From the IMG/VR virus record IMGVR_UViG_3300022660_000043: a DNA stretch of 64,000 nucleotides; one strand, 5' to 3'. Shown here piece by piece: positions 1-64,000 of the stretch. The DNA comes from a virus (taxonomy: Duplodnaviria > Caudoviricetes). The first letter of the stretch is position 1, and each line of letters opens with the position of its first letter. The position numbers were made by a program, and so were the translations under genes. The notes under the pieces are model-generated. The model worked only from the letters and a program-made list of their open reading frames with translations. It did no database searches and was not told the origin of the DNA.

Positions 1-450
1 AACCTGAATCAATTCTCCGGATACAGCGAAAGGCAGGTTTCCTGAAACGAGAACAGGAGCTTCTACAGAACTGAGACTGAGACCACCAAAACCGTGAGTC
101 TTATAGAAAGAGGATACAGGAAGACCGGGGAGAGTTGAGATCTTATCAAAGTTCATCGCGATAGTTTTGATAGTGGATCTATACTTGAGGTATTCCTTAA
201 TACCGTATGTAAACTTCATCATCTGCGGCGGAGTAAGATCGCCCATACCGATAATATGATAAAGATCACACTGAACGATCTTGGTCTGCAGTGATTCCTC
301 GGCTCTACAGAAATTCTGAAGTTCCAGGGCTTCCTGTATAGTCAGCTTCTTGAGATCGTCTGTTGTCTTGATACCTCCAAGTAAAAGCTCGCACTTATCA
401 ATGCGAACCTTAAGCAGAGTCATAAATCTTTCGAAAGTTTCCTTATTCAT
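1..450 (-). CDS. hypothetical phage protein (runs off window edge)
   Basis: Not in ORF track. ATG at 450 with GGAGG SD; open frame MNKETFERFMTLLKVRIDKCELL... to position 1. Confidence 0.75.
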   Translation of the reverse strand, partial: MNKETFERFMTLLKVRIDKCELLLGGIKTTDDLKKLTIQEALELQNFCRAEESLQTKIVQCDLYHIIGMGDLTPPQMMKFTYGIKEYLKYRSTIKTIAMNFDKISTLPGLPVSSFYKTHGFGGLSLSSVEAPVLVSGNLPFAVSGELIQV

Positions 451-459
451 AGGTCCTCC

Positions 460-708
460 TTACTGAACCAGTTCAATATCAAGTCTCTCAAGAGCAAGCT
501 TGAAGGTGAGACAATCTGCGGTGCCGAGAGGGAGTTCATAGCAAGAACACTTGTAGTCCCCCATAACCCGGATATTAACCGGACCTCCCCAGAGACAGAT
601 GAGTCTCACGAAGTTTCTGAGATCCTCACAATCTTCCGGTATCCAGAGCCTAGGGCCATAGCAACCCTTAATCTCAGGAATAAATTCTATCTTACGAGTC
701 TGCTTCAT
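460..708 (-). CDS. hypothetical protein
   Basis: 82-aa ORF, GGAGG SD, ATGA overlap with upstream gene. Confidence 0.7.
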   Translation of the reverse strand: MKQTRKIEFIPEIKGCYGPRLWIPEDCEDLRNFVRLICLWGGPVNIRVMGDYKCSCYELPLGTADCLTFKLALERLDIELVQ

Positions 709-1025
709 GTTCTTACCTCCTTGATCAAGTTCCAGCCCACAATATCACAGTAGTAAAGTCGGCACTTTCCGTTTCTCTCAATGTGCACACAGTCGCTTAC
801 GGAGAGGGAATGTCCAGTGAAATCCTCAGGTCTTCGCATATTAAATATATAGAAGAGAACTTCGAGGGCTTCGAGATCAGATTTGTCATCCATAGTTTCA
901 GACTCAAGATCATAGACAATCTCGTAGTCCTCTATGTTAAACTTATCTTCCTTGTATCCACGGAAAGCATAATCGCAACCCGCAATATCCTTGATCTGCA
1001 AAATACGAAAACGCGTCATTTTCAA
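705..1025 (-). CDS. YodL-like domain protein
   Basis: Signature LEVLFYIFNMRRPEDFTGHSLSVSD...YYCD.VGW typical of the YodL family. Confidence 0.8.
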   Translation of the reverse strand: MKMTRFRILQIKDIAGCDYAFRGYKEDKFNIEDYEIVYDLESETMDDKSDLEALEVLFYIFNMRRPEDFTGHSLSVSDCVHIERNGKCRLYYCDIVGWNLIKEVRT

Positions 1026-1204
1026 TCCTCCATATAATTCGGTTTGTATTTCGGCTTTCTCTTTCGACGGTCATCAAAGACCTGAGCTCTGTTCTTCAAC
1101 CGGCTGAATTTCCGGTCCTGAGAAGGAACACTTGAGATGTCAATTCGAATCTGAATCACATTCTCAGGTTTCCTCTCTCGTACTTCATAGGTTCTGCGCT
1201 TCAT
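1022..1204 (-). CDS. small basic hypothetical protein
   Basis: 60-aa K/R-rich ORF in operon context with SD. Confidence 0.6.
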   Translation of the reverse strand: MKRRTYEVRERKPENVIQIRIDISSVPSQDRKFSRLKNRAQVFDDRRKRKPKYKPNYMED

Positions 1205-1215
1205 AAGGTCTTACC

Positions 1216-1467
1216 TCACGCCTTTCCGTTCGCCATGTCCATAACGGTCATGAGAACTTCATTAGAAGGATTAGGATCAAGCTCCATCCACTCATCTGCA
1301 TAGACGTGAGTACTTCCAAAAGAGAACGCGTGGTTCACATCGATGTACTGAACCAGAGTTTTGTTTCCTCTGTCCTCAAGAACAACGTATCTCTCTTCAC
1401 CAGTCTCTCTGGGGCCAAGCCATTCAGGCTTTGCTTTGATAATGTCTCCAACGTTAAACTTACTCAT
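1216..1467 (-). CDS. small hypothetical protein (SH3/KOW-like beta-barrel candidate)
   Basis: Likely start MSKFNVGDII after GGAGG; first gene downstream of a canonical promoter. Confidence 0.65.
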   Translation of the reverse strand: MSKFNVGDIIKAKPEWLGPRETGEERYVVLEDRGNKTLVQYIDVNHAFSFGSTHVYADEWMELDPNPSNEVLMTVMDMANGKA

Positions 1468-1499
1468 TTCTAAAACCTCCAAGTTTCAATCACAATATT

Positions 1500-1528
1500 A
1501 TTATAACATGTTTGTCAGATTTTGTAAA
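1500..1528 (-). promoter_or_regulatory. canonical sigma-A (early) promoter
   Basis: TTTACA-17 bp-TATAAT with extended -10 TG on the minus strand. Confidence 0.75.
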
Positions 1529-1732
1529 CCGACAAAATATACAAAGTTTAAAAAATTTTCTAGCAGAACCTAATAAAAAACGACGACCTGTCCAGGAGGA
1601 ATAGACAAGCCGCCGCCAAAAAGGGAGGACTGCTGCTTTCGCAGCTAACTATGAAAAACCGAGGTTTCTAACCTCTATTATATTATACAGTATCCAAATC
1701 GCTTTTTTATTATTTCGTCCAAAAGTTTTTTA

Positions 1733-2230
1733 TTAGAATCTAAAGATTCTCATCCACTCATCCCAGAAAGATTTGGGGTCAAAGAGCTGATCAGCCAACT
1801 CTTTATACTCGTTGCTAGAGCTAGAGATAGTTACCACATGGTCACCATCCTTGAGAGTCATGTGATATCCCTCGGGGTGCTTAGCAATAAACTCATTAAG
1901 AGCTGCCTGATAAGCTGCCTCAGCATCATCTTTTGCTTTTGTTTCTGCGGCAATCGCTTCCTCATGCTTCTTATTAACCTCGCTTAGAGTCTCACGAATT
2001 GCATTGAGATCATTGTTAAGCTGCTTCTTGAGATTAAGAACATTGGTGTTGTACACCTGCTTTGCAGCATTGAAGTTCTTAAAAGCATCTTCTACTTTCT
2101 TAGCTTCAGCCTTCTTAATCTCAGAAGCTTTCTTCTTCTTAGCTTCCTTCTCTGCAGCCTGCTGCTCAGCTTCCTGAAGAGCCTCTGCAGAATCAAACAT
2201 CATATCAAGTGTTTCAGAATAAAATTTCAT
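1733..2230 (-). CDS. coiled-coil hypothetical protein
   Basis: 165-aa A/E/K-rich ORF with AAGGAG SD. Confidence 0.75.
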   Translation of the reverse strand: MKFYSETLDMMFDSAEALQEAEQQAAEKEAKKKKASEIKKAEAKKVEDAFKNFNAAKQVYNTNVLNLKKQLNNDLNAIRETLSEVNKKHEEAIAAETKAKDDAEAAYQAALNEFIAKHPEGYHMTLKDGDHVVTISSSSNEYKELADQLFDPKSFWDEWMRIFRF

Positions 2231-2363
2231 AAGTAAATTCTCCTTATCCTATTAAGTTTAAATTTTTCGCGCTCGAGAAGATAGTTCCTCTCCTTATCCC
2301 TCTCACGACTTATATTTTCAAATCACCTGAACGAAAATGATTTGTTTTCATTATTAATATACA

Positions 2364-2395
2364 GTAAAGCCAGAATTTTTTTATTCTGGCTTTAC
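2364..2395. terminator. hairpin/terminator downstream of the 1124-aa gene
   Basis: GTAAAGCCAGAAT...ATTCTGGCTTTAC inverted repeat. Confidence 0.5.
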
Positions 2396-2402
2396 ATAGC
2401 TC

Positions 2403-5400
2403 TTACTTTATACGCCAAGCTAAACTTATAGCTTCTTCATAAGCTGGATTATCAAAAGAAATACCCTTGAAGCCATCTTGATTAAGTTCTCTTAATTGTT
2501 CGGCATTCCAGCCCCACAATGAAGGTTTTCCTGAAGCAGTAAAAATAAAGGTAAACATTCCACCAAGATCCAACATTTCATCGTGGCACGATTGTATATC
2601 TTCACTGGATACATCATCATAAGACTTTATTAAAACTGCCTGTGCTACACCGTCTTCTGGTTCTTCTAACCCCCAAAGTTCTACTCTACTGCTATCTACA
2701 CACTCTGCAAAGTCTGCAGGAGAAAGATTAAGAATACTTTCTTTCATTGCACTAGTCATGTTAGATAAACTTGAGGCAGCACTCTTAAGTTTACTTCCAG
2801 TATCCTCTAGTTCTGCAACTGCATCTTCAGTAGACTTAAGATCTTCTTCAATGATTTTTCTAATGCACTCAAGAAGTTCATCTTCTCTTTCAAAGTTTTC
2901 ACCTAGACCTTTAAGCTTACGTCTAAGCTTATTCATTTCTTTATGCCACTTATCAGAAAGCTTGGTTTTACTCTTATCTGCATAACCTACACCTTGACCC
3001 TTAAGTGCAGCATACATTCTAGCAAGCTGAAGATCAGACAAGTCGCTCAACTTGCCAGAGAACCCAGAAGCTTCTTCCTCAGTATCCTCTTCAGCATCTT
3101 CCTCTTCAGCATCTGTGTCTCCAGTATCTGAAGTGTCCTTAGCTACTAATAACTTCTTAGCTTCCTCAAACTCGGCTTGAGGCATAATATCCAGTAATGC
3201 TTCTAAGGTCTCAGCTTCTTTCATCTTTTTAATAGATGCTTCTATAGCAGCTAAGAATTTCTCATAAGATTCTTCTGTGTATCCTTCTTTTTCTACGGTA
3301 TCTCTAAGATCACTTAATGCTTTGATTAATTCCGCTCTTTCTGCTTCCAGATCCTCACTCGCTGTTTCTCCGGAGTCTTCATTTTCCTCCTCCGCAGGCT
3401 TAAGAACAAGAAGTTTATTAAATTCCTCAATCTTAGCTGCAAGACCGGCATCGAGTTCTTTATATTCCTCTTCAGACTTAAGTTCTTTTAACACAGTCTC
3501 AGCATAGTCCACAATTGCCTCATCATAAGCATTCCAGGATTCTTCTGTGTATTTATCTTTTTCAGAGTTCTTAACTACCTCACTAAAGAGTCTTGCAGTG
3601 AGCTTCTCAATGAGTTCATCGAGATTAACTCCATCATCTTCAGGATTCTCATCCTCAGGATTTTCATCCTTATTCTTAGGATCTTCATCACCGGTATCTT
3701 CATCATCATCCTCAGTACCTGTATCCTCAGGGGCTTCCTCTTCTTTAGGATCTAGGAGAGCTTTAAGTTTCTCTAGCCATGCAGGTAACTTATCAATAAA
3801 TGCTTGAACCTTAGAAGACTGAGTAGCTTTCTTAATTGCCTCACTCTTAGTTTGAATCTCACTCTCGTAGTCAGCGTAAGAATCCTCGGTGTAAGCGTCA
3901 GGCTTTTCTTTACCTTTCTGTAAAGCTTTAAGTGCCATCTTCTTTAGGAGTTCAAGATCCTCATTGTCCTCGACAGTATCTTCGTCTTTACCATCAGATC
4001 CACCTGTACCACCGGAACCGCCGCCGCCATTAGCTTTCTTAAGTAAAGCATTTAACTTAGGAACCCTCTCTTTAAGCTCTTTAGGATAAACTTCAGTTAA
4101 AGTTTTAAGCTGCTTCGCACCCTCAATACTGGATTTATATTGTTCATACTTCTTAGAGTACTGTTCGTAAGATTCAGGAGTATAACCCTCGGGTTTAATC
4201 TTCTCACCGAGAATAGCCAGACATTCAGCTCTAGCTTCTTCTAGTTTCTTAGCTGCATCATCTTCATCTCCATCATCATCTAAGCCACCGTCTTTTTTCT
4301 CAAGAAGGTTTTCTGCTGCTTCTTTCTTACCGGCTACATCAAAGTCTTCGAGTTCAGCAGCTTCCCCAGCAGCATCGATTTCCTCAATGATTGCATCCCA
4401 AGCTTCCTTATACTTAGCATAAGACTCCTCAGTATATCCGGCGGGAGGAATAATCTTACCAAGCTCTTTCTTAAGCTCTTCTTTTACCTCATCAATAGGA
4501 GTAAAGGTCTCACCAGCTTCTGCGCTATTTTGATTTGCAATTACAAGTTCCTTGATTCTCTTATTAATATCATCACGACCGGAAGTAGTAGTAGCCTTAC
4601 CATTAACATAAACTTCTAGCTTCCAACCATATTTATCAACAAGCTTCTTAATCTGAGGATCACTAATAGTAACTCCTTCTTTAATTGCTATAATCTCAAC
4701 ATTAGCATTATTAAATCTAACTGAATGGCCTTTAGCAATCTTCTCCGCAGAGTCTAGAGTTTGTGCACGTTGGTTCTGACAAGGTTTACCATTGGCATCC
4801 ACGATATCTTCTTTTTTAGGTCCGACAATATGGATATAATAACCTTCAGAAAAAATCTCATTAATATTAATTGTAGCTTTAGTAGCCTTATTAACTACCT
4901 GCTTTGCCTTGTTTCCAAGTTTATTGAGGGTCTTCTTAAAAAAACCGGCCTCAGCCTCGGTAAGGTACTCGGTCTCATCGAATACTTCATCTTCACCTGA
5001 GAGCTCTACCAAAAGTTCATCAGGCTCGTAACCCATAGGAACCCACTCACAAGCGTACTCACGCTCAAGACGCTCATAAGCTTCTTCTTCGGTAGCAGCT
5101 CTCACAGCGCCTACAAACTCACCGTTGTCAGTATAGCCAACCCAGGTAGGAAGATTAACAGACTCTACTAAGATCTGCTTATCCGCAGACTCTTCAATTT
5201 CTTTCTCGTCCTCTTCGCCTTTGTCTTCATCTTTGTCTTCATCTTTGCCCTCATCTTCTTCCTGATCTTCTTCCTGATCTTCGCCAGCAAGATCCTTGAG
5301 TTCATCGATGTGTTCTTCTTCCTCTTCCTTGATATGATCTATAGTATCGAGGATATCATCCTTCTCATCCTCATCCATAGGTAGGTGCTGAATAGTTTCA

Positions 5401-5777
5401 TCAGCTGCCTCATATGCATCGATAGCATCATACTCATCCTTAATAAGAGTGTCGAGAGCATCCATTACAGTAGGCTCACTCTCCCAGTCCTTTGTAGTAT
5501 CTGGGGCATACTCAGTTACATCTGGAAACTCTTGAGTATAAAGATCATTAGTCAAAGCAAACTGGTCGAGCTTAAACTCAGGGGCTTCAGTAACTCTGGT
5601 CCAAGTTTTTGCCATTTCATCTGTATCCACTTTTCTTTGGCAGGTTGGACAAATATAACCTACCTCCAGTTTAACACCATCTGCCTTGGGAAATAGGTCA
5701 AAGCATTCCTTACACTCAACCATGTCTTCATTGAGCTCAAGGTCTTCAACCATATCTTCAAACTTATCCATATCCAT
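2403..5777 (-). CDS. large acidic multidomain protein: Zn ribbon, half-ferritin-like helical hairpin, five FIVAR-like repeats; putative internal head protein
   Basis: CKEC..CPTC; LIKDEYDAIDAYE...IKEEEEEHIDEL; five YT(E/P)(E/D)S(Y/W) repeats; late motif upstream at 5838. Confidence 0.7.
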   Translation of the reverse strand: MDMDKFEDMVEDLELNEDMVECKECFDLFPKADGVKLEVGYICPTCQRKVDTDEMAKTWTRVTEAPEFKLDQFALTNDLYTQEFPDVTEYAPDTTKDWESEPTVMDALDTLIKDEYDAIDAYEAADETIQHLPMDEDEKDDILDTIDHIKEEEEEHIDELKDLAGEDQEEDQEEDEGKDEDKDEDKGEEDEKEIEESADKQILVESVNLPTWVGYTDNGEFVGAVRAATEEEAYERLEREYACEWVPMGYEPDELLVELSGEDEVFDETEYLTEAEAGFFKKTLNKLGNKAKQVVNKATKATININEIFSEGYYIHIVGPKKEDIVDANGKPCQNQRAQTLDSAEKIAKGHSVRFNNANVEIIAIKEGVTISDPQIKKLVDKYGWKLEVYVNGKATTTSGRDDINKRIKELVIANQNSAEAGETFTPIDEVKEELKKELGKIIPPAGYTEESYAKYKEAWDAIIEEIDAAGEAAELEDFDVAGKKEAAENLLEKKDGGLDDDGDEDDAAKKLEEARAECLAILGEKIKPEGYTPESYEQYSKKYEQYKSSIEGAKQLKTLTEVYPKELKERVPKLNALLKKANGGGGSGGTGGSDGKDEDTVEDNEDLELLKKMALKALQKGKEKPDAYTEDSYADYESEIQTKSEAIKKATQSSKVQAFIDKLPAWLEKLKALLDPKEEEAPEDTGTEDDDEDTGDEDPKNKDENPEDENPEDDGVNLDELIEKLTARLFSEVVKNSEKDKYTEESWNAYDEAIVDYAETVLKELKSEEEYKELDAGLAAKIEEFNKLLVLKPAEEENEDSGETASEDLEAERAELIKALSDLRDTVEKEGYTEESYEKFLAAIEASIKKMKEAETLEALLDIMPQAEFEEAKKLLVAKDTSDTGDTDAEEEDAEEDTEEEASGFSGKLSDLSDLQLARMYAALKGQGVGYADKSKTKLSDKWHKEMNKLRRKLKGLGENFEREDELLECIRKIIEEDLKSTEDAVAELEDTGSKLKSAASSLSNMTSAMKESILNLSPADFAECVDSSRVELWGLEEPEDGVAQAVLIKSYDDVSSEDIQSCHDEMLDLGGMFTFIFTASGKPSLWGWNAEQLRELNQDGFKGISFDNPAYEEAISLAWRIK

Positions 5778-5837
5778 TCTCCTTTTAAACTATATCTAAT
5801 TAAAATGATTTATCTCCAAATCACCAAATTAATCATA

Positions 5838-5847
5838 TAATTTAGCA
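5838..5847 (-). promoter_or_regulatory. putative late promoter TGCTAAATTA
   Basis: Recurrent motif about 60 bp upstream of the 5777 start. Confidence 0.7.
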
Positions 5848-6252
5848 GTAAATATAAGTACGTAAAGTTTGAATTGCATCTTTTTGTATTTTAGCCTCTA
5901 GGGCTGGATCTCGAGTTGAGGATTTACAAAGGTAGAGTTTAATCACCCTGCCTTTGTGGATTAATCGAATATCTGAAAACGAGCCATTTTGGAAATACTC
6001 TAATTTGGAACCATAAAATTCCGGGATATCTCGAAATCGAGTTATGGTATCCAGGTATTCATCTACTAAAAGTTTAGCATCTTCCCGATAAGACATGTTA
6101 TCGCGGCCGAATTCAAAAAGAAGATCTTTCCAGATAGTAACTAGCTGTCTTCCAGAAAGATCTTCATAAAACTTTAAAGTTTGTCCTCTATACTCAAGCT
6201 CATCCACAACAATTCCAGAATTTTGAAGTTGTTCTATTTTGGATTTACTCAT
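5842..6252 (-). CDS. hypothetical protein
   Basis: 136-aa ORF directly downstream of the helicase. Confidence 0.7.
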   Translation of the reverse strand: MSKSKIEQLQNSGIVVDELEYRGQTLKFYEDLSGRQLVTIWKDLLFEFGRDNMSYREDAKLLVDEYLDTITRFRDIPEFYGSKLEYFQNGSFSDIRLIHKGRVIKLYLCKSSTRDPALEAKIQKDAIQTLRTYIYC

Positions 6253-6253
6253 G

Positions 6254-7963
6254 TCAAAGCTCCCTAAGAATTTTTCTCATTTCATTTTGTAGTGAAATGG
6301 AAAGCTCATTCTCCTTACCATCTATTACATAGTCCGCAAGATCTTTCTTAGCTTCCACTACATCCCACACTCGGTCATCTATAGTATCCGGACAACCTAG
6401 GATCTTGATAATAGCAGGTCTGGTATTAGTAACTCTCCATATACGGTCAGCAGACTGCGAGAGGGAACTCCAGGTCCAGGGAGAATCAAGACAGATCATG
6501 TAACTCGCTGCATTTAAGGTCCAGCCGGTTCCACACTTACCATGAGTCCCAATGAAAACGAACTGTTTTGGGTCTGACTGGAAAGCATCCATATTTCTTC
6601 TTACCTCAGAGTCATCCTGATCTCCAGTATTAACCGTCGGACCTAGGTCCTCGAGAAGTTTCGCTAATTCATATACCGGTTCTTTAAACGTACTCAGGAT
6701 TACTACCTTCTCGCCCTCTCCCACTAGGTCTCTCACTATGTCTACACATCTTTCTATCTTAGAAGAAAGTATAGGTTGAGAAGTTAGGATACCAGGGCAA
6801 GCAGTCGCCTGTCTCAGGCGGGTTGTGAGCGCGAGTAAGTTACCGGCTTTAAGTTCGACTCGATCGGCTTCTTCCTTTACGCCTTCCTTGATAGCCTCAT
6901 AAAACTTCCGGTGCTCATCACTCATCTCTACCAACTCATAAGTAATGGTCTTAGGAGGCATGTCTGATCTTACCTGATCCAGGGTTCTGCGAATAGAACA
7001 GGCTCCGAGTTCTTCTCTCAGAGTTTCCAGGTTCTTGTATCCAACAACTTGCTTATCTCCGAAACCGCCATACTCACAGTACTGAGCTTTGAAGTTAGTG
7101 AGAGTAGCTTGGTCATTCTCAGTCCAAGCAAGAGGCATGTAACAGGAGAGGGGAGAGTTAATCAGCAAAGTACCGGTGGCAGCAACTTTGTAATCTGCAC
7201 CGAGCTTGAGAAGGTTTCCGCCCTGAGCTGAAGTCTTAGTAGCGAACTTATGAACCTCATCGACTGCGATAAGTCCGAACTTATTAGAGCTCTTCTTGAA
7301 AGCTTCGACGAACTCATCTGACCGGAGAGTAGCCGCATTAACTATAACAAAGAATTCCTCTATTGGATTCATGAGGATCTCGGCTCTCTTCTTAACAGAC
7401 TCATAACTGATTCTGCCATGTTTTGAAATCTTCTCACCTAGGACAATACAGGACTCATTTGAAAACTTCTTAATCTCGGCTTTCCAGTTCTGTCTCAAGG
7501 AATCTACACCGCAGATGATCATGCAATGATCTATCAACCCTCTCGCCTTGAGGATCTCAGCATACATGATAATCTCATTTGTCTTACCTAGACCCATAGA
7601 ATCTAGAAGAAGCCATTTAGGTCTTTCCGGATCTAGACCGAAGTTAACCCCCTCAATCTGATGTTGGAAAGGTTTGAACTTAAAACTCAGTACCTCAGAT
7701 TCGGTAAGTTGAAAACGATCTGTTTTGAAATCCTGCTTTTCTGGAATTAGCTGAAGCTGGATTTCATCATAGAACGTGAGTTTGTCTAAAGCTTCTCCAA
7801 GTTCGTCTGCTGGAATTTCCCAAGTGTAATCCTTCTTGTGGTACACAGCCATAGCAAGAGTCTTCATTGTATCCACTATCGCAGGATTATACTGGAAGGT
7901 AATGAGAAAGGAACTGAGGCCACTGAGTTTTCTTGGTGGCTGGCTTTCTCTTATGTTAATCAT
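6254..7963 (-). CDS. SNF2-family (SF2) helicase with probable N-terminal HARP-like domain
   Basis: Q motif PFQHQ, Walker A-like MGLGKT, DEVH, motif III TGT, GTGWTL and QSADRIWR; N-terminal ...YHKKDYTWEIP resembles HARP. Confidence 0.88.
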   Translation of the reverse strand: MINIRESQPPRKLSGLSSFLITFQYNPAIVDTMKTLAMAVYHKKDYTWEIPADELGEALDKLTFYDEIQLQLIPEKQDFKTDRFQLTESEVLSFKFKPFQHQIEGVNFGLDPERPKWLLLDSMGLGKTNEIIMYAEILKARGLIDHCMIICGVDSLRQNWKAEIKKFSNESCIVLGEKISKHGRISYESVKKRAEILMNPIEEFFVIVNAATLRSDEFVEAFKKSSNKFGLIAVDEVHKFATKTSAQGGNLLKLGADYKVAATGTLLINSPLSCYMPLAWTENDQATLTNFKAQYCEYGGFGDKQVVGYKNLETLREELGACSIRRTLDQVRSDMPPKTITYELVEMSDEHRKFYEAIKEGVKEEADRVELKAGNLLALTTRLRQATACPGILTSQPILSSKIERCVDIVRDLVGEGEKVVILSTFKEPVYELAKLLEDLGPTVNTGDQDDSEVRRNMDAFQSDPKQFVFIGTHGKCGTGWTLNAASYMICLDSPWTWSSLSQSADRIWRVTNTRPAIIKILGCPDTIDDRVWDVVEAKKDLADYVIDGKENELSISLQNEMRKILREL

Positions 7964-8261
7964 CGAACAATGAAACTGAAGTATTAGTAAAGTCTAATTC
8001 TTCCTGCTCCTTCTTTGCTTTATAACTTACTGAAACCTCAACTATAAACTGCTTTCCACAACCGTCGCAGATATAACTTTCTGTCTGGCAAGGATCCTCA
8101 GAATAAGAGTGATGAAGAATCTTTCCTAAAGCATCTCTCAAAGGCATGTCTTCCGGCTTACCTAGAAAATCACCCGGCATCATAATCTCACAAGGTAAAT
8201 ATTCATATCCGCAATGTGGGCACTTTATAAATTGCTTAATTTTTTCAATATTGGAATCCAT
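7956..8261 (-). CDS. zinc-ribbon protein
   Basis: CPHC...CDGC; AGGAG SD; overlaps helicase start. Confidence 0.75.
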   Translation of the reverse strand: MDSNIEKIKQFIKCPHCGYEYLPCEIMMPGDFLGKPEDMPLRDALGKILHHSYSEDPCQTESYICDGCGKQFIVEVSVSYKAKKEQEELDFTNTSVSLFDD

Positions 8262-8670
8262 TATATGTAAATCTCCTAAAAATAATTTTCTCTAAAAATA
8301 ATTAGCTCGCGCGTGCGCATTCAGATCTGAAGCTATATATAATAGCTTTAAGCTTAAAGCTATATATTAAAGCTTTAAAATATATACTTAAAATATTTAT
8401 ATAGAATATATATTTTGGGCTTTTGAAAATGCTTCAAAATGCTGTATAATAAAAATGTGAGTTCAGCCTACTACTCAGAAGTCTGACGACTTCTGAAAAC
8501 AGTTCATTTTCAGTTTACTTGTTTTTCAGTTGGACTTAACTTCCGGCTGGAGCCGGAAGTAATACCCTCTCCCCCAACCCCCTCTCCCTCTTACGAGGTC
8601 AAGGAAGGCAGGGAGCATAGAAAGAAATAATTGAAAATGAACAATCCAGAGAACTCGCAGTCTCTATTAT

Positions 8671-8699
8671 ATTATACAATATGCACAACCATAGATTAA
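8671..8699 (-). promoter_or_regulatory. TTAATC-17-TATAAT promoter reading towards the zinc-ribbon/helicase genes
   Basis: Same architecture as the promoters at 10798, 15115 and 15879. Confidence 0.6.
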
Positions 8700-8952
8700 C
8701 AATTTTATATAAATTATTTAATTTTATTTAATTTAATTTCCGGCCACGGAGGTCAGTAATTAAATTTTTTTATTGAGCCAAATTGTTAAAAATTTATCAG
8801 TCTTGAATAAAAGCAAGGACTCGCTCCAGAGGCCGTTTAAAGGCCCTCAGGCGAGTTTTCTTTTTTAGGCTACCAAGTATTAGCCCCTCTCGACTTCGTG
8901 CGAATTTGGCTAGAAATTTTGAGCCACACAAAGTTCTGGGCCTTAGGCTAGA

Positions 8953-9039
8953 CCTGTCTGGCTTCCCTCCCTTTGGCCCCGGGAAATTGTAAACATTTTG
9001 TAAATTTTTGGAGAGGGCCTTAAGGGGAAGCCAGACAGG
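8953..9039. repeat. 15-bp perfect inverted repeat forming a large hairpin
   Basis: CCTGTCTGGCTTCCC (8953-8967) / GGGAAGCCAGACAGG (9025-9039), with inner GGCCC/GGGCC. Confidence 0.85.
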
Positions 9040-9072
9040 AGAGGGAGACTGGTCCTCCTAAGCCCTAGGCTG

Positions 9073-9345
9073 AAAACAGATTGTTTTGACTTCCGGTCGC
9101 GGGGTGAAAACATTTTCTTTTGGCTTTGGCCCTAGAATGAAAACACTTTATTTTCAGAAGCCAAAAATGAAAACGCCTTAAAATCGAAAACGATCTTTTT
9201 TCGCCGGCTATGAAAAAATGAAAATAGTCTAAAATCGAAAACATTTCTTTTTCGGTGCATGTAGAAAAAAGAGAAAAAATGAAAACTCCCCATTTTCAAA
9301 ATGATCTGTTTTCACCTTAAGCCAAAAACCAAAATATTTCTTTTT
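9073..9345. repeat. array of eight AAAA-N7-TTTT quasi-palindromic boxes
   Basis: Boxes start at 9073, 9107, 9140, 9187, 9238, 9282, 9298, 9331. Confidence 0.75.
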
Positions 9346-9651
9346 CAGCCTATATTCTAAACCCAGGTCCCTCTCCACCTCATTATTCAGTATATAAAGC
9401 CTCGGAGATGAAGCGCGAGGGCCTGAGGAGGGGCCCGAGCCTCTCTAAGCTACATATAGTAGCCATGGCTCTCTGCTTCACTGTATGCCGCGCCTTGAGG
9501 CCTCTCCTTCTGCCTTCCCCTCCCTCTCGCCCTAAAGCAAAATGAAGTTTTGAGTTCTTGAAACTGCAGAAAAGGCTTCAAATACTCGCTTTTTCCTATA
9601 GCCTAAACTAAGTTTTTTGCAGTTTTTGATTTTGAAAACTTCGTTTTAGAT

Positions 9652-9785
9652 AAAAGAAAAGCCCCGACTATTGCCGGAGCCCTCATAAAAAGAAGAAGCC
9701 CGGGGGGAAGCCCACCTCGGACGCTGCGCCAAAAACTAACCGGCGACTTACGCCGTGCACTTCGGCCAGTTTTTTGCTGTCTTCA
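9652..9785 (-). ncRNA. candidate small structured RNA
   Basis: Variant late motif AGCTAAAATA at 9788-9797; GC-rich stems with GU pairs valid only on the minus strand; ends in hairpin plus U-tract. Confidence 0.35.
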
Positions 9786-9934
9786 TTTATTTTAGCTAAT
9801 ATTTTTTAATAAGTTATTAAACTATTAATTTAATAGCTGGTACCCAGAGCGGGAAGAAAGGAAAAGAGAGAATACGGCTTTGAGGATAAGGCTTTAAGGC
9901 TTTAGTTTCTGGGAAGTACTTTGTATATAAAGAA

Positions 9935-9973
9935 AAAGAACAATACAGGTTTTTGAGGCCGGTATTGTTCTTT
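9935..9973 (-). terminator. intrinsic terminator after the lipoprotein gene
   Basis: AAAGAACAATAC...GTATTGTTCTTT inverted repeat with a minus-strand U-rich tail. Confidence 0.6.
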
Positions 9974-9984
9974 ATAATATTCTT

Positions 9985-10374
9985 TTACTTATTCACATCG
10001 AAGTCAGGAAGTGCAGTATAGAAGTGAACCTTATAGTGGAAGGGATCTGTTGAAGTGCCGGTAATATCTTCTACTACATAAATAACGTATTCATTGAGGT
10101 AGATATAATTCTTTTTATATTCATTTTCACCGGTCTTACAAGTAACTACAAGCTCGTTGGTAGTATTATTAGAAAGACTCATGTATCCTTCCATTTCCAT
10201 AACAATCAGGTCCGTACGTGCGTTGTAGACTGTAATCTTTCTTAGGCATTCAAAGTTATCTGCGGCCTGAGAGAGATTGTGGTTTACATTATCTGCTGCT
10301 GTACAGGAAGCGAGGCTAAAGCAACAGGTTCCGAGGATGATAATACAGAGAATCAATGCAAAAAGTTTTTTCAT
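9985..10374 (-). CDS. phage lipoprotein
   Basis: MKK plus hydrophobic stretch and lipobox LASC; mature part resembles conserved Bacillota-phage lipoproteins. Confidence 0.75.
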   Translation of the reverse strand: MKKLFALILCIIILGTCCFSLASCTAADNVNHNLSQAADNFECLRKITVYNARTDLIVMEMEGYMSLSNNTTNELVVTCKTGENEYKKNYIYLNEYVIYVVEDITGTSTDPFHYKVHFYTALPDFDVNK

Positions 10375-10404
10375 TTTTTAATATCCTTTCATGATTAAGT
10401 ATTT

Positions 10405-10551
10405 TTAAGATAGGGATCTTAAGTTAAGATTTTGGGTATACAGGTTATCGAGATCTAGTCTCATTTGAAGGTATCTGGTCTCTAGATCTTTTTCTGTTTT
10501 ACATTCTTTGAAAATATCGTCTACTAAAGACATGAAGTCGTATCTATCCAT
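10405..10551 (-). CDS. small hypothetical protein (48 aa, not in ORF track)
   Basis: AAGGAG SD, MDRYDFMSLVDDIFKEC... Confidence 0.55.
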   Translation of the reverse strand: MDRYDFMSLVDDIFKECKTEKDLETRYLQMRLDLDNLYTQNLNLRSLS

Positions 10552-10770
10552 TTATTTCTCCTTTATATCTTTTCCGCAGTCTTGAGAGATATATCTACTT
10601 TCGCCTTTAATTACCATGGGTTTTCCTTCATATTCAAGAAGGAGTTGATTTATATCATAGCAGCTTTCGAAGTATATACATTTAGGGCAGAAGTCGAATT
10701 GTATAATAAGAGTGAGGTCAGTCTCTTTGAAGGGTTTGTATTCTACGTTTTGTTTACATTTATTTATCAT
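10552..10770 (-). CDS. small Cys-containing hypothetical protein
   Basis: AGGAG SD, promoter at 10798-10827. Confidence 0.65.
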   Translation of the reverse strand: MINKCKQNVEYKPFKETDLTLIIQFDFCPKCIYFESCYDINQLLLEYEGKPMVIKGESRYISQDCGKDIKEK

Positions 10771-10839
10771 TTATTTTCTCTCCTTTATTTCTATAATATT
10801 ATACATTATAGAGTATCCTAAAATTAAGGTGGGCAAAAG

Positions 10840-10871
10840 AAAAAGCCCAAGGTTTTTAGATCTTGGACTTT
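10840..10871 (-). terminator. intrinsic terminator
   Basis: AAAAGCCCAAG...CTTGGACTTTT hairpin followed by a minus-strand U tract. Confidence 0.55.
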
Positions 10872-10877
10872 TGGTTA

Positions 10878-11393
10878 TTAAATAAAGTCTGATGCTTGAG
10901 CTGAGAGGTGGAGAACTGTACAAGCGTTTATAAAGTTATTTTCTGCTTGATCAATTTCATTGGGATTAAGGTTTAGTAGATTTTGTTTTTTTCTTTTATT
11001 CCATTCTTGGATCATGAGATCTATATCTTGTTGCTGGAACTTAAGGTGTTCAATGAAGTCATCTATATCATCTCCTGCTGCGTCGTCATATAAGCCGATG
11101 AGAATAAATTTATCTATGAAGCCTTTTGGCAATTTAATCCATTCTTCTAAACAGTCTGAACATAATTTATGGCCATTTTGTAAGATATAAGGTTCGCTGA
11201 AAAAATTAGATGTATTCACAATATTTTCCACTACACACCCACAGCCTTCACAAGAATCTTGGTCATCTAGTTGATGAAGCGGCCATCCACCTGTATTGCC
11301 TGTTAAAGTTATTTTTTTCTTATTAGAATCTAGCCATTCAGTGAGGCTACCCCACATAGTTTCATATTCTTTAAACTCTTCATATAATTTCAT
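10878..11393 (-). CDS. Zn-finger-containing protein with putative propeptide; candidate internal head protein
   Basis: MKLYEEFKEYETMWGSLTE leader; CEGC...CSDC; second gene of the late transcript from 12087. Confidence 0.7.
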   Translation of the reverse strand: MKLYEEFKEYETMWGSLTEWLDSNKKKITLTGNTGGWPLHQLDDQDSCEGCGCVVENIVNTSNFFSEPYILQNGHKLCSDCLEEWIKLPKGFIDKFILIGLYDDAAGDDIDDFIEHLKFQQQDIDLMIQEWNKRKKQNLLNLNPNEIDQAENNFINACTVLHLSAQASDFI

Positions 11394-11443
11394 TTTCTTT
11401 TTACTCCGACTAACTGATCCGCCAGCTATTAACAGTAATACTA

Positions 11444-12056
11444 TTAAGCAGGCATTTTACCGTATTCTAATTTACCGTTATCATCCAGATAATATTCATC
11501 GTATTCTGGTTCGCCCTCCTGGATGATATTAATTCCTTTAGCTTTGAGAGAATCTAGAATACTCATGAAATTATTTAATCTGAGGTCATAAGTTTCATCT
11601 TCATTACCTTGTTCGTCATAAGTAGCGTCAGCAATACGATCTCCATCCTTGCTTCTTACTACTGCAATATGTTCCCAGTTGATATGAACAGCTGTAACGT
11701 AATCAGAAACATTTTCTATATTCTTATAAATTCTTTCTTCTGATTCACCGGGAGAATCAAAGTCATCTTCATACTCATCGAATAATTCTAGCTCATATCC
11801 TGCAGCGAGAAGTTTTTCTCTGCTGAATTGAATCCCACAGGGGTAGCCATAGATTTTATAATTTTCATCAGTGGTTAAACAAACAGCCTTTAGATGAACA
11901 TCTGCTTTTAGAGTGTTTTCTGTAAAGATCTGAACTAAGGGTGTTGGGTTAGTCCAATGGTAAAGAATATCTTGATCACTTATAATTCTTTTTGCTTCAT
12001 TAATCTCTGAAAGCTAGCTCATCATATACTTTATTAAAATCTGAATTTAAATTCAT
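11444..12056 (-). pseudogene. ADP-ribosyltransferase-like protein interrupted by a 4-bp (AGCT) duplication
   Basis: AAGGAG SD, MNLNSDFNKVYDEL then frameshift at AGCTAGCT (12012-12019). Removing 4 bp gives a 202-aa ORF with LYHWT...VCLTT...ESEER. Confidence 0.7.
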
Positions 12057-12086
12057 CACTGGTAAATCTCCTTTTTAAGATCTACA

Positions 12087-12096
12087 TAATTTAGCA
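12087..12096 (-). promoter_or_regulatory. putative late promoter TGCTAAATTA
   Basis: Recurrent motif just upstream of the SD of the ART-like gene. Confidence 0.7.
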
Positions 12097-12102
12097 AAAA
12101 GA

Positions 12103-12127
12103 AAAGACCTGAGGTTAATCAGGTCTT
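12103..12127 (-). terminator. intrinsic terminator
   Basis: AAGACCTGA...TCAGGTCTT hairpin followed by a minus-strand U tract. Confidence 0.65.
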
Positions 12128-12132
12128 AAGTT

Positions 12133-12888
12133 TTACCATTTAAGAGTTATTGAATATATATCATGGTCTGGGAACTCCTGGTGGCCAAAGGCCATATCAT
12201 AAGCTTTGAAGCCAAGTGCAATAAAAGCTTCTGCAAATAGCTCTACATAATGTTGAGGAGAACATCCTTTCGGAATAAAGGTAGAATATTCAGCACCTCG
12301 ATTATTACCAAGAGCTATACAAGACCCAGGTTGAGGAGCAAAAAGATACAAAGTAAACTTTCTGGCATTATAGTGGTCATTCATAATTTCTTTGATTGAT
12401 TCAATATGATTTTGAATATCCTCAAGAGTCAATGAACGTTCCGCTTTTTCTATAAGCTTGTCTTTAAAAGTTTTAGGTCGAGCCTGCTTGATATGTTTAA
12501 GCTCGAGTAAACTATTATTTACTACGTTACTGACATAAGTTTGCATCACTAAATCAGGGTCTTCCTTTGTATACCAAGAGAGCACTTGCTCTGTTGCCCA
12601 AAGTACTTGCTGGTCAGGATAGTCATTGATGCCCAAGAAAGTTAAAAAATCTCCTTTTACAATCTCTGTAGACTTATCATTGACTTGAATAGGTGTACCA
12701 TTACTTAGAATATAAGTAATAGCGGAAAGAAGCTTTCTGAAAATATAATCTCTACTTTTAACTTTTCTTAAATCCTCTACCCAATTTTTAAGCAGCTCCA
12801 TTTCCAAATCCATTTTAGTGGGCTCTGACTTTGGAATATTCCCAGCTACATCTAAAGTTTCAGTTTTAAATATTTTTTTAAAATTCAT
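12133..12888 (-). CDS. hypothetical protein
   Basis: Probable start MNFKK at 12888 after GGAG SD. Confidence 0.7.
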   Translation of the reverse strand: MNFKKIFKTETLDVAGNIPKSEPTKMDLEMELLKNWVEDLRKVKSRDYIFRKLLSAITYILSNGTPIQVNDKSTEIVKGDFLTFLGINDYPDQQVLWATEQVLSWYTKEDPDLVMQTYVSNVVNNSLLELKHIKQARPKTFKDKLIEKAERSLTLEDIQNHIESIKEIMNDHYNARKFTLYLFAPQPGSCIALGNNRGAEYSTFIPKGCSPQHYVELFAEAFIALGFKAYDMAFGHQEFPDHDIYSITLKW

Positions 12889-12890
12889 TA

Positions 12891-13052
12891 TTAGTATTCT
12901 CCACAAATATATCTTAGTACGTCAAGTACATCAATTAAGAACTGTCTTTGTGCTGCATGATTGTCATAAAAGTCATCAGCGTACTCTTGCGCTAAATAAG
13001 AAAGTTCACTTTCAATTCTTGTTTTAATATTTCCGTCTCCAAAACTACTCAT
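12891..13052 (-). CDS. small hypothetical protein (53 aa, not in ORF track)
   Basis: AAGGAG SD, TGATG overlap, MSSFGDGNIKTRIESEL... Confidence 0.6.
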   Translation of the reverse strand: MSSFGDGNIKTRIESELSYLAQEYADDFYDNHAAQRQFLIDVLDVLRYICGEY

Positions 13053-13336
13053 CAGTTTTCTCCTTCTTCTAAAATTTCATTGAGGCAAGCATTATAACCA
13101 TCTTCGAATTCCCAAGTATAATCTCGGTCATGAGGCTTTTTCTTTTCTTCTTCTATATTGTAATGCCCCGGCAAAGACTTAAGAGGACACCACTTTTGGC
13201 GAAAGGTATCTGGGTATGGGTAATCGATAGTTCTATTATTTAAACCTCTACAACACATATCATTATAGTGATTCTCAAACAGTGAGCACTCAGAGCAGGA
13301 TTTTATACTATCCAAAATTAAAACTGCTTTACTCAT
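13052..13336 (-). CDS. Cys-rich small phage protein
   Basis: SCSECSL...WCPL...GYNACLNEI pattern common in Bacillota phages. Confidence 0.7.
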   Translation of the reverse strand: MSKAVLILDSIKSCSECSLFENHYNDMCCRGLNNRTIDYPYPDTFRQKWCPLKSLPGHYNIEEEKKKPHDRDYTWEFEDGYNACLNEILEEGEN

Positions 13337-13716
13337 TTATTTTCCTCCAGCCATTTCAGCATATCTTCATAGAGCTTGCCGGTTACATCAAGTCTAGCTC
13401 CCCACCAACCAATAGAGAACCAACCACCGTCTGTAGTACGAACGAAGTAAGAAGGATCTTCTTCATCTTCAAATTCTGTTTTAATGAAGTAGTCAGTCTC
13501 CTTGTCATAAAGCCAGTAGCATTCCTCTACGTTCTTTTTCCAAGATTCAACAAGCCAAGGTTCAGCAATCTCAAAAGGAATGACCTCAAGTACTTTTGTA
13601 ATAGCATGACGACTAGGGCTGATTTTACCGTCGTCAAAGGTGTGATATTCTTTATTTGCTTCTGGTACCATCTGCTTATCATAAGGTGTAAGGTTGATTA
13701 CTGTTACAGTTCCCAT
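13333..13716 (-). CDS. hypothetical protein
   Basis: Probable start MGTV at 13716 after AAGGAG. Confidence 0.7.
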   Translation of the reverse strand: MGTVTVINLTPYDKQMVPEANKEYHTFDDGKISPSRHAITKVLEVIPFEIAEPWLVESWKKNVEECYWLYDKETDYFIKTEFEDEEDPSYFVRTTDGGWFSIGWWGARLDVTGKLYEDMLKWLEENK

Positions 13717-14168
13717 TAGTTTTTCTCCTTTCTCATCTTTGCTCCGCATTCTGAGCAGTATTTACAAGTATCCCAATCCCAATGTCCACAAAGTGAACAA
13801 GTAGAGTCTCCGTCTTTTTCTGAGCACTCTGCTTTAATCCAGGTCCCGGTTCTGGAAGTAATATCAGGAACTTGTTCTCGCGGTAGCTGAGTATAAGAAA
13901 CAAGTTCATCAATAAGTTCCTTCAGGCTTTCAACTCTGTTGCATCCATCATAGTCATGTCCGATAGCCCAGATCAAATGACGACGATTATTGAGATCTGC
14001 AACCTCTTTCTTGAGCTCATCAATATCAGCTTCAACTACTGGAACCTTTTCCAAGTAATCAATCATCTGACAGATAGTATCATTATCGCTCATAGACCAG
14101 GTACGATCCTCCAGAGCTTTATCCAAAGCTTTAAGTGCGGCTTCACGTACAATATATTCTTTAGTCAT
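13716..14168 (-). CDS. hypothetical protein with C-terminal zinc ribbon
   Basis: GTWI...CSLCG...YCSECGAKM. Confidence 0.75.
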   Translation of the reverse strand: MTKEYIVREAALKALDKALEDRTWSMSDNDTICQMIDYLEKVPVVEADIDELKKEVADLNNRRHLIWAIGHDYDGCNRVESLKELIDELVSYTQLPREQVPDITSRTGTWIKAECSEKDGDSTCSLCGHWDWDTCKYCSECGAKMRKEKN

Positions 14169-14171
14169 AGA

Positions 14172-14354
14172 TTACTCCTCCAACAAAGCTTTACTTTGAT
14201 CAAGTTCTTTAAGTATAAGATTAGCCTTCTTTATAGTAGACTGAAGCTGTGGAGATATATACTCTCCCGGTTCACAGGCAGCCACCAAATCTTCTGCTGA
14301 AACAGTCGCTTTTCTTAGAAGCTCTATAAGTTCAGTTAGTGTCTTATCTTCCAT
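14172..14354 (-). CDS. hypothetical protein
   Basis: 60-aa ORF with GAGG SD in operon. Confidence 0.6.
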   Translation of the reverse strand: MEDKTLTELIELLRKATVSAEDLVAACEPGEYISPQLQSTIKKANLILKELDQSKALLEE

Positions 14355-14365
14355 AGTTAGTAACC

Positions 14366-14650
14366 TCAGTTAAATGCTGGCTCATAGTTTCGTGGAAGTA
14401 GCTTACAAGTATATTCTACTTTTCCACACTTTTTGCAGGTTCTACTCCAACGAGCCTTTGTTTCTTCTTTCCAGCCACAGATAACAGAAAAGCAGTCTAC
14501 CCCTTGCCAGCGTTCCTCAAATTCAGGAAGTCTCTGAATCTCTGGGTCATATTTTGCTGTACTCCATTCATGAGCGCAGCCTGCTTGCTCTCTTTTAAGG
14601 TCAGCAAGCTTTGTTTCATATTCATACTTAAGTTGTTCTTCTCTAGTCAT
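14366..14650 (-). CDS. hypothetical Zn-binding protein
   Basis: CAHEW...CKKCG; GGAGG SD. Confidence 0.65.
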   Translation of the reverse strand: MTREEQLKYEYETKLADLKREQAGCAHEWSTAKYDPEIQRLPEFEERWQGVDCFSVICGWKEETKARWSRTCKKCGKVEYTCKLLPRNYEPAFN

Positions 14651-14665
14651 ATTAAATCCTCCCGG

Positions 14666-15085
14666 TTACTGAGTAATACAAATATCATAGGCAGTCCAGT
14701 AGTAAGTTGCTTCACCATTTTCCCATTGTTCTTTGAGCTCATACTGAATAGAGACCTTAGGATCTCCCCAGTCTTCCATCTCAACTGTAGGTGCAAACTT
14801 TCTCCAGAGTCTGAGGACCTCTTCTTGAATCTGCTTATGTTCCTTAGAACCTTTTTTGAAGTGGTTGTCAGGATTCATGAGATGATAACGAGTTTCCTCC
14901 AATGCTTTTTCTGCATCCCAAGCTTTATTAAGAGCTTCACAATAAGCTTCAACCGAATCAAAGTTGTCTCGCTCAATTTCATAGGACTTATGTTCAGGAG
15001 TAAACATTACATTTCTCAAACCCTTGCAGAAATCTTCAAAATAGTTTGTGATATCATTGTCTCCGAAGCTCAGTCTAATAATCAT
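14666..15085 (-). CDS. hypothetical protein
   Basis: GGAGG SD; promoter TTACTT-17-TATAAT at 15115-15143. Confidence 0.7.
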   Translation of the reverse strand: MIIRLSFGDNDITNYFEDFCKGLRNVMFTPEHKSYEIERDNFDSVEAYCEALNKAWDAEKALEETRYHLMNPDNHFKKGSKEHKQIQEEVLRLWRKFAPTVEMEDWGDPKVSIQYELKEQWENGEATYYWTAYDICITQ

Positions 15086-15172
15086 TATAATTCCTCCATA
15101 AAATATTCTATAATATTATACGATATATAAAAAAGAGAAGTAAGACTTTTAATCCAACTTCTCTTTTTATTT

Positions 15173-15415
15173 TTAAATAAATTTATCAGCCGCAGAGTAG
15201 TCTATAGCTTTGCCGCATTCGGGGCAGGTAGTTCTGAACCAACCAACAAACTTTCCTATCTTTGGAAAGCCAATCAAGTCGCCAACTGCACGGTTACAAG
15301 GGTAAGGACACCAGACAACGCCTTTCATGGTGCCTTTTCCGTATAAAGGCTTAACTTCTCCTGTATATTTAGTTAGCTCAGAGAAATCAGTGTAGTCTTT
15401 AAACTCAAGTCTCAT
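15173..15415 (-). CDS. small zinc-ribbon protein
   Basis: CPYPC...CPECG. Confidence 0.65.
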   Translation of the reverse strand: MRLEFKDYTDFSELTKYTGEVKPLYGKGTMKGVVWCPYPCNRAVGDLIGFPKIGKFVGWFRTTCPECGKAIDYSAADKFI

Positions 15416-15845
15416 TTACAGGCTCAACCTCCGACTTCTTGTCAAATAGCATTACCTTATAGGTAGAGAGATCTACAGCAGCCACAAAGCTCTGGAGTTT
15501 ATCTCCGAATACAAAACATTTAGAGACTTCCATGTCTACGAGCATATAAGTGTTCTCATCATCCTTGCGCTTGAATTTCATACCCGGAATAAGATTGCCA
15601 AGAGTTCTAACTCCAGCATGCTCGGGATGAGTATTATAATACTTATTGATGCTATTAAATAGTCTTATATTTTCTCGCTCAAGAGTCTTCATAATTCGAG
15701 AGGCACCGAAGTAAGTACCTCTATAGAGAGTTCCACCTTCATGAGGCCAATCGTCTCCGATAACAAGTTCACCATTTTCGATAAAGGCATAATAACCGTA
15801 GTCTCTTCCTGCTCTGCTTCCTGCAAAAGTATGAGTAATCGACAT
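15405..15845 (-). CDS. hypothetical protein
   Basis: GGGAGG SD; promoter TTAATT-17-TATAAT at 15879-15907. Confidence 0.7.
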   Translation of the reverse strand: MSITHTFAGSRAGRDYGYYAFIENGELVIGDDWPHEGGTLYRGTYFGASRIMKTLERENIRLFNSINKYYNTHPEHAGVRTLGNLIPGMKFKRKDDENTYMLVDMEVSKCFVFGDKLQSFVAAVDLSTYKVMLFDKKSEVEPVNET

Positions 15846-15903
15846 TTTAAAATCCTCCCTAGTTTTTCATTGTATTATATTATACGACTTTTGAAAATAC
15901 AAA

Positions 15904-16194
15904 TTAAGACTTTTGTTGAAATTTGGGACAAGTCTTTTTGCATTCCTCTGTCCACCAAGTAAAATCGAGAGCAGCTTCATTGGCTGAGTTACTCTGGTCT
16001 AGGAGCTCTCTTGCTTTCTGTTTTCCTTTTTCACACTTTTCATAGCAGTAATTACTGTCTATCATTTCCTCTTCTTTCTTTGCAATAAAATAACATCTTC
16101 TGTTATCTAAGCATTTTTTAATATACCACTCTCGTGCCGGTAAGACCATCTGAGCACAAAGGGCGTTGCGACAGTTATCACAGATTTTTTCCAT
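15904..16194 (-). CDS. Cys-rich hypothetical protein
   Basis: Start MEKICDNC after GGAGG. Confidence 0.65.
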   Translation of the reverse strand: MEKICDNCRNALCAQMVLPAREWYIKKCLDNRRCYFIAKKEEEMIDSNYCYEKCEKGKQKARELLDQSNSANEAALDFTWWTEECKKTCPKFQQKS

Positions 16195-16366
16195 TTTCTT
16201 CCTCCAATGTAATATGAGCAAGTGGGAGTAATTGCTTTAAGACCTGAATAATATCATAGCCGGTTAGTAGAGCATCGTCTTCAAAATATTGAGTACCTGT
16301 TTGAGTTCTAAATTCTTTATTTAATCTACGAACTTCTGGAGCAAGAAATTTAAGAAGCTTTTCCAT
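16178..16366 (-). CDS. small hypothetical protein
   Basis: Start MEKLLK after GGAGG. Confidence 0.6.
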   Translation of the reverse strand: MEKLLKFLAPEVRRLNKEFRTQTGTQYFEDDALLTGYDIIQVLKQLLPLAHITLEEENGKNL

Positions 16367-16751
16367 TTTCTTCCTCCTCAAAATAAGCACCACAATTTCG
16401 ACAAAAGTGATCTTCTCTTTCTATTCCGTCGTGACCACAGACACTACAAAAATATTCTAGGACATCAGGTTTGGTATCATACTCGATTTCATCGTGACTC
16501 AGAAGAGCAGGTCTCTTCTTTGCTTTAGGCAGACGATTAATTAAGTACAATGCTATCTCAAGGCCATTAAGCTGTCCTTCATAATAACTATAGGATCCAA
16601 GTGTTTTATCTTTTAACTCATTTCCGAGCCGACAAGTTTCATGTGCAAGAACATGAAGAGTCTCAATAAGACCTGGGAGTTTAAGAACATCCATACATTC
16701 TTTAGTGAGAAGCTCCTTAGCTTTATCTATGGTAATTTCATACTCAGCCAT
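16350..16751 (-). CDS. hypothetical protein with C-terminal zinc ribbon
   Basis: CSVCG...FCRNCGA. Confidence 0.7.
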   Translation of the reverse strand: MAEYEITIDKAKELLTKECMDVLKLPGLIETLHVLAHETCRLGNELKDKTLGSYSYYEGQLNGLEIALYLINRLPKAKKRPALLSHDEIEYDTKPDVLEYFCSVCGHDGIEREDHFCRNCGAYFEEEENGKAS

Positions 16752-16953
16752 TTCTGTGTGCCTCCCTAAATAGTTTAATTTCTTTTAGCTGCTGTAGTTT
16801 AGTGGTGAGATATTCCTCGTCTCTAAGAAGTTCACTACAATATTCACAAAGATATTCTTGCTCAGCTTGGCCATTAACAACAGGACAATCGGGATCATTA
16901 TATTTGCAGCCATGCCATTTACAGCAATGACTTGTGTGTACTCCAATATTCAT
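16744..16953 (-). CDS. Cys/His-rich small phage protein
   Basis: VHTSHCCKWHGCKY.DPDCPV...CEYC. Confidence 0.7.
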   Translation of the reverse strand: MNIGVHTSHCCKWHGCKYNDPDCPVVNGQAEQEYLCEYCSELLRDEEYLTTKLQQLKEIKLFREAHRNG

Positions 16954-17345
16954 TACTTGTCCTCCGCGTTAGTCCAACCACAGGAAAGACAGGAACAAGT
17001 ATCAGTTTCAGGTACCCATTTAATCTTAGTAGCTTCCATACAATTAGGACAGGTGCCAATACGGCCTCTCGGTCCTTTAGGATCTTTGTGCCCTTTAATC
17101 TTGCCAAGCTCTTCTGCAATACGGATAACTTCTTCATAGGTATAGAAACGCTCGTGCGCACCCTCACCCCAACGCTCATTAAGATTCCACCAAGTAACAG
17201 CGAAGCGAGTAGTGCCATAGCAATAAATCTTATCTATATAGTCTCTTACCATAAGATCTGCTTTTTCAAGAGATTCTGCAATACCTACGATCTCTTCATC
17301 ATCGTCATATCTGTTATGGGCTTTTACCATATAAACTTTTGTCAT
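16953..17345 (-). CDS. hypothetical protein with C-terminal zinc ribbon
   Basis: CPNC...CLSCGW; operon context. Confidence 0.65.
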   Translation of the reverse strand: MTKVYMVKAHNRYDDDEEIVGIAESLEKADLMVRDYIDKIYCYGTTRFAVTWWNLNERWGEGAHERFYTYEEVIRIAEELGKIKGHKDPKGPRGRIGTCPNCMEATKIKWVPETDTCSCLSCGWTNAEDK

Positions 17346-17543
17346 TTAATTTACCTTTACCTTTCCGAGCAACATGATATTCATGATTACTACATTCTTA
17401 AAATTATTTCTATCTTTAATTACCTGAAGAATATCGTTAAAGTCCTCCAGAGTAGTAATCTTTCTTTTACGCGTCATTTGTGCACAGCCTTGTCCGCCTT
17501 CATGACAAAAGGCAATAGCATAAAGATACTGTTTCTTTTTCAT
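17346..17543 (-). CDS. hypothetical protein
   Basis: AAGGAGG SD. Confidence 0.65.
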   Translation of the reverse strand: MKKKQYLYAIAFCHEGGQGCAQMTRKRKITTLEDFNDILQVIKDRNNFKNVVIMNIMLLGKVKVN

Positions 17544-17552
17544 ACTTCCTCC

Positions 17553-17867
17553 TTATTTTACACTTACTTCGAAGTTTTCAAGAATTTTAGATTTGGAAAC
17601 ATAAAAATTCGCTACAGAGAGAATATCTTCTTTCTTTCCCTTAAGGATCACTGTTGCTTTAGGTCCGTCCATTTCAGAAATATAACATTTGATAAGTCTT
17701 TTAGTCTGACCTTTTTCTTTAAGCTTTTCATTTACACCTTCGACATATTCGACGATCTTTGCAGCCCAAGGCCCAGGGTTATGATAAGAATAAATACCAA
17801 ATGCAATACCTTTGGCTGATGTGTCCCATTCTTTACGTGCTTCTATAGTGATTTTAACTTTAGCCAT
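17553..17867 (-). CDS. hypothetical protein
   Basis: AGGAGG SD; first gene of a leftward operon. Confidence 0.7.
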   Translation of the reverse strand: MAKVKITIEARKEWDTSAKGIAFGIYSYHNPGPWAAKIVEYVEGVNEKLKEKGQTKRLIKCYISEMDGPKATVILKGKKEDILSVANFYVSKSKILENFEVSVK

Positions 17868-17933
17868 ATTCTACCTCCTAACATAAGTATACATTATATA
17901 ATACAACTTAAAACAACTTAATCTTAATATATC

Positions 17934-17943
17934 TGCTAAATTA
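17934..17943 (+). promoter_or_regulatory. putative late promoter TGCTAAATTA
   Basis: Recurrent motif. Confidence 0.7.
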
Positions 17944-17984
17944 TTCAGACACTCTAAATACTAAAAAACACGGAGGTAAAACTC

Positions 17985-18542
17985 ATGACAGAGACTACAC
18001 CAAACACTCAAGATGTTGTCAATGCTACAGAAATGGTAGCAGAGAAAGCAGTAGAGCAGGTATCTAGTCAAATGCCCACTATGACCGTTGCTGAGTGTCA
18101 AGTGGAGACCCAGAAACATATTGAGGCTGTAAGAAAGTATATAAGATTTATGATTGATAAAATAGATCTTAGAGGAGTAAAGCATGATGCCTCAAAGCTT
18201 GAGACACCAGAGGTAGAGCTTTTTGCAGAATATACACCTAAGTTAGCTGGTTTAACTTATGGCTCAGAAGAATATAAAGCTTCTCTTGAAGCTTTGAAGC
18301 CAGCTCTTGATCATCATTATGCTACCAACCGCCATCATCCAGAGCATTTTAATAATGGAATTAATGATATGACGCTTGTCGATCTTATGGAGATGTTTTG
18401 TGATTGGAAAGCTAGCACACTCAGACATAACGATGGTAACTTATTAAAGAGTATCGAGATTAATGCTGAGCGCTTTAATATGGACGGACAATTAAAACAG
18501 ATTTTGATGAATACCGCTAGAATGCTAGATGAGCAAGAATAA
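17985..18542 (+). CDS. DUF5662-like HD-superfamily (putative phosphohydrolase) protein
   Basis: H...HDASKL...HHYATNRHHPEH...EMFCDW. Confidence 0.75.
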   Translation: MTETTPNTQDVVNATEMVAEKAVEQVSSQMPTMTVAECQVETQKHIEAVRKYIRFMIDKIDLRGVKHDASKLETPEVELFAEYTPKLAGLTYGSEEYKASLEALKPALDHHYATNRHHPEHFNNGINDMTLVDLMEMFCDWKASTLRHNDGNLLKSIEINAERFNMDGQLKQILMNTARMLDEQE

Positions 18543-18547
18543 GGATT

Positions 18548-18573
18548 GGCAACTTCGGTTGCCTTTCTTTTTC
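18548..18573 (+). terminator. intrinsic terminator (UUCG loop)
   Basis: GGCAAC-TTCG-GTTGCC-TTTCTTTTT. Confidence 0.8.
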
Positions 18574-18610
18574 ACAAAAATAAATTTAATAAATCTATTT
18601 TAAGAATATT

Positions 18611-18620
18611 TGCTAAATTA
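18611..18620 (+). promoter_or_regulatory. putative late promoter of the tail operon
   Basis: TGCTAAATTA. Confidence 0.7.
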
Positions 18621-18664
18621 TTTGAGGTTACAGTGAATGTAATCGAGAAAGGACTATCAACAAA

Positions 18665-18832
18665 ATGGGTAGAAAAAAAGTCGATAGAAGTGATAAGGTA
18701 ATGCAAACTTTTGAGACTACTAGACCTCTGAAGGTTAGACTTGAAGAGCTTGCGGCAAAAAAGGGTATTACAGTATCAGCCTTAATTCGAGAAATATTAG
18801 AAAAGCATTTTGAAGACAGAATTGAAATTTGA
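18665..18832 (+). CDS. ribbon-helix-helix (CopG/Arc-like) DNA-binding protein (55 aa, not in ORF track)
   Basis: GAAAGG SD; MGRKKVDRSDKVMQTFETTRPLKVRLEELAAKKGITVSALIREILEKHF. Confidence 0.8.
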   Translation: MGRKKVDRSDKVMQTFETTRPLKVRLEELAAKKGITVSALIREILEKHFEDRIEI

Positions 18833-18846
18833 AAGGAAAATTTATT

Positions 18847-19614
18847 ATGGCAGAAAGACAGACTAATTACACAATTGGCGAGTGTGCAGAGCTTCCGTCT
18901 AAAGGGCTTATTTATGGAGCAGGAATGCCTTCTCAGGTAGAGCTTCGTTCTATGACCGCAAGAGATGAGATGAAGAGACTTGCTCCTAGTAAGTCTCAGT
19001 TTAAAACTCTTGCTGATATTATTGAGGGCTGTATGATTGAGAAGTATCCAGTGAAAGTGTATGATATGGCATTAGGCGATTATGAGTATCTTTTGCACAG
19101 ACTTCGTATTGTAACTTATGGTGATGAGTATAAGATGACTTTACGTTGCCCCTACTGTGGAGAATATATTGATGCTGTTGCACATCTTGAACAACTGAAT
19201 ATTAAGGAATTTGATATGCAAGAATTTGAAGCTGCAAGATCTTTAATTCTTCCAAGAGGTGGTCAGACGGTGACGATTAACTATCAGACACCTAGAATGC
19301 TAGATGAGAATGATATTAAAGTAAAAGATATGAAACGTAGGTTTAAAGATGCAGATGTAGACTTTAATACTCTTACTACACTAACTAGTGCTATTGACAC
19401 TGTAGATGGAATGCACTTAGATTCTGTACAGCTAGAGAACTTTGTTAATCGTCTATCTGCACTTGATATGGCTAAGATTCTAAATGCTATTGAAACTCTC
19501 AACGCTGGAATTGGCATAGATAACTCTCTGGTTGTCGATTGCGAGAAATGCGGAGGAGAGGTACCCACCTCCTTTCGCTTTGGACCAGAGTTTTTTAGAC
19601 CCACGACTATCTGA
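18847..19614 (+). CDS. T4 gp26-like baseplate hub/tail assembly chaperone
   Basis: ELPSKG..Y, MTARDE, LRIVTYG, two CxxC ribbons, ending FFRP; lies upstream of the tape measure. Confidence 0.75.
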   Translation: MAERQTNYTIGECAELPSKGLIYGAGMPSQVELRSMTARDEMKRLAPSKSQFKTLADIIEGCMIEKYPVKVYDMALGDYEYLLHRLRIVTYGDEYKMTLRCPYCGEYIDAVAHLEQLNIKEFDMQEFEAARSLILPRGGQTVTINYQTPRMLDENDIKVKDMKRRFKDADVDFNTLTTLTSAIDTVDGMHLDSVQLENFVNRLSALDMAKILNAIETLNAGIGIDNSLVVDCEKCGGEVPTSFRFGPEFFRPTTI

Positions 19615-19816
19615 GGACGGAACTCCTTACGGACCGAAGAGATATAAAGATATTGTAAAGGAGTGCTGGTATGTTAGTGATAACACTAATACCAGCTATA
19701 CTGATGTTTTAGATATTAGTTATCTAGAACGAATGTACTTAATAAGATTAATTGGTGAAAAACGAGAAGCCACTCAAAATGCAATTAATGATCTAAAGTC
19801 TAAGAGTGGTAAATAA
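19532..19816 (+). CDS. chaperone extension ORF, probably expressed by frameshift from the upstream gene
   Basis: No SD-linked start; overlaps the upstream gene end across GAG TTT TTT AGA. Confidence 0.55.
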   Translation: MSIARNAEERYPPPFALDQSFLDPRLSEDGTPYGPKRYKDIVKECWYVSDNTNTSYTDVLDISYLERMYLIRLIGEKREATQNAINDLKSKSGK

Positions 19817-19848
19817 ACTCAAATAAATTTTTGGGGAGGAGTGTTCTA

Positions 19849-22800
19849 ATGGCAGAACAAAATCCAGGCTCTGGAAGAGGAAATAAAGGAGTCTCTACTT
19901 TAAATTTAAATGCCCTCACTGCAGATTCAGTACAGCTAGACTATCTTGCTAAAGAGCAGCAAGCAGCGGGGGAACTGCTTGCTATTCAAACAAAGAATGC
20001 ACAGCAGCTCTCAAAGATCAGATTAGACTTGCTTAATAAGCTAATGCAAGAAACCCAAGATCGTGGTAGAGAAGTAGAAAGTGATCTTGCAGACTTTAAG
20101 CATAATAAGGCACTCGAGAATCTAGCTGCAGAAATTAAAGAAGTTAGGCAGAATTATCAAAAGTTATATACTGAACAACTAAAAATACAGCAGCAGAATT
20201 TAACAGCTATTAGGCAAGCAGAAACTCAGCTGGCAAACTTTAGACTCGAGTCTCTTAAAATAGAGGGAGCTCAAAGACTTCGAGACATAGCCGCTGCGGA
20301 AAAAGCTACAATTGACGCTTTAAAGCGTAGAGGTGAGCTAGATCCTGCCATTCAACTGGACATGTCCGCTTTAGAGCAGGCGGATGCTGAGATATCCGAA
20401 ACACTTGTTCAAATGGATAAGTCTTTGCAAGAAATGCAGACGGCTAGATCTGAAGAGCTAGCCGCAGCAGCGAGTCGGTTTGAGGAGATAGTAGGCTTAG
20501 CTGAGGATACTGCAGAAACAATAAGTACTGGGCTTGCTCGTAGTGCTGCCGATTTCACAGCAGAAATGTCTGCTCCTCCACCAGCTAAGCCAGGTACATC
20601 ACCCGTCGTAGATGAACCAGGCGATTTATCACCGGAAGATCTATCAGCTGAAGCTTCTGAGACGCCGACTACTCCAGTAGTTCCAGATACTCCTTCTACT
20701 ACACTTACTGAGGCAGAAGAAGCGCGTAAAGTTATCTTAGATAGTCTTAATGAGGAACAACTTCAGAGACTTGAGGCTCACAAACTTCGTATGAAACACC
20801 TTTCTGATGAGCATTTACAAAGAATGCTTTATGAGAAGGATGCTAGAGGCAAGTATGCTATAGGTGCAGAAGAACGAATAGCAATGGAAGAAGAGCTTAC
20901 TGAGCGTAAGAAAACGTTAGAAGCTCAAGCTTTATTAGAAGTTTTTGCAGAGCAAGAAGAACAGCAAGAAGCTGCATCCAAGCGTTTACAAAAGCAGCTT
21001 CTAGAAGAGAAAAAGCTTAAGATAAAGAATGAAATGGATTACCTATCTAAGGTACGGACTAAACGTGGTAAGGATGGGGAGCAAAAGTATTCTGATAGCT
21101 TAGTTAAGCAAATGTACTCTACTCAGGCTACAGTTAAAACTGTAGATACAATGGGTAATGAAGTTGAGGTAACCAAGTCTAAGGCAGATTTAACTCAGCA
21201 AGAATTAAGCGAAGTTCAGAAGCAGGAAATAGAAGCTTTTGATGCAACAAACTCTGATGAGAATCTCCAAGCACAAGCAGAGGCTCAGGCAAGAGAGCAA
21301 GCAGCTGCTAGCGGAGACCTAATGTCAGAGGATGAGATGGCAGCCATTACTGCCGACTTCTTTAAACAGCTACAAGAAAACCGTGACCAAGAGCGTGACG
21401 GTATGCTTGAACGTCAAGGTCTTGAGCAAAGTCTTCTAACAGATAAAGAAAAAGCTGAGAAGAAGATGGCAAAAGAGAATAGTAAGTTCTCTAAGAGTAA
21501 ACTCGGTCAAGCACTTGAGAATACTAAAAAACAAGCTCAAATATTTACAGATCCAAAAGCAATAGCTGATGGGCTTGCTGCTGAGGGTAAGACTTCAAAA
21601 GAAATACAAGCAGAAATGCAGGCACAACTTGACGCTACTATGGGTGCTCTGGGGGATTTCATCTCCAACCTTAACGCAGCAGGTCAGAAGTCTGCCACAA
21701 AGAAAGCAGCAGTTGATACTGCAATGCAGGGTGCAGGAGCAGATAAGACTGCCCTAGGTTCTTATTGGGACAAAATCAGTGATAAGATTGCCCTAGGTAT
21801 TGGAATGTCTCCATTAGTTCGTCAAGATGCTATGGAAGATAATGTGGAAGCACTTGCTAAACAAGGTGTTGTATATAACTTAGAGCAACGTGCTTTCTTA
21901 ATGACTATTAAGGATAAGATTGCTGCTACCTTTGATGTTGCTGATGGTACAATGCGCAAACTTATTCGTATCCAGCAGGCCGATACTACTGCAGCCCGCT
22001 TAGGCATGGAGTCAGCCTTAACAGCTTTCTTAAATAGTATGTATGATACCTCAGAATTCATGAAAGAGGTAGCTATTAACATAAGAGAAAGCTTGTATGA
22101 AGCAACTGCATTAATGGAAGCAGAACAAGCTGCTGAGTATGAATTCCAAGTTCAAAAGTGGACTGGTGCTTTATATTCTATGGGCTTTAGTAGTAGTGCA
22201 AAAGTAGCAGAAACTTTAGGTAAGATCACAGCTGGTGATATTAGCGGAGTTACTGAAGGTGGCATGGGCAACCTTCTTATCATGGCTGCTAATGAAGCTA
22301 GCTTGCCGATTGCAGAGATTCTTGCCGAGGGATTAACTCCAGATGAGACTAATAAATTAATGAAGTCTATGGTGGAGTATTTAGGTAGAATTTATGACGA
22401 AACAAAAGGTAGTAATGTTCTAGCTCAGCAATATGCTAATGTATTCGGTGTAACTGCATCAGACCTTAGGGCAGCAGCTAATCTTTTAAATACAGGCTTT
22501 GATAAGTTGTCTGGTGAGCTAGTAACTTATTCAGATATGGAAGCTCGACTTAAAAGCATGTCTAATAGCATGTGGCTAAGATCTAGTCAGTCTGAGCTAA
22601 TGACCAACCTGAAGGATAACTTAAATTATACTTTCGCTACCACAATTGCAAATAACCCGGTTCTTTCTGGCTTAAATAACATGGCTAACATGCTTAATGA
22701 CCTTGTAGGTGGTATTGAGATCCCGTTTATTAACGTTTATGGCTTTGGTTTTGATCTTAATGCTACTATTGCGGACTTAATGAATGTTGCTGCACTATCC

Positions 22801-23238
22801 GGTACTGTTCTTGGTGGTATGGGCAAACTTATCGGAAGTTTAGCAAACGGAGGCGGTTTCTCAGGTTCTGGAATGTTGAATGCCTTTGGCATAGATCTTA
22901 ATGGCAGTGCTGCTGCTATAGAGCACAGAGGTCAGGGTCTATCTTTGACTAGTATTGGCGGTGCTACTACTTCTGCTTCCGGTATGGTTGGTAACGAGAG
23001 CGGCGACGATATTAAGAATAAGACAATTCAAGACAACTCTGAAGAACCAGAAAAGCAAATTGCAGAAGCAAAAGAAGAACAGGAAGATAAAGAAAATGCC
23101 CGCACTATGTTAATTGATGGGCATATTGTAGATATTTATAATCTATTAAATGAAGTTACTCTTGGCTCCAAGAAATGGCATGTACAACTTGAGGTTGGTA
23201 ATGCTCCTAGCACTTGGGCATCTGGTACTTGGACGTAA
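19849..23238 (+). CDS. tape measure protein
   Basis: About 1130 aa, helical, A/Q/E-rich with G-rich hydrophobic C-terminus; between chaperone and baseplate genes. Confidence 0.75.
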   Translation: MAEQNPGSGRGNKGVSTLNLNALTADSVQLDYLAKEQQAAGELLAIQTKNAQQLSKIRLDLLNKLMQETQDRGREVESDLADFKHNKALENLAAEIKEVRQNYQKLYTEQLKIQQQNLTAIRQAETQLANFRLESLKIEGAQRLRDIAAAEKATIDALKRRGELDPAIQLDMSALEQADAEISETLVQMDKSLQEMQTARSEELAAAASRFEEIVGLAEDTAETISTGLARSAADFTAEMSAPPPAKPGTSPVVDEPGDLSPEDLSAEASETPTTPVVPDTPSTTLTEAEEARKVILDSLNEEQLQRLEAHKLRMKHLSDEHLQRMLYEKDARGKYAIGAEERIAMEEELTERKKTLEAQALLEVFAEQEEQQEAASKRLQKQLLEEKKLKIKNEMDYLSKVRTKRGKDGEQKYSDSLVKQMYSTQATVKTVDTMGNEVEVTKSKADLTQQELSEVQKQEIEAFDATNSDENLQAQAEAQAREQAAASGDLMSEDEMAAITADFFKQLQENRDQERDGMLERQGLEQSLLTDKEKAEKKMAKENSKFSKSKLGQALENTKKQAQIFTDPKAIADGLAAEGKTSKEIQAEMQAQLDATMGALGDFISNLNAAGQKSATKKAAVDTAMQGAGADKTALGSYWDKISDKIALGIGMSPLVRQDAMEDNVEALAKQGVVYNLEQRAFLMTIKDKIAATFDVADGTMRKLIRIQQADTTAARLGMESALTAFLNSMYDTSEFMKEVAINIRESLYEATALMEAEQAAEYEFQVQKWTGALYSMGFSSSAKVAETLGKITAGDISGVTEGGMGNLLIMAANEASLPIAEILAEGLTPDETNKLMKSMVEYLGRIYDETKGSNVLAQQYANVFGVTASDLRAAANLLNTGFDKLSGELVTYSDMEARLKSMSNSMWLRSSQSELMTNLKDNLNYTFATTIANNPVLSGLNNMANMLNDLVGGIEIPFINVYGFGFDLNATIADLMNVAALSGTVLGGMGKLIGSLANGGGFSGSGMLNAFGIDLNGSAAAIEHRGQGLSLTSIGGATTSASGMVGNESGDDIKNKTIQDNSEEPEKQIAEAKEEQEDKENARTMLIDGHIVDIYNLLNEVTLGSKKWHVQLEVGNAPSTWASGTWT

Positions 23239-23250
23239 GGAGGAATACAG

Positions 23251-24999
23251 ATGATTCAATTTGGTTCTACTGGAATAGTTGCAGGATATATTAAACAATT
23301 ACTTGCTTCTTTTCAGCTGCCTAAAACACAAATATATACTGCTGAACACGAGCAGTATTTTGACAAGCATGGCAAGGAGTCTCCATATTTATTGGAGACT
23401 ACCTTCCCAGGGCAGACTGTTAAATCAGGTTCTGAACAGCTATTATCTAATAATGGGCATTTGCTCAATAGACACTGCTATGTGCCCTATTTAAAAGATG
23501 GTAGAGTTCAATTCTTATTGGGTGGATATTATCTAGATAATAATAAATATGTACAAGGTACTTGGCAGTCTGCACCTCTGGATATTAACAATGTCCGAGG
23601 TGGTCCTTGGCAGACTTATAGCCGAGGAGATAAGATTCCTAATTTAACGCGTACACTTGAGTTAAAGAATAATATTTATGATAGCTATACTCATGAATAT
23701 CTAGGAGATTATCTTAGATTTATAAGAGATTATGATGGCATAAATTTAATGTCCATGTATAATTGTTTCAGCAACCGTAGACCTTATAGATTAAAATATA
23801 AGGATGATTTTATTAGTCTAGATACCTCAGATTCAAATTATAAAATTTATGTATTGCCTGTTAAATTGTTTCAGGAATATACCATAGCTATTGACTCTGC
23901 TTACCCTGTAGAGCTCTGCTGTGGTATAAATACAAAACTTAATAATTTTACTGGAATAGATGCTAAAAATGATGAGTTAATAGAACAAAAGCTTTCTAAG
24001 CTTACTTACCACAAGTATGCATCTATGAGATTTAATGATCCAGTATTATATACTAAGCTAAAAGATTTAGCTGTCACTCCTATGGGTACAGTTGTAACAG
24101 CTGCTGAGCAGGAGGTGCACGAGGAGAGACGTAAGCTATTAGCTCAGCTAGGAAATCAGACTCACGAGCTAAAACTTTACATAAAGCTTCATAAGAATGC
24201 TGAGACCTCTATTGTAGTACTGGAGGGAAATTATTTAGGTTGGAATGATGCAGCTGTCATGCAAACACAGACAGGTTCTAAGACTAAGTTAGTAGTGGCA
24301 GCAAACCATACTACCTTAACTAGTTCTGCGATTTTTGCAGACTTCGAACCTACCTACATTAGCCCAGTATCATTACTTAGATTAAATACTCATTCGCATA
24401 CTCCATTTGCACCGAGACTTTTGGAATATCTTTTAGATCAGTGTGTTACTGGTGGGGCTAATGAAGTTAGAGAGAATGTACTTATGGCTCAGCATTTAGC
24501 TGGACTTAGATATACAGGTAATGTTAACTCTTATTATGCACTCTGCCCACCTAGAGTTATGAAGGGACAGAAGACACCTGCAGATCCTACTGAGTATTGG
24601 ATTTTTAACGGAAAGATGACTGATATACCTGTGGGTACAGATCGACTGCCTAAGTATAAACCTGTTAAGCTTGAAGATAATTCTATAGCTTGGAAGATAT
24701 ATAGTACAGATCCAGTTACTAAGGTAGAGATTGAGAGCGAGCCGGAGCTGCCTATAAAAGTAAAGATAACACCAGATAGCTTAAAATATGATTTATTAAA
24801 TGGTGTGTGGACACCTGCATTAAGAAAATTATTTTATGGCTATATGAGCAATCGACCAGATTTTGCGAGCTATGCAGATATTTTAGGTTACGTAGATAAG
24901 GATGTAGAAAAATCATTTGTTGCAACAACGTATAATGGTGATAAACCTATAAGTAAGTCAATGATAGATTTTAATGTGTGGGAGGATATTAAAGAATGA
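23251..24999 (+). CDS. putative baseplate/tail-associated protein
   Basis: 582-aa ORF inside the tail operon; no recognised motif. Confidence 0.55.
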   Translation: MIQFGSTGIVAGYIKQLLASFQLPKTQIYTAEHEQYFDKHGKESPYLLETTFPGQTVKSGSEQLLSNNGHLLNRHCYVPYLKDGRVQFLLGGYYLDNNKYVQGTWQSAPLDINNVRGGPWQTYSRGDKIPNLTRTLELKNNIYDSYTHEYLGDYLRFIRDYDGINLMSMYNCFSNRRPYRLKYKDDFISLDTSDSNYKIYVLPVKLFQEYTIAIDSAYPVELCCGINTKLNNFTGIDAKNDELIEQKLSKLTYHKYASMRFNDPVLYTKLKDLAVTPMGTVVTAAEQEVHEERRKLLAQLGNQTHELKLYIKLHKNAETSIVVLEGNYLGWNDAAVMQTQTGSKTKLVVAANHTTLTSSAIFADFEPTYISPVSLLRLNTHSHTPFAPRLLEYLLDQCVTGGANEVRENVLMAQHLAGLRYTGNVNSYYALCPPRVMKGQKTPADPTEYWIFNGKMTDIPVGTDRLPKYKPVKLEDNSIAWKIYSTDPVTKVEIESEPELPIKVKITPDSLKYDLLNGVWTPALRKLFYGYMSNRPDFASYADILGYVDKDVEKSFVATTYNGDKPISKSMIDFNVWEDIKE

Positions 25000-25610
25000 G
25001 TACAACAGCTTATTGGCCGGAAAATTATATTTATATTTCTCATTTAGGTAAAGAGGGTTATTATTGGTGGATACCATGCTGCCCAAAATCTATGACTGAC
25101 TCTATGTCGTCTGAGTTTGTGCCTACGACAGCCCTTGGGCGTACCGCACCGGTATATACATATAGTAGTTCAGGCCCGAGAACTTTGCAGCTGGACATTG
25201 AATTACACAGAGACATGATGGATTTTGCAAATGCTGGTAATACCTCAATGAAAGACTTTTTAAAAGGAGCGACAGATTATCCTGATGTTTCTACTAGTGA
25301 AGATTATGTTGACAGCTTGATTAGAGCTTTACAGGCTATATCTGTACCGAAGTACACACTTACTAATAAAGCTATTGAGCCACCACTAGTTGCAGTACGT
25401 CTTAGTAATGAGGTTTTTATCAAAGGAATTGTAACGGGTAATATAGGTATTGAGTATGAGATGCCTATTATTAAGGGAGGCAAATACGCGCAGGTTAGAC
25501 TTTCTATAACTATAACTGAGGTAGATCCTTACGATGCAGACCTAGTATTTTCTAATGGATCTTTTAGGGGCTTAGTTCAAACTTTACGTCCTAAGATGGG
25601 TTATAAATAA
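24996..25610 (+). CDS. tail tube initiator/baseplate protein (gp48/gp54-like)
   Basis: LGRTAPVYTYSSSGPR...PP..., tube-like fold pattern; synteny. Confidence 0.65.
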   Translation: MSTTAYWPENYIYISHLGKEGYYWWIPCCPKSMTDSMSSEFVPTTALGRTAPVYTYSSSGPRTLQLDIELHRDMMDFANAGNTSMKDFLKGATDYPDVSTSEDYVDSLIRALQAISVPKYTLTNKAIEPPLVAVRLSNEVFIKGIVTGNIGIEYEMPIIKGGKYAQVRLSITITEVDPYDADLVFSNGSFRGLVQTLRPKMGYK

Positions 25611-25622
25611 GGAGAATAGCAT

Positions 25623-25943
25623 ATGGATAAGCTAACAAATAAACAGAATTTAGTTTTTGATTATCAATCTAGATACGCTGGCGTGCCTTTTTATTATGAT
25701 ACTAAGCTTAAACGAGAGACACCAGGTTTAACAAACCAGATAAATTTTGATAACGATTACTTTATACATAAAGTAAAAGCAGAAGATACTTTAGATAGCT
25801 TAGCTTTGGACTATTATAACAATCCAACTTTCTGGTGGCTAATTGCTTATTTTAATAAGATCAATGATCCATTTATAGATCTTGTCACTAAATATCAAAC
25901 TTTAAAAATTCCAAGTATTACAGAAAACACTTTTGAGGTATAA
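25623..25943 (+). CDS. LysM-like baseplate wedge protein (gp53/gpX-like)
   Basis: HKVKAEDTLDSLALDYYNNPTFWWLIAYFN...LKIP. Confidence 0.8.
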   Translation: MDKLTNKQNLVFDYQSRYAGVPFYYDTKLKRETPGLTNQINFDNDYFIHKVKAEDTLDSLALDYYNNPTFWWLIAYFNKINDPFIDLVTKYQTLKIPSITENTFEV

Positions 25944-25945
25944 GT

Positions 25946-27241
25946 ATGGCTTTTGTACCAAAACAGCGTCGTAGCCTAATTCATGGGCAAGCGAGAATAC
26001 AGGCACCTTGGGTTAAAGTTACTATTGGTAAATATACCTTTGGCGTCTTTAATCGAAAAGACATTAAGAAAAATAGGCAGGGTAACTACGAAAGCTTTAA
26101 TGTTCAGTATCCCGACTATATACAAAGTTTAAATATCATAAAAATTAATGGTCAGGTAAATCAGTATACTCTTACATTAAGCTATCCAGTACGTTCTTGC
26201 GATGACCCCAATTTAATTGAAAAAATTTTAAGTAGTGTTACTCGTACTCGAGAAATTATTTTTAGCTATGGAGATGCTTGTAATCCAGCTTATGTTTATA
26301 AAGACGAGAAAGCTTTAATTACAAAAGTAGACCAATCTTTTCAGCTTGAATCTAGTGTTATTAATTATACTATTCATGCGGTTTCAGGTGCTGCTTTAGC
26401 TGGTGCGGGAGTATTTAACTTTATAAATAATGCTGGAGTTAAGAAGAAACCCAGCGATGAAATTAAAAGAGTATTTAACGACAGTACTTATGGATTAAAA
26501 AAAATATTTACTGGAATGACAAAAGATAAGCTGGACCAATTAATTGATAGCACCGATGCTGCAGTTGAGCTGGACAGTAAGACAAATACGTCGGCTCTTG
26601 ATTATATTGTTTATTTAGTTAGTTGCATGGTACCACAAGGTGCAACGCAATCAACGTTCAGTAAAGATATTTATATCATGACTATTCATGATGAAACAAT
26701 TTTTGATACTGCCTTTAGTAATTCTTTTAACGCAAATACCGCTTATGGTGGTCCATATTTTAAGGTTACACGAGTATCTACCAGTACTATGTTTAGGGCA
26801 GATGCTTATGAAATAGATGTTGGTATAAATACTTCTACTATTGTGCTAAGTTTTTCTCTAGAAAATAATGAAAATTATTCCATGTTATATGAGTATACCG
26901 CTGATCTTCAGACAGAGCAGTATGCAATGCGTATAGATGATCGAGGTAACTGGGAACAAAAATACACACCAATGATTGCCTCGGGCAATAACAGATACTT
27001 GTCGAGAGCAGAGGATAAAGTTTGGTTTACTAAACTTACTAAGTATCCAATTTCTGCAACAATAAAGATTCAAGGTTTATTAAGACCAGCATCTCTGCTT
27101 CAATATGTTAGACTTAATGTTATTTTCCCTGGAGGAAATAAGCATATAAGCTCAGGACTTTATATTGTGACTAAGCAAATAGACGATATATCTGGTAGTG
27201 GCTATTTTACTACATTAAATCTAACGCGTATTTCAGATTAA
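25946..27241 (+). CDS. baseplate hub protein (gp27/gpD-like)
   Basis: C-terminal SGLYIVTKQ.D...GYFTTLNLTR; synteny. Confidence 0.7.
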   Translation: MAFVPKQRRSLIHGQARIQAPWVKVTIGKYTFGVFNRKDIKKNRQGNYESFNVQYPDYIQSLNIIKINGQVNQYTLTLSYPVRSCDDPNLIEKILSSVTRTREIIFSYGDACNPAYVYKDEKALITKVDQSFQLESSVINYTIHAVSGAALAGAGVFNFINNAGVKKKPSDEIKRVFNDSTYGLKKIFTGMTKDKLDQLIDSTDAAVELDSKTNTSALDYIVYLVSCMVPQGATQSTFSKDIYIMTIHDETIFDTAFSNSFNANTAYGGPYFKVTRVSTSTMFRADAYEIDVGINTSTIVLSFSLENNENYSMLYEYTADLQTEQYAMRIDDRGNWEQKYTPMIASGNNRYLSRAEDKVWFTKLTKYPISATIKIQGLLRPASLLQYVRLNVIFPGGNKHISSGLYIVTKQIDDISGSGYFTTLNLTRISD

Positions 27242-27250
27242 GGAGATTTT

Positions 27251-27676
27251 ATGATTACCCTAGGTGTTATTGAAGAAATTGATATTTATAATAACATGTG
27301 CAAAGTTAAATTACCTACCTTAGAAGGAGCGGGTAATATGACTGAAGTGAGTCTACATGCAACACAGCTTCTCCCACCAGGCATAGATGCTGGCTATGAG
27401 AAAGGAGATGTTGTATTTGTAGGTTTTGTAGATAATACTCTTGGTAGGCCAGTAGTTCTAGGGCAGTTATATCGAGGACCTAATAAAGGGCATAAGGTGG
27501 ATGGCATGAATATTGACACCAGTCTAGGTAGAGCTGCAACTATGGCTTGTGCTAACTTAGATGTAAGTGAGGATGCAAAGGTTAATGGTGTATCGGTCGT
27601 AGGATTAATTAGTCAAGTTGCGGCACTAGAGGCCAGGGTAAAAGAGTTGGAGACAAAGCTAAAAGCTTTAAGATAA
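27251..27676 (+). CDS. central spike protein (gp5/gpV OB-fold)
   Basis: GVIEE...CKVKLP...GDVVFVGF...RPVVLG. Confidence 0.75.
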   Translation: MITLGVIEEIDIYNNMCKVKLPTLEGAGNMTEVSLHATQLLPPGIDAGYEKGDVVFVGFVDNTLGRPVVLGQLYRGPNKGHKVDGMNIDTSLGRAATMACANLDVSEDAKVNGVSVVGLISQVAALEARVKELETKLKALR

Positions 27677-27741
27677 GCAGGATTCAAGTTTACTTTCTAA
27701 GGTTTACAATTACATAAATTTATTAAAAATATCAAATAATG

Positions 27742-27751
27742 TGCTAAATTA
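27742..27751 (+). promoter_or_regulatory. putative late promoter
   Basis: TGCTAAATTA. Confidence 0.7.
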
Positions 27752-27773
27752 TACGATTGAGAGGTTTTTGCGT

Positions 27774-28166
27774 ATGAAGTCTATAAAATTTCCAAATATG
27801 TTTGGCACAAGTGGTACGAAGGTGTGGGAAGAAAGCGAATACCGTAAAGCTACTGCTCAAAACCTAAAGTTAAGCTTATTGTCGATGCGAGGCCATTTAC
27901 TAGGTGATCCCTATTTTGGAATCTCGTTGCAGCAATTTATGTTTGAGCCGAATAACTATATCTTAAGAGATCAATTAGTTGATACTATTTATACTCAAAT
28001 TGCAATTTTTATTCCGCAACTAAGAGTACAGAGAAAAGATATAAAGATTATTCAAGATAAACGTAAAGCTTGCTGCTATTGCCAGATTTATGGCATCAAT
28101 AACTTTGATTATACTCCAAATTCTTTTGAGCTACTATTATTTAGTAGTGATGAGAAAACTGTTTAA
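27774..28166 (+). CDS. baseplate wedge/sheath initiator (gp25-like)
   Basis: LLSMRGHLLGDPYFGISL..FMFEPN; start MKSIKFP after GAGG. Confidence 0.8.
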   Translation: MKSIKFPNMFGTSGTKVWEESEYRKATAQNLKLSLLSMRGHLLGDPYFGISLQQFMFEPNNYILRDQLVDTIYTQIAIFIPQLRVQRKDIKIIQDKRKACCYCQIYGINNFDYTPNSFELLLFSSDEKTV

Positions 28167-28188
28167 TTTATAATGAGGAGAATTACTA

Positions 28189-31100
28189 ATGTACAATTAT
28201 AATGAATTACAAGCAGTAGAGCTTTCTCCTACTAAAAAGGATTATTACCAAATATGGTCAGAATTAATAGATGTAGCGAGAAAGCTATCCACTCGTTGGG
28301 ATCCTTCTGCTACCAATGAATCTGACCCCGGTATTATCCTACTCAAAGTGCTTACTGCTGTTGCAGATAAGTTAGCATATAATATTGATGCAAATACTCT
28401 TGAAGCTTTTATGCCGTCTGCTGCACAAGAGTCTTCAATGAGAAAATTATGTGAGATGCTTGGTTATTCAATGCAATATTTCAAATCGGCATCTACACAA
28501 GTCAGAATTTCTTATAAGGGAATTAGTTTTCCTACTAGCGGTGTAATCTCGATTGATAGATTTACTAATATAAAAGATGCAGACTCAAAAGTAAACTATA
28601 TTACTCTACAGCCAGTTCAGCTTTCTCAGGACACTCCCTCGGTTACAGTAGATTGTCTAGAAGGCGAGTTAGTTACTTGCCAAACTGAAAATGGTACTGT
28701 AATTACGCTTAATCATCTTGATGATAATAATCGTTTTTATTTACCTGAACAACAGGTGGCTTCTAATGATAATTGTGTATTTATTTCAAATGTTACATCT
28801 CCTGTTGCCTTCTGGCCGAGTACAACTAACTTAAATACAATTCTTCTTGGCACTAGAGTTTATCAGTTTGGTTTTGACTCTAGTCGAGGCTTACCTTATG
28901 TGCAATTCCCCGAGGATATAAGTGATCTGATTGGTGAAGGACTTTATATTAGCTTTGTACGAACACACGGCGTGTCTGGTAATATTTCCGTTCGCCAGCT
29001 TAGCCAGATGGAAAAGCCTGCATCGTGGTCTTTAGAGGCTACCTCTACCACAGAAACTAAGACCGTTACTATGGCGGATGTTGTGGAAGGTACTGAAGCT
29101 GATGATTTAAGTTGGCAAGATTTAGAGCAGTATTCAATAGCTAATTTATCGAAAGCTATCAATGGTAAAAACCCAGAAACTATTGATGAGGCTTACTGGA
29201 ATTATCAAAAAACTATTGGTACTTTTGATACTCTTGTAACTTGTCGTGACTATATGAATAAAATTTACCAAATGACTAAGACGGATATTGATTCTACTCC
29301 GCTAGTTAGTAATATTATAGTAAGTGATATTCGAGACGACATTAATAGAGCCTATACTGTTTGCACATATACTGATCAAGGTTTAGAGTATGTTCATAAG
29401 CCAGAGAAAAAAATTAAAAAAGTTATTAAAGACAATAGTGAAGAAGATATTGAAGAAGACCGTATTGAATATTTTGATTTAGTACTTTATCCATTTGAGA
29501 CCATTTATGGTACGGGTACTAAAGCAGAATTTATCTCTTCATTTAAGTATACTAATCAAGTAAGTCTTAATGCTTTTGATACCAGATTGTCCGCAAACAA
29601 GACTATAGCTCATAGACTTTGTCTACCAGAATCTGGAGATATTGTATGTATAAAAATTTATTTTAGACTAAGTGCACGTTTAGCTACAACTTCTAAAGTT
29701 TCGACACTAGAAGCAATAGAAATTGAACAAGCAGCACATACTGCTTTGTATAAAGCTTTTAACATGCGTAACATGTCTTTTGGTGATGAGCTTCCATACG
29801 ATTCTATATTAAAGACTCTAACATTCGCTGATGCTAGAATTAAGAATGTAATTCTAGATGATCCTAAGATGTATGTTGTTGCATGTTACAAGAACGGCGA
29901 AGAAGTAGTTGTCATTGATGATACAAATATTTACGTGAATAGAGCTGAAGCTGAAAAGGCTCTTAACTGTTATAAAGAGCTAGTGCTTAAAAATGTTTTA
30001 GCCGGAAAAGTAGCATTATTTAATTTTAATACAGACTATTCACATAATTTTGAGGATAAGTTATATCCTACTGATGTGCTTGGCGGACTTGATGCAACTT
30101 TTAGTTTAAAAGACAATAATACTGTGGAAGATGGTACTATCTCAGCAAAAGAGCTTCACGATAAGAACTATATTAACTATGGAGTTGGAACTGTAGATGT
30201 GTCTATGGTTAGTAAATCTTCGGAAGATGGAGAGCTTTTAAGTTTTAGAGAGCTTTTAAATTCCGTAGACTCTATTTGCTTTGATCTTTATACTAAAGGG
30301 TCTCGTAAAGCTATATACACTATTTGCTATACACCTTTTTGTAGTGTATTAAATGCAGACATCAATCCTAATAGGTTAAAGCTTACTGTTTTAAAGGACG
30401 GCGTTGATATTACAAAAGGCCCAGATAGACTTTTATATTTTAGCTGTGTGCCAGATTCTTCATTAGTTGCTTTTGATAGCATTGAGCCAAAGGATTCTAA
30501 CAAGAATGTAACATTGTGCCAAATACCTTTTAACTGTTCTAACGATGAAGATGCCCCAAGTTTCGATAAAATTGGTATTCGTGTAAAGACTAAACCTGGT
30601 GTAGTTATTACAGATATTAATGAAAACTTGTCATTTAAGTTTACTTGGAATGAGGCTGTCTCTGAGACAAATAAAATTATACCGGAAGGCTCAGATAGCA
30701 TTACTCTTAATAGCGAAGAATCTAATATTGAATCTGCTACCTATCAGCCAGAGCCTGTAGGCGATGATGGCGCTATAACTATCTATTGGCCAGGTCAAAG
30801 CTCTACTACACAGAATACTTCTACAGTAGCTCCTGTAGTAGAGGTTATGCAATCAGGTTATACTGCTTGCTTAGAAGCTTGTGGCTATGGTTTTAGACAA
30901 ACATTAGGTACTTTGTCATTTGAGAAACTAAGTGATTTGGAAAGTAAGTCGGATATAGCAGTTTTAACATTTTCAGTTGGTACAAATAAATATCCTACTG
31001 GATTACGTTTAAAGCCTTTTAAGCCTAGTGGCACCAGTTTTCCCACGGTTAGTATTACCGAAGTTAGTGATGATCATTTAACATTAACGATTCAGACTGA

Positions 31101-34100
31101 TAATACTACTCAAACAAGTAAAACTTATACATTATGGGAGTTATTGACGTTTACTGCAAACCATAAAAACAAGAAATTATACATAGATATAGCTAGGTCT
31201 GATACATTATTAACTTTTGATTTTGATGCTAATGCTAATGCTGGTAGTATTTATTATAATCCTGTAACAGCTAACTACAGTGGTGTTATTGAATACTCAA
31301 TAGAACCTAATATGGCTAAGTTGGTAGGTACAGAAATAAAACTTGACTATCAAGCAAGTTTTGTGGCTAGAAAAATTTTGTGGAAAAAGATAGATAAATA
31401 TCTGTACTGTAGTGATCTTACTAATAATGAAGCTTGGCCTACAGTATTAGACAGCTCTTATAAGCAAGTCGAGCATCTACCAGAAATTTCGCTTTCTAAT
31501 AAATATTATTATACAATAGAGTCCACTAATGTTGATTGGGTAGCTACAGATTCCAAAAAAGAAACACCTCAGACTATATCTTATGATCCTTATGTTAAGC
31601 CAATGGATTGGGTAGGCACACTGCAAGCTCCTATTGTATATAATTCTGATACTAATACTTTAGAAAAAAAGGCAGAGGTTGCTGTAAAGGGAATTTCTGG
31701 CATAGAATCTGACTTAGTGATTAAGCCGGAGAATATCTCTGTAGAGGAGCCACTAGTATTAGCTAGACATGAAGTAATTCAATTTAGAGCTCCTAACTTT
31801 AAGACTGTTAATACTTATCCTGCTTATGTGAATTATTTTGTAAAGCTAAATAATGATACAGGCAGTAATGCAGCTAACAAAAGTCAAGCAGCTGTACCTG
31901 CAACTATGTGGTCGCTTAGGGACTTTTTCAATGGAGGCACTGCAGAGCATTGTAAAGTAACACCTAGTGAGTATAGATATTTCAAGTATGTTACTTTAGA
32001 TACCGAGGGTAAACCGACTAATGACTGGTTTATAGAGGCTAGCGGTCCTGCTTTTGGTAGTATTGAGTGGTGTAAACGTAAGAGCTGGGAAGAGAAAGTT
32101 AATTCAATGCCAGAATCCTTACTTTATAATATATGGACTACTAAGTCTACTACTGCTGGTGCGTATTCTGAGGCAACCGAACAACAGAACTATCTTGATT
32201 ATACTAATAAATATGGTGGAGTTTTTGTAAAAGATGACTCTGGAAGATATAATTTATTTGAAATACCAGATAATACAGACAAAACAAAAGGCATTCCACC
32301 TGGACTTGCATTTTATGTAGTTTACATTACTGAGTCAAACTTCGGAGATTTTATACAATGGCTACAAGGCAATAAGGGCAGTGCCTCAGGAAGAATAACT
32401 TATCGTACTGCAAATGAGGCAGCTGCTTTAGACGGTGTTGCATTAATTACTGGAGTATATTCTCAGGCTAGACCAAATTTGTCTAGAAAACTTGGTCATT
32501 TAATAGATATCTCTAAGTTCAAGTATGCACCAATAGATAGCTATGGTGTGCAGCCTACTACAGTACTAGATACATTTTTTGTGCCACAGCTTTGGGCATC
32601 TGATACTTCGAATTATACTAAAGATGGTCTTGGTAAAGATGCAAAAACAGCAGGTATTTCAGCAAATGCTGAGTATATGCTAAAAGCTGGTGAATATGTT
32701 CTTATTACATATACCACCTCAGAGGGCAGAGAAGACGGCTCTACAATAGTTAAAAATATTGCCTATGGCCCAGGCCAAATTATTAAAACAAACTTTGAGT
32801 TGACAGATAGTATTGAAAAGTCTGCCATAAATAAATATCCAAAAACATCTAATTATGGCCCTTGGGAGCTTAAGGAAGGTAACTCAGTACGAATAATTAT
32901 GCCGACAGAGGTGCCTGGTATGTATTCCTTTGGTGCAACTGAGCAACTTGAGGTACGTGAACCAATTATTGTAGATTTAAACGAAAAACAAACCTACCTG
33001 TATTGGGAAATTAATCCAAGTAATCAAAAAACAAAAGAGATAAATGGGGTAACCTGGGAGTATTTCCCATTTGATGCTGATGGTAAGTATATTCTTCAAC
33101 ATGGTGAATACTTATTCTATACAAATGAGGCAAAAGAAGGCATTGCTTATTACGGTGCAGGTTCTCAGATTTCTTTAAAGACTAAGGGTAATTCTACGAC
33201 AACTCCAGTTGTAGGTAGAGTCTATTCAGAGGAGCCAATAAATGTAGATGAAGCTGCAGACCTAGGTCTAGCTGCTGTAATACCTTGGACCAAAGTTACG
33301 CTCTCTAGAGATAAATATATAGAGATAGCAGAATATCAATTAATAAATCTAGCAGAGGGAGATGAACTCCAGAGTATTAGTTTCCATAAGGATGCAGATA
33401 GCACGATATTGCACGAAAAGTTTGCCAGAGTGACCGGAGCAAAATACAAATGTAACGGAAAGACCGGTGAGCTTCCTTCATTTGACTTGGTAGATTCTAA
33501 GGGAGATTCTATCTACTGGGAAGTGCGTGGCAAATTGGAGCTTAATTTAAATTCTACTATTCCCCAGACATTAACTGTCCATAAGACCCCATCTGGCGCA
33601 GAACAAGCTAGATCTATGATTAAGATACTTGGTAAGACCGGTACTGACGAAGAAAAAACGGAGGTACTGTATACAATAACACCACAAATGACAGCTGCAG
33701 GTCAAGCTCCAGCAGAGTTATCAATATATTCTAATATTGTGTCTCTAGGTCCTGATGGTAAATTTGCTTATTCTGAGGATGATATTCCTGAGTTTAAGTT
33801 GTGTGAGTATGTTGAGCTTACAGAGACTGCAGTAGGCGCTGAGCCTCAAAGCTATATACCAGATTTTGAAAATGGATTTTCAACTTATTCATTAGCACCT
33901 CTTCATAAAGAGGCTACAGAAAAAACACTGTCCTTAAATGCTCTGATAGAAGATAACCATTTTGGATTATTAGCTCTCTATTTAGTATTGCCTAAGGCAG
34001 ATGATTCAGCTAATAGAAAAGTTTATATAACTGCAAAGGCTAATGATACAGTAGTAGACCTTAAATATTTTAATAGACTAGATCCAGACCGAGACCAGAA

Positions 34101-34782
34101 GATAACAACTCTTACAGATATACCTGAGGGTGATTTAATAAAGTATTTTGAGCCTTTTAAGCCTTTTTATATCAACTGTGAGCTAGTTAACGGGGAGCTA
34201 ATTAACGGTGAGTTAGTTAACGGCGAGTTAAGTAATGGTATGAACTTAATTGTTATTCCAGAGAGCTGCACCTTAACTATTAAGGCACAAGGGACCTTAG
34301 CAGGTGATGTACTTATGATTGGTGAACTAAAGACGGTTCCATTGGTTAACCAATTAAATCCTCAGCTTGCTTTTGCGAGCAATGCTAATCTACCTGGATT
34401 AACTACTACTTTGAGGTTTAAGTACCATATTACTAAAGATACTTCTACTGATGATACCACTAGTGGAGAACCTGCAGTAGCGAGTACAATGGAATCTACA
34501 ACTAATGCAACTACTGAAACAGATATTGAGTTTATTGAAGTTTCTACTGCTGAAGTTTACGACTGGCTACGAGATAAAGCAGGGGATAGTGATTTCTACT
34601 ACACAAATGAGCCAGACAATGTATCTGGTTTAGACCTTAACCCAAATGACCCAACTGATACACTAGCACAAGCTAAAAACTGGTTCGACACACAAAATAT
34701 CGTTAATAAGTTTGTAGTATCTCAACTTGATCCAGGCTATCTAAGCGACTATATTGGTGTATCTAAGTTCTCTAAGATTTAA
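28189..34782 (+). CDS. giant baseplate wedge protein (gp6/baseplate-J-like N-terminus with long extension)
   Basis: ESDPG.ILL...DKLAYNID...E.F...LGY, FG, NG...ET...TLVT.RDY; 2197 aa. Confidence 0.8.
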   Translation: MYNYNELQAVELSPTKKDYYQIWSELIDVARKLSTRWDPSATNESDPGIILLKVLTAVADKLAYNIDANTLEAFMPSAAQESSMRKLCEMLGYSMQYFKSASTQVRISYKGISFPTSGVISIDRFTNIKDADSKVNYITLQPVQLSQDTPSVTVDCLEGELVTCQTENGTVITLNHLDDNNRFYLPEQQVASNDNCVFISNVTSPVAFWPSTTNLNTILLGTRVYQFGFDSSRGLPYVQFPEDISDLIGEGLYISFVRTHGVSGNISVRQLSQMEKPASWSLEATSTTETKTVTMADVVEGTEADDLSWQDLEQYSIANLSKAINGKNPETIDEAYWNYQKTIGTFDTLVTCRDYMNKIYQMTKTDIDSTPLVSNIIVSDIRDDINRAYTVCTYTDQGLEYVHKPEKKIKKVIKDNSEEDIEEDRIEYFDLVLYPFETIYGTGTKAEFISSFKYTNQVSLNAFDTRLSANKTIAHRLCLPESGDIVCIKIYFRLSARLATTSKVSTLEAIEIEQAAHTALYKAFNMRNMSFGDELPYDSILKTLTFADARIKNVILDDPKMYVVACYKNGEEVVVIDDTNIYVNRAEAEKALNCYKELVLKNVLAGKVALFNFNTDYSHNFEDKLYPTDVLGGLDATFSLKDNNTVEDGTISAKELHDKNYINYGVGTVDVSMVSKSSEDGELLSFRELLNSVDSICFDLYTKGSRKAIYTICYTPFCSVLNADINPNRLKLTVLKDGVDITKGPDRLLYFSCVPDSSLVAFDSIEPKDSNKNVTLCQIPFNCSNDEDAPSFDKIGIRVKTKPGVVITDINENLSFKFTWNEAVSETNKIIPEGSDSITLNSEESNIESATYQPEPVGDDGAITIYWPGQSSTTQNTSTVAPVVEVMQSGYTACLEACGYGFRQTLGTLSFEKLSDLESKSDIAVLTFSVGTNKYPTGLRLKPFKPSGTSFPTVSITEVSDDHLTLTIQTDNTTQTSKTYTLWELLTFTANHKNKKLYIDIARSDTLLTFDFDANANAGSIYYNPVTANYSGVIEYSIEPNMAKLVGTEIKLDYQASFVARKILWKKIDKYLYCSDLTNNEAWPTVLDSSYKQVEHLPEISLSNKYYYTIESTNVDWVATDSKKETPQTISYDPYVKPMDWVGTLQAPIVYNSDTNTLEKKAEVAVKGISGIESDLVIKPENISVEEPLVLARHEVIQFRAPNFKTVNTYPAYVNYFVKLNNDTGSNAANKSQAAVPATMWSLRDFFNGGTAEHCKVTPSEYRYFKYVTLDTEGKPTNDWFIEASGPAFGSIEWCKRKSWEEKVNSMPESLLYNIWTTKSTTAGAYSEATEQQNYLDYTNKYGGVFVKDDSGRYNLFEIPDNTDKTKGIPPGLAFYVVYITESNFGDFIQWLQGNKGSASGRITYRTANEAAALDGVALITGVYSQARPNLSRKLGHLIDISKFKYAPIDSYGVQPTTVLDTFFVPQLWASDTSNYTKDGLGKDAKTAGISANAEYMLKAGEYVLITYTTSEGREDGSTIVKNIAYGPGQIIKTNFELTDSIEKSAINKYPKTSNYGPWELKEGNSVRIIMPTEVPGMYSFGATEQLEVREPIIVDLNEKQTYLYWEINPSNQKTKEINGVTWEYFPFDADGKYILQHGEYLFYTNEAKEGIAYYGAGSQISLKTKGNSTTTPVVGRVYSEEPINVDEAADLGLAAVIPWTKVTLSRDKYIEIAEYQLINLAEGDELQSISFHKDADSTILHEKFARVTGAKYKCNGKTGELPSFDLVDSKGDSIYWEVRGKLELNLNSTIPQTLTVHKTPSGAEQARSMIKILGKTGTDEEKTEVLYTITPQMTAAGQAPAELSIYSNIVSLGPDGKFAYSEDDIPEFKLCEYVELTETAVGAEPQSYIPDFENGFSTYSLAPLHKEATEKTLSLNALIEDNHFGLLALYLVLPKADDSANRKVYITAKANDTVVDLKYFNRLDPDRDQKITTLTDIPEGDLIKYFEPFKPFYINCELVNGELINGELVNGELSNGMNLIVIPESCTLTIKAQGTLAGDVLMIGELKTVPLVNQLNPQLAFASNANLPGLTTTLRFKYHITKDTSTDDTTSGEPAVASTMESTTNATTETDIEFIEVSTAEVYDWLRDKAGDSDFYYTNEPDNVSGLDLNPNDPTDTLAQAKNWFDTQNIVNKFVVSQLDPGYLSDYIGVSKFSKI

Positions 34783-34793
34783 GGAGGCTACTA

Positions 34794-35489
34794 ATGATTA
34801 GTGTACAGCATTCAGTACCAAATATTTATTATGACTCCTCTAGAGATTTTCAGTTAATAGGACATCTGTTTGATCTAGTACTTAATGCTACTAAAACAGA
34901 TGCAGACCTGCTATTTAATTTACCATTTAGTACAAATTCAGATGATCAGCTCTTAGACCTAATGGCTTATACATTAGGTCTAAGACTAAGTAAAGAGAAA
35001 TATACCTCTGCACAGCTTAGATCTATTTGTAGTATTGCTTTTAAAATGATGCGTGCTAAAGGAAGTCTAGAGGCTGTAAATCTTTTGTGTACTGCCTTAA
35101 TTCGAGCAGACTCTGTAACTGGTAGTTTTGAGGCTGATTTTAGCCACGATAATACTGAATTAGTAGTTTATATCACCAACTTAGCCACATGTAAAGAAAT
35201 TTTGCGAGAAATTTTGCCATATATTGTGCCAGCTGGAATAACTTTTAATATAAAAGAGATGTCGGTGCATGAAGTAAAGTCAGTTACAGAAACAGCAGTA
35301 AGTTCTAATAATGTACATTATGGCATAGCTACTTATACTAATGAGCTTACTCCAGCGGAGTCTATTGAGCTACCGAGATACAAGCTTGATGGAGATGCAG
35401 ATAAGTATACTCCAAGCTATAAGGGAGATTTGGCTAACTTGATTATTAGCGCTGAGAACTTAATTATTAGTGCTGAGGAGGATAATTAA
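34794..35489 (+). CDS. baseplate wedge/tail protein I (gp7-like)
   Basis: LLDLMAYTLG...RAKGS...YIVPAG. Confidence 0.7.
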   Translation: MISVQHSVPNIYYDSSRDFQLIGHLFDLVLNATKTDADLLFNLPFSTNSDDQLLDLMAYTLGLRLSKEKYTSAQLRSICSIAFKMMRAKGSLEAVNLLCTALIRADSVTGSFEADFSHDNTELVVYITNLATCKEILREILPYIVPAGITFNIKEMSVHEVKSVTETAVSSNNVHYGIATYTNELTPAESIELPRYKLDGDADKYTPSYKGDLANLIISAENLIISAEEDN

Positions 35490-35491
35490 TA

Positions 35492-36073
35492 ATGAAAATT
35501 AAAGATAAATGCCTTGGTAACTTTTGTTACCAAGGCCAAGTGAGAACCAGAGTTGTAGATAAAACCAATAGAGTACTAGCTTCCTACGCCTCACATAATG
35601 GAGGTACAACTAAATTTTTCTCAGGTCTGGCTGCGCTTTTGGCAGGTGCGTCTACAGATGTCAGAGCAATTCGTCCAAAGTTTATTGCTTTATATCAATT
35701 AGCCAAGGATGAGACTGACCCAGCTGACACGTTTGATAAGCTTGTAAATAATAAAGCACTTCGTAATGTTACCTCATTAATTCCATTAAGCTCAGCAGTC
35801 TTTAATGGATCACAATCAGCAGATTTACAATTACAAATACCTTTTGTAAATATTACAGGGAATTCAATTTATATGTTTGCTCTTTTTCCTGAAAGTATTG
35901 CAGACGTAAATAATTCTACTGAAGATGTAGCAGAAACACGTTTAGGAGAGGCTATAGCTTACTATAAGCTAATAGACGCAGGTAAGTGGAGTCCAATTAG
36001 CATTGATAGTTCAGCTATTCAGAATAGCTTAATCATCGATTGGTCATTGGCATTTTCAGACAAAGGAGATTAA
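35492..36073 (+). CDS. putative tail fibre attachment/baseplate protein
   Basis: Position between wedge and fibre genes. Confidence 0.5.
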   Translation: MKIKDKCLGNFCYQGQVRTRVVDKTNRVLASYASHNGGTTKFFSGLAALLAGASTDVRAIRPKFIALYQLAKDETDPADTFDKLVNNKALRNVTSLIPLSSAVFNGSQSADLQLQIPFVNITGNSIYMFALFPESIADVNNSTEDVAETRLGEAIAYYKLIDAGKWSPISIDSSAIQNSLIIDWSLAFSDKGD

Positions 36074-36074
36074 A

Positions 36075-37637
36075 ATGTTTTTTAAGAGTAATAACGTAAA
36101 AATTTTTCCTTGCTTTCATAGAGGTCAGTATACAGAGAATAATAAAACGCTCTACTATAACCCAGAATCTAGGTTAGCCACAGAATATAATTTTACTCAT
36201 ATTCCTGGTCTTTTGCTAGGTTATGATAGCTTTGTAATAGAGCATACTAATGCTTGTGTTAGATGCGTAATACATGGGTATTATTTTGAGTTTACCGGAG
36301 ATGCCGCTGGCAAACTACAAGACCCTGATGGTAACCTTAAGGGTAAACTAATAATACGTGAAGGTAAGTTAGCCTCACAAAGTGAGAACGGCTCTAATTA
36401 TTTATTAACGATGGCAGCTGGTGATCAACCTTTTCTAGATACTGGGAATGATGATGAATCATATTGTACTGCTGTTTGGTATGATTTCGAAACTAGTAAT
36501 GACCTTAATATGCCTGCAAAGTTCTCAGGTACAGAAGGTATAATACATACCTTAGATTTGGAAGATAAATATCGTAGAATAATTATTAAAGATGATGTTC
36601 ACTCTTTACAAGTAATAGCCGATCTACAGACAGGGGTTGAAGAACACAAGGCTGATAAAAACAATCCTCATGAAGTAACAAAAGCTCAAGTCGGTTTAGA
36701 TAAGGTAGAAAACAAATCTACTGCAACTATCAAGTCTGATTTTACTGGTGCTGTTGCTAGGGGCAATACAAAATTTGTAAAGGGCGGAGATGTTTATACT
36801 GCCATTGAGGCTATTAAGAAAACTGATAGCGAGGCTAGGTCTGACGACGAGACTATAGCAGGAGCTAAAAAGTACGCAGAAGAGCAAGCAAGTAATGCTG
36901 TAGAGACACTTGCTAATGGTCAAGTAAAGACTAACAAAGAAGCAATTGAAGGCCTTCAGAAAGCTCTTGGTACTGATACTACAGTAGGGCCTGAAGATAC
37001 GTCTATTAAGTCTAGGGTTGATAACCTTGAAAAAGAGTTTGATGATCCTACCGGCCGTGTAAAGGTTGCTGAGGATAAAATTGACGTTCTCATAGGAGAT
37101 ACTGGTACTATTGCCGCAGGCGATGCTGCTACTCTTGATTTAGCTAAGAGCTACACTGATGATGAGATCGATAAGCTTAAGGCTAGAGATACCGAAATTG
37201 CTGGTAACGTTACTGCTCTTCAGAGTATCGTTGAGAATGGCAGTAATTCTAATGCTAACTTAAGACAGGCTATTACTGAGCTTCAGACTCTTACTGGCGA
37301 GGTCGGTGCGATTGAGCGCGCTATTGAGGCTGTCGATGAAAATCTTCAAACTAATTATTTGTCAAAAACAGATGTCGAGGGCACAAAGCTTGGTATTTAT
37401 GCAGTAGCTTTTGATCTAAGCAAGTATTCTGGAAATCCTGAAAGCTTGAGTCCTGAATTTAAAGAGGCTACCTCACGTCCGATAGTATTCATCTCAGGAT
37501 GCTCTATGCTACCAAGTCCTCCAGACGGTTATGCTTGGTTTGACAGTGCAAATGAGGATGCTCTTAAGGTTGAAGCTATAACTACAAATATAATTTTATA
37601 TTTAAAGGAAAGTAATACTTCAGAAGAAACCATCTGA
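36075..37637 (+). CDS. tail fibre protein
   Basis: HKADKNNPHEVTKAQVGLDKVEN motif, coiled-coil shaft with AK.Y.D/E repeats. Confidence 0.75.
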   Translation: MFFKSNNVKIFPCFHRGQYTENNKTLYYNPESRLATEYNFTHIPGLLLGYDSFVIEHTNACVRCVIHGYYFEFTGDAAGKLQDPDGNLKGKLIIREGKLASQSENGSNYLLTMAAGDQPFLDTGNDDESYCTAVWYDFETSNDLNMPAKFSGTEGIIHTLDLEDKYRRIIIKDDVHSLQVIADLQTGVEEHKADKNNPHEVTKAQVGLDKVENKSTATIKSDFTGAVARGNTKFVKGGDVYTAIEAIKKTDSEARSDDETIAGAKKYAEEQASNAVETLANGQVKTNKEAIEGLQKALGTDTTVGPEDTSIKSRVDNLEKEFDDPTGRVKVAEDKIDVLIGDTGTIAAGDAATLDLAKSYTDDEIDKLKARDTEIAGNVTALQSIVENGSNSNANLRQAITELQTLTGEVGAIERAIEAVDENLQTNYLSKTDVEGTKLGIYAVAFDLSKYSGNPESLSPEFKEATSRPIVFISGCSMLPSPPDGYAWFDSANEDALKVEAITTNIILYLKESNTSEETI

Positions 37638-37653
37638 GATTATTGATTAAATG

Positions 37654-37695
37654 ATAAAAATAAGTCCTGGTCAATTGACCAGGACTTATTTTTAT
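37654..37695. terminator. bidirectional terminator (42-bp perfect palindrome)
   Basis: ATAAAAATAAGTCCTGGTCAA|TTGACCAGGACTTATTTTTAT between convergent operons. Confidence 0.85.
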
Positions 37696-37706
37696 ATCAG
37701 GTTTTA

Positions 37707-38330
37707 TTATTTAAAGTAATCACCGTAAGATACGTCAGTAAGTACTGCCATATCATATTCAAACTCAACAGAGAGTTTACGTTTGCCGTCATTTTCACGG
37801 TCAAACTCAGAATCGCCGACCTTCTTTACGAAGATACCACGAATTTCCCACTCACGGATAAGAACGTAGTCCTGAGTATACTCACGAAGGTAAGCAGTCT
37901 TCTTGTAGTCTTTCATACGTCCACCCATACGAGTATATGGATTATACGCGAGGTATAGCCAGGAGATCATGATATCCTTGGTATTAACTCCGACGATATC
38001 ATCAACTTCAAGGGTACCGCTATCCCAAGTAGGTACGCCAGCGAACTTAACTACATCATTACCACGACGGTATTCATGAGTCTCAACACTAAACTGAGGC
38101 ACAGAAGTCTTAGTAACATTGAGTCTTAAAATATCAGACGCATTAGCATCGTTAAGCTTAAGTGCGGTTTTATCATCGTCACCAGACTCAGTAGGTTTAC
38201 GTAGGTTAGATAACTGAGCAGTAGGAACGTCTAGAACGAAGAACGCTGTTCTAGCTGCTTCATAATTCTGGAGCTCTGTGGCAATATGGTAAGAGCCTAG
38301 AGCTTTATCAACATTAATATAATTTGGCAT
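37707..38330 (-). CDS. tail tube protein (gp19-like)
   Basis: VKFAGVPTW...W...DYKK.A.L.EY...W...G.F...EFEYD; follows sheath. Confidence 0.85.
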   Translation of the reverse strand: MPNYINVDKALGSYHIATELQNYEAARTAFFVLDVPTAQLSNLRKPTESGDDDKTALKLNDANASDILRLNVTKTSVPQFSVETHEYRRGNDVVKFAGVPTWDSGTLEVDDIVGVNTKDIMISWLYLAYNPYTRMGGRMKDYKKTAYLREYTQDYVLIREWEIRGIFVKKVGDSEFDRENDGKRKLSVEFEYDMAVLTDVSYGDYFK

Positions 38331-38353
38331 AAGTTAGTTTCTCCTTTCTAAGA

Positions 38354-40291
38354 TTAGGACTCAGTAACAACCGCGCCCTCAAGGCTATCTTCGAGGTATA
38401 GACCAATATCAAAGTCTTCAACTGCCTCAATAGGAACGATACGAATTCTAGCTTTAAGAAGAGCTTTGCGATCCGTTGGATCTTTTACAAACTTATAGTC
38501 TTTAATTCCCTGATCTGCTTTCATAGCTTCTAGGGTAGGAGTAAGTAGGCTACGGAAATCAGTCCAGAGCTTGTCGCTGTTAGGATCGAAAGTTAAACGA
38601 CGGCAGGTAGTATAAACCTGTTTCTTAATAGTAGTGCAGAGCTGACGAATATTTAGGAAGTGCTGTGCAACAAGGTCGCCATCAGAAGCACCTCTAGTGC
38701 CAAGCTTCTTACCGGTTCTGTTGCCCCAGAGATAATATGCACTCTTAATCTTGATGATTAAGTTAATAGCAACAGTGGTATTAACATCAATATATTCCTT
38801 AGGAGTAACTTCGTTACCTTCCTCATCAACTTTCAATTCCTTATCAACCTTAAGCATGAATCTAGGCTCAAGAGACTGAACAGCAATTTCACCAAGCTTA
38901 CAGCCAGTAGTCTGAATAGTGTACTTAGAAACGCCACGAGTATAACCTGCATTTGCATACCACTCAGCATAATTATTGTTATCAGAATTTGCTGCACAAG
39001 CGAGATAGTGGAAAGATGCTGGGAATGTACTGTTATTATAAATAGTGTCCTCAGGCATGATATAAGTTACATAAGGAGCAAATACTGCTGCATAGGTACT
39101 AGCCCATTTAGCTGCTTCTTTTGCAAGAGGTGTGATAGCCTGAGACTGAGTTTTATCCTCATATGCTGCACAGTCAAGGTCAATAAGAGCGATACAGTCA
39201 CCACGTCCATCCTTGATGCTTGCGTCATCAAGTAGAACTTCTGCACTATGATCAGCGATACTTAGAATACAAGAGTTTGCACCATCATTGTTGGTAAGAA
39301 GACCGGTAACAAGATAACGGAAATCATAAGTAGACTTATCTCTTAAGCACTCCCAGAAGTTAGGGTCAGCAAGTTCACTAATAGCTGCAGAATGCTCTGG
39401 CTTGAGATAATTAACTTCTTTAGACTCATCCCAATTATCAAATATATCATATTTTATGACGCAGTTTTCAGCATTGTTAGCATCATAAGCTTCATATACA
39501 TACTTAATGAAAGCGTCAGCATTATTTTCTGACATTCTCTTAAATAAGACTGTATAGCCGAGTCCAAGTAGCTCGTAAGCCATTTGGTTACCATAATGAG
39601 TAACTTTATCCTCTAGCCAAAGGCCGTTAGTACCTTCCTTATTAGTCTCAATGACATAATAAGTATCATATTCTGCTGCAACTACAGGCTGAATATCTAG
39701 GATAGTCCCATCAACAGTAGGGTATTGTGCTAAAACAGACTGGCCATCAAGATTAATAACTACCTGCTGATAAATGTAGTTAGTGTCCTTAAGCTTACCA
39801 ATTCTACCGGTAGTATTAGCAATAGAATGGTAAATACCATAAGAAGTAGTAGATGCCTGATTTTCATCTTCTGGTTCATCTTCAGGCTCCTCAGTAGACT
39901 CATCTGCGATTGCAGCGGGAGCCCATGCATATTCACCTTTGAGTAAGGCATTATACGCAGCTAAAAAAGCTTCTCTTGATTTAAACTGTGTGCCATTACC
40001 GTCAACGATTGGAGCAGAATCATCAACAAGGTTTGGGTTATACTTAATTATATAGGAAATAGTTGGAGCAACTGCATCTCTTTGTACTTTGCTTGTAATT
40101 ACCTCAGCAGCTCTCTTACCTACATAATTTACAAAGTCGGTCTGACTGCTACACTCGTAAATACCGTTCTCGTCAAAGACACTCTCGTCATAAGTGTCAC
40201 CGACAAAACCAGGCACGACAACAGAAAAGTTCTCGTATTCACCAGTGCCAGCTTTAGTTAGATCATACTCATTAATATTAATCTTAGGCAT
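38354..40291 (-). CDS. tail sheath protein (gp18-like)
   Basis: PKININEYD, EWYANAGYTRG, WGNRT, LNIRQL, FDPN, IVPIEAVE. Confidence 0.92.
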   Translation of the reverse strand: MPKININEYDLTKAGTGEYENFSVVVPGFVGDTYDESVFDENGIYECSSQTDFVNYVGKRAAEVITSKVQRDAVAPTISYIIKYNPNLVDDSAPIVDGNGTQFKSREAFLAAYNALLKGEYAWAPAAIADESTEEPEDEPEDENQASTTSYGIYHSIANTTGRIGKLKDTNYIYQQVVINLDGQSVLAQYPTVDGTILDIQPVVAAEYDTYYVIETNKEGTNGLWLEDKVTHYGNQMAYELLGLGYTVLFKRMSENNADAFIKYVYEAYDANNAENCVIKYDIFDNWDESKEVNYLKPEHSAAISELADPNFWECLRDKSTYDFRYLVTGLLTNNDGANSCILSIADHSAEVLLDDASIKDGRGDCIALIDLDCAAYEDKTQSQAITPLAKEAAKWASTYAAVFAPYVTYIMPEDTIYNNSTFPASFHYLACAANSDNNNYAEWYANAGYTRGVSKYTIQTTGCKLGEIAVQSLEPRFMLKVDKELKVDEEGNEVTPKEYIDVNTTVAINLIIKIKSAYYLWGNRTGKKLGTRGASDGDLVAQHFLNIRQLCTTIKKQVYTTCRRLTFDPNSDKLWTDFRSLLTPTLEAMKADQGIKDYKFVKDPTDRKALLKARIRIVPIEAVEDFDIGLYLEDSLEGAVVTES

Positions 40292-40360
40292 TTGGATTTG
40301 TCTCTCCTTTTAATAGTTTTAATATTTCAAGTTTAAATTTTAATCCTTTGAAATCTCAAT

Positions 40361-40370
40361 TAATTTAGCA
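40361..40370 (-). promoter_or_regulatory. putative late promoter
   Basis: TGCTAAATTA upstream of sheath. Confidence 0.7.
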
Positions 40371-40394
40371 TATTTTTTTAATAGAATCCATAAT

Positions 40395-41084
40395 CTATAT
40401 GCTCTCTCTCTCCATCGGTATTGACGTTTTAGAGAGCTCAAGATCTTGACCGTCTAGTCTCCAGTTCTTTCTATAAGGAATGCTAAATAAGAATGCATCA
40501 TGAAGTTCAAACTGGATTGTCCATCTTGTAAATTGACCACTGAATACTCGTTCGCTTATCGAGCTAGTGTTGGCTATATTACTTAAGATTCTTATATAGG
40601 CTGTATGTTCTATCTTAAATTCTCTATAAGGAATTTCTATCTGTAACAATGGATTATTTATTAACTTAAATAAAAATTCTCTTACATACTCTTCACACTC
40701 TTCTGCAGTTTTTGCATAAATATCCAACTGGTATTCTGGCCGTATGGGAATCACATTCAGGTGGTATGTACCCTCCGGTATGTTAGCCATAGCTTCTTGA
40801 AATGCTTTACCTTTTAGCTGTGAAAAATCGCTTTTCTGATTTTCAGGCACTAGTCTAATGCCTTCATAGGATTTTGGATTTTTAACCGTCATTAACAATT
40901 CTAGTTCGTCTTTTCTAGATACTGCGATAAGTGGCATTTGAAATGCAGCTTCTTTGTTGTCCTCTGCAGTTAGCTCAAAAAACTTTTTAGTCTCATCTGG
41001 ATGTAATATATGTAAAGGAGATGCTTCAGGCAGCCAACGTCTTAGCTTTGTTACAATTAAATCATCGTAATAATGAATAGCCAT
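40395..41084 (-). CDS. tail terminator/sheath stabiliser (gp15-like)
   Basis: MPLIAVSR...IP...YQLDIYAK; synteny. Confidence 0.65.
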   Translation of the reverse strand: MAIHYYDDLIVTKLRRWLPEASPLHILHPDETKKFFELTAEDNKEAAFQMPLIAVSRKDELELLMTVKNPKSYEGIRLVPENQKSDFSQLKGKAFQEAMANIPEGTYHLNVIPIRPEYQLDIYAKTAEECEEYVREFLFKLINNPLLQIEIPYREFKIEHTAYIRILSNIANTSSISERVFSGQFTRWTIQFELHDAFLFSIPYRKNWRLDGQDLELSKTSIPMERESI

Positions 41085-41095
41085 ATTTTACCTCC

Positions 41096-41422
41096 TTATT
41101 CTAAATTTAACATATCTTTTAATATTCGGCTACCGGCAATACGTCCGGTACCATAGGTTATAATTTTAGCAATAGTATTTAGAGTAGGATCTGGGATCTT
41201 TACTATAATTTCTTGCTTCATATTAAGATTATAGCTGGTATTTTGCAATATATCTAGACATGCTTGACGCAAAGAAATCCCATAATTTTCTTGCAAATAT
41301 CTTGATAATAACAGCTCACTTGGGCCAAATGAATGCAAAATAAGCTGTAAGCGGGCTTTTTTCTTTGCCCTATGTATTAGTAAGTCTTTGTTTGGGCAAG
41401 AGCTTTTTATTATAAAAAACAT
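41096..41422 (-). CDS. basic hypothetical protein (neck region)
   Basis: 108-aa ORF, translationally coupled. Confidence 0.6.
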   Translation of the reverse strand: MFFIIKSSCPNKDLLIHRAKKKARLQLILHSFGPSELLLSRYLQENYGISLRQACLDILQNTSYNLNMKQEIIVKIPDPTLNTIAKIITYGTGRIAGSRILKDMLNLE

Positions 41423-42549
41423 TAAGATTTTCCTGTAGTAGCAGGCATTTTAGCTGATGGGTCTTTTGCTGCAATAGCACAAAGTAGCTCATCTACCTGT
41501 TTTGCTGAATAAGTTATTTTGCCTAGTTTTAGTAGTTCCTTTGCGGTATTAAACTGCTTACTTGTTACACCTTCAAGTGTATCACGATAAGTCATTAATG
41601 CTTTTTTCTCAGCGTCTTGTAATGAACCTAAGCATTTATCATTTAAGATTGGCAATACATCATAAGCAACAGTAAAAGTTTGTCTAACTGACTTAATATC
41701 TTTAAGTGCATCTACTATAGCTTTAATTAGCTTATCATCTGCTTCCGGCTTAGCTGAAAGATCTTTTCCGGTAAAGCTGGAAAATCTAGTTTTTGCCTTA
41801 GCAATATCTACTAAAGGACCTTTGGCTTTTACTTTTGATAACAACAAGTTTATTCTTTCAGGAGATATTTTATTTATATCCTGACCATCAACTGCTTCCT
41901 TTTCTTTAAGGAGATCTTCTGCTCTTGCTTGTAATAAACTAGAATACGCAAAAATTAACTTACAGTTTTGTTCTTTTTTTACTGTAGAACGGAACTTTAG
42001 CCACTCAGCTTGGTTACCACTAGATAAGTCAATAAAGTCTGGATGGAATAAGATATCATATGACCCAAATTTTTCAGAGACACCATTTCCAATCTGAGCT
42101 AGCTCGCCTGTGCCCAACCAGCTATTAGCCAAAGCTTTATCTAGCAGCATAAGGAAATTGGAATCATAACCACTATTGGCTATTGTAAATAATTCTGGAT
42201 TGTTTGCAAGTCCTTTTACAAGCCAATTTAAAATTGCATTCTCTGCAGTTGTCCAGCCATATTTTGGCAGATATACTGCTAAAGCTACATGAAATTTATC
42301 GCGAATGACTTTTTCATGCTCTTTAAACACTGTTTTATAAAACTTATCCCATACCTTAGTTAAAGCTTCAGGAGTTTTTGCATTGGCAAATTCCATCTCA
42401 AAATTTATAGCAGCAGTAGTATCTGTCGCATCAGCAACAGAACTTGTAGCTGCCCCTTCAGTTTCAGGAGTGCTCTCGCTAGAGAGATCACCCACATCAT
42501 CTCCTGAATCTTCTTCTAACAGAAGACGCTCATCTAAAATATATTTCAT
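41422..42549 (-). CDS. hypothetical protein with putative propeptide; candidate internal head protein
   Basis: MKYILDERLLLEED leader followed by an acidic linker. Confidence 0.65.
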   Translation of the reverse strand: MKYILDERLLLEEDSGDDVGDLSSESTPETEGAATSSVADATDTTAAINFEMEFANAKTPEALTKVWDKFYKTVFKEHEKVIRDKFHVALAVYLPKYGWTTAENAILNWLVKGLANNPELFTIANSGYDSNFLMLLDKALANSWLGTGELAQIGNGVSEKFGSYDILFHPDFIDLSSGNQAEWLKFRSTVKKEQNCKLIFAYSSLLQARAEDLLKEKEAVDGQDINKISPERINLLLSKVKAKGPLVDIAKAKTRFSSFTGKDLSAKPEADDKLIKAIVDALKDIKSVRQTFTVAYDVLPILNDKCLGSLQDAEKKALMTYRDTLEGVTSKQFNTAKELLKLGKITYSAKQVDELLCAIAAKDPSAKMPATTGKS

Positions 42550-43055
42550 TAATCGTCCTCCTCGTGGTCGACAAGGACCGTAAAGTTATTTTTAGAAAAA
42601 TCTTGGGTTAAGGTTGCTTCATCAGAAGTTGCATATTCAACAGCGATCTCACAGGCAATAGATGCAGGATATACCATAATATTTTGCATACTAATCACAC
42701 GAAATAGCCTAGGCTCTGCAGTATCCAAACCACTCGGGATGGAGAATAAGGCACCAGTTTGAAGGCCATTCAAGTCATAGGGTACGTGAATAATTGATGA
42801 ACCCTCCTGAAGCTCAGCTACCCAGCCCATCTTTTTTAATGTTTTCTGGTCAGGATGATCTTGGAAGATGCAGCCTACCGTTTTAGCTGGTGCATAATCA
42901 GTTTTAAGATCTCCTAAACCATCGAAATGTTTATTAGCTAAAGGAGCATAATACTGACAGTTAATGCCAAGTAATTTAACCATTTGTTTAAAGTACAAAC
43001 GATGTAACTTTATGTCTTTATTAATTAATAAGCCATAATTTGCATTATGTTCCAT
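42549..43055 (-). CDS. head closure/neck protein (gp14-like)
   Basis: Synteny; YFKQMVKLLGINCQYY, TLKKMGW. Confidence 0.55.
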   Translation of the reverse strand: MEHNANYGLLINKDIKLHRLYFKQMVKLLGINCQYYAPLANKHFDGLGDLKTDYAPAKTVGCIFQDHPDQKTLKKMGWVAELQEGSSIIHVPYDLNGLQTGALFSIPSGLDTAEPRLFRVISMQNIMVYPASIACEIAVEYATSDEATLTQDFSKNNFTVLVDHEEDD

Positions 43056-43078
43056 ATTATACTCCTTTCTTTAAATTA

Positions 43079-44818
43079 TTATTTAGACTTAGAGCCTCTA
43101 ACAAGAGATTCATTAATCTTGTAGCTGTATTTAAAGCTCTCAGTAACAAGCTTAGTGCCTTCAGCTTTACAAATCAGCCTAAAAGCTTTAGTAGAGCCTG
43201 CAAGACTTTCATTTATGCCGCGGTATACAAGCTTATTACCAATACGCTTTGTGTTCTCAAACATAAACTTAGTTGTCTTAGTCTTACCAGATTTGAAAGT
43301 AATCTTACCTTCAACAATAAGTTTATTATCTGCATCAGCAGAACAGCTTGTAGATTCATATTTTTCTACATTAGAATAAACCTCTTCAAGGTAATCAGAG
43401 ACCTGATTATCAAAGCTATCATCAAACTCATCAAAAGCTTTATCTACTTGTGCCATTGCAGCGAGGTCAGCTTCTACTTCTGCTTCTGTAGGCTGTGGTC
43501 CATCCCAGAGCTCATCAAGTAGCTCGTCTAGTTCTGCGTCTTCAGTTAAAGCCTCTTCAGAAGGTAGATCCTCAACTAAATCTTCTGCAAAAGTTTCCTC
43601 TTCTGCCGCCGGAGCAGCTACATTATCAGTTGTAGTTGCTTCATCCGCCAATGCTGCATTGACATTTTTAACAGTAGCAAGTTTGCAAAGCTGAGGACAA
43701 TTTGCTTCACAGTCCTCATTTGTATATACTACTACATTCTGACCTGCTTCTGCCGCAGCTAAAGGCCCTGCAAAGGTAGCATCTTCAAAAAATTCTACAT
43801 GAGATTCAGAATTAGGATATTCTGATGCAACCTGAGCTAGTATTTCATCTTTGCGCCCACTCAGAGACCCAGACTGATCAATGAAAATTCTAAGATCCTC
43901 TGCTGCTTCATGAAGAGTTAAATGATCAGACTCAACTTCTGTTTTTAGATCACTCTTCTTCTCAGCATCTTTGAGAGTTTCTGAGTTATGCATAGATTCT
44001 TCTACATGCTCCTCTGGCATATCTTGAACTTCCTCGTTAAGAGTTAGGTGTTCAGACTCAATATCGGTCTTAAGTTCATTCTTATCTTCAATTTTATCTA
44101 GGAGCTCTGAATTGTGTAGAGATTCATTTGCTTCTTCTGGTTCCTCTTCAGGTTCCTCTTCACCTTCAAGATCTAGATCAAGGTCAAGTTCATCATCTTC
44201 CATTGCAGCGCCAGCTTCACCGGTGCCTTCGGCATCAACTTCCTCTGTACCTTCTTCTGGGAAGTCAAGGTTAAGTTCATCCTCACTGCCTTCTTCTGCA
44301 GCAAGTTCATCTCCACCCTCGAAGTTACTCATCTCAGCTTCATCAACGCCGCCAACTTTACCAATTAGCGTATATCCGCTGGAATTACCACAATGTTGGC
44401 AAATTTCATTAATATTTACTACATCTGGCGTTTCCTCAGATTTTTCAATATCTTCCTCATTCTTATAGAATAGAGTCATACATTGAGGACACTGCATAAT
44501 TACCTTACCTACATAAGAAGGTAGGATGTCATCTTCAGTCTCCGCATCAAGATCTACAATTTTTTCGATTCTTGCAAGTTTAGCTTTTGCTACCTCAGCC
44601 TCACGTTGCTCTTGTGCTTCACCAAGATCCTCTTCAATACTAACATCAAAATAATCTTCTACAAGAACTTCATGTGCATGTTTTGCACTAAGTCTTTCAT
44701 GAAGATTAATTCTGTTAGGAGTAAAGCGACCACAACCAGAAACATCAGGAAGTGCAATTTCGTCTAGAGCCTTGAAAGCAGCTTCAAGGTCAAACTTTGT
44801 TACAGTTTCTCTTTCCAT
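43079..44818 (-). CDS. acidic multidomain head protein (Zn ribbon, internal duplication, mini vWA-like DxSGS domain)
   Basis: CPQC..CQHC; ESLHNSE/ESMHNSE repeats; IFIDQSGS. Confidence 0.65.
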   Translation of the reverse strand: MERETVTKFDLEAAFKALDEIALPDVSGCGRFTPNRINLHERLSAKHAHEVLVEDYFDVSIEEDLGEAQEQREAEVAKAKLARIEKIVDLDAETEDDILPSYVGKVIMQCPQCMTLFYKNEEDIEKSEETPDVVNINEICQHCGNSSGYTLIGKVGGVDEAEMSNFEGGDELAAEEGSEDELNLDFPEEGTEEVDAEGTGEAGAAMEDDELDLDLDLEGEEEPEEEPEEANESLHNSELLDKIEDKNELKTDIESEHLTLNEEVQDMPEEHVEESMHNSETLKDAEKKSDLKTEVESDHLTLHEAAEDLRIFIDQSGSLSGRKDEILAQVASEYPNSESHVEFFEDATFAGPLAAAEAGQNVVVYTNEDCEANCPQLCKLATVKNVNAALADEATTTDNVAAPAAEEETFAEDLVEDLPSEEALTEDAELDELLDELWDGPQPTEAEVEADLAAMAQVDKAFDEFDDSFDNQVSDYLEEVYSNVEKYESTSCSADADNKLIVEGKITFKSGKTKTTKFMFENTKRIGNKLVYRGINESLAGSTKAFRLICKAEGTKLVTESFKYSYKINESLVRGSKSK

Positions 44819-44863
44819 ATTATCTATTTACTCTCCTTAATAAATTACATATATATAGTCTAA

Positions 44864-45577
44864 TCAATCCATTGGAAAGATTAGATTATTATTAGCTCTT
44901 AGAAGCTCTCTTAGCTCCTTGAGGTCGGTATTACCTTCCTCCAATAGTTTCTCACCGTCTTGCGTCCAAAGAGCATTAGACTGGCTGAAACGCGTTCTAA
45001 TACGACCGAGTGTAACTTTAGTTAGTGCAGTGCTAAGTCTGATTAGAATATCTTGCCAATAATCACTTTGAATCTCCTCGACAGAACTTAGTTTAGGAAT
45101 AAATTCAATAGTGATGTGGCTAGGAGCTGAGGCACAGCTGATATATAATTTGTTATTATGCTTGTCTTCTCTAAAGGTTAGGTCAGTAGAAATAGTATTT
45201 CTAACTTGTCCAAGAGTAGTCCAAGCAGCATAATTCATTACATAGTCTTGTAAATTAAACATAGTGCCTGCGTTGCTAAAAATCATAAACTGCTGGGTAT
45301 ATAAAGGGTCAGACATTGCATTGATTTCATTACCGCCTTCGCCCATACCTGTGAATCTATAAACTTTAACAATAGCACTTGAATCCAGCTGATAGTATTT
45401 AAGATCTATGCAGGATTCATAAGGGATTGTAACAAAAGAAGATTCGTCCCAATATCTTTGCATTTCACGCATAGCTTTCTTAACTACCATTTCAAGCTGA
45501 GCATCCTCTAATTCAAGCTCAAGCACGCCGCCAGTTAACTCGAGTTTAATCTCTTCAATAACATCTACTAGTTGCAT
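44864..45577 (-). CDS. neck/head-tail adaptor (gp13-like)
   Basis: IKLELTGGVLELEL...W......A..K..LG.IR.....DG..L..EG. Confidence 0.8.
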   Translation of the reverse strand: MQLVDVIEEIKLELTGGVLELELEDAQLEMVVKKAMREMQRYWDESSFVTIPYESCIDLKYYQLDSSAIVKVYRFTGMGEGGNEINAMSDPLYTQQFMIFSNAGTMFNLQDYVMNYAAWTTLGQVRNTISTDLTFREDKHNNKLYISCASAPSHITIEFIPKLSSVEEIQSDYWQDILIRLSTALTKVTLGRIRTRFSQSNALWTQDGEKLLEEGNTDLKELRELLRANNNLIFPMD

Positions 45578-45617
45578 ATTATTTACTGATTACCTCCTTG
45601 CCGGCAAACTTATCAAT

Positions 45618-45627
45618 TAATTTAGCA
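45618..45627 (-). promoter_or_regulatory. putative late promoter
   Basis: TGCTAAATTA upstream of the neck gene. Confidence 0.7.
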
Positions 45628-45641
45628 AATAAAACTGCATG

Positions 45642-45681
45642 AATAAGAAAGAAGAGACCCGAAGGTCTCTTCTTTCTTATT
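45642..45681 (-). terminator. terminator after major capsid gene
   Basis: 18-bp stem with TTCG loop on the minus strand. Confidence 0.85.
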
Positions 45682-45700
45682 ATATATTGGTCGGTTTATC

Positions 45701-47017
45701 TTACTTAGTAATTCTACCAGCAACAAGGAGGTTCTTGTTGAGAAGAGCCTTAGCATACCAGGTGCTGAAGCCCTGTGCCATGCCGCCATCAGGAGTGCTG
45801 AGAAGAGCGGTAGGAACAATAGCCATGTAAGGAGCGTATACACCAGCAGAAGACATCATATCAGAACCGTTAAGACCGAGGAAGAATTCGCCGGACTTAA
45901 TGAGAGGAGATACGTAAACGTCCATGCCATCGATCTCGCCAACCTTGTAAGGACCATTCATCTTAGCATTCTTAACTGCATTGAAGCCGTTAACGAACTT
46001 AAGAACAGGAAGAACATCAGCTGCGATTACCATATAGTTGGGGTGGAACTTACGAGTTCTGTTGTAGATGATCATCTTAGCCTCTTCAACAACCTCAAGG
46101 AAGCCGTTGTAGTGCTCGAACTTAGATACACCTACAGGGAGGGTCTTAGACCACTCAAGGCACTCTTCATGATCGAATGCAGCCTTGTAAAGCATGTCAA
46201 CGATCTCAGTGTCAATTTCAAATGCGAGCTCACCACAAGCCTGCTCAGCGATCTGCTTGTCAAGAGAGAAGCCATAGTCAGTCTTAGCCTGGAAAGCAGT
46301 GATCTGGTCGTAACGAACAGCGATTCTGCGAGGCTCAGCAACAAGAGGAATTCTCTTCATACGAGGACCGATAGTAGGAATTCTATCAGCAGGGATAGTG
46401 CTCATCTGCCACCGCTTAGCAACGTAAGCAATTTTTACAGCATCCTCAGCAACGGTGTCACCGTATACGAAGGAACCATCTTCCATAACAGACTTGTATG
46501 TAGCAGTCTTAACATCAACACCATCTTCAGCGATGTATGTGAGGCCACCCTCAACAACGTCCATAGTAGCAGTAGTACCATTTTCAACAACGATCTGGCT
46601 GGTGTAGTTGATACGAGCTTCGTCGTTAGCACCGAAACCGAATACGCTGTTAAGAACGTCACCCTCATTTACGCCGCCCTTGGTGTCCTTAGCAACATAC
46701 TCAAGGTATGCAACGGAACCAGAGTAGCTGGTCATAGGATGAACGATAACGAGGTCGTTAGCGATAAGGGAAGGAACAGCGATATTGGTGAGGTTCAAGC
46801 AGAACTTCTTCCAAGCGCCAAGGTCGGATCTCTGAGTAGCAACGATAGAGTTGTCAAGGCTCATAGACTCGGTAAGGAAACGGTTAGTGTTGTCCAAAAG
46901 AACAGCAGTGGTAAGCTGAGTATTAGCGGAAACAGTCTTACCATCAAAGTTCTTAGCTACATAAGCTTCAGCAACTTTGAGCTGACGAGAATAAGTTTCA
47001 AGTAAATTCTGTCTCAT
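45701..47017 (-). CDS. major capsid protein (T4 gp23-like)
   Basis: LIANDL..VHPM, EIDTEIV, YAPY; propeptide ending RFLTE-S; strong codon bias. Confidence 0.93.
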   Translation of the reverse strand: MRQNLLETYSRQLKVAEAYVAKNFDGKTVSANTQLTTAVLLDNTNRFLTESMSLDNSIVATQRSDLGAWKKFCLNLTNIAVPSLIANDLVIVHPMTSYSGSVAYLEYVAKDTKGGVNEGDVLNSVFGFGANDEARINYTSQIVVENGTTATMDVVEGGLTYIAEDGVDVKTATYKSVMEDGSFVYGDTVAEDAVKIAYVAKRWQMSTIPADRIPTIGPRMKRIPLVAEPRRIAVRYDQITAFQAKTDYGFSLDKQIAEQACGELAFEIDTEIVDMLYKAAFDHEECLEWSKTLPVGVSKFEHYNGFLEVVEEAKMIIYNRTRKFHPNYMVIAADVLPVLKFVNGFNAVKNAKMNGPYKVGEIDGMDVYVSPLIKSGEFFLGLNGSDMMSSAGVYAPYMAIVPTALLSTPDGGMAQGFSTWYAKALLNKNLLVAGRITK

Positions 47018-47049
47018 TGTAATTTCTCCTATAAAATTTAATTAATGAA

Positions 47050-48957
47050 TTATTTTAGGCCGGCAAGCTCAAGAAGATCATCATCAATGTCATAGCCACC
47101 GGAGTACTGAGTTTTCTTTACAGACTCTTTTAGCTTAACTTGGGGTGTTCTCTGTGCTCCCATGCCAAGATTGAATGCCGGTCTTCCGGCGTCGAGGAGT
47201 TTTTCGCAGACACGATCAACATCCTCAAGGGTATAACCCTCATTGAGTTTACTGGTTATATCATGCGTGCTAACTCCGAGCATTGTTGCTTTTGAGGCAA
47301 TGTAGTGTTCTACTACGGCAACATACTTTTGCTTATATGCCTTAGCCGCAGTTGTAGCTTTACGTGCATTTTCACGTGCTGTATCTACCTGCTCTCTAAG
47401 CGCTTGCTCAGTAGCTTCCGCCTCATTTTGCGATGTAATTAGTTTTTCTTGAAGTTCAGTTAGCTTACGATTAGAAGCTTCTGTACTTTCGACTAATCTA
47501 GATTTGGCTTTCGCCTGAAGATCTTGAATAGTAGCATCTTTTGCACTAAGCTGCTCATTAAGAGATTTAACTTTCTTTTGCAACTTATTAGACTTAGAAG
47601 CAAGTTCGCTCACTCTTATGAAGCCAGTCTTGTATTTGGAAAGCTCTTCTTCCAGTTTCTTAACCTCAGCATCGCTAACTGTCTTTTCCTGCTTGAGAGC
47701 TAAGACTTCTTCTTCAAGTGCATCCTTCTGTCGAACAATTTCCTTCAAGCTTTCGACAACTTCCTCATCTCCATCATCGGTGGCTTCCTCAGAATCGTCT
47801 TCTTCTTTAGGCTGTTCATCTTCGGTTGCTGGCTCTTCTTCGTCTGCGTCAGATTCTTCGTCTTCTACATCTTCTGTATTATCACTTGTTTCCAAGTTAT
47901 AATTAAAACTAACTTTAAGCTTACCTTCTTCAGCTTCATCATCGAATACTAATTCAGTAATCTTAACTGTATTGCCGTCTAATTCAATAGGATCGAATGA
48001 AAGTTCAAGTTCTTTATCATACTCTCCCATAACGTCGAGTAAGTCACCAAGAGCTACGGCATCAAGCTCTTTGTTTTCATCATCAGTTTCAGGGGTGTCT
48101 GCCTCTTCAGCATCTTCACCTTCGAGCTCATTTGCTGCTTCTTCCGCTTCAACTTTTGCAACATCTACCTCTTCAGAAGATTCTTCTGCATCTTCCTGTA
48201 TAGGTTCTTTAACATCAGCACCTTCATTGTCATGAGTGTCTAGCACAGGTGTGATTTCTTCAGTAGTTTCTACAAGCGGTGCTTCACCAGGAGCCCAAGG
48301 AATATCTGGGTATGGATCATCTTCCTCCATAGTAACATCAAGTCTTTCAAGAGTTGCCTCTGCTTCAGCTCTATCTGCCTCAGTCATGGAATCAAGAGAC
48401 TCACGAAGTGCCTTAGAAAGGGTTTTATGATTTTTTAATGATTCACACATAGTCAATCTAGCTTTCTTAACAGCAGGAAGCTGTACAATATCCCAAGTCT
48501 CAAGGAAAAAGGTTTCAGGGTCTACCTCATCATTAGCCATGATATCACCGGAACCTCTAGAACTAATACCAGGCACAAAGCCATAATCGCAGAGGGTTTT
48601 GAGCAGTTGACCTTGCTTGGTATCAAGTATGTCAACGTAGGCATAAAGATCTCCGTCGATTACCTTAGGTAACTCAGGAATACATGCACATACTACACTC
48701 ATATCGGTTTCTTCACGGTCTACTGGGTGTCCGAGCTCAAGGAATAAACTCTTATTAGCTACTTTCTCACGGAAAATCTCATCCTTAAGAGCTTTGTCCC
48801 AAAGCTGAGCATTATAGCCTCTACCGTTACGAGTTTTTTCTTTTGAAGTCGCAATAGGTCCCCAGAGTCGGCCGAGAATATGTCGACGCGCTTTTTCTTC
48901 TTCAGACAGGGGCTGCATCTGTAGAGCTTCTAAAACTTTTGTATTTTTAGAATCCAT
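47050..48957 (-). CDS. prohead protease (gp21-like) fused to acidic/coiled-coil scaffold (gp22-like)
   Basis: RNGRGY, ELGHP, GISSRGSG, WDIVQLP; C-terminal coiled coil ending LAGLK. Confidence 0.9.
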   Translation of the reverse strand: MDSKNTKVLEALQMQPLSEEEKARRHILGRLWGPIATSKEKTRNGRGYNAQLWDKALKDEIFREKVANKSLFLELGHPVDREETDMSVVCACIPELPKVIDGDLYAYVDILDTKQGQLLKTLCDYGFVPGISSRGSGDIMANDEVDPETFFLETWDIVQLPAVKKARLTMCESLKNHKTLSKALRESLDSMTEADRAEAEATLERLDVTMEEDDPYPDIPWAPGEAPLVETTEEITPVLDTHDNEGADVKEPIQEDAEESSEEVDVAKVEAEEAANELEGEDAEEADTPETDDENKELDAVALGDLLDVMGEYDKELELSFDPIELDGNTVKITELVFDDEAEEGKLKVSFNYNLETSDNTEDVEDEESDADEEEPATEDEQPKEEDDSEEATDDGDEEVVESLKEIVRQKDALEEEVLALKQEKTVSDAEVKKLEEELSKYKTGFIRVSELASKSNKLQKKVKSLNEQLSAKDATIQDLQAKAKSRLVESTEASNRKLTELQEKLITSQNEAEATEQALREQVDTARENARKATTAAKAYKQKYVAVVEHYIASKATMLGVSTHDITSKLNEGYTLEDVDRVCEKLLDAGRPAFNLGMGAQRTPQVKLKESVKKTQYSGGYDIDDDLLELAGLK

Positions 48958-49001
48958 CTGTATGTCTCCCATTAGTCTTACGTGATATTTTGTTTATCAA
49001 A

Positions 49002-49011
49002 TAATTTAGCG
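49002..49011 (-). promoter_or_regulatory. putative late promoter
   Basis: CGCTAAATTA. Confidence 0.65.
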
Positions 49012-49035
49012 AATAATTTTTACTCAAAAAGCAAA

Positions 49036-49356
49036 TTATTCAGCATCGTCCTCAACAGTTACTTCCTCTTCAGCGGCTAGCTCTTCAGCAGGTTCCTCAG
49101 TATTTTCAGTAGGAGCTACGGGGGTCTCAGTAGTCTCAGTGACCTCAGTGGTTTCTTCAGTAGCTACAGGATAAAGAACAATGTCATCCTCTGCAGGAAT
49201 ACCAGTCTCAGAAGCTCTGATCTCACCATCTGCTTCATAGACAAGTGCATAGCCCTCAACTTGCTCACGGGTAAGGCCCACTTCTACGCCGTCCTTCTCA
49301 GGAATACCAGACTCGCTCTTAAAGAACTTACCGTCTTTTTCGTAAATTAGTCTCAT
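49036..49356 (-). CDS. small acidic protein with internal duplication; own late promoter
   Basis: LIYEKDG...SESGIP / LVYEADG...SETGIP; AGCTAAATTA at 49413-49422. Confidence 0.7.
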   Translation of the reverse strand: MRLIYEKDGKFFKSESGIPEKDGVEVGLTREQVEGYALVYEADGEIRASETGIPAEDDIVLYPVATEETTEVTETTETPVAPTENTEEPAEELAAEEEVTVEDDAE

Positions 49357-49446
49357 TATTAAGTCTCCTTATTAATCTAAGTTCTCGGCTTTGTACTCCT
49401 AGCCGAATCAATTAATTTAGCTAATTTATTTTAGTATATATAAAAG

Positions 49447-49483
49447 AAATGCACTAGAGAGTTTGAAGCTCTCTAGTGCATTT
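49447..49483 (-). terminator. terminator after the portal operon
   Basis: AAATGCACTAGAGAG...CTCTCTAGTGCATTT. Confidence 0.75.
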
Positions 49484-49492
49484 GCATAGACT

Positions 49493-49966
49493 TTAAATTT
49501 GTAAATCTCTACGTCCCATAATGTGTTCCATTACTAGTAGATCTGCTTTAATAACTTTTAACATTGCTAGGCATGTATCGAGATTACCAGTAGCAAAGAA
49601 AGTGTTAAGTACTCTAGATATTTCTTCTGCTCTTACCTCTCTGTAGAAGGTAGTTGGATTACTTAGCTTTTTACCATACAGTAATACCTGTGTTAGTAGA
49701 CAAGAAAGAGTAGTAACAATTTCATTAGGGTCGTCAATCTCTTTTAATATATTAATATATAGTGGGGATTTACGTTGGTTGTGACTTTTACGTAGCATCT
49801 CATAAAAACGACCTACTTCGAAGCCGCGCTGCTGAGCAATAAATTTTAATACCTCAATTGATGGCTCACGTGTAACCATAAGTTTTCTGATATAATGTCT
49901 TGCTTCAAGAACTCCGCTATCCTCAAGCTTAACGAGAATAGAGAGACAATCATTCTTATAAATCAT
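49493..49966 (-). CDS. hypothetical protein downstream of portal
   Basis: 157-aa ORF with AAGGA SD. Confidence 0.7.
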   Translation of the reverse strand: MIYKNDCLSILVKLEDSGVLEARHYIRKLMVTREPSIEVLKFIAQQRGFEVGRFYEMLRKSHNQRKSPLYINILKEIDDPNEIVTTLSCLLTQVLLYGKKLSNPTTFYREVRAEEISRVLNTFFATGNLDTCLAMLKVIKADLLVMEHIMGRRDLQI

Positions 49967-49994
49967 ATATTTTTCCTTTACTTTTTAGCTTTAA

Positions 49995-51953
49995 TTAGTG
50001 ATTCTCAGTGAAATCTCTATCCGAGTCTGCTTCTTCCGGAGTGGGTAGATCATTATCCTCTTCAAATAATATATCCTCTGCTAGCAGAGTTCCACCACCG
50101 TTAGATGTGAATCCTTCAGCTGCGATAGCATCATCTGGCATAGCTGCTAAATCATCAGCAGCTTCGTCTCCTTCAGCAGCTGCTAGTTCGGCTGCCATAT
50201 CCTCATCTCCGCCGGCTTCAGCTTCCTCAGCTGCCTTAGCAGCTTCTTCTTCTGCGGCTTCAATTTCTTTTTGAATAACTTCCGAAATGTCACCGCCAAG
50301 CTCTAGAGTTGCAAGCAAAGATTTAAGAATTGTAAGACGTCTAGCCTTATTTTCAATATCTGTGAACAAGCCGTTAACATTGCTAATAGCAGACACTCTA
50401 TTGGTAAAGTTTTCTCTATAGCTAACTTCTTCCTGAGTAACTGGTGCTCTCATTTTTAGTACAAAATTGTTAAGATATGCTTTGCAACCTCTATCTAGCA
50501 GGAAAAGATTTATTGCATCAGTTAACATTTGAAGAGTAATGTTTTGAATTCTCTTTACACCTTTTGCATAAACACTGGATAATACTGTTAAAGCAGTTCC
50601 ACCATTAAATCCTGCCCCATCATCTGTCCAACCAAAGTACTGCTTAGGAATTCCAAATGAAGAATAGAATTTATTATTCCACCAATCAAGGTCTGTAAGC
50701 TGCTTAGGGTCAAAGTCACCACCAACAGATTCTACAGTGATAGCTCCCTTACCATCTCTAGTAGCATAGTATATAAAGTTTTCAACAGAACCTGGATTAT
50801 TATACTCGGCAAAAGACCTATCTGTATTGTAGGCGGCCTTTTGCTCAAACATTTCTTTTACCTTACGAAGAGTAGCCGCAACTTGTTCTTTACCCATGTC
50901 ACCGACTTCTACGCCAACTTTACGTACTATACCAGATTTTGTAATACGGCTTAAAAGTACAGCAGATTCGAGTAAAGCCTTTTCTCTCCAGATTTTATAA
51001 GCATCATAAAGTAATGATTTACCACGCTTTACAGAGTATGTAAAAGTTTCTCCGCCTTTATTATCAAGTTCTTTATTCTGTTCTTCGTAGAACAAGTCAA
51101 CAGTTTCTGGGAACCTAGAAATACCGTCTTCTAAGCAGGCATGTACAAAATCATCAGCTTGCCAAATATTTACGTCACTAGTTCCATATTTAAAATTAAA
51201 GGCATTAAGGCCTTGACCATTTCCACTACCACCCATTAAACCAGTAGTGGCACCTAGATAAGCAGCCGAGTCAATAGCATTTTCTTGATTAGGGACTTCA
51301 ATGTAGCCTTGGGTCTGACCAAATTTTGTAAGCTCAAACATTGTACCTGGATCTGCAACCATCTCAACATAATAGCTATAACGGTCGCCTGCAGGTCTAA
51401 CATTAAGTCTTACTGCCTCATCTAATTCTTTACTTTCATTAAGTTTAGTTTTAGTTTTAGCTTTAAAGATTGGATCTTTATAATCTGAATCTCTATATAG
51501 ACGTAGATATACATCTCCGTATTTAATTAGGCTGTATACCCAGCCAAAGATTTTTTTATCTACATTCATAATGTTAAGAAGGTAGTTTACAAATCTTGCA
51601 ATATCTGGATTATTTGATTCACACCATACGATGTGACCATTATCTGCAGCCTCACATACATCTTCTGCATAAGTTCTTACAATAGAACTTACAGCTGAAT
51701 CTTGACACATTGTATCTATAAGCTGATATATTTGGTCTCTAGCATTAGATATGGAAGTAAAGCTTTCAATAGCTGATACATCTAGTGTATGACTTAGGCC
51801 AGCTTCAATAATATTGTCGACTAAAGATTTAGCGGTATCAATATCTAGTTTAGTCGTGGAATCCAACACTGTTGGTTTTGCCTGATGACCTATCAGGGGA
51901 CTGTTTGTAGGAGTCTTTAAAATATCGACTTCCTTGGTCTCTTCATTTGCCAT
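49995..51953 (-). CDS. portal protein (T4 gp20-like)
   Basis: LIKYGDVY, GKSLL..A...W....LLESAVLLSRIT, VEVGDM, FGIPK. Confidence 0.9.
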   Translation of the reverse strand: MANEETKEVDILKTPTNSPLIGHQAKPTVLDSTTKLDIDTAKSLVDNIIEAGLSHTLDVSAIESFTSISNARDQIYQLIDTMCQDSAVSSIVRTYAEDVCEAADNGHIVWCESNNPDIARFVNYLLNIMNVDKKIFGWVYSLIKYGDVYLRLYRDSDYKDPIFKAKTKTKLNESKELDEAVRLNVRPAGDRYSYYVEMVADPGTMFELTKFGQTQGYIEVPNQENAIDSAAYLGATTGLMGGSGNGQGLNAFNFKYGTSDVNIWQADDFVHACLEDGISRFPETVDLFYEEQNKELDNKGGETFTYSVKRGKSLLYDAYKIWREKALLESAVLLSRITKSGIVRKVGVEVGDMGKEQVAATLRKVKEMFEQKAAYNTDRSFAEYNNPGSVENFIYYATRDGKGAITVESVGGDFDPKQLTDLDWWNNKFYSSFGIPKQYFGWTDDGAGFNGGTALTVLSSVYAKGVKRIQNITLQMLTDAINLFLLDRGCKAYLNNFVLKMRAPVTQEEVSYRENFTNRVSAISNVNGLFTDIENKARRLTILKSLLATLELGGDISEVIQKEIEAAEEEAAKAAEEAEAGGDEDMAAELAAAEGDEAADDLAAMPDDAIAAEGFTSNGGGTLLAEDILFEEDNDLPTPEEADSDRDFTENH

Positions 51954-51966
51954 TATATAATCTCCT

Positions 51967-54042
51967 TTATAAAACTATGATACCGTCAGAGATATCACGA
52001 TAATATTCATATTCCTCACGTTCTTGCTGTGAACGTAAATTATCTGCTGCCCAAATTTCTTGTTGAGTTTCAAAATATAATCTTGAAAGCTCATTTTCGA
52101 AAGCAGCGATCATTTGTGACTTAAGTGCAGTTTCGGATTGTAATAAGCTTACGTCAAGCCCTGCTTCAAGGTTTTCACCGTAGCTATAAGCAAACTCTTC
52201 TGCAAATTTACTTGCTAAGTAAAGCGCTCCACAAAAAGCGTCGGCTTGGTCTTTTGAGTTAATACCATCAGCAGTATGATCAATCTTACCATTAGACAGT
52301 CTTTCAAGACCAACAAGCTCGTCTGTGAGCAGATCACATTTTTTATAAATCTCTACTCTTCTTTCATAAATAGCTGTTTTTAGATAGTGATAAGGTAAAC
52401 ATGTTCTGCTTGTCTGATCAACACGGTCTACAGAAATTAGCTCTGTTCTAAAACCATCACTCTTAAGATCTTGCTGAATCTGGGCAGATTGGAATGTATC
52501 GCTTGATACTCCTTTTATTGCAAAGCCTCTATCACGCAGCCATCTAATAAAGTTTCTATTCTTTTCAAAACTTACTTGGTAGCCCTTCGGCGCTTTAACT
52601 GATACAGAGAAGGCAAGTTTATACTGCAACTCTCTTGAAGCGTCTGCATTTTCACCAACTTGTGTAGGACGTTTGCCTGTAATCCAAACACCAGAAATAC
52701 CAGTTTTGTCTCCAGAAATAGACATATCAAGATGGATAAATAGTGGTCTTGTTAAATCCATTGGATTTACCACACTTAAATCGAAGAAGTTAGCATATTG
52801 CAATTTATCATCTGGGCTATTACCAACTTCAATAATATCTTTCATGAATGGATTTCTATAAGTATCCACTTTGGCTTGGTTAAGTCGGACACCAGAAATA
52901 TATTTAGTGTTGCTGGAGGTGGAAATACCTGCAATGTCCATAAGTGCTTGGTCAAGGTTAGTCTCAAAATCTTCTCTATATCCAGGTGGAATTTTAATTA
53001 GAGAATAACCTTTTTCTCTGTATTTATCTACCTGATCTTCAGGTAAGTTTGCAGGGAGTAGTTCATGTGCTAAGAACTTATTACCTACAGCTACATAAAA
53101 AGCGCCAACGTCTTCAGGTGATCCTTTTCTAGGGTCAACTACCCATTGAGCCTCATCAATAATTAAAGTAGTTTTACTTTCGTTTTGTCGTTTAATATTT
53201 ATGTACGAATCGAGGAACGCTTGCTCGGTATCTTTGGACGAAATAATAATATTAAGTGTTGGTAGATAGGTACCGCGTAAAAAACGAGAACGCATACGTG
53301 CATCGATCTGTGCGATAAGTTTCTTTTGTTTAGCTTTTTTCTTTTCTACATCGTTTCCAATACCGAAGTTAACTTCATCTGTTAGATTGCAGAACAAAGC
53401 ACGACCAACGACGTGTCTATTTTGTGAACCAAAAATAAGCTCTATGTGTTTTCCAGGCTGCCAAACAGGATTAGACCTACTCGCATTTACGGCGCCATGA
53501 TCCATAAACCAGGAAGAGCTCTGAATAAGCTGTTGTGCCTTGTCCCAAGCAACGCCTTGTGCTGCATCCAATGTGATATTAAGCATTGAGAACGTAATTT
53601 TATCAATAGGCTGCATCCCAAAGTACGCATAAGGGTCTTTTAAACAAAGCATTCTATATAAAAGGTAAAGCTGTGCAATAACTGCTGCAAAAGATTTACC
53701 AATACCAATAGCACCCGTTAAAATTAAGGTATTATAAGCGGTAGTAAGGTTATCTGGGAAAAGTTTTTTTAAAGTTTCACGCCAGTATGGGAAGATAGTG
53801 CAACGTCTAGAACCGGACATTTGATCTACTTCCCATAGGCCTTTACCTAAATATCTATCATCATCAAGAAAGGTATCTATATCAACAGGGACTTCCTCAA
53901 AGTCACCAAACTGGAGCTGCTCTAATAGCTCAGATTGACCTTCTTGTGATATTTGTTTTAATATTTCAAGTGCTAGTTGGCGCTCTTCTTCATTCAAGCT
54001 ATTTAAGACATCAAGATCTATTGGATTTTCATTAGAAATCAT
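51967..54042 (-). CDS. terL: terminase large subunit
   Basis: Walker A GAIGIGKS, Walker B LTDE, RNase H-like HLDMS...SKDQADA; adjacent to portal. Confidence 0.9.
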   Translation of the reverse strand: MISNENPIDLDVLNSLNEEERQLALEILKQISQEGQSELLEQLQFGDFEEVPVDIDTFLDDDRYLGKGLWEVDQMSGSRRCTIFPYWRETLKKLFPDNLTTAYNTLILTGAIGIGKSFAAVIAQLYLLYRMLCLKDPYAYFGMQPIDKITFSMLNITLDAAQGVAWDKAQQLIQSSSWFMDHGAVNASRSNPVWQPGKHIELIFGSQNRHVVGRALFCNLTDEVNFGIGNDVEKKKAKQKKLIAQIDARMRSRFLRGTYLPTLNIIISSKDTEQAFLDSYINIKRQNESKTTLIIDEAQWVVDPRKGSPEDVGAFYVAVGNKFLAHELLPANLPEDQVDKYREKGYSLIKIPPGYREDFETNLDQALMDIAGISTSSNTKYISGVRLNQAKVDTYRNPFMKDIIEVGNSPDDKLQYANFFDLSVVNPMDLTRPLFIHLDMSISGDKTGISGVWITGKRPTQVGENADASRELQYKLAFSVSVKAPKGYQVSFEKNRNFIRWLRDRGFAIKGVSSDTFQSAQIQQDLKSDGFRTELISVDRVDQTSRTCLPYHYLKTAIYERRVEIYKKCDLLTDELVGLERLSNGKIDHTADGINSKDQADAFCGALYLASKFAEEFAYSYGENLEAGLDVSLLQSETALKSQMIAAFENELSRLYFETQQEIWAADNLRSQQEREEYEYYRDISDGIIVL

Positions 54043-54101
54043 CTACTTGAGAGCACCTCCTTCTGATGCCTATATTTTATTATACGATATTTTGTATTAA
54101 T

Positions 54102-55448
54102 TTACTTTTTTGCATCTTCTTCGTCGGAATTGTCGGTCTGCTTCTTAGCCTTTTCATCAGTTGCTTTATCTTCAGCCTCAGGCTTTTTATCAGAATTATC
54201 AGAAGCTTGCTGTGGCTCAGTTTTTTTAGCTTCTGGGGCTTGTTCCTTAGTCTCAGGCTTCGTAGCCTTCTGTTTACCTCCAGTGCCCGTAACGGGGTTT
54301 TTATTGGTACCAGGCTTATATTTACCTCTATTACGACCGTAATCATTGATAGCATCAATAATAGATTCAGACGTAGCAAGCTCTGTATCTTCTGGTAAGA
54401 GATTGTTTTCTTCAGCTTCGTCAAATGTCACTCCATAGAGCTTAGGAAAAATAAGCTTCAAAAACGCAGGTCTAAGCTTCTCTTCCGCATAGTGTACATA
54501 GTTATTTATAACACTAGCTACTTTAATTACCCAGTCACCATTTGCTAAACATAGAAGTACATGCTTACAACCTCTACCAAGCTGATCATTCGGGTTTCTA
54601 ATACCTTTTCCAGGTCCTGGGTCTTTAGATGTGTCATCTACTGACACCCTATTTATGATATTCCAATGAGCAAAACGATATTTATAGTCTGGACAGGAGC
54701 ATTTTACAAAAATATTAGCAGTATTAAAGACTTTGGTCAATGACTGCACGATAGTTTTGAATTCCAGAGTATTTTTATTGTTCTTAATGTTGCGTGCTAT
54801 CTCTTTTACTACACCATCCATACGAATACTAACAGTATAATTGTCAGTTTCACCAGTAACTGGGATAGAAACCTCCAAAATATCCTCTTTAAAAAGTTTA
54901 TTCATGTCAATTTTATTATACTGCTTTACTGTTTTTGCGATTTGAGAGTGTTTTTTACGCTCAAAGCGATTTTTTCCGCGCATTTGATTTTTATATGGTC
55001 CAACAGATCTAGATTTTGATACTAAAAGTGTTCTGGAGTCTTCATGGAGAGCTTCATTTAAGATTTTATACTCCCATTGAGGCACCATAACCATATCTCT
55101 ACCTAATTCGTACAGCTTTTCTCCGGATTTTCCAGTAATTTCAATATCATACAGATAATCTGGTTCAACTGCAAATTGTACCCAAACCTCATCTGTAATA
55201 TGTTGGTCTTGAACTTCACTGCTGGTTGGGATATAATAATTATCTGTTTCAATACTATATACTTTAAAACGCTGTCCCGTAATATCTTTATTTTCGTTTA
55301 TGCCAATAAGACAACCTTGAATAGTTGTACTAAAACAAATACGTGGAACTGTCTGGTCTTCATAATCACTTACCGGTACTCTTGGTACTAAAAGCTCTAA
55401 TTCAGATTGGCTTAGGTGATAAAGCGTCTTTAAGGCAGGCATAGGCAT
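54102..55448 (-). CDS. two-domain protein: ADP-ribosyltransferase-like N-domain plus SWIM zinc finger
   Basis: LYHLS...PRVP...ED.TVPRICFS..I.GCL...EVWV; linker ILNEALHED; CSCPDY...GCKH. Confidence 0.7.
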   Translation of the reverse strand: MPMPALKTLYHLSQSELELLVPRVPVSDYEDQTVPRICFSTTIQGCLIGINENKDITGQRFKVYSIETDNYYIPTSSEVQDQHITDEVWVQFAVEPDYLYDIEITGKSGEKLYELGRDMVMVPQWEYKILNEALHEDSRTLLVSKSRSVGPYKNQMRGKNRFERKKHSQIAKTVKQYNKIDMNKLFKEDILEVSIPVTGETDNYTVSIRMDGVVKEIARNIKNNKNTLEFKTIVQSLTKVFNTANIFVKCSCPDYKYRFAHWNIINRVSVDDTSKDPGPGKGIRNPNDQLGRGCKHVLLCLANGDWVIKVASVINNYVHYAEEKLRPAFLKLIFPKLYGVTFDEAEENNLLPEDTELATSESIIDAINDYGRNRGKYKPGTNKNPVTGTGGKQKATKPETKEQAPEAKKTEPQQASDNSDKKPEAEDKATDEKAKKQTDNSDEEDAKK

Positions 55449-55479
55449 ATCCTTTCAATTAAAATTTTAATTCATCGTA

Positions 55480-55489
55480 TAATTTAGCA
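55480..55489 (-). promoter_or_regulatory. putative late promoter
   Basis: TGCTAAATTA. Confidence 0.7.
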
Positions 55490-55520
55490 CATTATAATGC
55501 TATTTATACATTATAAAAGG

Positions 55521-55547
55521 AAAAGAGCGCCAAAATAGCGCTCTTTT
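55521..55547. terminator. intrinsic terminator
   Basis: AAAAGAGCGC...GCGCTCTTTT. Confidence 0.7.
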
Positions 55548-55549
55548 AT

Positions 55550-57334
55550 TTAAATACCCGCAAAATTTAATAGCTCAATAAAATCTTTGTCTTCTTGAGT
55601 AGTTAGTGACTCTCCAAGTAATACTGGGATAGGCTGTCTGTCATATTTATTTTGAATAACCTGTACTGGGAATTTAGTATTCCAGCCGTACTTTAGTCCA
55701 AGAAGATACATACGATGTCGGCCTTCCTGGCCATAAAGCTCACTACTTCTATCAAAACAGATATAGGGCATTGGAAATTGTTTATTATATACATCTAATA
55801 CTTGTTCAAGATGCTTAAGTTTAATTTGATCAGCTGCCATCCAAGACTTTATTTGGTCTGCGCTAACTCCTTGAATTTTAGCACAGAGCTTAAAATACTG
55901 ATCAGCTGTCATTGGAACAATATCATACACTAATTCCGGGTAATTAGTATTACCAGCTAATAGGTCTTTTGCTCCAAAATTACTTCCAACGGTAGTATCT
56001 ATTTTATCTGTATCAGTTAGCTCCTTAGTACCATAATCCCAGAACTTTTGGTCATTATCTAAGTAAGCTTCAGAAAGATCCGTTAACGATAGACGAGCTG
56101 CTACCACTTTGGCTCTAAGCTCTTTTAGTTTATCAAGATAGCCTTTATTACGCATCTCTTTGAAGACTAAATTTTCTGTAGAATATTCTCCGTCACCTTG
56201 TAAACCTTTTGCCCTAAGTTCATAAAGATCCTCAACAAATTCATCAATTGGAGTTTCATCTATGCTACCCGGGCCCTCTAAAGTTTTTAAGAGTTCTTTG
56301 TAGCGTTTTTCCCAAGGTTTTAAAATATCATTGATTTCTGCTATATCAATATCTGGAATAGCTTTATTTTCTGGTTCCTTAATCCAGGTATCATTTAAAA
56401 CAGAATATATGCCATTACTCACTACTGGAGTATCATCGCTTTCAATATATACTTCTACAGGGACACCATAGAAACTAATATCATACTTCTTATTAAACGC
56501 ACTTTTATAAGCATTAAATAGAGCAGGATATAAACCATCTGGATCTTCTATTCCTGACATATCAGCAACAAGATGAATATCTGCATCACTATCTTTTGTA
56601 TAGTTATAACTTGCATTTGAACCAGTTAAAACAATGTCTTTTAGCTTAAACTTAATGTCAGCCTCTTCCATTGCATTAATTAACTCTTCAGCTACTTCAA
56701 TAGCTTTTTCTCTAACATCTTTTTTTAGCTTTGTACCATCAAAAAGCTTAGGATTAAGCTCATCATGCTTCTCTATGTCTTCGTCTACATCAAGTCCTTC
56801 AGTTATTCTAGTATGCTGTACTATTTTGTAAAGTTCAACAAGTCGGTCTAAAATATCTGGCATATTTTGGACAAGATCTAAAAATTGAGGGACCATTGCT
56901 TCTAAAGTAGTAATATTCTTAAGTCCTTTTTTAAGCTGCGCCGCAACAACATCTTTACTAAAAGTTAAAGCCTCTACATAGGCAATAAGTAATCCAAAAG
57001 AAGGTGGAAAATAATCAAAGCAATCTAAAACAAGATTTCCCACGGTAGCTGGTGTAGTTTGCCAAACTTTCTGTGCAAATGGAACACCAAACATGCTTGG
57101 GCCTAGCTGAGTGAATAATTCATGTGGAATAATAAAAACTTCCTTGCCCATGATCTCAAATTCTTTTTCCATTTTAGCTCGCACATTTTTAAAGCCAAGA
57201 CTACACGCGCAAAGATAGTAATTACAAAAGGTATCAAAATTTAAGCTATCAAAATCATATTTTGACAAGTCTTGATCGACACCTTTGATGAGATCAATAG
57301 TTCTAGGATGCCATTTCATTTGTCTAATATCCAT
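55550..57334 (-). CDS. three-domain protein: unknown helical domain, Pol-beta-superfamily nucleotidyltransferase, ParB/Srx-like domain
   Basis: LTGSNASYNYTKDSDADIHL...VEVYIE; FPMPYI...QEGRHR...FPV. Confidence 0.78.
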   Translation of the reverse strand: MDIRQMKWHPRTIDLIKGVDQDLSKYDFDSLNFDTFCNYYLCACSLGFKNVRAKMEKEFEIMGKEVFIIPHELFTQLGPSMFGVPFAQKVWQTTPATVGNLVLDCFDYFPPSFGLLIAYVEALTFSKDVVAAQLKKGLKNITTLEAMVPQFLDLVQNMPDILDRLVELYKIVQHTRITEGLDVDEDIEKHDELNPKLFDGTKLKKDVREKAIEVAEELINAMEEADIKFKLKDIVLTGSNASYNYTKDSDADIHLVADMSGIEDPDGLYPALFNAYKSAFNKKYDISFYGVPVEVYIESDDTPVVSNGIYSVLNDTWIKEPENKAIPDIDIAEINDILKPWEKRYKELLKTLEGPGSIDETPIDEFVEDLYELRAKGLQGDGEYSTENLVFKEMRNKGYLDKLKELRAKVVAARLSLTDLSEAYLDNDQKFWDYGTKELTDTDKIDTTVGSNFGAKDLLAGNTNYPELVYDIVPMTADQYFKLCAKIQGVSADQIKSWMAADQIKLKHLEQVLDVYNKQFPMPYICFDRSSELYGQEGRHRMYLLGLKYGWNTKFPVQVIQNKYDRQPIPVLLGESLTTQEDKDFIELLNFAGI

Positions 57335-57344
57335 AACATCCTCC

Positions 57345-57878
57345 TTATAGTTTTTTAGTAATATCTGATATTATATCTGCGGTGCCAGAACCATTAATGA
57401 TATCATTAAGCATTTGTGGAATTTTAGCATAGTAAAGCTGTTTGTTAAAGTATTGTTTAATTTGCTGTACGAATTTAGGTAAATCAAGTACAATTGCCCA
57501 AACCAAATAAACCAGTAGTGTTTCAGCTGATGTTAAATTTGGAAAAGGATGAAGATATAAATTCGTAACTACGGGAGCAACATCTAAATCTGTCTTATGT
57601 TTAAGTAATAATTGAGCTTCATAGGGAGTAAATTGTGTTGAATCAATTTTATCAATATCTGGCCAGATATATAAATCTAAACCACCTCTATTGAGCATTT
57701 CAGCTTTAATTTGTTGCTCAGCATTTTTAAATCCGTTACTTATACAAATGTTATAATAAGTAACTAGCTTAATAGAACTGCATGCTTTTAAATTTTCTCG
57801 TCTTTGACCTTGGTTGAAAAGACGCATTTTATCATAGCCGCTAAGTGACGACGCTTCATAAAGTTTTATAGTTTTCAT
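57345..57878 (-). CDS. hypothetical protein, paralog of the N-domain of the downstream gene
   Basis: YYNICISNGFKN vs YYLCACSLGFKN; MKTIKLYEA leader. Confidence 0.7.
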   Translation of the reverse strand: MKTIKLYEASSLSGYDKMRLFNQGQRRENLKACSSIKLVTYYNICISNGFKNAEQQIKAEMLNRGGLDLYIWPDIDKIDSTQFTPYEAQLLLKHKTDLDVAPVVTNLYLHPFPNLTSAETLLVYLVWAIVLDLPKFVQQIKQYFNKQLYYAKIPQMLNDIINGSGTADIISDITKKL

Positions 57879-58966
57879 TAAAACTTACCTGCCTCTAACC
57901 TTGCTGGAATTACAAATTTGGCATTGCATGCGTCACAACAAACACCAGTTTCAGACACAGGAGCCGGATCATTACCGTATCCCTCAATTTCTTCTCCGCA
58001 GATTACACAAATTTTTTCTACTGCTTCGGTAAGTTTTTCGGTAAGACGATCATCATAGGCATTATCAAATTTTTCATCGGATGCAGTATCTGGGTTAAAT
58101 CTCGGACGATCTTCTTCATGTTTTACGTTAAGATCATAGTCCATGACTTTAACATGGTTTTTATCATATAAGATACCATCATCATAATAATAAATAATAT
58201 CACTTGGTTGTAAGAGGTGCACATCATCATGATCTGCAAGTGATTTCAAGGAGTATACAGAGCAATTTGCTTCGCCTACTTCTTGTACAAGTGCTTTAAG
58301 AATATCAGATTTTTTAGAACAGAAAATATTTTGAGGTCTAATATAATAACGCTTAATATATCTTTTAGGCTTTGGCTCTCTATCTTCGTCCTTGTCCTCA
58401 TGCAAGCTTTCAATACAGCTGCTGCTAGCCTCACTGCTACAGGCTGTATCTGCGCCTGCACTATTACTTCCAAGGTCTGAGGTTCCCATACGATCATTAA
58501 AGCATTTATCATCAAACTCTGGGTAACCAGTGGTAAAGGTAAGGTAAGTACCATCATCACCAAAGCGACTCTTGCGACGCTTTCTTTTATGTTTCTTTTC
58601 TGTAAGAGGTTCTTTAGTCCAGCTTTCTAGAAATTCACAGTCGGCTCTATTAAGCATATTATTAATTGCCTCGATAGCTTCTTCTGTAGATCCTTTGTGC
58701 TCACTATCAGCACAAGTCATTTGTGAGCATACCTGAGGAGTATTAGGCACTTTAATCAAATGAATTCTTACTTGACCGTCTACTTCTGCTTCTTTAAACT
58801 GATTTACAAAGCTAGCATAATCTGGTTGTATAGTTTCAGGCGATGTATCGCATTTATAAATGTAACTGCAAGTAGGAAGGCTTTGTTCTATTACTAAGGC
58901 AAAGAGATCTGATGTATCATCAAACTCTTCTAACTCCCAGTTTTCATTAACAAAATATTTTTTCAT
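57878..58966 (-). CDS. multidomain acidic protein with C-terminal zinc finger
   Basis: CVICG...GYGNDPAP...CCDACN...VIPAR; segments separated by LTE/LHE. Confidence 0.7.
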   Translation of the reverse strand: MKKYFVNENWELEEFDDTSDLFALVIEQSLPTCSYIYKCDTSPETIQPDYASFVNQFKEAEVDGQVRIHLIKVPNTPQVCSQMTCADSEHKGSTEEAIEAINNMLNRADCEFLESWTKEPLTEKKHKRKRRKSRFGDDGTYLTFTTGYPEFDDKCFNDRMGTSDLGSNSAGADTACSSEASSSCIESLHEDKDEDREPKPKRYIKRYYIRPQNIFCSKKSDILKALVQEVGEANCSVYSLKSLADHDDVHLLQPSDIIYYYDDGILYDKNHVKVMDYDLNVKHEEDRPRFNPDTASDEKFDNAYDDRLTEKLTEAVEKICVICGEEIEGYGNDPAPVSETGVCCDACNAKFVIPARLEAGKF

Positions 58967-58992
58967 TATTTTGCCCCTTTCTTGTGGATGAA

Positions 58993-59043
58993 GATGCCCA
59001 AGGACGCGCGGTGAAAGGATAAGCCCACACGCCCCCGAACATC
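58993..59043 (-). promoter_or_regulatory. 5' leader RNA hairpin (19 bp, 7 GU pairs)
   Basis: GATGTTCGGGGGCGTGTGG pairs fully with CCGCGCGTCCTTGGGCATC only on the minus strand. Confidence 0.65.
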
Positions 59044-59046
59044 ATA

Positions 59047-59056
59047 TAATTTAGCA
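59047..59056 (-). promoter_or_regulatory. putative late promoter
   Basis: TGCTAAATTA. Confidence 0.7.
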
Positions 59057-59064
59057 AATATAAA

Positions 59065-59096
59065 AAGCGGAGTAGCCATTTAAGCTTACTCCGCTT
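59065..59096 (-). terminator. intrinsic terminator
   Basis: AAGCGGAGTA...TACTCCGCTT with a minus-strand U tract. Confidence 0.7.
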
Positions 59097-59107
59097 GAAT
59101 TTTTTAA

Positions 59108-59671
59108 TTAGCCATTTAGGCGTCTTGTTTTAGGTGCGCCCTCATCATCATAAAGCTCAGCATCTGTAACAGGTGCTTGAGTCATATCAGGCTCATCAAA
59201 GTCTACAAAAAAATCAAAGTCATCATCAATGATGGGTGCTGGAGCAGGTGTACGAGACACAGGCGCTTTCATAGGCTCTACATCAAACTCTGCTTCAGGA
59301 AGAGCAGGTGCAGGCGCAGGTTCTTCTGCAGCTTCATCTTCTTCATCCTTATCATCATCTTTAGACTCGGACTCAGACTTGTCATCCTCTGTATCTTCTG
59401 CTTCATCATCATCTTCTGGCTTTTCTGTAGAAATGTCAGCCTTATCATTAAGATAAAACTCAAGCTGACCAATAAATACTAGATACGCGTCCATAAGGTC
59501 TTGCATTAGTTCTTCAACTTTTTCAGTGCCTGCGTAAGTTTCTCGAATAGCAGCAGCGGCTTCTTTTAGATAGCCTACCTCGTCCCAGCCCTTACTCATC
59601 ATATCTGTAATAAAAGATACAGGAAGTTCTTCCATAGTAGGCTTATCATTATCTTCTCTTAAAATTCGCAT
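59108..59671 (-). CDS. acidic protein with helical hairpin; candidate internal head protein
   Basis: MRILRED leader; two amphipathic helices ending IGQLE; acidic tail. Confidence 0.65.
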   Translation of the reverse strand: MRILREDNDKPTMEELPVSFITDMMSKGWDEVGYLKEAAAAIRETYAGTEKVEELMQDLMDAYLVFIGQLEFYLNDKADISTEKPEDDDEAEDTEDDKSESESKDDDKDEEDEAAEEPAPAPALPEAEFDVEPMKAPVSRTPAPAPIIDDDFDFFVDFDEPDMTQAPVTDAELYDDEGAPKTRRLNG

Positions 59672-59685
59672 AGTATATCCTTTCC

Positions 59686-60567
59686 TCAGATTAAATTATA
59701 TTCAATAGTGCCTAAACGGCCTTTAAGTTCTTTAGGTAAATTAGATGCACGAATACCATTTTTCCATAGATACCATACACAGCCATCCACAAGAACTTTC
59801 TTGGAATGATCACCCCAAGTATCCATATCGCTGTCTGTAAGAATCATTACATTAGTACAGCCACTCGCAAGAATTTGATTTACAATATGAGGCCAAGCAC
59901 CGGTTCCACCACCTTTGCTTCTTGCACCTTCTGGAGTTGTTGCAATATCATCTGTAAAGTAGAAAATATTAAGTTCTAACTTACCATCATCAACAAATTC
60001 AGAAAGGTCTTCGACAACTGCACGACCTCTTATTAAATCGCTTTCACTCCAAGAGCCTGAATAATCTAAAAATACTTCAATCTTAGGTACTGTAGGTCTA
60101 GTTACATCTGTAGTTCTTTTGCCTCGTACTACCATATCGGGGTCATCTTCATAGCGTCTATTAAGCACTAGCCAAGTTTCTTCTTCCTCTTCATAAGCTC
60201 TAACTTGTTCAGAAATTGTTTCAAAAATATCATCTCTAAGCTTATTCTGGTTGTTATTGGCCATGCGTTTCTTATAACGCTCAGCTTCTCTTTGTTTAGC
60301 ACGAAGAGCTTTTCTTTCATCTCTTTCTGGCTTTAAATAAACTTCATCTTCATCAAAGAGTTCTTTATTCTTTGTAGCATCGCTGGCATCTGCTTTAATT
60401 TTTGCAATTCGAGCCGGCAGATCCGTAGAATAGTCAACAGGCTTAACTGTACTTACTAGATCAAGAATGTCATCAATCATACTATCATATTCTTCTTGTG
60501 ACATTTCACCTAGAGTTTTAGCTTCAAGTAATTTTTTAGCTTCAGTAAGAGAAATTCTTTTAATCAT
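59686..60567 (-). CDS. vWA-domain protein
   Basis: MIDAS FLDYSGS...GGGT...ILTDSD; start MIKRISLTEA. Confidence 0.85.
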   Translation of the reverse strand: MIKRISLTEAKKLLEAKTLGEMSQEEYDSMIDDILDLVSTVKPVDYSTDLPARIAKIKADASDATKNKELFDEDEVYLKPERDERKALRAKQREAERYKKRMANNNQNKLRDDIFETISEQVRAYEEEEETWLVLNRRYEDDPDMVVRGKRTTDVTRPTVPKIEVFLDYSGSWSESDLIRGRAVVEDLSEFVDDGKLELNIFYFTDDIATTPEGARSKGGGTGAWPHIVNQILASGCTNVMILTDSDMDTWGDHSKKVLVDGCVWYLWKNGIRASNLPKELKGRLGTIEYNLI

Positions 60568-61321
60568 CGATATCCCCCGTTCCGCCAAGCTCATCGAATA
60601 GTTTTCTTAGAGCTCTATCTGCGCCTGTTTTTGCGTTACCGCCTAGCCCCTTAAGTCTTTTAATAACTGCGGCTAAAATTTCTTCTGGGGTAGGCTGTTT
60701 ACCATTACCCATGCCGCCTTGTCTCATCCTAAACGGGTCTAATTCTTTTGAGCTTGAGCTGCTTTTGCCTTTTCCGCTGGCTTCACGGCTCTCACCTTTA
60801 TCTCCAGTATCAGCTTCACCACTACCAGCGCCACCACTACCTTTTGGACCAATAGACTTAGTGCCTGCTGCATGATTACCATTATGTTTATTTAAATCAG
60901 CGATATCTTCAGGAGTTTTTTCTTCTTGCTCATTCTCACTCTCACCTGAATTACTTTTACTAGAGCCTTGGTCTTCAGTATCACTAGCACTATTATCGTC
61001 ACTATTTACTGTGGTACCATCCACAGTTCCATTATCACTGTCGTCAGGTTCCTCTTCAGTTTGAGTGCCTTTATTGTCATCGCCGGTATCACTAACTGAA
61101 GGTGGATCTTCTTCATCCTCATAATCCGGTTGTTGAGTAGCTAATAATATTTTTTCAAGGGCATCTGCTTTAGCATTAAGCATATCTGCTACATCTTGTT
61201 TACCTGCAGCTACAGCTTCCGCAGCAGCCTCTCGAGCAAGTTTGATAGTACGATCAGCATCTACTATTCTGTCAAAGACTACGTGGTCTGATACTATATT
61301 TTTTGGAATTTCAATTGCCAT
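60560..61321 (-). CDS. acidic low-complexity linker-like protein
   Basis: D/E/S/G-rich middle region between short helices; resembles the linker of peptidase-vWA fusions. Confidence 0.65.
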   Translation of the reverse strand: MAIEIPKNIVSDHVVFDRIVDADRTIKLAREAAAEAVAAGKQDVADMLNAKADALEKILLATQQPDYEDEEDPPSVSDTGDDNKGTQTEEEPDDSDNGTVDGTTVNSDDNSASDTEDQGSSKSNSGESENEQEEKTPEDIADLNKHNGNHAAGTKSIGPKGSGGAGSGEADTGDKGESREASGKGKSSSSSKELDPFRMRQGGMGNGKQPTPEEILAAVIKRLKGLGGNAKTGADRALRKLFDELGGTGDIDD

Positions 61322-61322
61322 A

Positions 61323-62399
61323 TTACACACCTCTTGTCTTATCCCAGATATCTTTTATTGTATTGCTGTCATACCCGAAATTTTTCAAGGTAATATAGAC
61401 AGTTCTATACCAATCTTCTTCTTCTGATCTAAATTTCTTAATAACCTCTACTGCAAAACCTTTTTGCTCTGGAGTGTGTAAATCTACAACTTTTTTGGCT
61501 GTCACAGGATGAATTATTGGAGTAGTATGTGTTGGATTAGACTTTTTAATTGTAAGCAATAAACTATCTACTTGCTTGTCATTGATAGGTGTTGTGGTAA
61601 AAGCTTCATAGATAGATTTAATAATATTATAATAATCTTCAGGTAAGTTACGTCCTTTAAACTTAAAGTCATTAGCTGCCATGTCAGCCAGTAAGTCATC
61701 AATTTCCGAAGTACGATCAATTTCTCCATATTTATCCATAGAAGCTCTAATTCTTGGAGCAAGGTCATCCTCTGGATTACTATGATGAGCGATAGCTGAC
61801 TTGATTCCATTAGCAATCTCATTATGTATTGCATCAATTTCTGCTTGCAATCTATGGTACATCTGCTCTATCGGAAGATCTACCCATTCAAGTCTAATAT
61901 CATCCGTGATAAGACCACCGATAGTTCTACCATTAAGGAACATATTTCTTACAACTTCCTTATCTTCCGCAGAGTAAATCCTATCAGAAATCTCAAGATC
62001 TTCAATATAATTTAAAAATCCATGCAGGGTCATACTATTACCCCACTTGATATCAAACTCTTCACCAAATTTTCTCATCATACGAATCTGGTGCATAAGA
62101 AGATTGTGTGCTAGCTCGTGTCTCATAAGCACATTAAGTTGGTAAAATAAAGACTCATCTAATAAAAAGCCTTCACTAATATAGATAACGCCAAGATCAA
62201 AAGAAATTGCAGCAGTACAGGTAGGGTCTGCTTTCAATGAAACAATTTTAATATTAAAATCTTTGAGGCGCATTGCATACTTTTTGTGGTGGTGACCTTT
62301 ACCATCGTCGAGAAGCAGCTTAATAAGTTTTCTATGTAGCTGCTTCTCTTGCTTAGTCATATGCTGCTTAGCCTCAGTTAAGCGTAAGCTAGATTTCAT
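61323..62399 (-). CDS. zincin-like metallopeptidase (DUF2201-N-like)
   Basis: TAA...IY...F...LMRHELAHNLLMH...NYIEDLEI. Confidence 0.8.
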   Translation of the reverse strand: MKSSLRLTEAKQHMTKQEKQLHRKLIKLLLDDGKGHHHKKYAMRLKDFNIKIVSLKADPTCTAAISFDLGVIYISEGFLLDESLFYQLNVLMRHELAHNLLMHQIRMMRKFGEEFDIKWGNSMTLHGFLNYIEDLEISDRIYSAEDKEVVRNMFLNGRTIGGLITDDIRLEWVDLPIEQMYHRLQAEIDAIHNEIANGIKSAIAHHSNPEDDLAPRIRASMDKYGEIDRTSEIDDLLADMAANDFKFKGRNLPEDYYNIIKSIYEAFTTTPINDKQVDSLLLTIKKSNPTHTTPIIHPVTAKKVVDLHTPEQKGFAVEVIKKFRSEEEDWYRTVYITLKNFGYDSNTIKDIWDKTRGV

Positions 62400-62414
62400 A
62401 TGCCCTCCAATTAG

Positions 62415-63797
62415 TTACCATGCCTTAGCAGCGTTTCTGATTTTATCTTGAACTACTGATGGAGACACTGCATAGGTAGTACCAGCAGAGTTACCATTTG
62501 CAAACAAGTCATCATCATCCTCGCCGTAGTCATCAAAATTAATTTCATCCTCTTCTGATTCACCTTCATTTTCCTCAGCTTCAGGTTCTTCAGTCTGTAT
62601 ATCTACATTTGCGCCAAGTGCCTTAAGGTCAATGCCTTTTGTGGAGCAAAGATCTTCAAATGTTGGCTCATAATAATCATTAATAATGGTCCTTAACATA
62701 TCCATATTGTCTTCAAGGAAGTCAGAAGAATTAAGTAGCGTAAGGAAACCATCTTTTGTACCTCTACTTGCCTTAAGAAGCTCAAACAGCATTCTCTGGT
62801 TAAGCATATCTGCATCTTCCATCTCTAACGCCTGTAACATACTCTGAAGCTCATCTTTGGAAGCTGCACCCTCACCATCATATTTAAAGTCTCTATGATT
62901 TACAATAAATCTGCCTAGGTGCTGAATTCTTAAAAATGTTTCAAGATTACGTAAAAAATTAGGATGTTTCGGATTAAGCTTTTTAATAAGCCTGTCATAA
63001 TACTTGAGAAGGAAGTCATCTGTCGTTCTGGAATCAGAATGAGCATTTTTATTCTTAAACAGATATCTGGTTTTCTCTGCCTGGAAGAGCTTAGCTGCAC
63101 CGGGGTCAGACTTTAAACTTGGGTTGATACAAGCTACTGTAAAGAGTAGGTTTTTAAAGTAGTACTTGCCACCGGGAACATCAGCCTGAATAGTTTTATT
63201 GTTTACCAAGGTAAGTAGAGAACCACGAATCTGGTCTTTAGTCTGTCTATTAAGCTCATCAAGGAAGATAATAGAATTCTTACTCTCATCCTTAAGAGCA
63301 TCAAGTGTATTTGAGAAGGCCTTAGTAACTTTCTTACGGTCTGTATCATCTCTAACCGTAAAGCCGTTAATGAAAGCTTCTAGGTCATTATCTTTTGCAT
63401 TAATTTCGACACAGTTAAGACCTCTAGCCCTTGCCCAGTTTTCTACAATGGCTGTCTTACCAGAGCCAGGTAAACCAGAAATAAGAACATTACCCATACT
63501 ATGCTGACCTAGTTGCTGTTGCTCTAGAGCATATTCAAGAGCTCTGTCAAGAAGGTCAGTAATTACATTTTTAGTTTCAATAGCACCAGTATCACCTTCC
63601 TCATCTGGGAGGAATATAGCTTCTTCAGCCTGAATAGCTTGGCCTACCTCTTTAATTTCAGCAGCTGCATCTGTTGCTGCTTCCGCAGATACCTCACCGT
63701 CTGTAGAGTCTTCAATCTCATCCGCAATCTCTGCTACGGAGTCAGAAGTATTAATATCTGCTGCTTCAATGTCTTCTTGTAGTCTTTTAATTTTCAT
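62415..63797 (-). CDS. MoxR-type AAA+ ATPase
   Basis: Walker A GLPGSGKT, Walker B IIFLDELNR, LLTLV, ACINP; linked to vWA gene. Confidence 0.85.
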   Translation of the reverse strand: MKIKRLQEDIEAADINTSDSVAEIADEIEDSTDGEVSAEAATDAAAEIKEVGQAIQAEEAIFLPDEEGDTGAIETKNVITDLLDRALEYALEQQQLGQHSMGNVLISGLPGSGKTAIVENWARARGLNCVEINAKDNDLEAFINGFTVRDDTDRKKVTKAFSNTLDALKDESKNSIIFLDELNRQTKDQIRGSLLTLVNNKTIQADVPGGKYYFKNLLFTVACINPSLKSDPGAAKLFQAEKTRYLFKNKNAHSDSRTTDDFLLKYYDRLIKKLNPKHPNFLRNLETFLRIQHLGRFIVNHRDFKYDGEGAASKDELQSMLQALEMEDADMLNQRMLFELLKASRGTKDGFLTLLNSSDFLEDNMDMLRTIINDYYEPTFEDLCSTKGIDLKALGANVDIQTEEPEAEENEGESEEDEINFDDYGEDDDDLFANGNSAGTTYAVSPSVVQDKIRNAAKAW

Positions 63798-63808
63798 AAT
63801 TATCCTCC

Positions 63809-64000
63809 TTATTCTCTAATGAATGCCTCAGCATAAGCTTCTACATCGCCAATCTTGTAGCTATTGTACTCAATGTTAGCTGCTGCCTCATTCATACGTC
63901 TAGCAGAGATGGCACAATCTCCAAATTCAGTTTCAACAAGAAAATAGCCATTTCTCTCAGAAGCCTTCTTAACAATTCTAAGGTTAGAAATGTCAGATCC
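63809..64000 (-). CDS. hypothetical protein (C-terminal part only)
   Basis: Open frame ...GSDISNLRIVKK...YAEAFIRE* from the window edge, followed by the SD of the ATPase. Confidence 0.6.
   Translation of the reverse strand, partial: GSDISNLRIVKKASERNGYFLVETEFGDCAISARRMNEAAANIEYNSYKIGDVEAYAEAFIRE

Follow-up and report, generated by a model that had tools for sequence, protein, structure and literature searches.

Leaders and domain joints ending in a T4-type head-protease motif in a late gene block of a jumbo myovirus: probable capsid loading and processing of enzymes and polyproteins

Introduction

For phages of the T4 type a head-protease specificity of L/I-x-E, propeptides of 7-65 residues and a 10-residue capsid-targeting sequence (CTS) are established (PMC9026906; PMC3012670). 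In phiKZ-type phages many head proteins are cut, the propeptides carry several sites and a protein bolus is ejected (PMC9026906, PMC10052503). The polyvalent proteins of Iyer, Burroughs, Anand, de Souza and Aravind (2017; PMC5512222) join unrelated enzymatic domains (ART, NTase, ParB-like, NUDIX neighbours) in strings and are encoded next to virion genes; packaging and cutting into units, with a zincin involved, were predicted for them. In the Acidianus two-tailed virus (ATV) a MoxR-type AAA+ protein (p618) and its vWA partner (p892) are borne by the virion (PMC4124505).

The locus described here is a 9.7 kb gene block (54102-63797), upstream of the terminase, in a window of 64,000 nt, i.e. 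the whole stretch of DNA analysed, from the viral record IMGVR_UViG_3300022660_000043 (Duplodnaviria; Caudoviricetes). The window derives from a T4-type jumbo myovirus. With the T4 CTS system (IPI-III, Alt, gp21) the locus has in common the protease family, the L/I-x-E rule, a homologous capsid site, late expression and a series of unrelated, fast-evolving proteins, one of them an ART-fold enzyme, whose N-terminal leaders have 6-13 residues. It shares with phiKZ, 201phi2-1 and SPN3US (gp175 / gp245) the jumbo phage background and a gp21-related protease cutting after Glu, with the polyvalent proteins the features listed above, and with ATV, likened by description, the pairing of MoxR and vWA proteins. 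Every block protein has the motif, either as the end of a short basic leader at its N-terminus or at domain joints. Since these leaders and joints are conserved and end in the T4-type head-protease motif, it is probable that the block proteins are loaded into the capsid and trimmed there by the head protease, in a T4-style system of targeting and processing that here takes in enzymes and polyproteins.

Results

Prohead protease and capsid cleavage site

47050..48972, minus strand: prohead protease of the T4 gp21 / S77 family, in fusion with an acidic coiled-coil scaffold; proposed processing enzyme
45701..47017, minus strand: gp23-like major capsid protein (phrog_138); 50-residue propeptide ending F-L-T-E (46868-46885)

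The assignment of the protease to the T4 gp21 family, implied in a sequence-only reading of the same DNA, is supported by matches to Pfam PF03420 (E 3e-9, above cutoff) and phrog_207 (4e-25), and by an alignment to T4-like gp21 with the invariant His (E-L-G-H-P) and Ser (G-I-S-S-R-G). An L-x-E is present at the N-terminus of the protease itself, as in T4 gp21 (PMC9026906). The proposal that the capsid propeptide ends FLTE-S also stood on alignment, the F-L-T-E-S matching F-L-T-E-A of T4-like gp23 column for column and being kept in relatives. This propeptide boundary is homologous to the FLTE site of T4-type gp23; the cleavage itself is predicted.

Motif statistics

All motifs quoted for the block in the sequence-only reading were found at the genes named. 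Support for the system is positional and evolutionary and does not include a plain enrichment of [LIV]-x-E. Genome-wide, [LIV]xE with its E at positions 5-12 occurs in 45 of 255 proteins (17.6%), against 14-18% in shifted internal windows, and the block contains 51 occurrences versus 51.7 in composition-matched shuffles (0.99x). The general enrichment expected in that reading fails at N-termini and, by the comparison with background that it had set for itself, in block density.

Leaders are clustered: they are present in six of seven consecutive block genes (genome-wide permutation p 0.028) and in 7/7 genes of the homologous block in a complete relative, G003 (p 0.003), and in both genomes this block is the genome-wide peak of leader density. 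Orthologue pairs share the motif more often in block and head than elsewhere (Fisher p 0.0012). The extended form E-S-L-x-E is found 13 times in G003 (1.7 expected), 12 of these in head and block. Beyond L-x-E and basic residues the similarity among leaders of block proteins is modest. The block diverges fast, with 40-60% identity versus 70-87% for structural genes.

Four leaders had also been proposed outside the block, of which the one at 42549 is retained.

41422..42549, minus strand: p375, head/neck-module protein, candidate additional substrate; leader 42529-42549 (I-L-D-E)

The p375 leader is kept in the positional orthologue of G003. The LSEINE-A at 12056 has to be dropped, its frame reading ATG ATG AGC TAG followed by about 200 codons without a usable start codon, and the examples at 11393 and 5777 found no supporting comparison.

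MoxR, zincin and vWA genes

62415..63797, minus strand: MoxR-type AAA+ ATPase (Pfam AAA, AAA_5, AAA_3)
61323..62399, minus strand: zincin-type metallopeptidase with invariant H-E-x-x-H; leader 62373-62399
60560..61321, minus strand: acidic low-complexity "linker" protein p256, preceding the vWA gene
59686..60567, minus strand: vWA (DUF2201-like) protein; leader 60541-60567

The short leaders noted on non-shell late genes proved deeply conserved, and besides MoxR and the zincin, conservation was seen for the leaders of vWA, p187, p177 and the SWIM core. The MoxR leader has 8 residues (63774-63797), ends L-Q-E before a D and is followed by a variable acidic N-extension. The start M-K-I-x-K..[L/I]-x-E is present in 108/108 MoxR homologues (shuffles: mean 40, maximum 54), with L in 78, I in 27 and V in 2 at P3, while the next ~60 residues are variable. 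The homologues carry PF07726 and PF07728, and one of them is labelled "MoxR-like ATPase" by one source.

The zincin leader, of 9 residues, ends L-T-E before an A. In an AlphaFold model of the protein (pLDDT 88.7) disorder is limited to residues 1-11, which include the leader; fold matches to selecase and M48 are weak. In the family of 121 sequences P3 is L/I/F in 112/117 and P1 is E in 110/118, the length of the leader varying and the L-x-E being conserved. The zincin travels with MoxR and a DUF2201-like vWA protein, a known three-part module. No match was obtained in the Pfam search for the vWA and H-E-x-x-H metallopeptidase partners of MoxR; M48 is weakly matched in 32 of 54 zincin family members, and in the ESM Atlas the vWA protein has neighbours with DUF2201 and VWA (scores 0.91-0.92). 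Neither this MoxR gene nor this zincin gene was found in any cultured phage, the clade being uncultured.

The vWA leader ends L-T-E before an A; its ATG overlaps the upstream stop and is served by the ribosome-binding site GGGGGA. Five of seven relatives (L009, L011-L014) have p256 and the vWA protein as one in-frame fusion (655-737 aa), whose internal S-L-x-E seam aligns with the vWA leader. The functional assignments made from sequence for MoxR, zincin, vWA, NTase and ART-fold proteins hold to varying degrees.

Domain joints, fusions and splits

59108..59671, minus strand: acidic 187-aa protein p187; leader 59654-59671 (L-R-E, then D)
57878..58966, minus strand: four-module protein p362; leader 58943-58966
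58598-58612, minus strand: p362 internal site 1
58397-58411, minus strand: p362 internal site 2
58025-58048, minus strand: p362 internal site 3
57345..57878, minus strand: p177, paralogous to the NTase-protein N-domain; leader 57855-57878 (L-Y-E, then A)
55550..57334, minus strand: three-domain NTase protein (phrog_36119; weak Pfam NTP_transf_2)
54102..55448, minus strand: ADP-ribosyltransferase-fold + SWIM protein; ART N-domain aa 1-131, seam 55041-55064 (L-N-E/L-H-E)

Genes that stand apart in the window, a leader on each, form fusions in relatives, the L-x-E lying exactly at the joint. In unrelated families, no fewer than eight independent points of fusion, fission or swap follow the same three-residue rule. 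The motif had been noticed between unrelated domains, with the suggestion that domains might shuffle there in related phages; when the relatives were compared, the inter-domain sites of p362, the NTase protein and the ART/SWIM protein were found to be conserved and to coincide with points of fusion, fission and domain swap.

The p187 leader motif is kept in 6/7 relatives at varying distance from the Met. In p362 the order is leader, N-domain, site 1, basic linker, site 2, C-domain, site 3 and Zn ribbon, and the position of the three internal sites is conserved in all relatives. One relative's protein begins directly behind site 1, three relatives have an insertion of about 820 aa at site 2, and in L014 the Zn ribbon is a separate gene. 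The N-terminal leader of p362 has D instead of E at P1 in L008, which counts against the reading.

A p177-like domain is located inside polyproteins of relatives, directly preceded by S-L-T-E-A; L008 retains an internal copy of the p177 leader, and a protein of L012 starts directly after a polyprotein site. The NTase protein is composed of a p177-like N-domain, an I-T-E seam (56798-56812), the nucleotidyltransferase, an L-S-E seam (56069-56083) and a C-terminal domain. Both seams are conserved and the flanking domains differ among relatives, the NTase core being a gene of its own in cyanophages, Lak phages and others. The window itself has proteins of three to four modules; proteins of 1045-1215 aa in relatives carry p177-like, NTase, NUDIX and Zn-ribbon modules.

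Almost all VIA-align matches of the ART N-domain are ART folds, at modest Z of 5-8 (best 7.9); at the position of the candidate catalytic His, L008 has Phe, and the family consensus does not keep the residue. A fold boundary and a disordered stretch begin at the seam, after which the SWIM-type core is highly conserved. Stand-alone SWIM cores have a short leader and L-x-E-D-[ST]-R, and in other lineages unrelated N-domains, including NUDIX, are placed on the SWIM core with the seam as swap point. The core looks like a conserved neck-module protein of cultured relatives. Neck proteins normally join after protease action. In the cultured homologues, which belong to the neck module, an L-F-E is only 5 residues from the start, and this counts against the reading.

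Expression

59047..59055, minus strand: promoter-like motif GCTAAATTA(WW)TGAT, upstream of p362
55480-55488: copy of the motif before ART-SWIM/terminase
40361, 45618, 49002, 49413: copies before structural genes

A further copy at about 64927, just past the end of the window, precedes the MoxR operon. Nearly all of the 29 copies in the genome are intergenic and point to the downstream gene. As the block has this motif in common with the sheath, protease and adaptor genes, it is predicted to be expressed together with the structural genes.

Discussion

The leaders would act like the T4 capsid-targeting sequence, guiding the proteins into the core of the prohead; next, the head protease would cut off the leaders and separate the domains, and the head may keep the matured pieces, as cargo or as helpers in assembly. 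Targeting, cleavage, virion retention and ejection of the block proteins are all deduced from sequence. Because a cut site would make "one gene or two" functionally equivalent, modules could fuse, split and swap freely at the joints, which would explain the polyproteins of 470-1215 aa in relatives. Taken as a whole, the explanation we favour is that the S77 protease cuts after [L/I]-x-E and that leaders and joints mark the block proteins as head-loaded and processed, and we consider its chances to be even. We also put forward, tentatively and as rather doubtful, a wider reading in which the head-protease site is a universal connector in a very large uncultured clade of jumbo phages. A leader or an L-x-E joint would there suffice for loading and for release of the unit, so that the delivered enzyme kit could evolve by free fusion, fission and swapping. 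That kit would comprise a MoxR-vWA-zincin machine, ART, NTase, NUDIX and further modules, amounting to an RNA-virus-like polyprotein strategy inside a DNA phage head.

Leaders and seams might be kept for reasons unrelated to the head, i.e. for folding, partner binding, translation-start context or as relics of fusion, in late cytoplasmic enzymes and a MoxR-vWA chaperone which are neither packaged nor cut. The generic motif without enrichment is consistent with this, and so are several findings which count against the preferred reading: N-terminal L-x-E is pairwise conserved also in sheath and topoisomerase, unlikely cleavage substrates; the motif of the zincin and SWIM families lies on the margin of sequence that is generally conserved; about 40% of zincin homologues have Pro directly behind the site (P1'); the MoxR pair of jumbo phage 0305phi8-36 sits in the non-structural arm; and a matrix derived from MoxR leaders carries over weakly between families, only some other block proteins ranking above internal-window controls. 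We nevertheless hold such head-unrelated conservation to be unlikely, since the leader gives way to non-conserved sequence in all 108/108 MoxR homologues, the rule recurs at the eight or more independent joints, E-S-L-x-E of G003 is concentrated in head and block, and the encoded protease family is known to follow exactly this rule, as does the capsid site.

Somewhat less likely still is that the proteins enter the prohead and are cut, but that most fragments leave before DNA packaging, like the T4 scaffold, with nothing delivered to the host. Most T4 core proteins and propeptides are indeed cut and expelled (PMC9026906), acidic, disordered, scaffold-like sequence abounds in the block (p256, p187, the MoxR N-extension), and MoxR-vWA pairs are remodelling chaperones, ATV p618 acting in virion morphogenesis (PMC4124505). 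However, the ART-fold, NTase and NUDIX domains look host-directed rather than of assembly type, and the rapid divergence of the block resembles that of the injected internal proteins of T-even phages (PMC3012670). A role of the zincin in place of the head protease, the multidomain proteins being polyvalent proteins, appears highly improbable to us. It would follow Iyer et al. (2017), who predict packaging of phage polyvalent proteins encoded near virion genes and their division into units by a zincin-like MPTase (PMC5512222), and the conserved zincin of the block, with its intact H-E-x-x-H, always adjoins these genes. Yet it is a separate gene and not embedded, bears a leader itself and belongs to the known module with MoxR and DUF2201-like vWA, while L/I-x-E is documented for the S77 family and also marks the capsid site.

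If the preferred reading is true, the sequences of thousands of uncultured jumbo phages would directly reveal packaged and possibly injected proteins, the T4 capsid-targeting principle would reach large enzymes and polyproteins, and the free fusing and splitting of block genes would be explained. It would also place a MoxR-vWA-zincin machine inside a tailed-phage head, for which we found no bacteriophage precedent, and the leaders could be ready-made tags to load proteins into such capsids.

Comparison with known systems

ATV differs from the block phage in being an archaeal spindle virus without prohead protease or leaders, in which the role of MoxR is extracellular tail growth. The phiKZ-type proteases use S/A-x-E, and the propeptides are mostly long (111-254 residues); no homology between phiKZ-type head or ejection proteins and the block was found, and modular fusion and fission at sites is not described for these phages in PMC9026906 and PMC10052503. 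For polyvalent proteins the predicted processing enzyme is an embedded MPTase, whereas in the block the head-protease motif is at the joints and the zincin is separate, leader-bearing and tied to MoxR and vWA; PMC5512222 contains 0 occurrences of MoxR or vWA and does not mention processing by a prohead protease. As for T4, its system differs from that of the block, known from sequence, in that protease and scaffold of the block phage are in one polypeptide. The candidate cargo of the block is also much larger and enzymatic (MoxR AAA+, zincin, vWA, NTase, and NUDIX in a relative), and the candidates are clustered by the terminase, many of them being multi-domain proteins with the site at internal joints.

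Organisation of the late module

In a virus record of 221,361 bp that is about 95% complete, the window corresponds to the reverse strand. The minus strand of the window carries a T4-style late module with the following features:

38354-40291, minus strand, tail sheath
44864-45577, minus strand, gp13-like adaptor (phrog_211)
45701-47017, minus strand, gp23-like major capsid protein (phrog_138; 29% identity to Bacillus phage HSE3, about 23% to T4-likes)
47050-48972, minus strand, 640-aa protease-scaffold fusion (Peptidase_S77, E 3e-9; phrog_207, E 4e-25)
49036-49966, minus strand, two small proteins
49995-51953, minus strand, portal
51967-54042, minus strand, large terminase
54102-63797, minus strand, flagged enzyme block

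A T4-like record shows the same gene order, from portal through the two small proteins, protease and scaffold to capsid. In alignments the window protease and the T4-like gp21 have in common an invariant His and the serine motif G-I-S-S-R-G, both carry an L-x-E close to their own N-terminus, and the F-L-T-E-S of the window capsid corresponds column by column to the F-L-T-E-A of T4-like gp23. T4 gp21 cleaves after L/I-x-E, taking off propeptides of 7 to 65 residues (PMC9026906), and a 10-residue capsid-targeting sequence is enough for packaging in T4 (PMC3012670). The protein p579 (43079-44818; such names give the length in residues) has 579 aa, is extremely acidic and contains a Zn ribbon and two repeats of about 45 residues, each ending in L-T-L-x-E. 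Its homologue in the complete relative G003 has 1217 aa and three E-S-L-x-E sites, and p579 may belong to the main core or internal proteins. No family was found for p375 or p579 in Pfam, NCBIfam or PHROGs.

Within the block, MoxR is a MoxR-type AAA+ protein (Pfam), the zincin has an invariant H-E-x-x-H and weak similarity to selecase and M48, the vWA protein is DUF2201-like by its ESM Atlas neighbours only, the NTase has a nucleotidyltransferase core (phrog_36119) which stands alone in cyanophages and Lak phages, and the N-domain of ART-SWIM appears to have an ART fold (Z 5-8), in which the candidate catalytic His is not conserved. The zincin, vWA, p177, p187, p256 and p362 matched no family in Pfam, NCBIfam or PHROGs, PDB sequence-profile searches gave nothing useful, and p177 had no ESM Atlas match. 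Residues 137-180 of ART-SWIM (54650-55040) are near-invariant in >1000 clusters, predicted to be disordered and very basic, which suggests binding to DNA or to a partner, for instance the portal.

Related phages and genetic code

Six related contigs were found by anchoring on the terminase and on the MoxR alignment. Gene order is kept among them (MoxR, zincin, linker and vWA, p187, a p362-family protein, then the NTase and SWIM proteins), with identities of 40-60% for block proteins and 70-87% for structural proteins. Block megablast and tblastn of MoxR and zincin gave no match in cultured phages, and a single-protein locus search with the zincin as query found nothing. TGA is read as Trp in the late and block genes of five of the six related phages (L005/L009, L011-L014; relatives G002-G006), and the window's genome and the relative G001 use the standard code, so that one phage clade holds a genetic-code switch. 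The long open reading frames of the relatives are not an artefact of code-4 translation, since the in-frame TGAs are conserved Trp positions and not seams. In contig L005 (10001-13075) the terminase match spans about 3.1 kb as against 2.1 kb, with some 250 additional in-frame codons at about residue 117, which may represent an intein or mobile insert.

Promoter-like motif

The motif GCTAAATTA occurs in 29 copies in the genome, almost always intergenic and promoter-like (40361, 45618, 49002, 49413, 55480 and 59047 in the window, and 23 other genome sites). In the form GCTAAATTA(WW)TGAT it stands before the sheath, adaptor, protease and p106 genes and equally before p362, ART-SWIM/terminase and the first gene of the MoxR operon. 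The T4 late promoter TATAAATA was ruled out for this genome, where its 15 copies (7.8 expected) lie mostly inside genes. Ahead of several genes outside the window stands a sub-type of GCTAAATTA that continues with A-[AG]-TG; the products of these genes resemble GIY-YIG homing endonucleases at their N-terminus. In the minus-strand stretch 11393-12087, a 19-codon ORF that starts at about 12056 has a strong RBS and a promoter-like copy of GCTAAATTA ahead of it. The open frame of about 200 codons behind it lies in a different frame and opens ATG ATG AGC TAG. For it to be expressed, the TAG would have to be read through, the ribosome to shift frame or the assembly to be wrong; no homologue of it was found in G003 or in the window's genome (G000).

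Leaders of MoxR and zincin

All 108 MoxR homologues with a full N-terminus begin with M-K-I-x-K, 0-5 residues and [L/I]-x-E, the next residue being S, A, D or N; with shuffled N-extensions the count averaged 40 and never exceeded 54. The Glu is mostly at positions 8-13, and P3 is L in 78, I in 27 and V in 2. Since the next 60 or so residues are variable and acidic, this leader is not merely the edge of a fold. For the zincin (121 sequences) P3 is L, I or F in 112/117 and P1 is E in 110/118. The part ahead of the site is very variable in length and sequence, and is the sole disordered part of a confidently predicted model. The columns past the site are as conserved as the site itself, and Pro comes next in about 40% of homologues.

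Fusion, fission and domain exchange at the seams

The seams, that is, motifs of this kind at inter-domain joints, are the most telling evidence. Linker and vWA form one protein of 655-737 aa in five relatives, and the S-L-x-E inside it (then D or A) lines up with the leaders that the separate vWA genes have in the window and in contig L008. The p177 domain is a leader-bearing gene of its own in the window and lies behind S-L-T-E-A within proteins of 1144-1154 aa in three relatives; the fused copy in L008 keeps the leader internally, and a protein of contig L012 begins directly behind a site in another relative's polyprotein. The three internal p362 sites named by the sequence-only reading all keep their position, with diverging linkers between them, and coincide with a start point, the point of an insertion of about 820 aa and a Zn-ribbon encoded separately elsewhere. 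Around the NTase domain both flanking seams are conserved and the neighbouring domains differ. All forms of the ART/SWIM seam have the sequence L-x-E-D-[ST]-R, and in the predicted model the seam lies where a folded domain gives way to disorder. Ahead of it, stand-alone SWIM cores have just a short leader; in other lineages this place is taken by an ART-fold domain, by an unrelated domain of 170 aa or by a region of 507 aa that contains NUDIX. Shuffling of homologous domains at the junctions, which that reading had proposed to look for, is seen as fusion, split and domain swap at the vWA, p177, p362, NTase and ART/SWIM seams.

The first 175 or so residues of the NTase protein (55550-57334) are paralogous to the adjoining p177 (57345-57878), and in relatives the p177-type domain has stand-alone, N-terminal and internal copies; it could be an adaptor or targeting domain.

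Motif statistics

Genes were called on the whole of G000 with RBS-guided starts. A general enrichment of [LIV]xE was not borne out. With E at positions 5-12 the motif occurs in 45/255 proteins (17.6%) as against 14-18% in internal windows, and the block has 51 copies against 51.7 in composition-matched shuffles, the outcome which the sequence-only reading had named as counting against it as far as density is concerned; the head module is slightly raised (1.22x). With the vWA start set at 60567 (its ATG overlaps the upstream stop; RBS GGGGGA), six of seven consecutive block genes carry the motif in their first 13 residues, which is the highest value across the genome (permutation p 0.028), and in the homologous block of G003 leaders are found in 7/7 (p 0.003). 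A looser test, with E at 5-12 and the vWA start left uncorrected, did not reach significance (p 0.14-0.26).

Both members share an N-terminal motif in 16 of the 83 reciprocal-best-hit pairs between G000 and G003 (9 expected), and sharing is more frequent in block and head than in all others (Fisher p 0.0012). Pairwise conservation was dropped as a specific criterion, as the sheath and a topoisomerase also pass. E-S-L-x-E occurs 13 times in G003 against 1.7 expected, 12 of them in head module and block. With a matrix built from the MoxR leader, the N-termini of vWA, protease and p177 rank high in G000; transfer in G003 is poor, and the matrix carries over only partly to other families.

Interpretation of leaders and seams

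From the sequence comparisons, leaders and seams are very probably real, selected elements. That they would be head-protease sites marking prohead-targeted proteins we consider about evenly balanced, and no other explanation is as economical: leaders and seams follow the rule documented for the encoded protease, match the capsid site, occupy disordered or boundary positions, and would make fusion and fission neutral. Delivery of the block proteins into the host is less certain. Several observations speak against head-protease sites. The SWIM-core homologues of SP-15, LIS04 and HSE3, with L-F-E at residue 5, lie between neck protein and sheath, and if the SWIM core is a neck protein it would escape the prohead protease; the MoxR pair of 0305phi8-36 sits among non-structural genes; and the MoxR-leader matrix transfers poorly in G003.

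Comparison with known systems

The principle of leader-marked proteins cut by the head protease is already known in T4 and, in another form, in phiKZ-like phages, and Iyer et al. (PMC5512222) predicted that multi-domain proteins are packaged. Three things appear to be new: the putative cargo, which comprises a MoxR-vWA-zincin module together with NTase, ART and NUDIX; the proposed role of the head-protease motif as a modular joint; and how large the uncultured clade is, with >1000 SWIM-core clusters.
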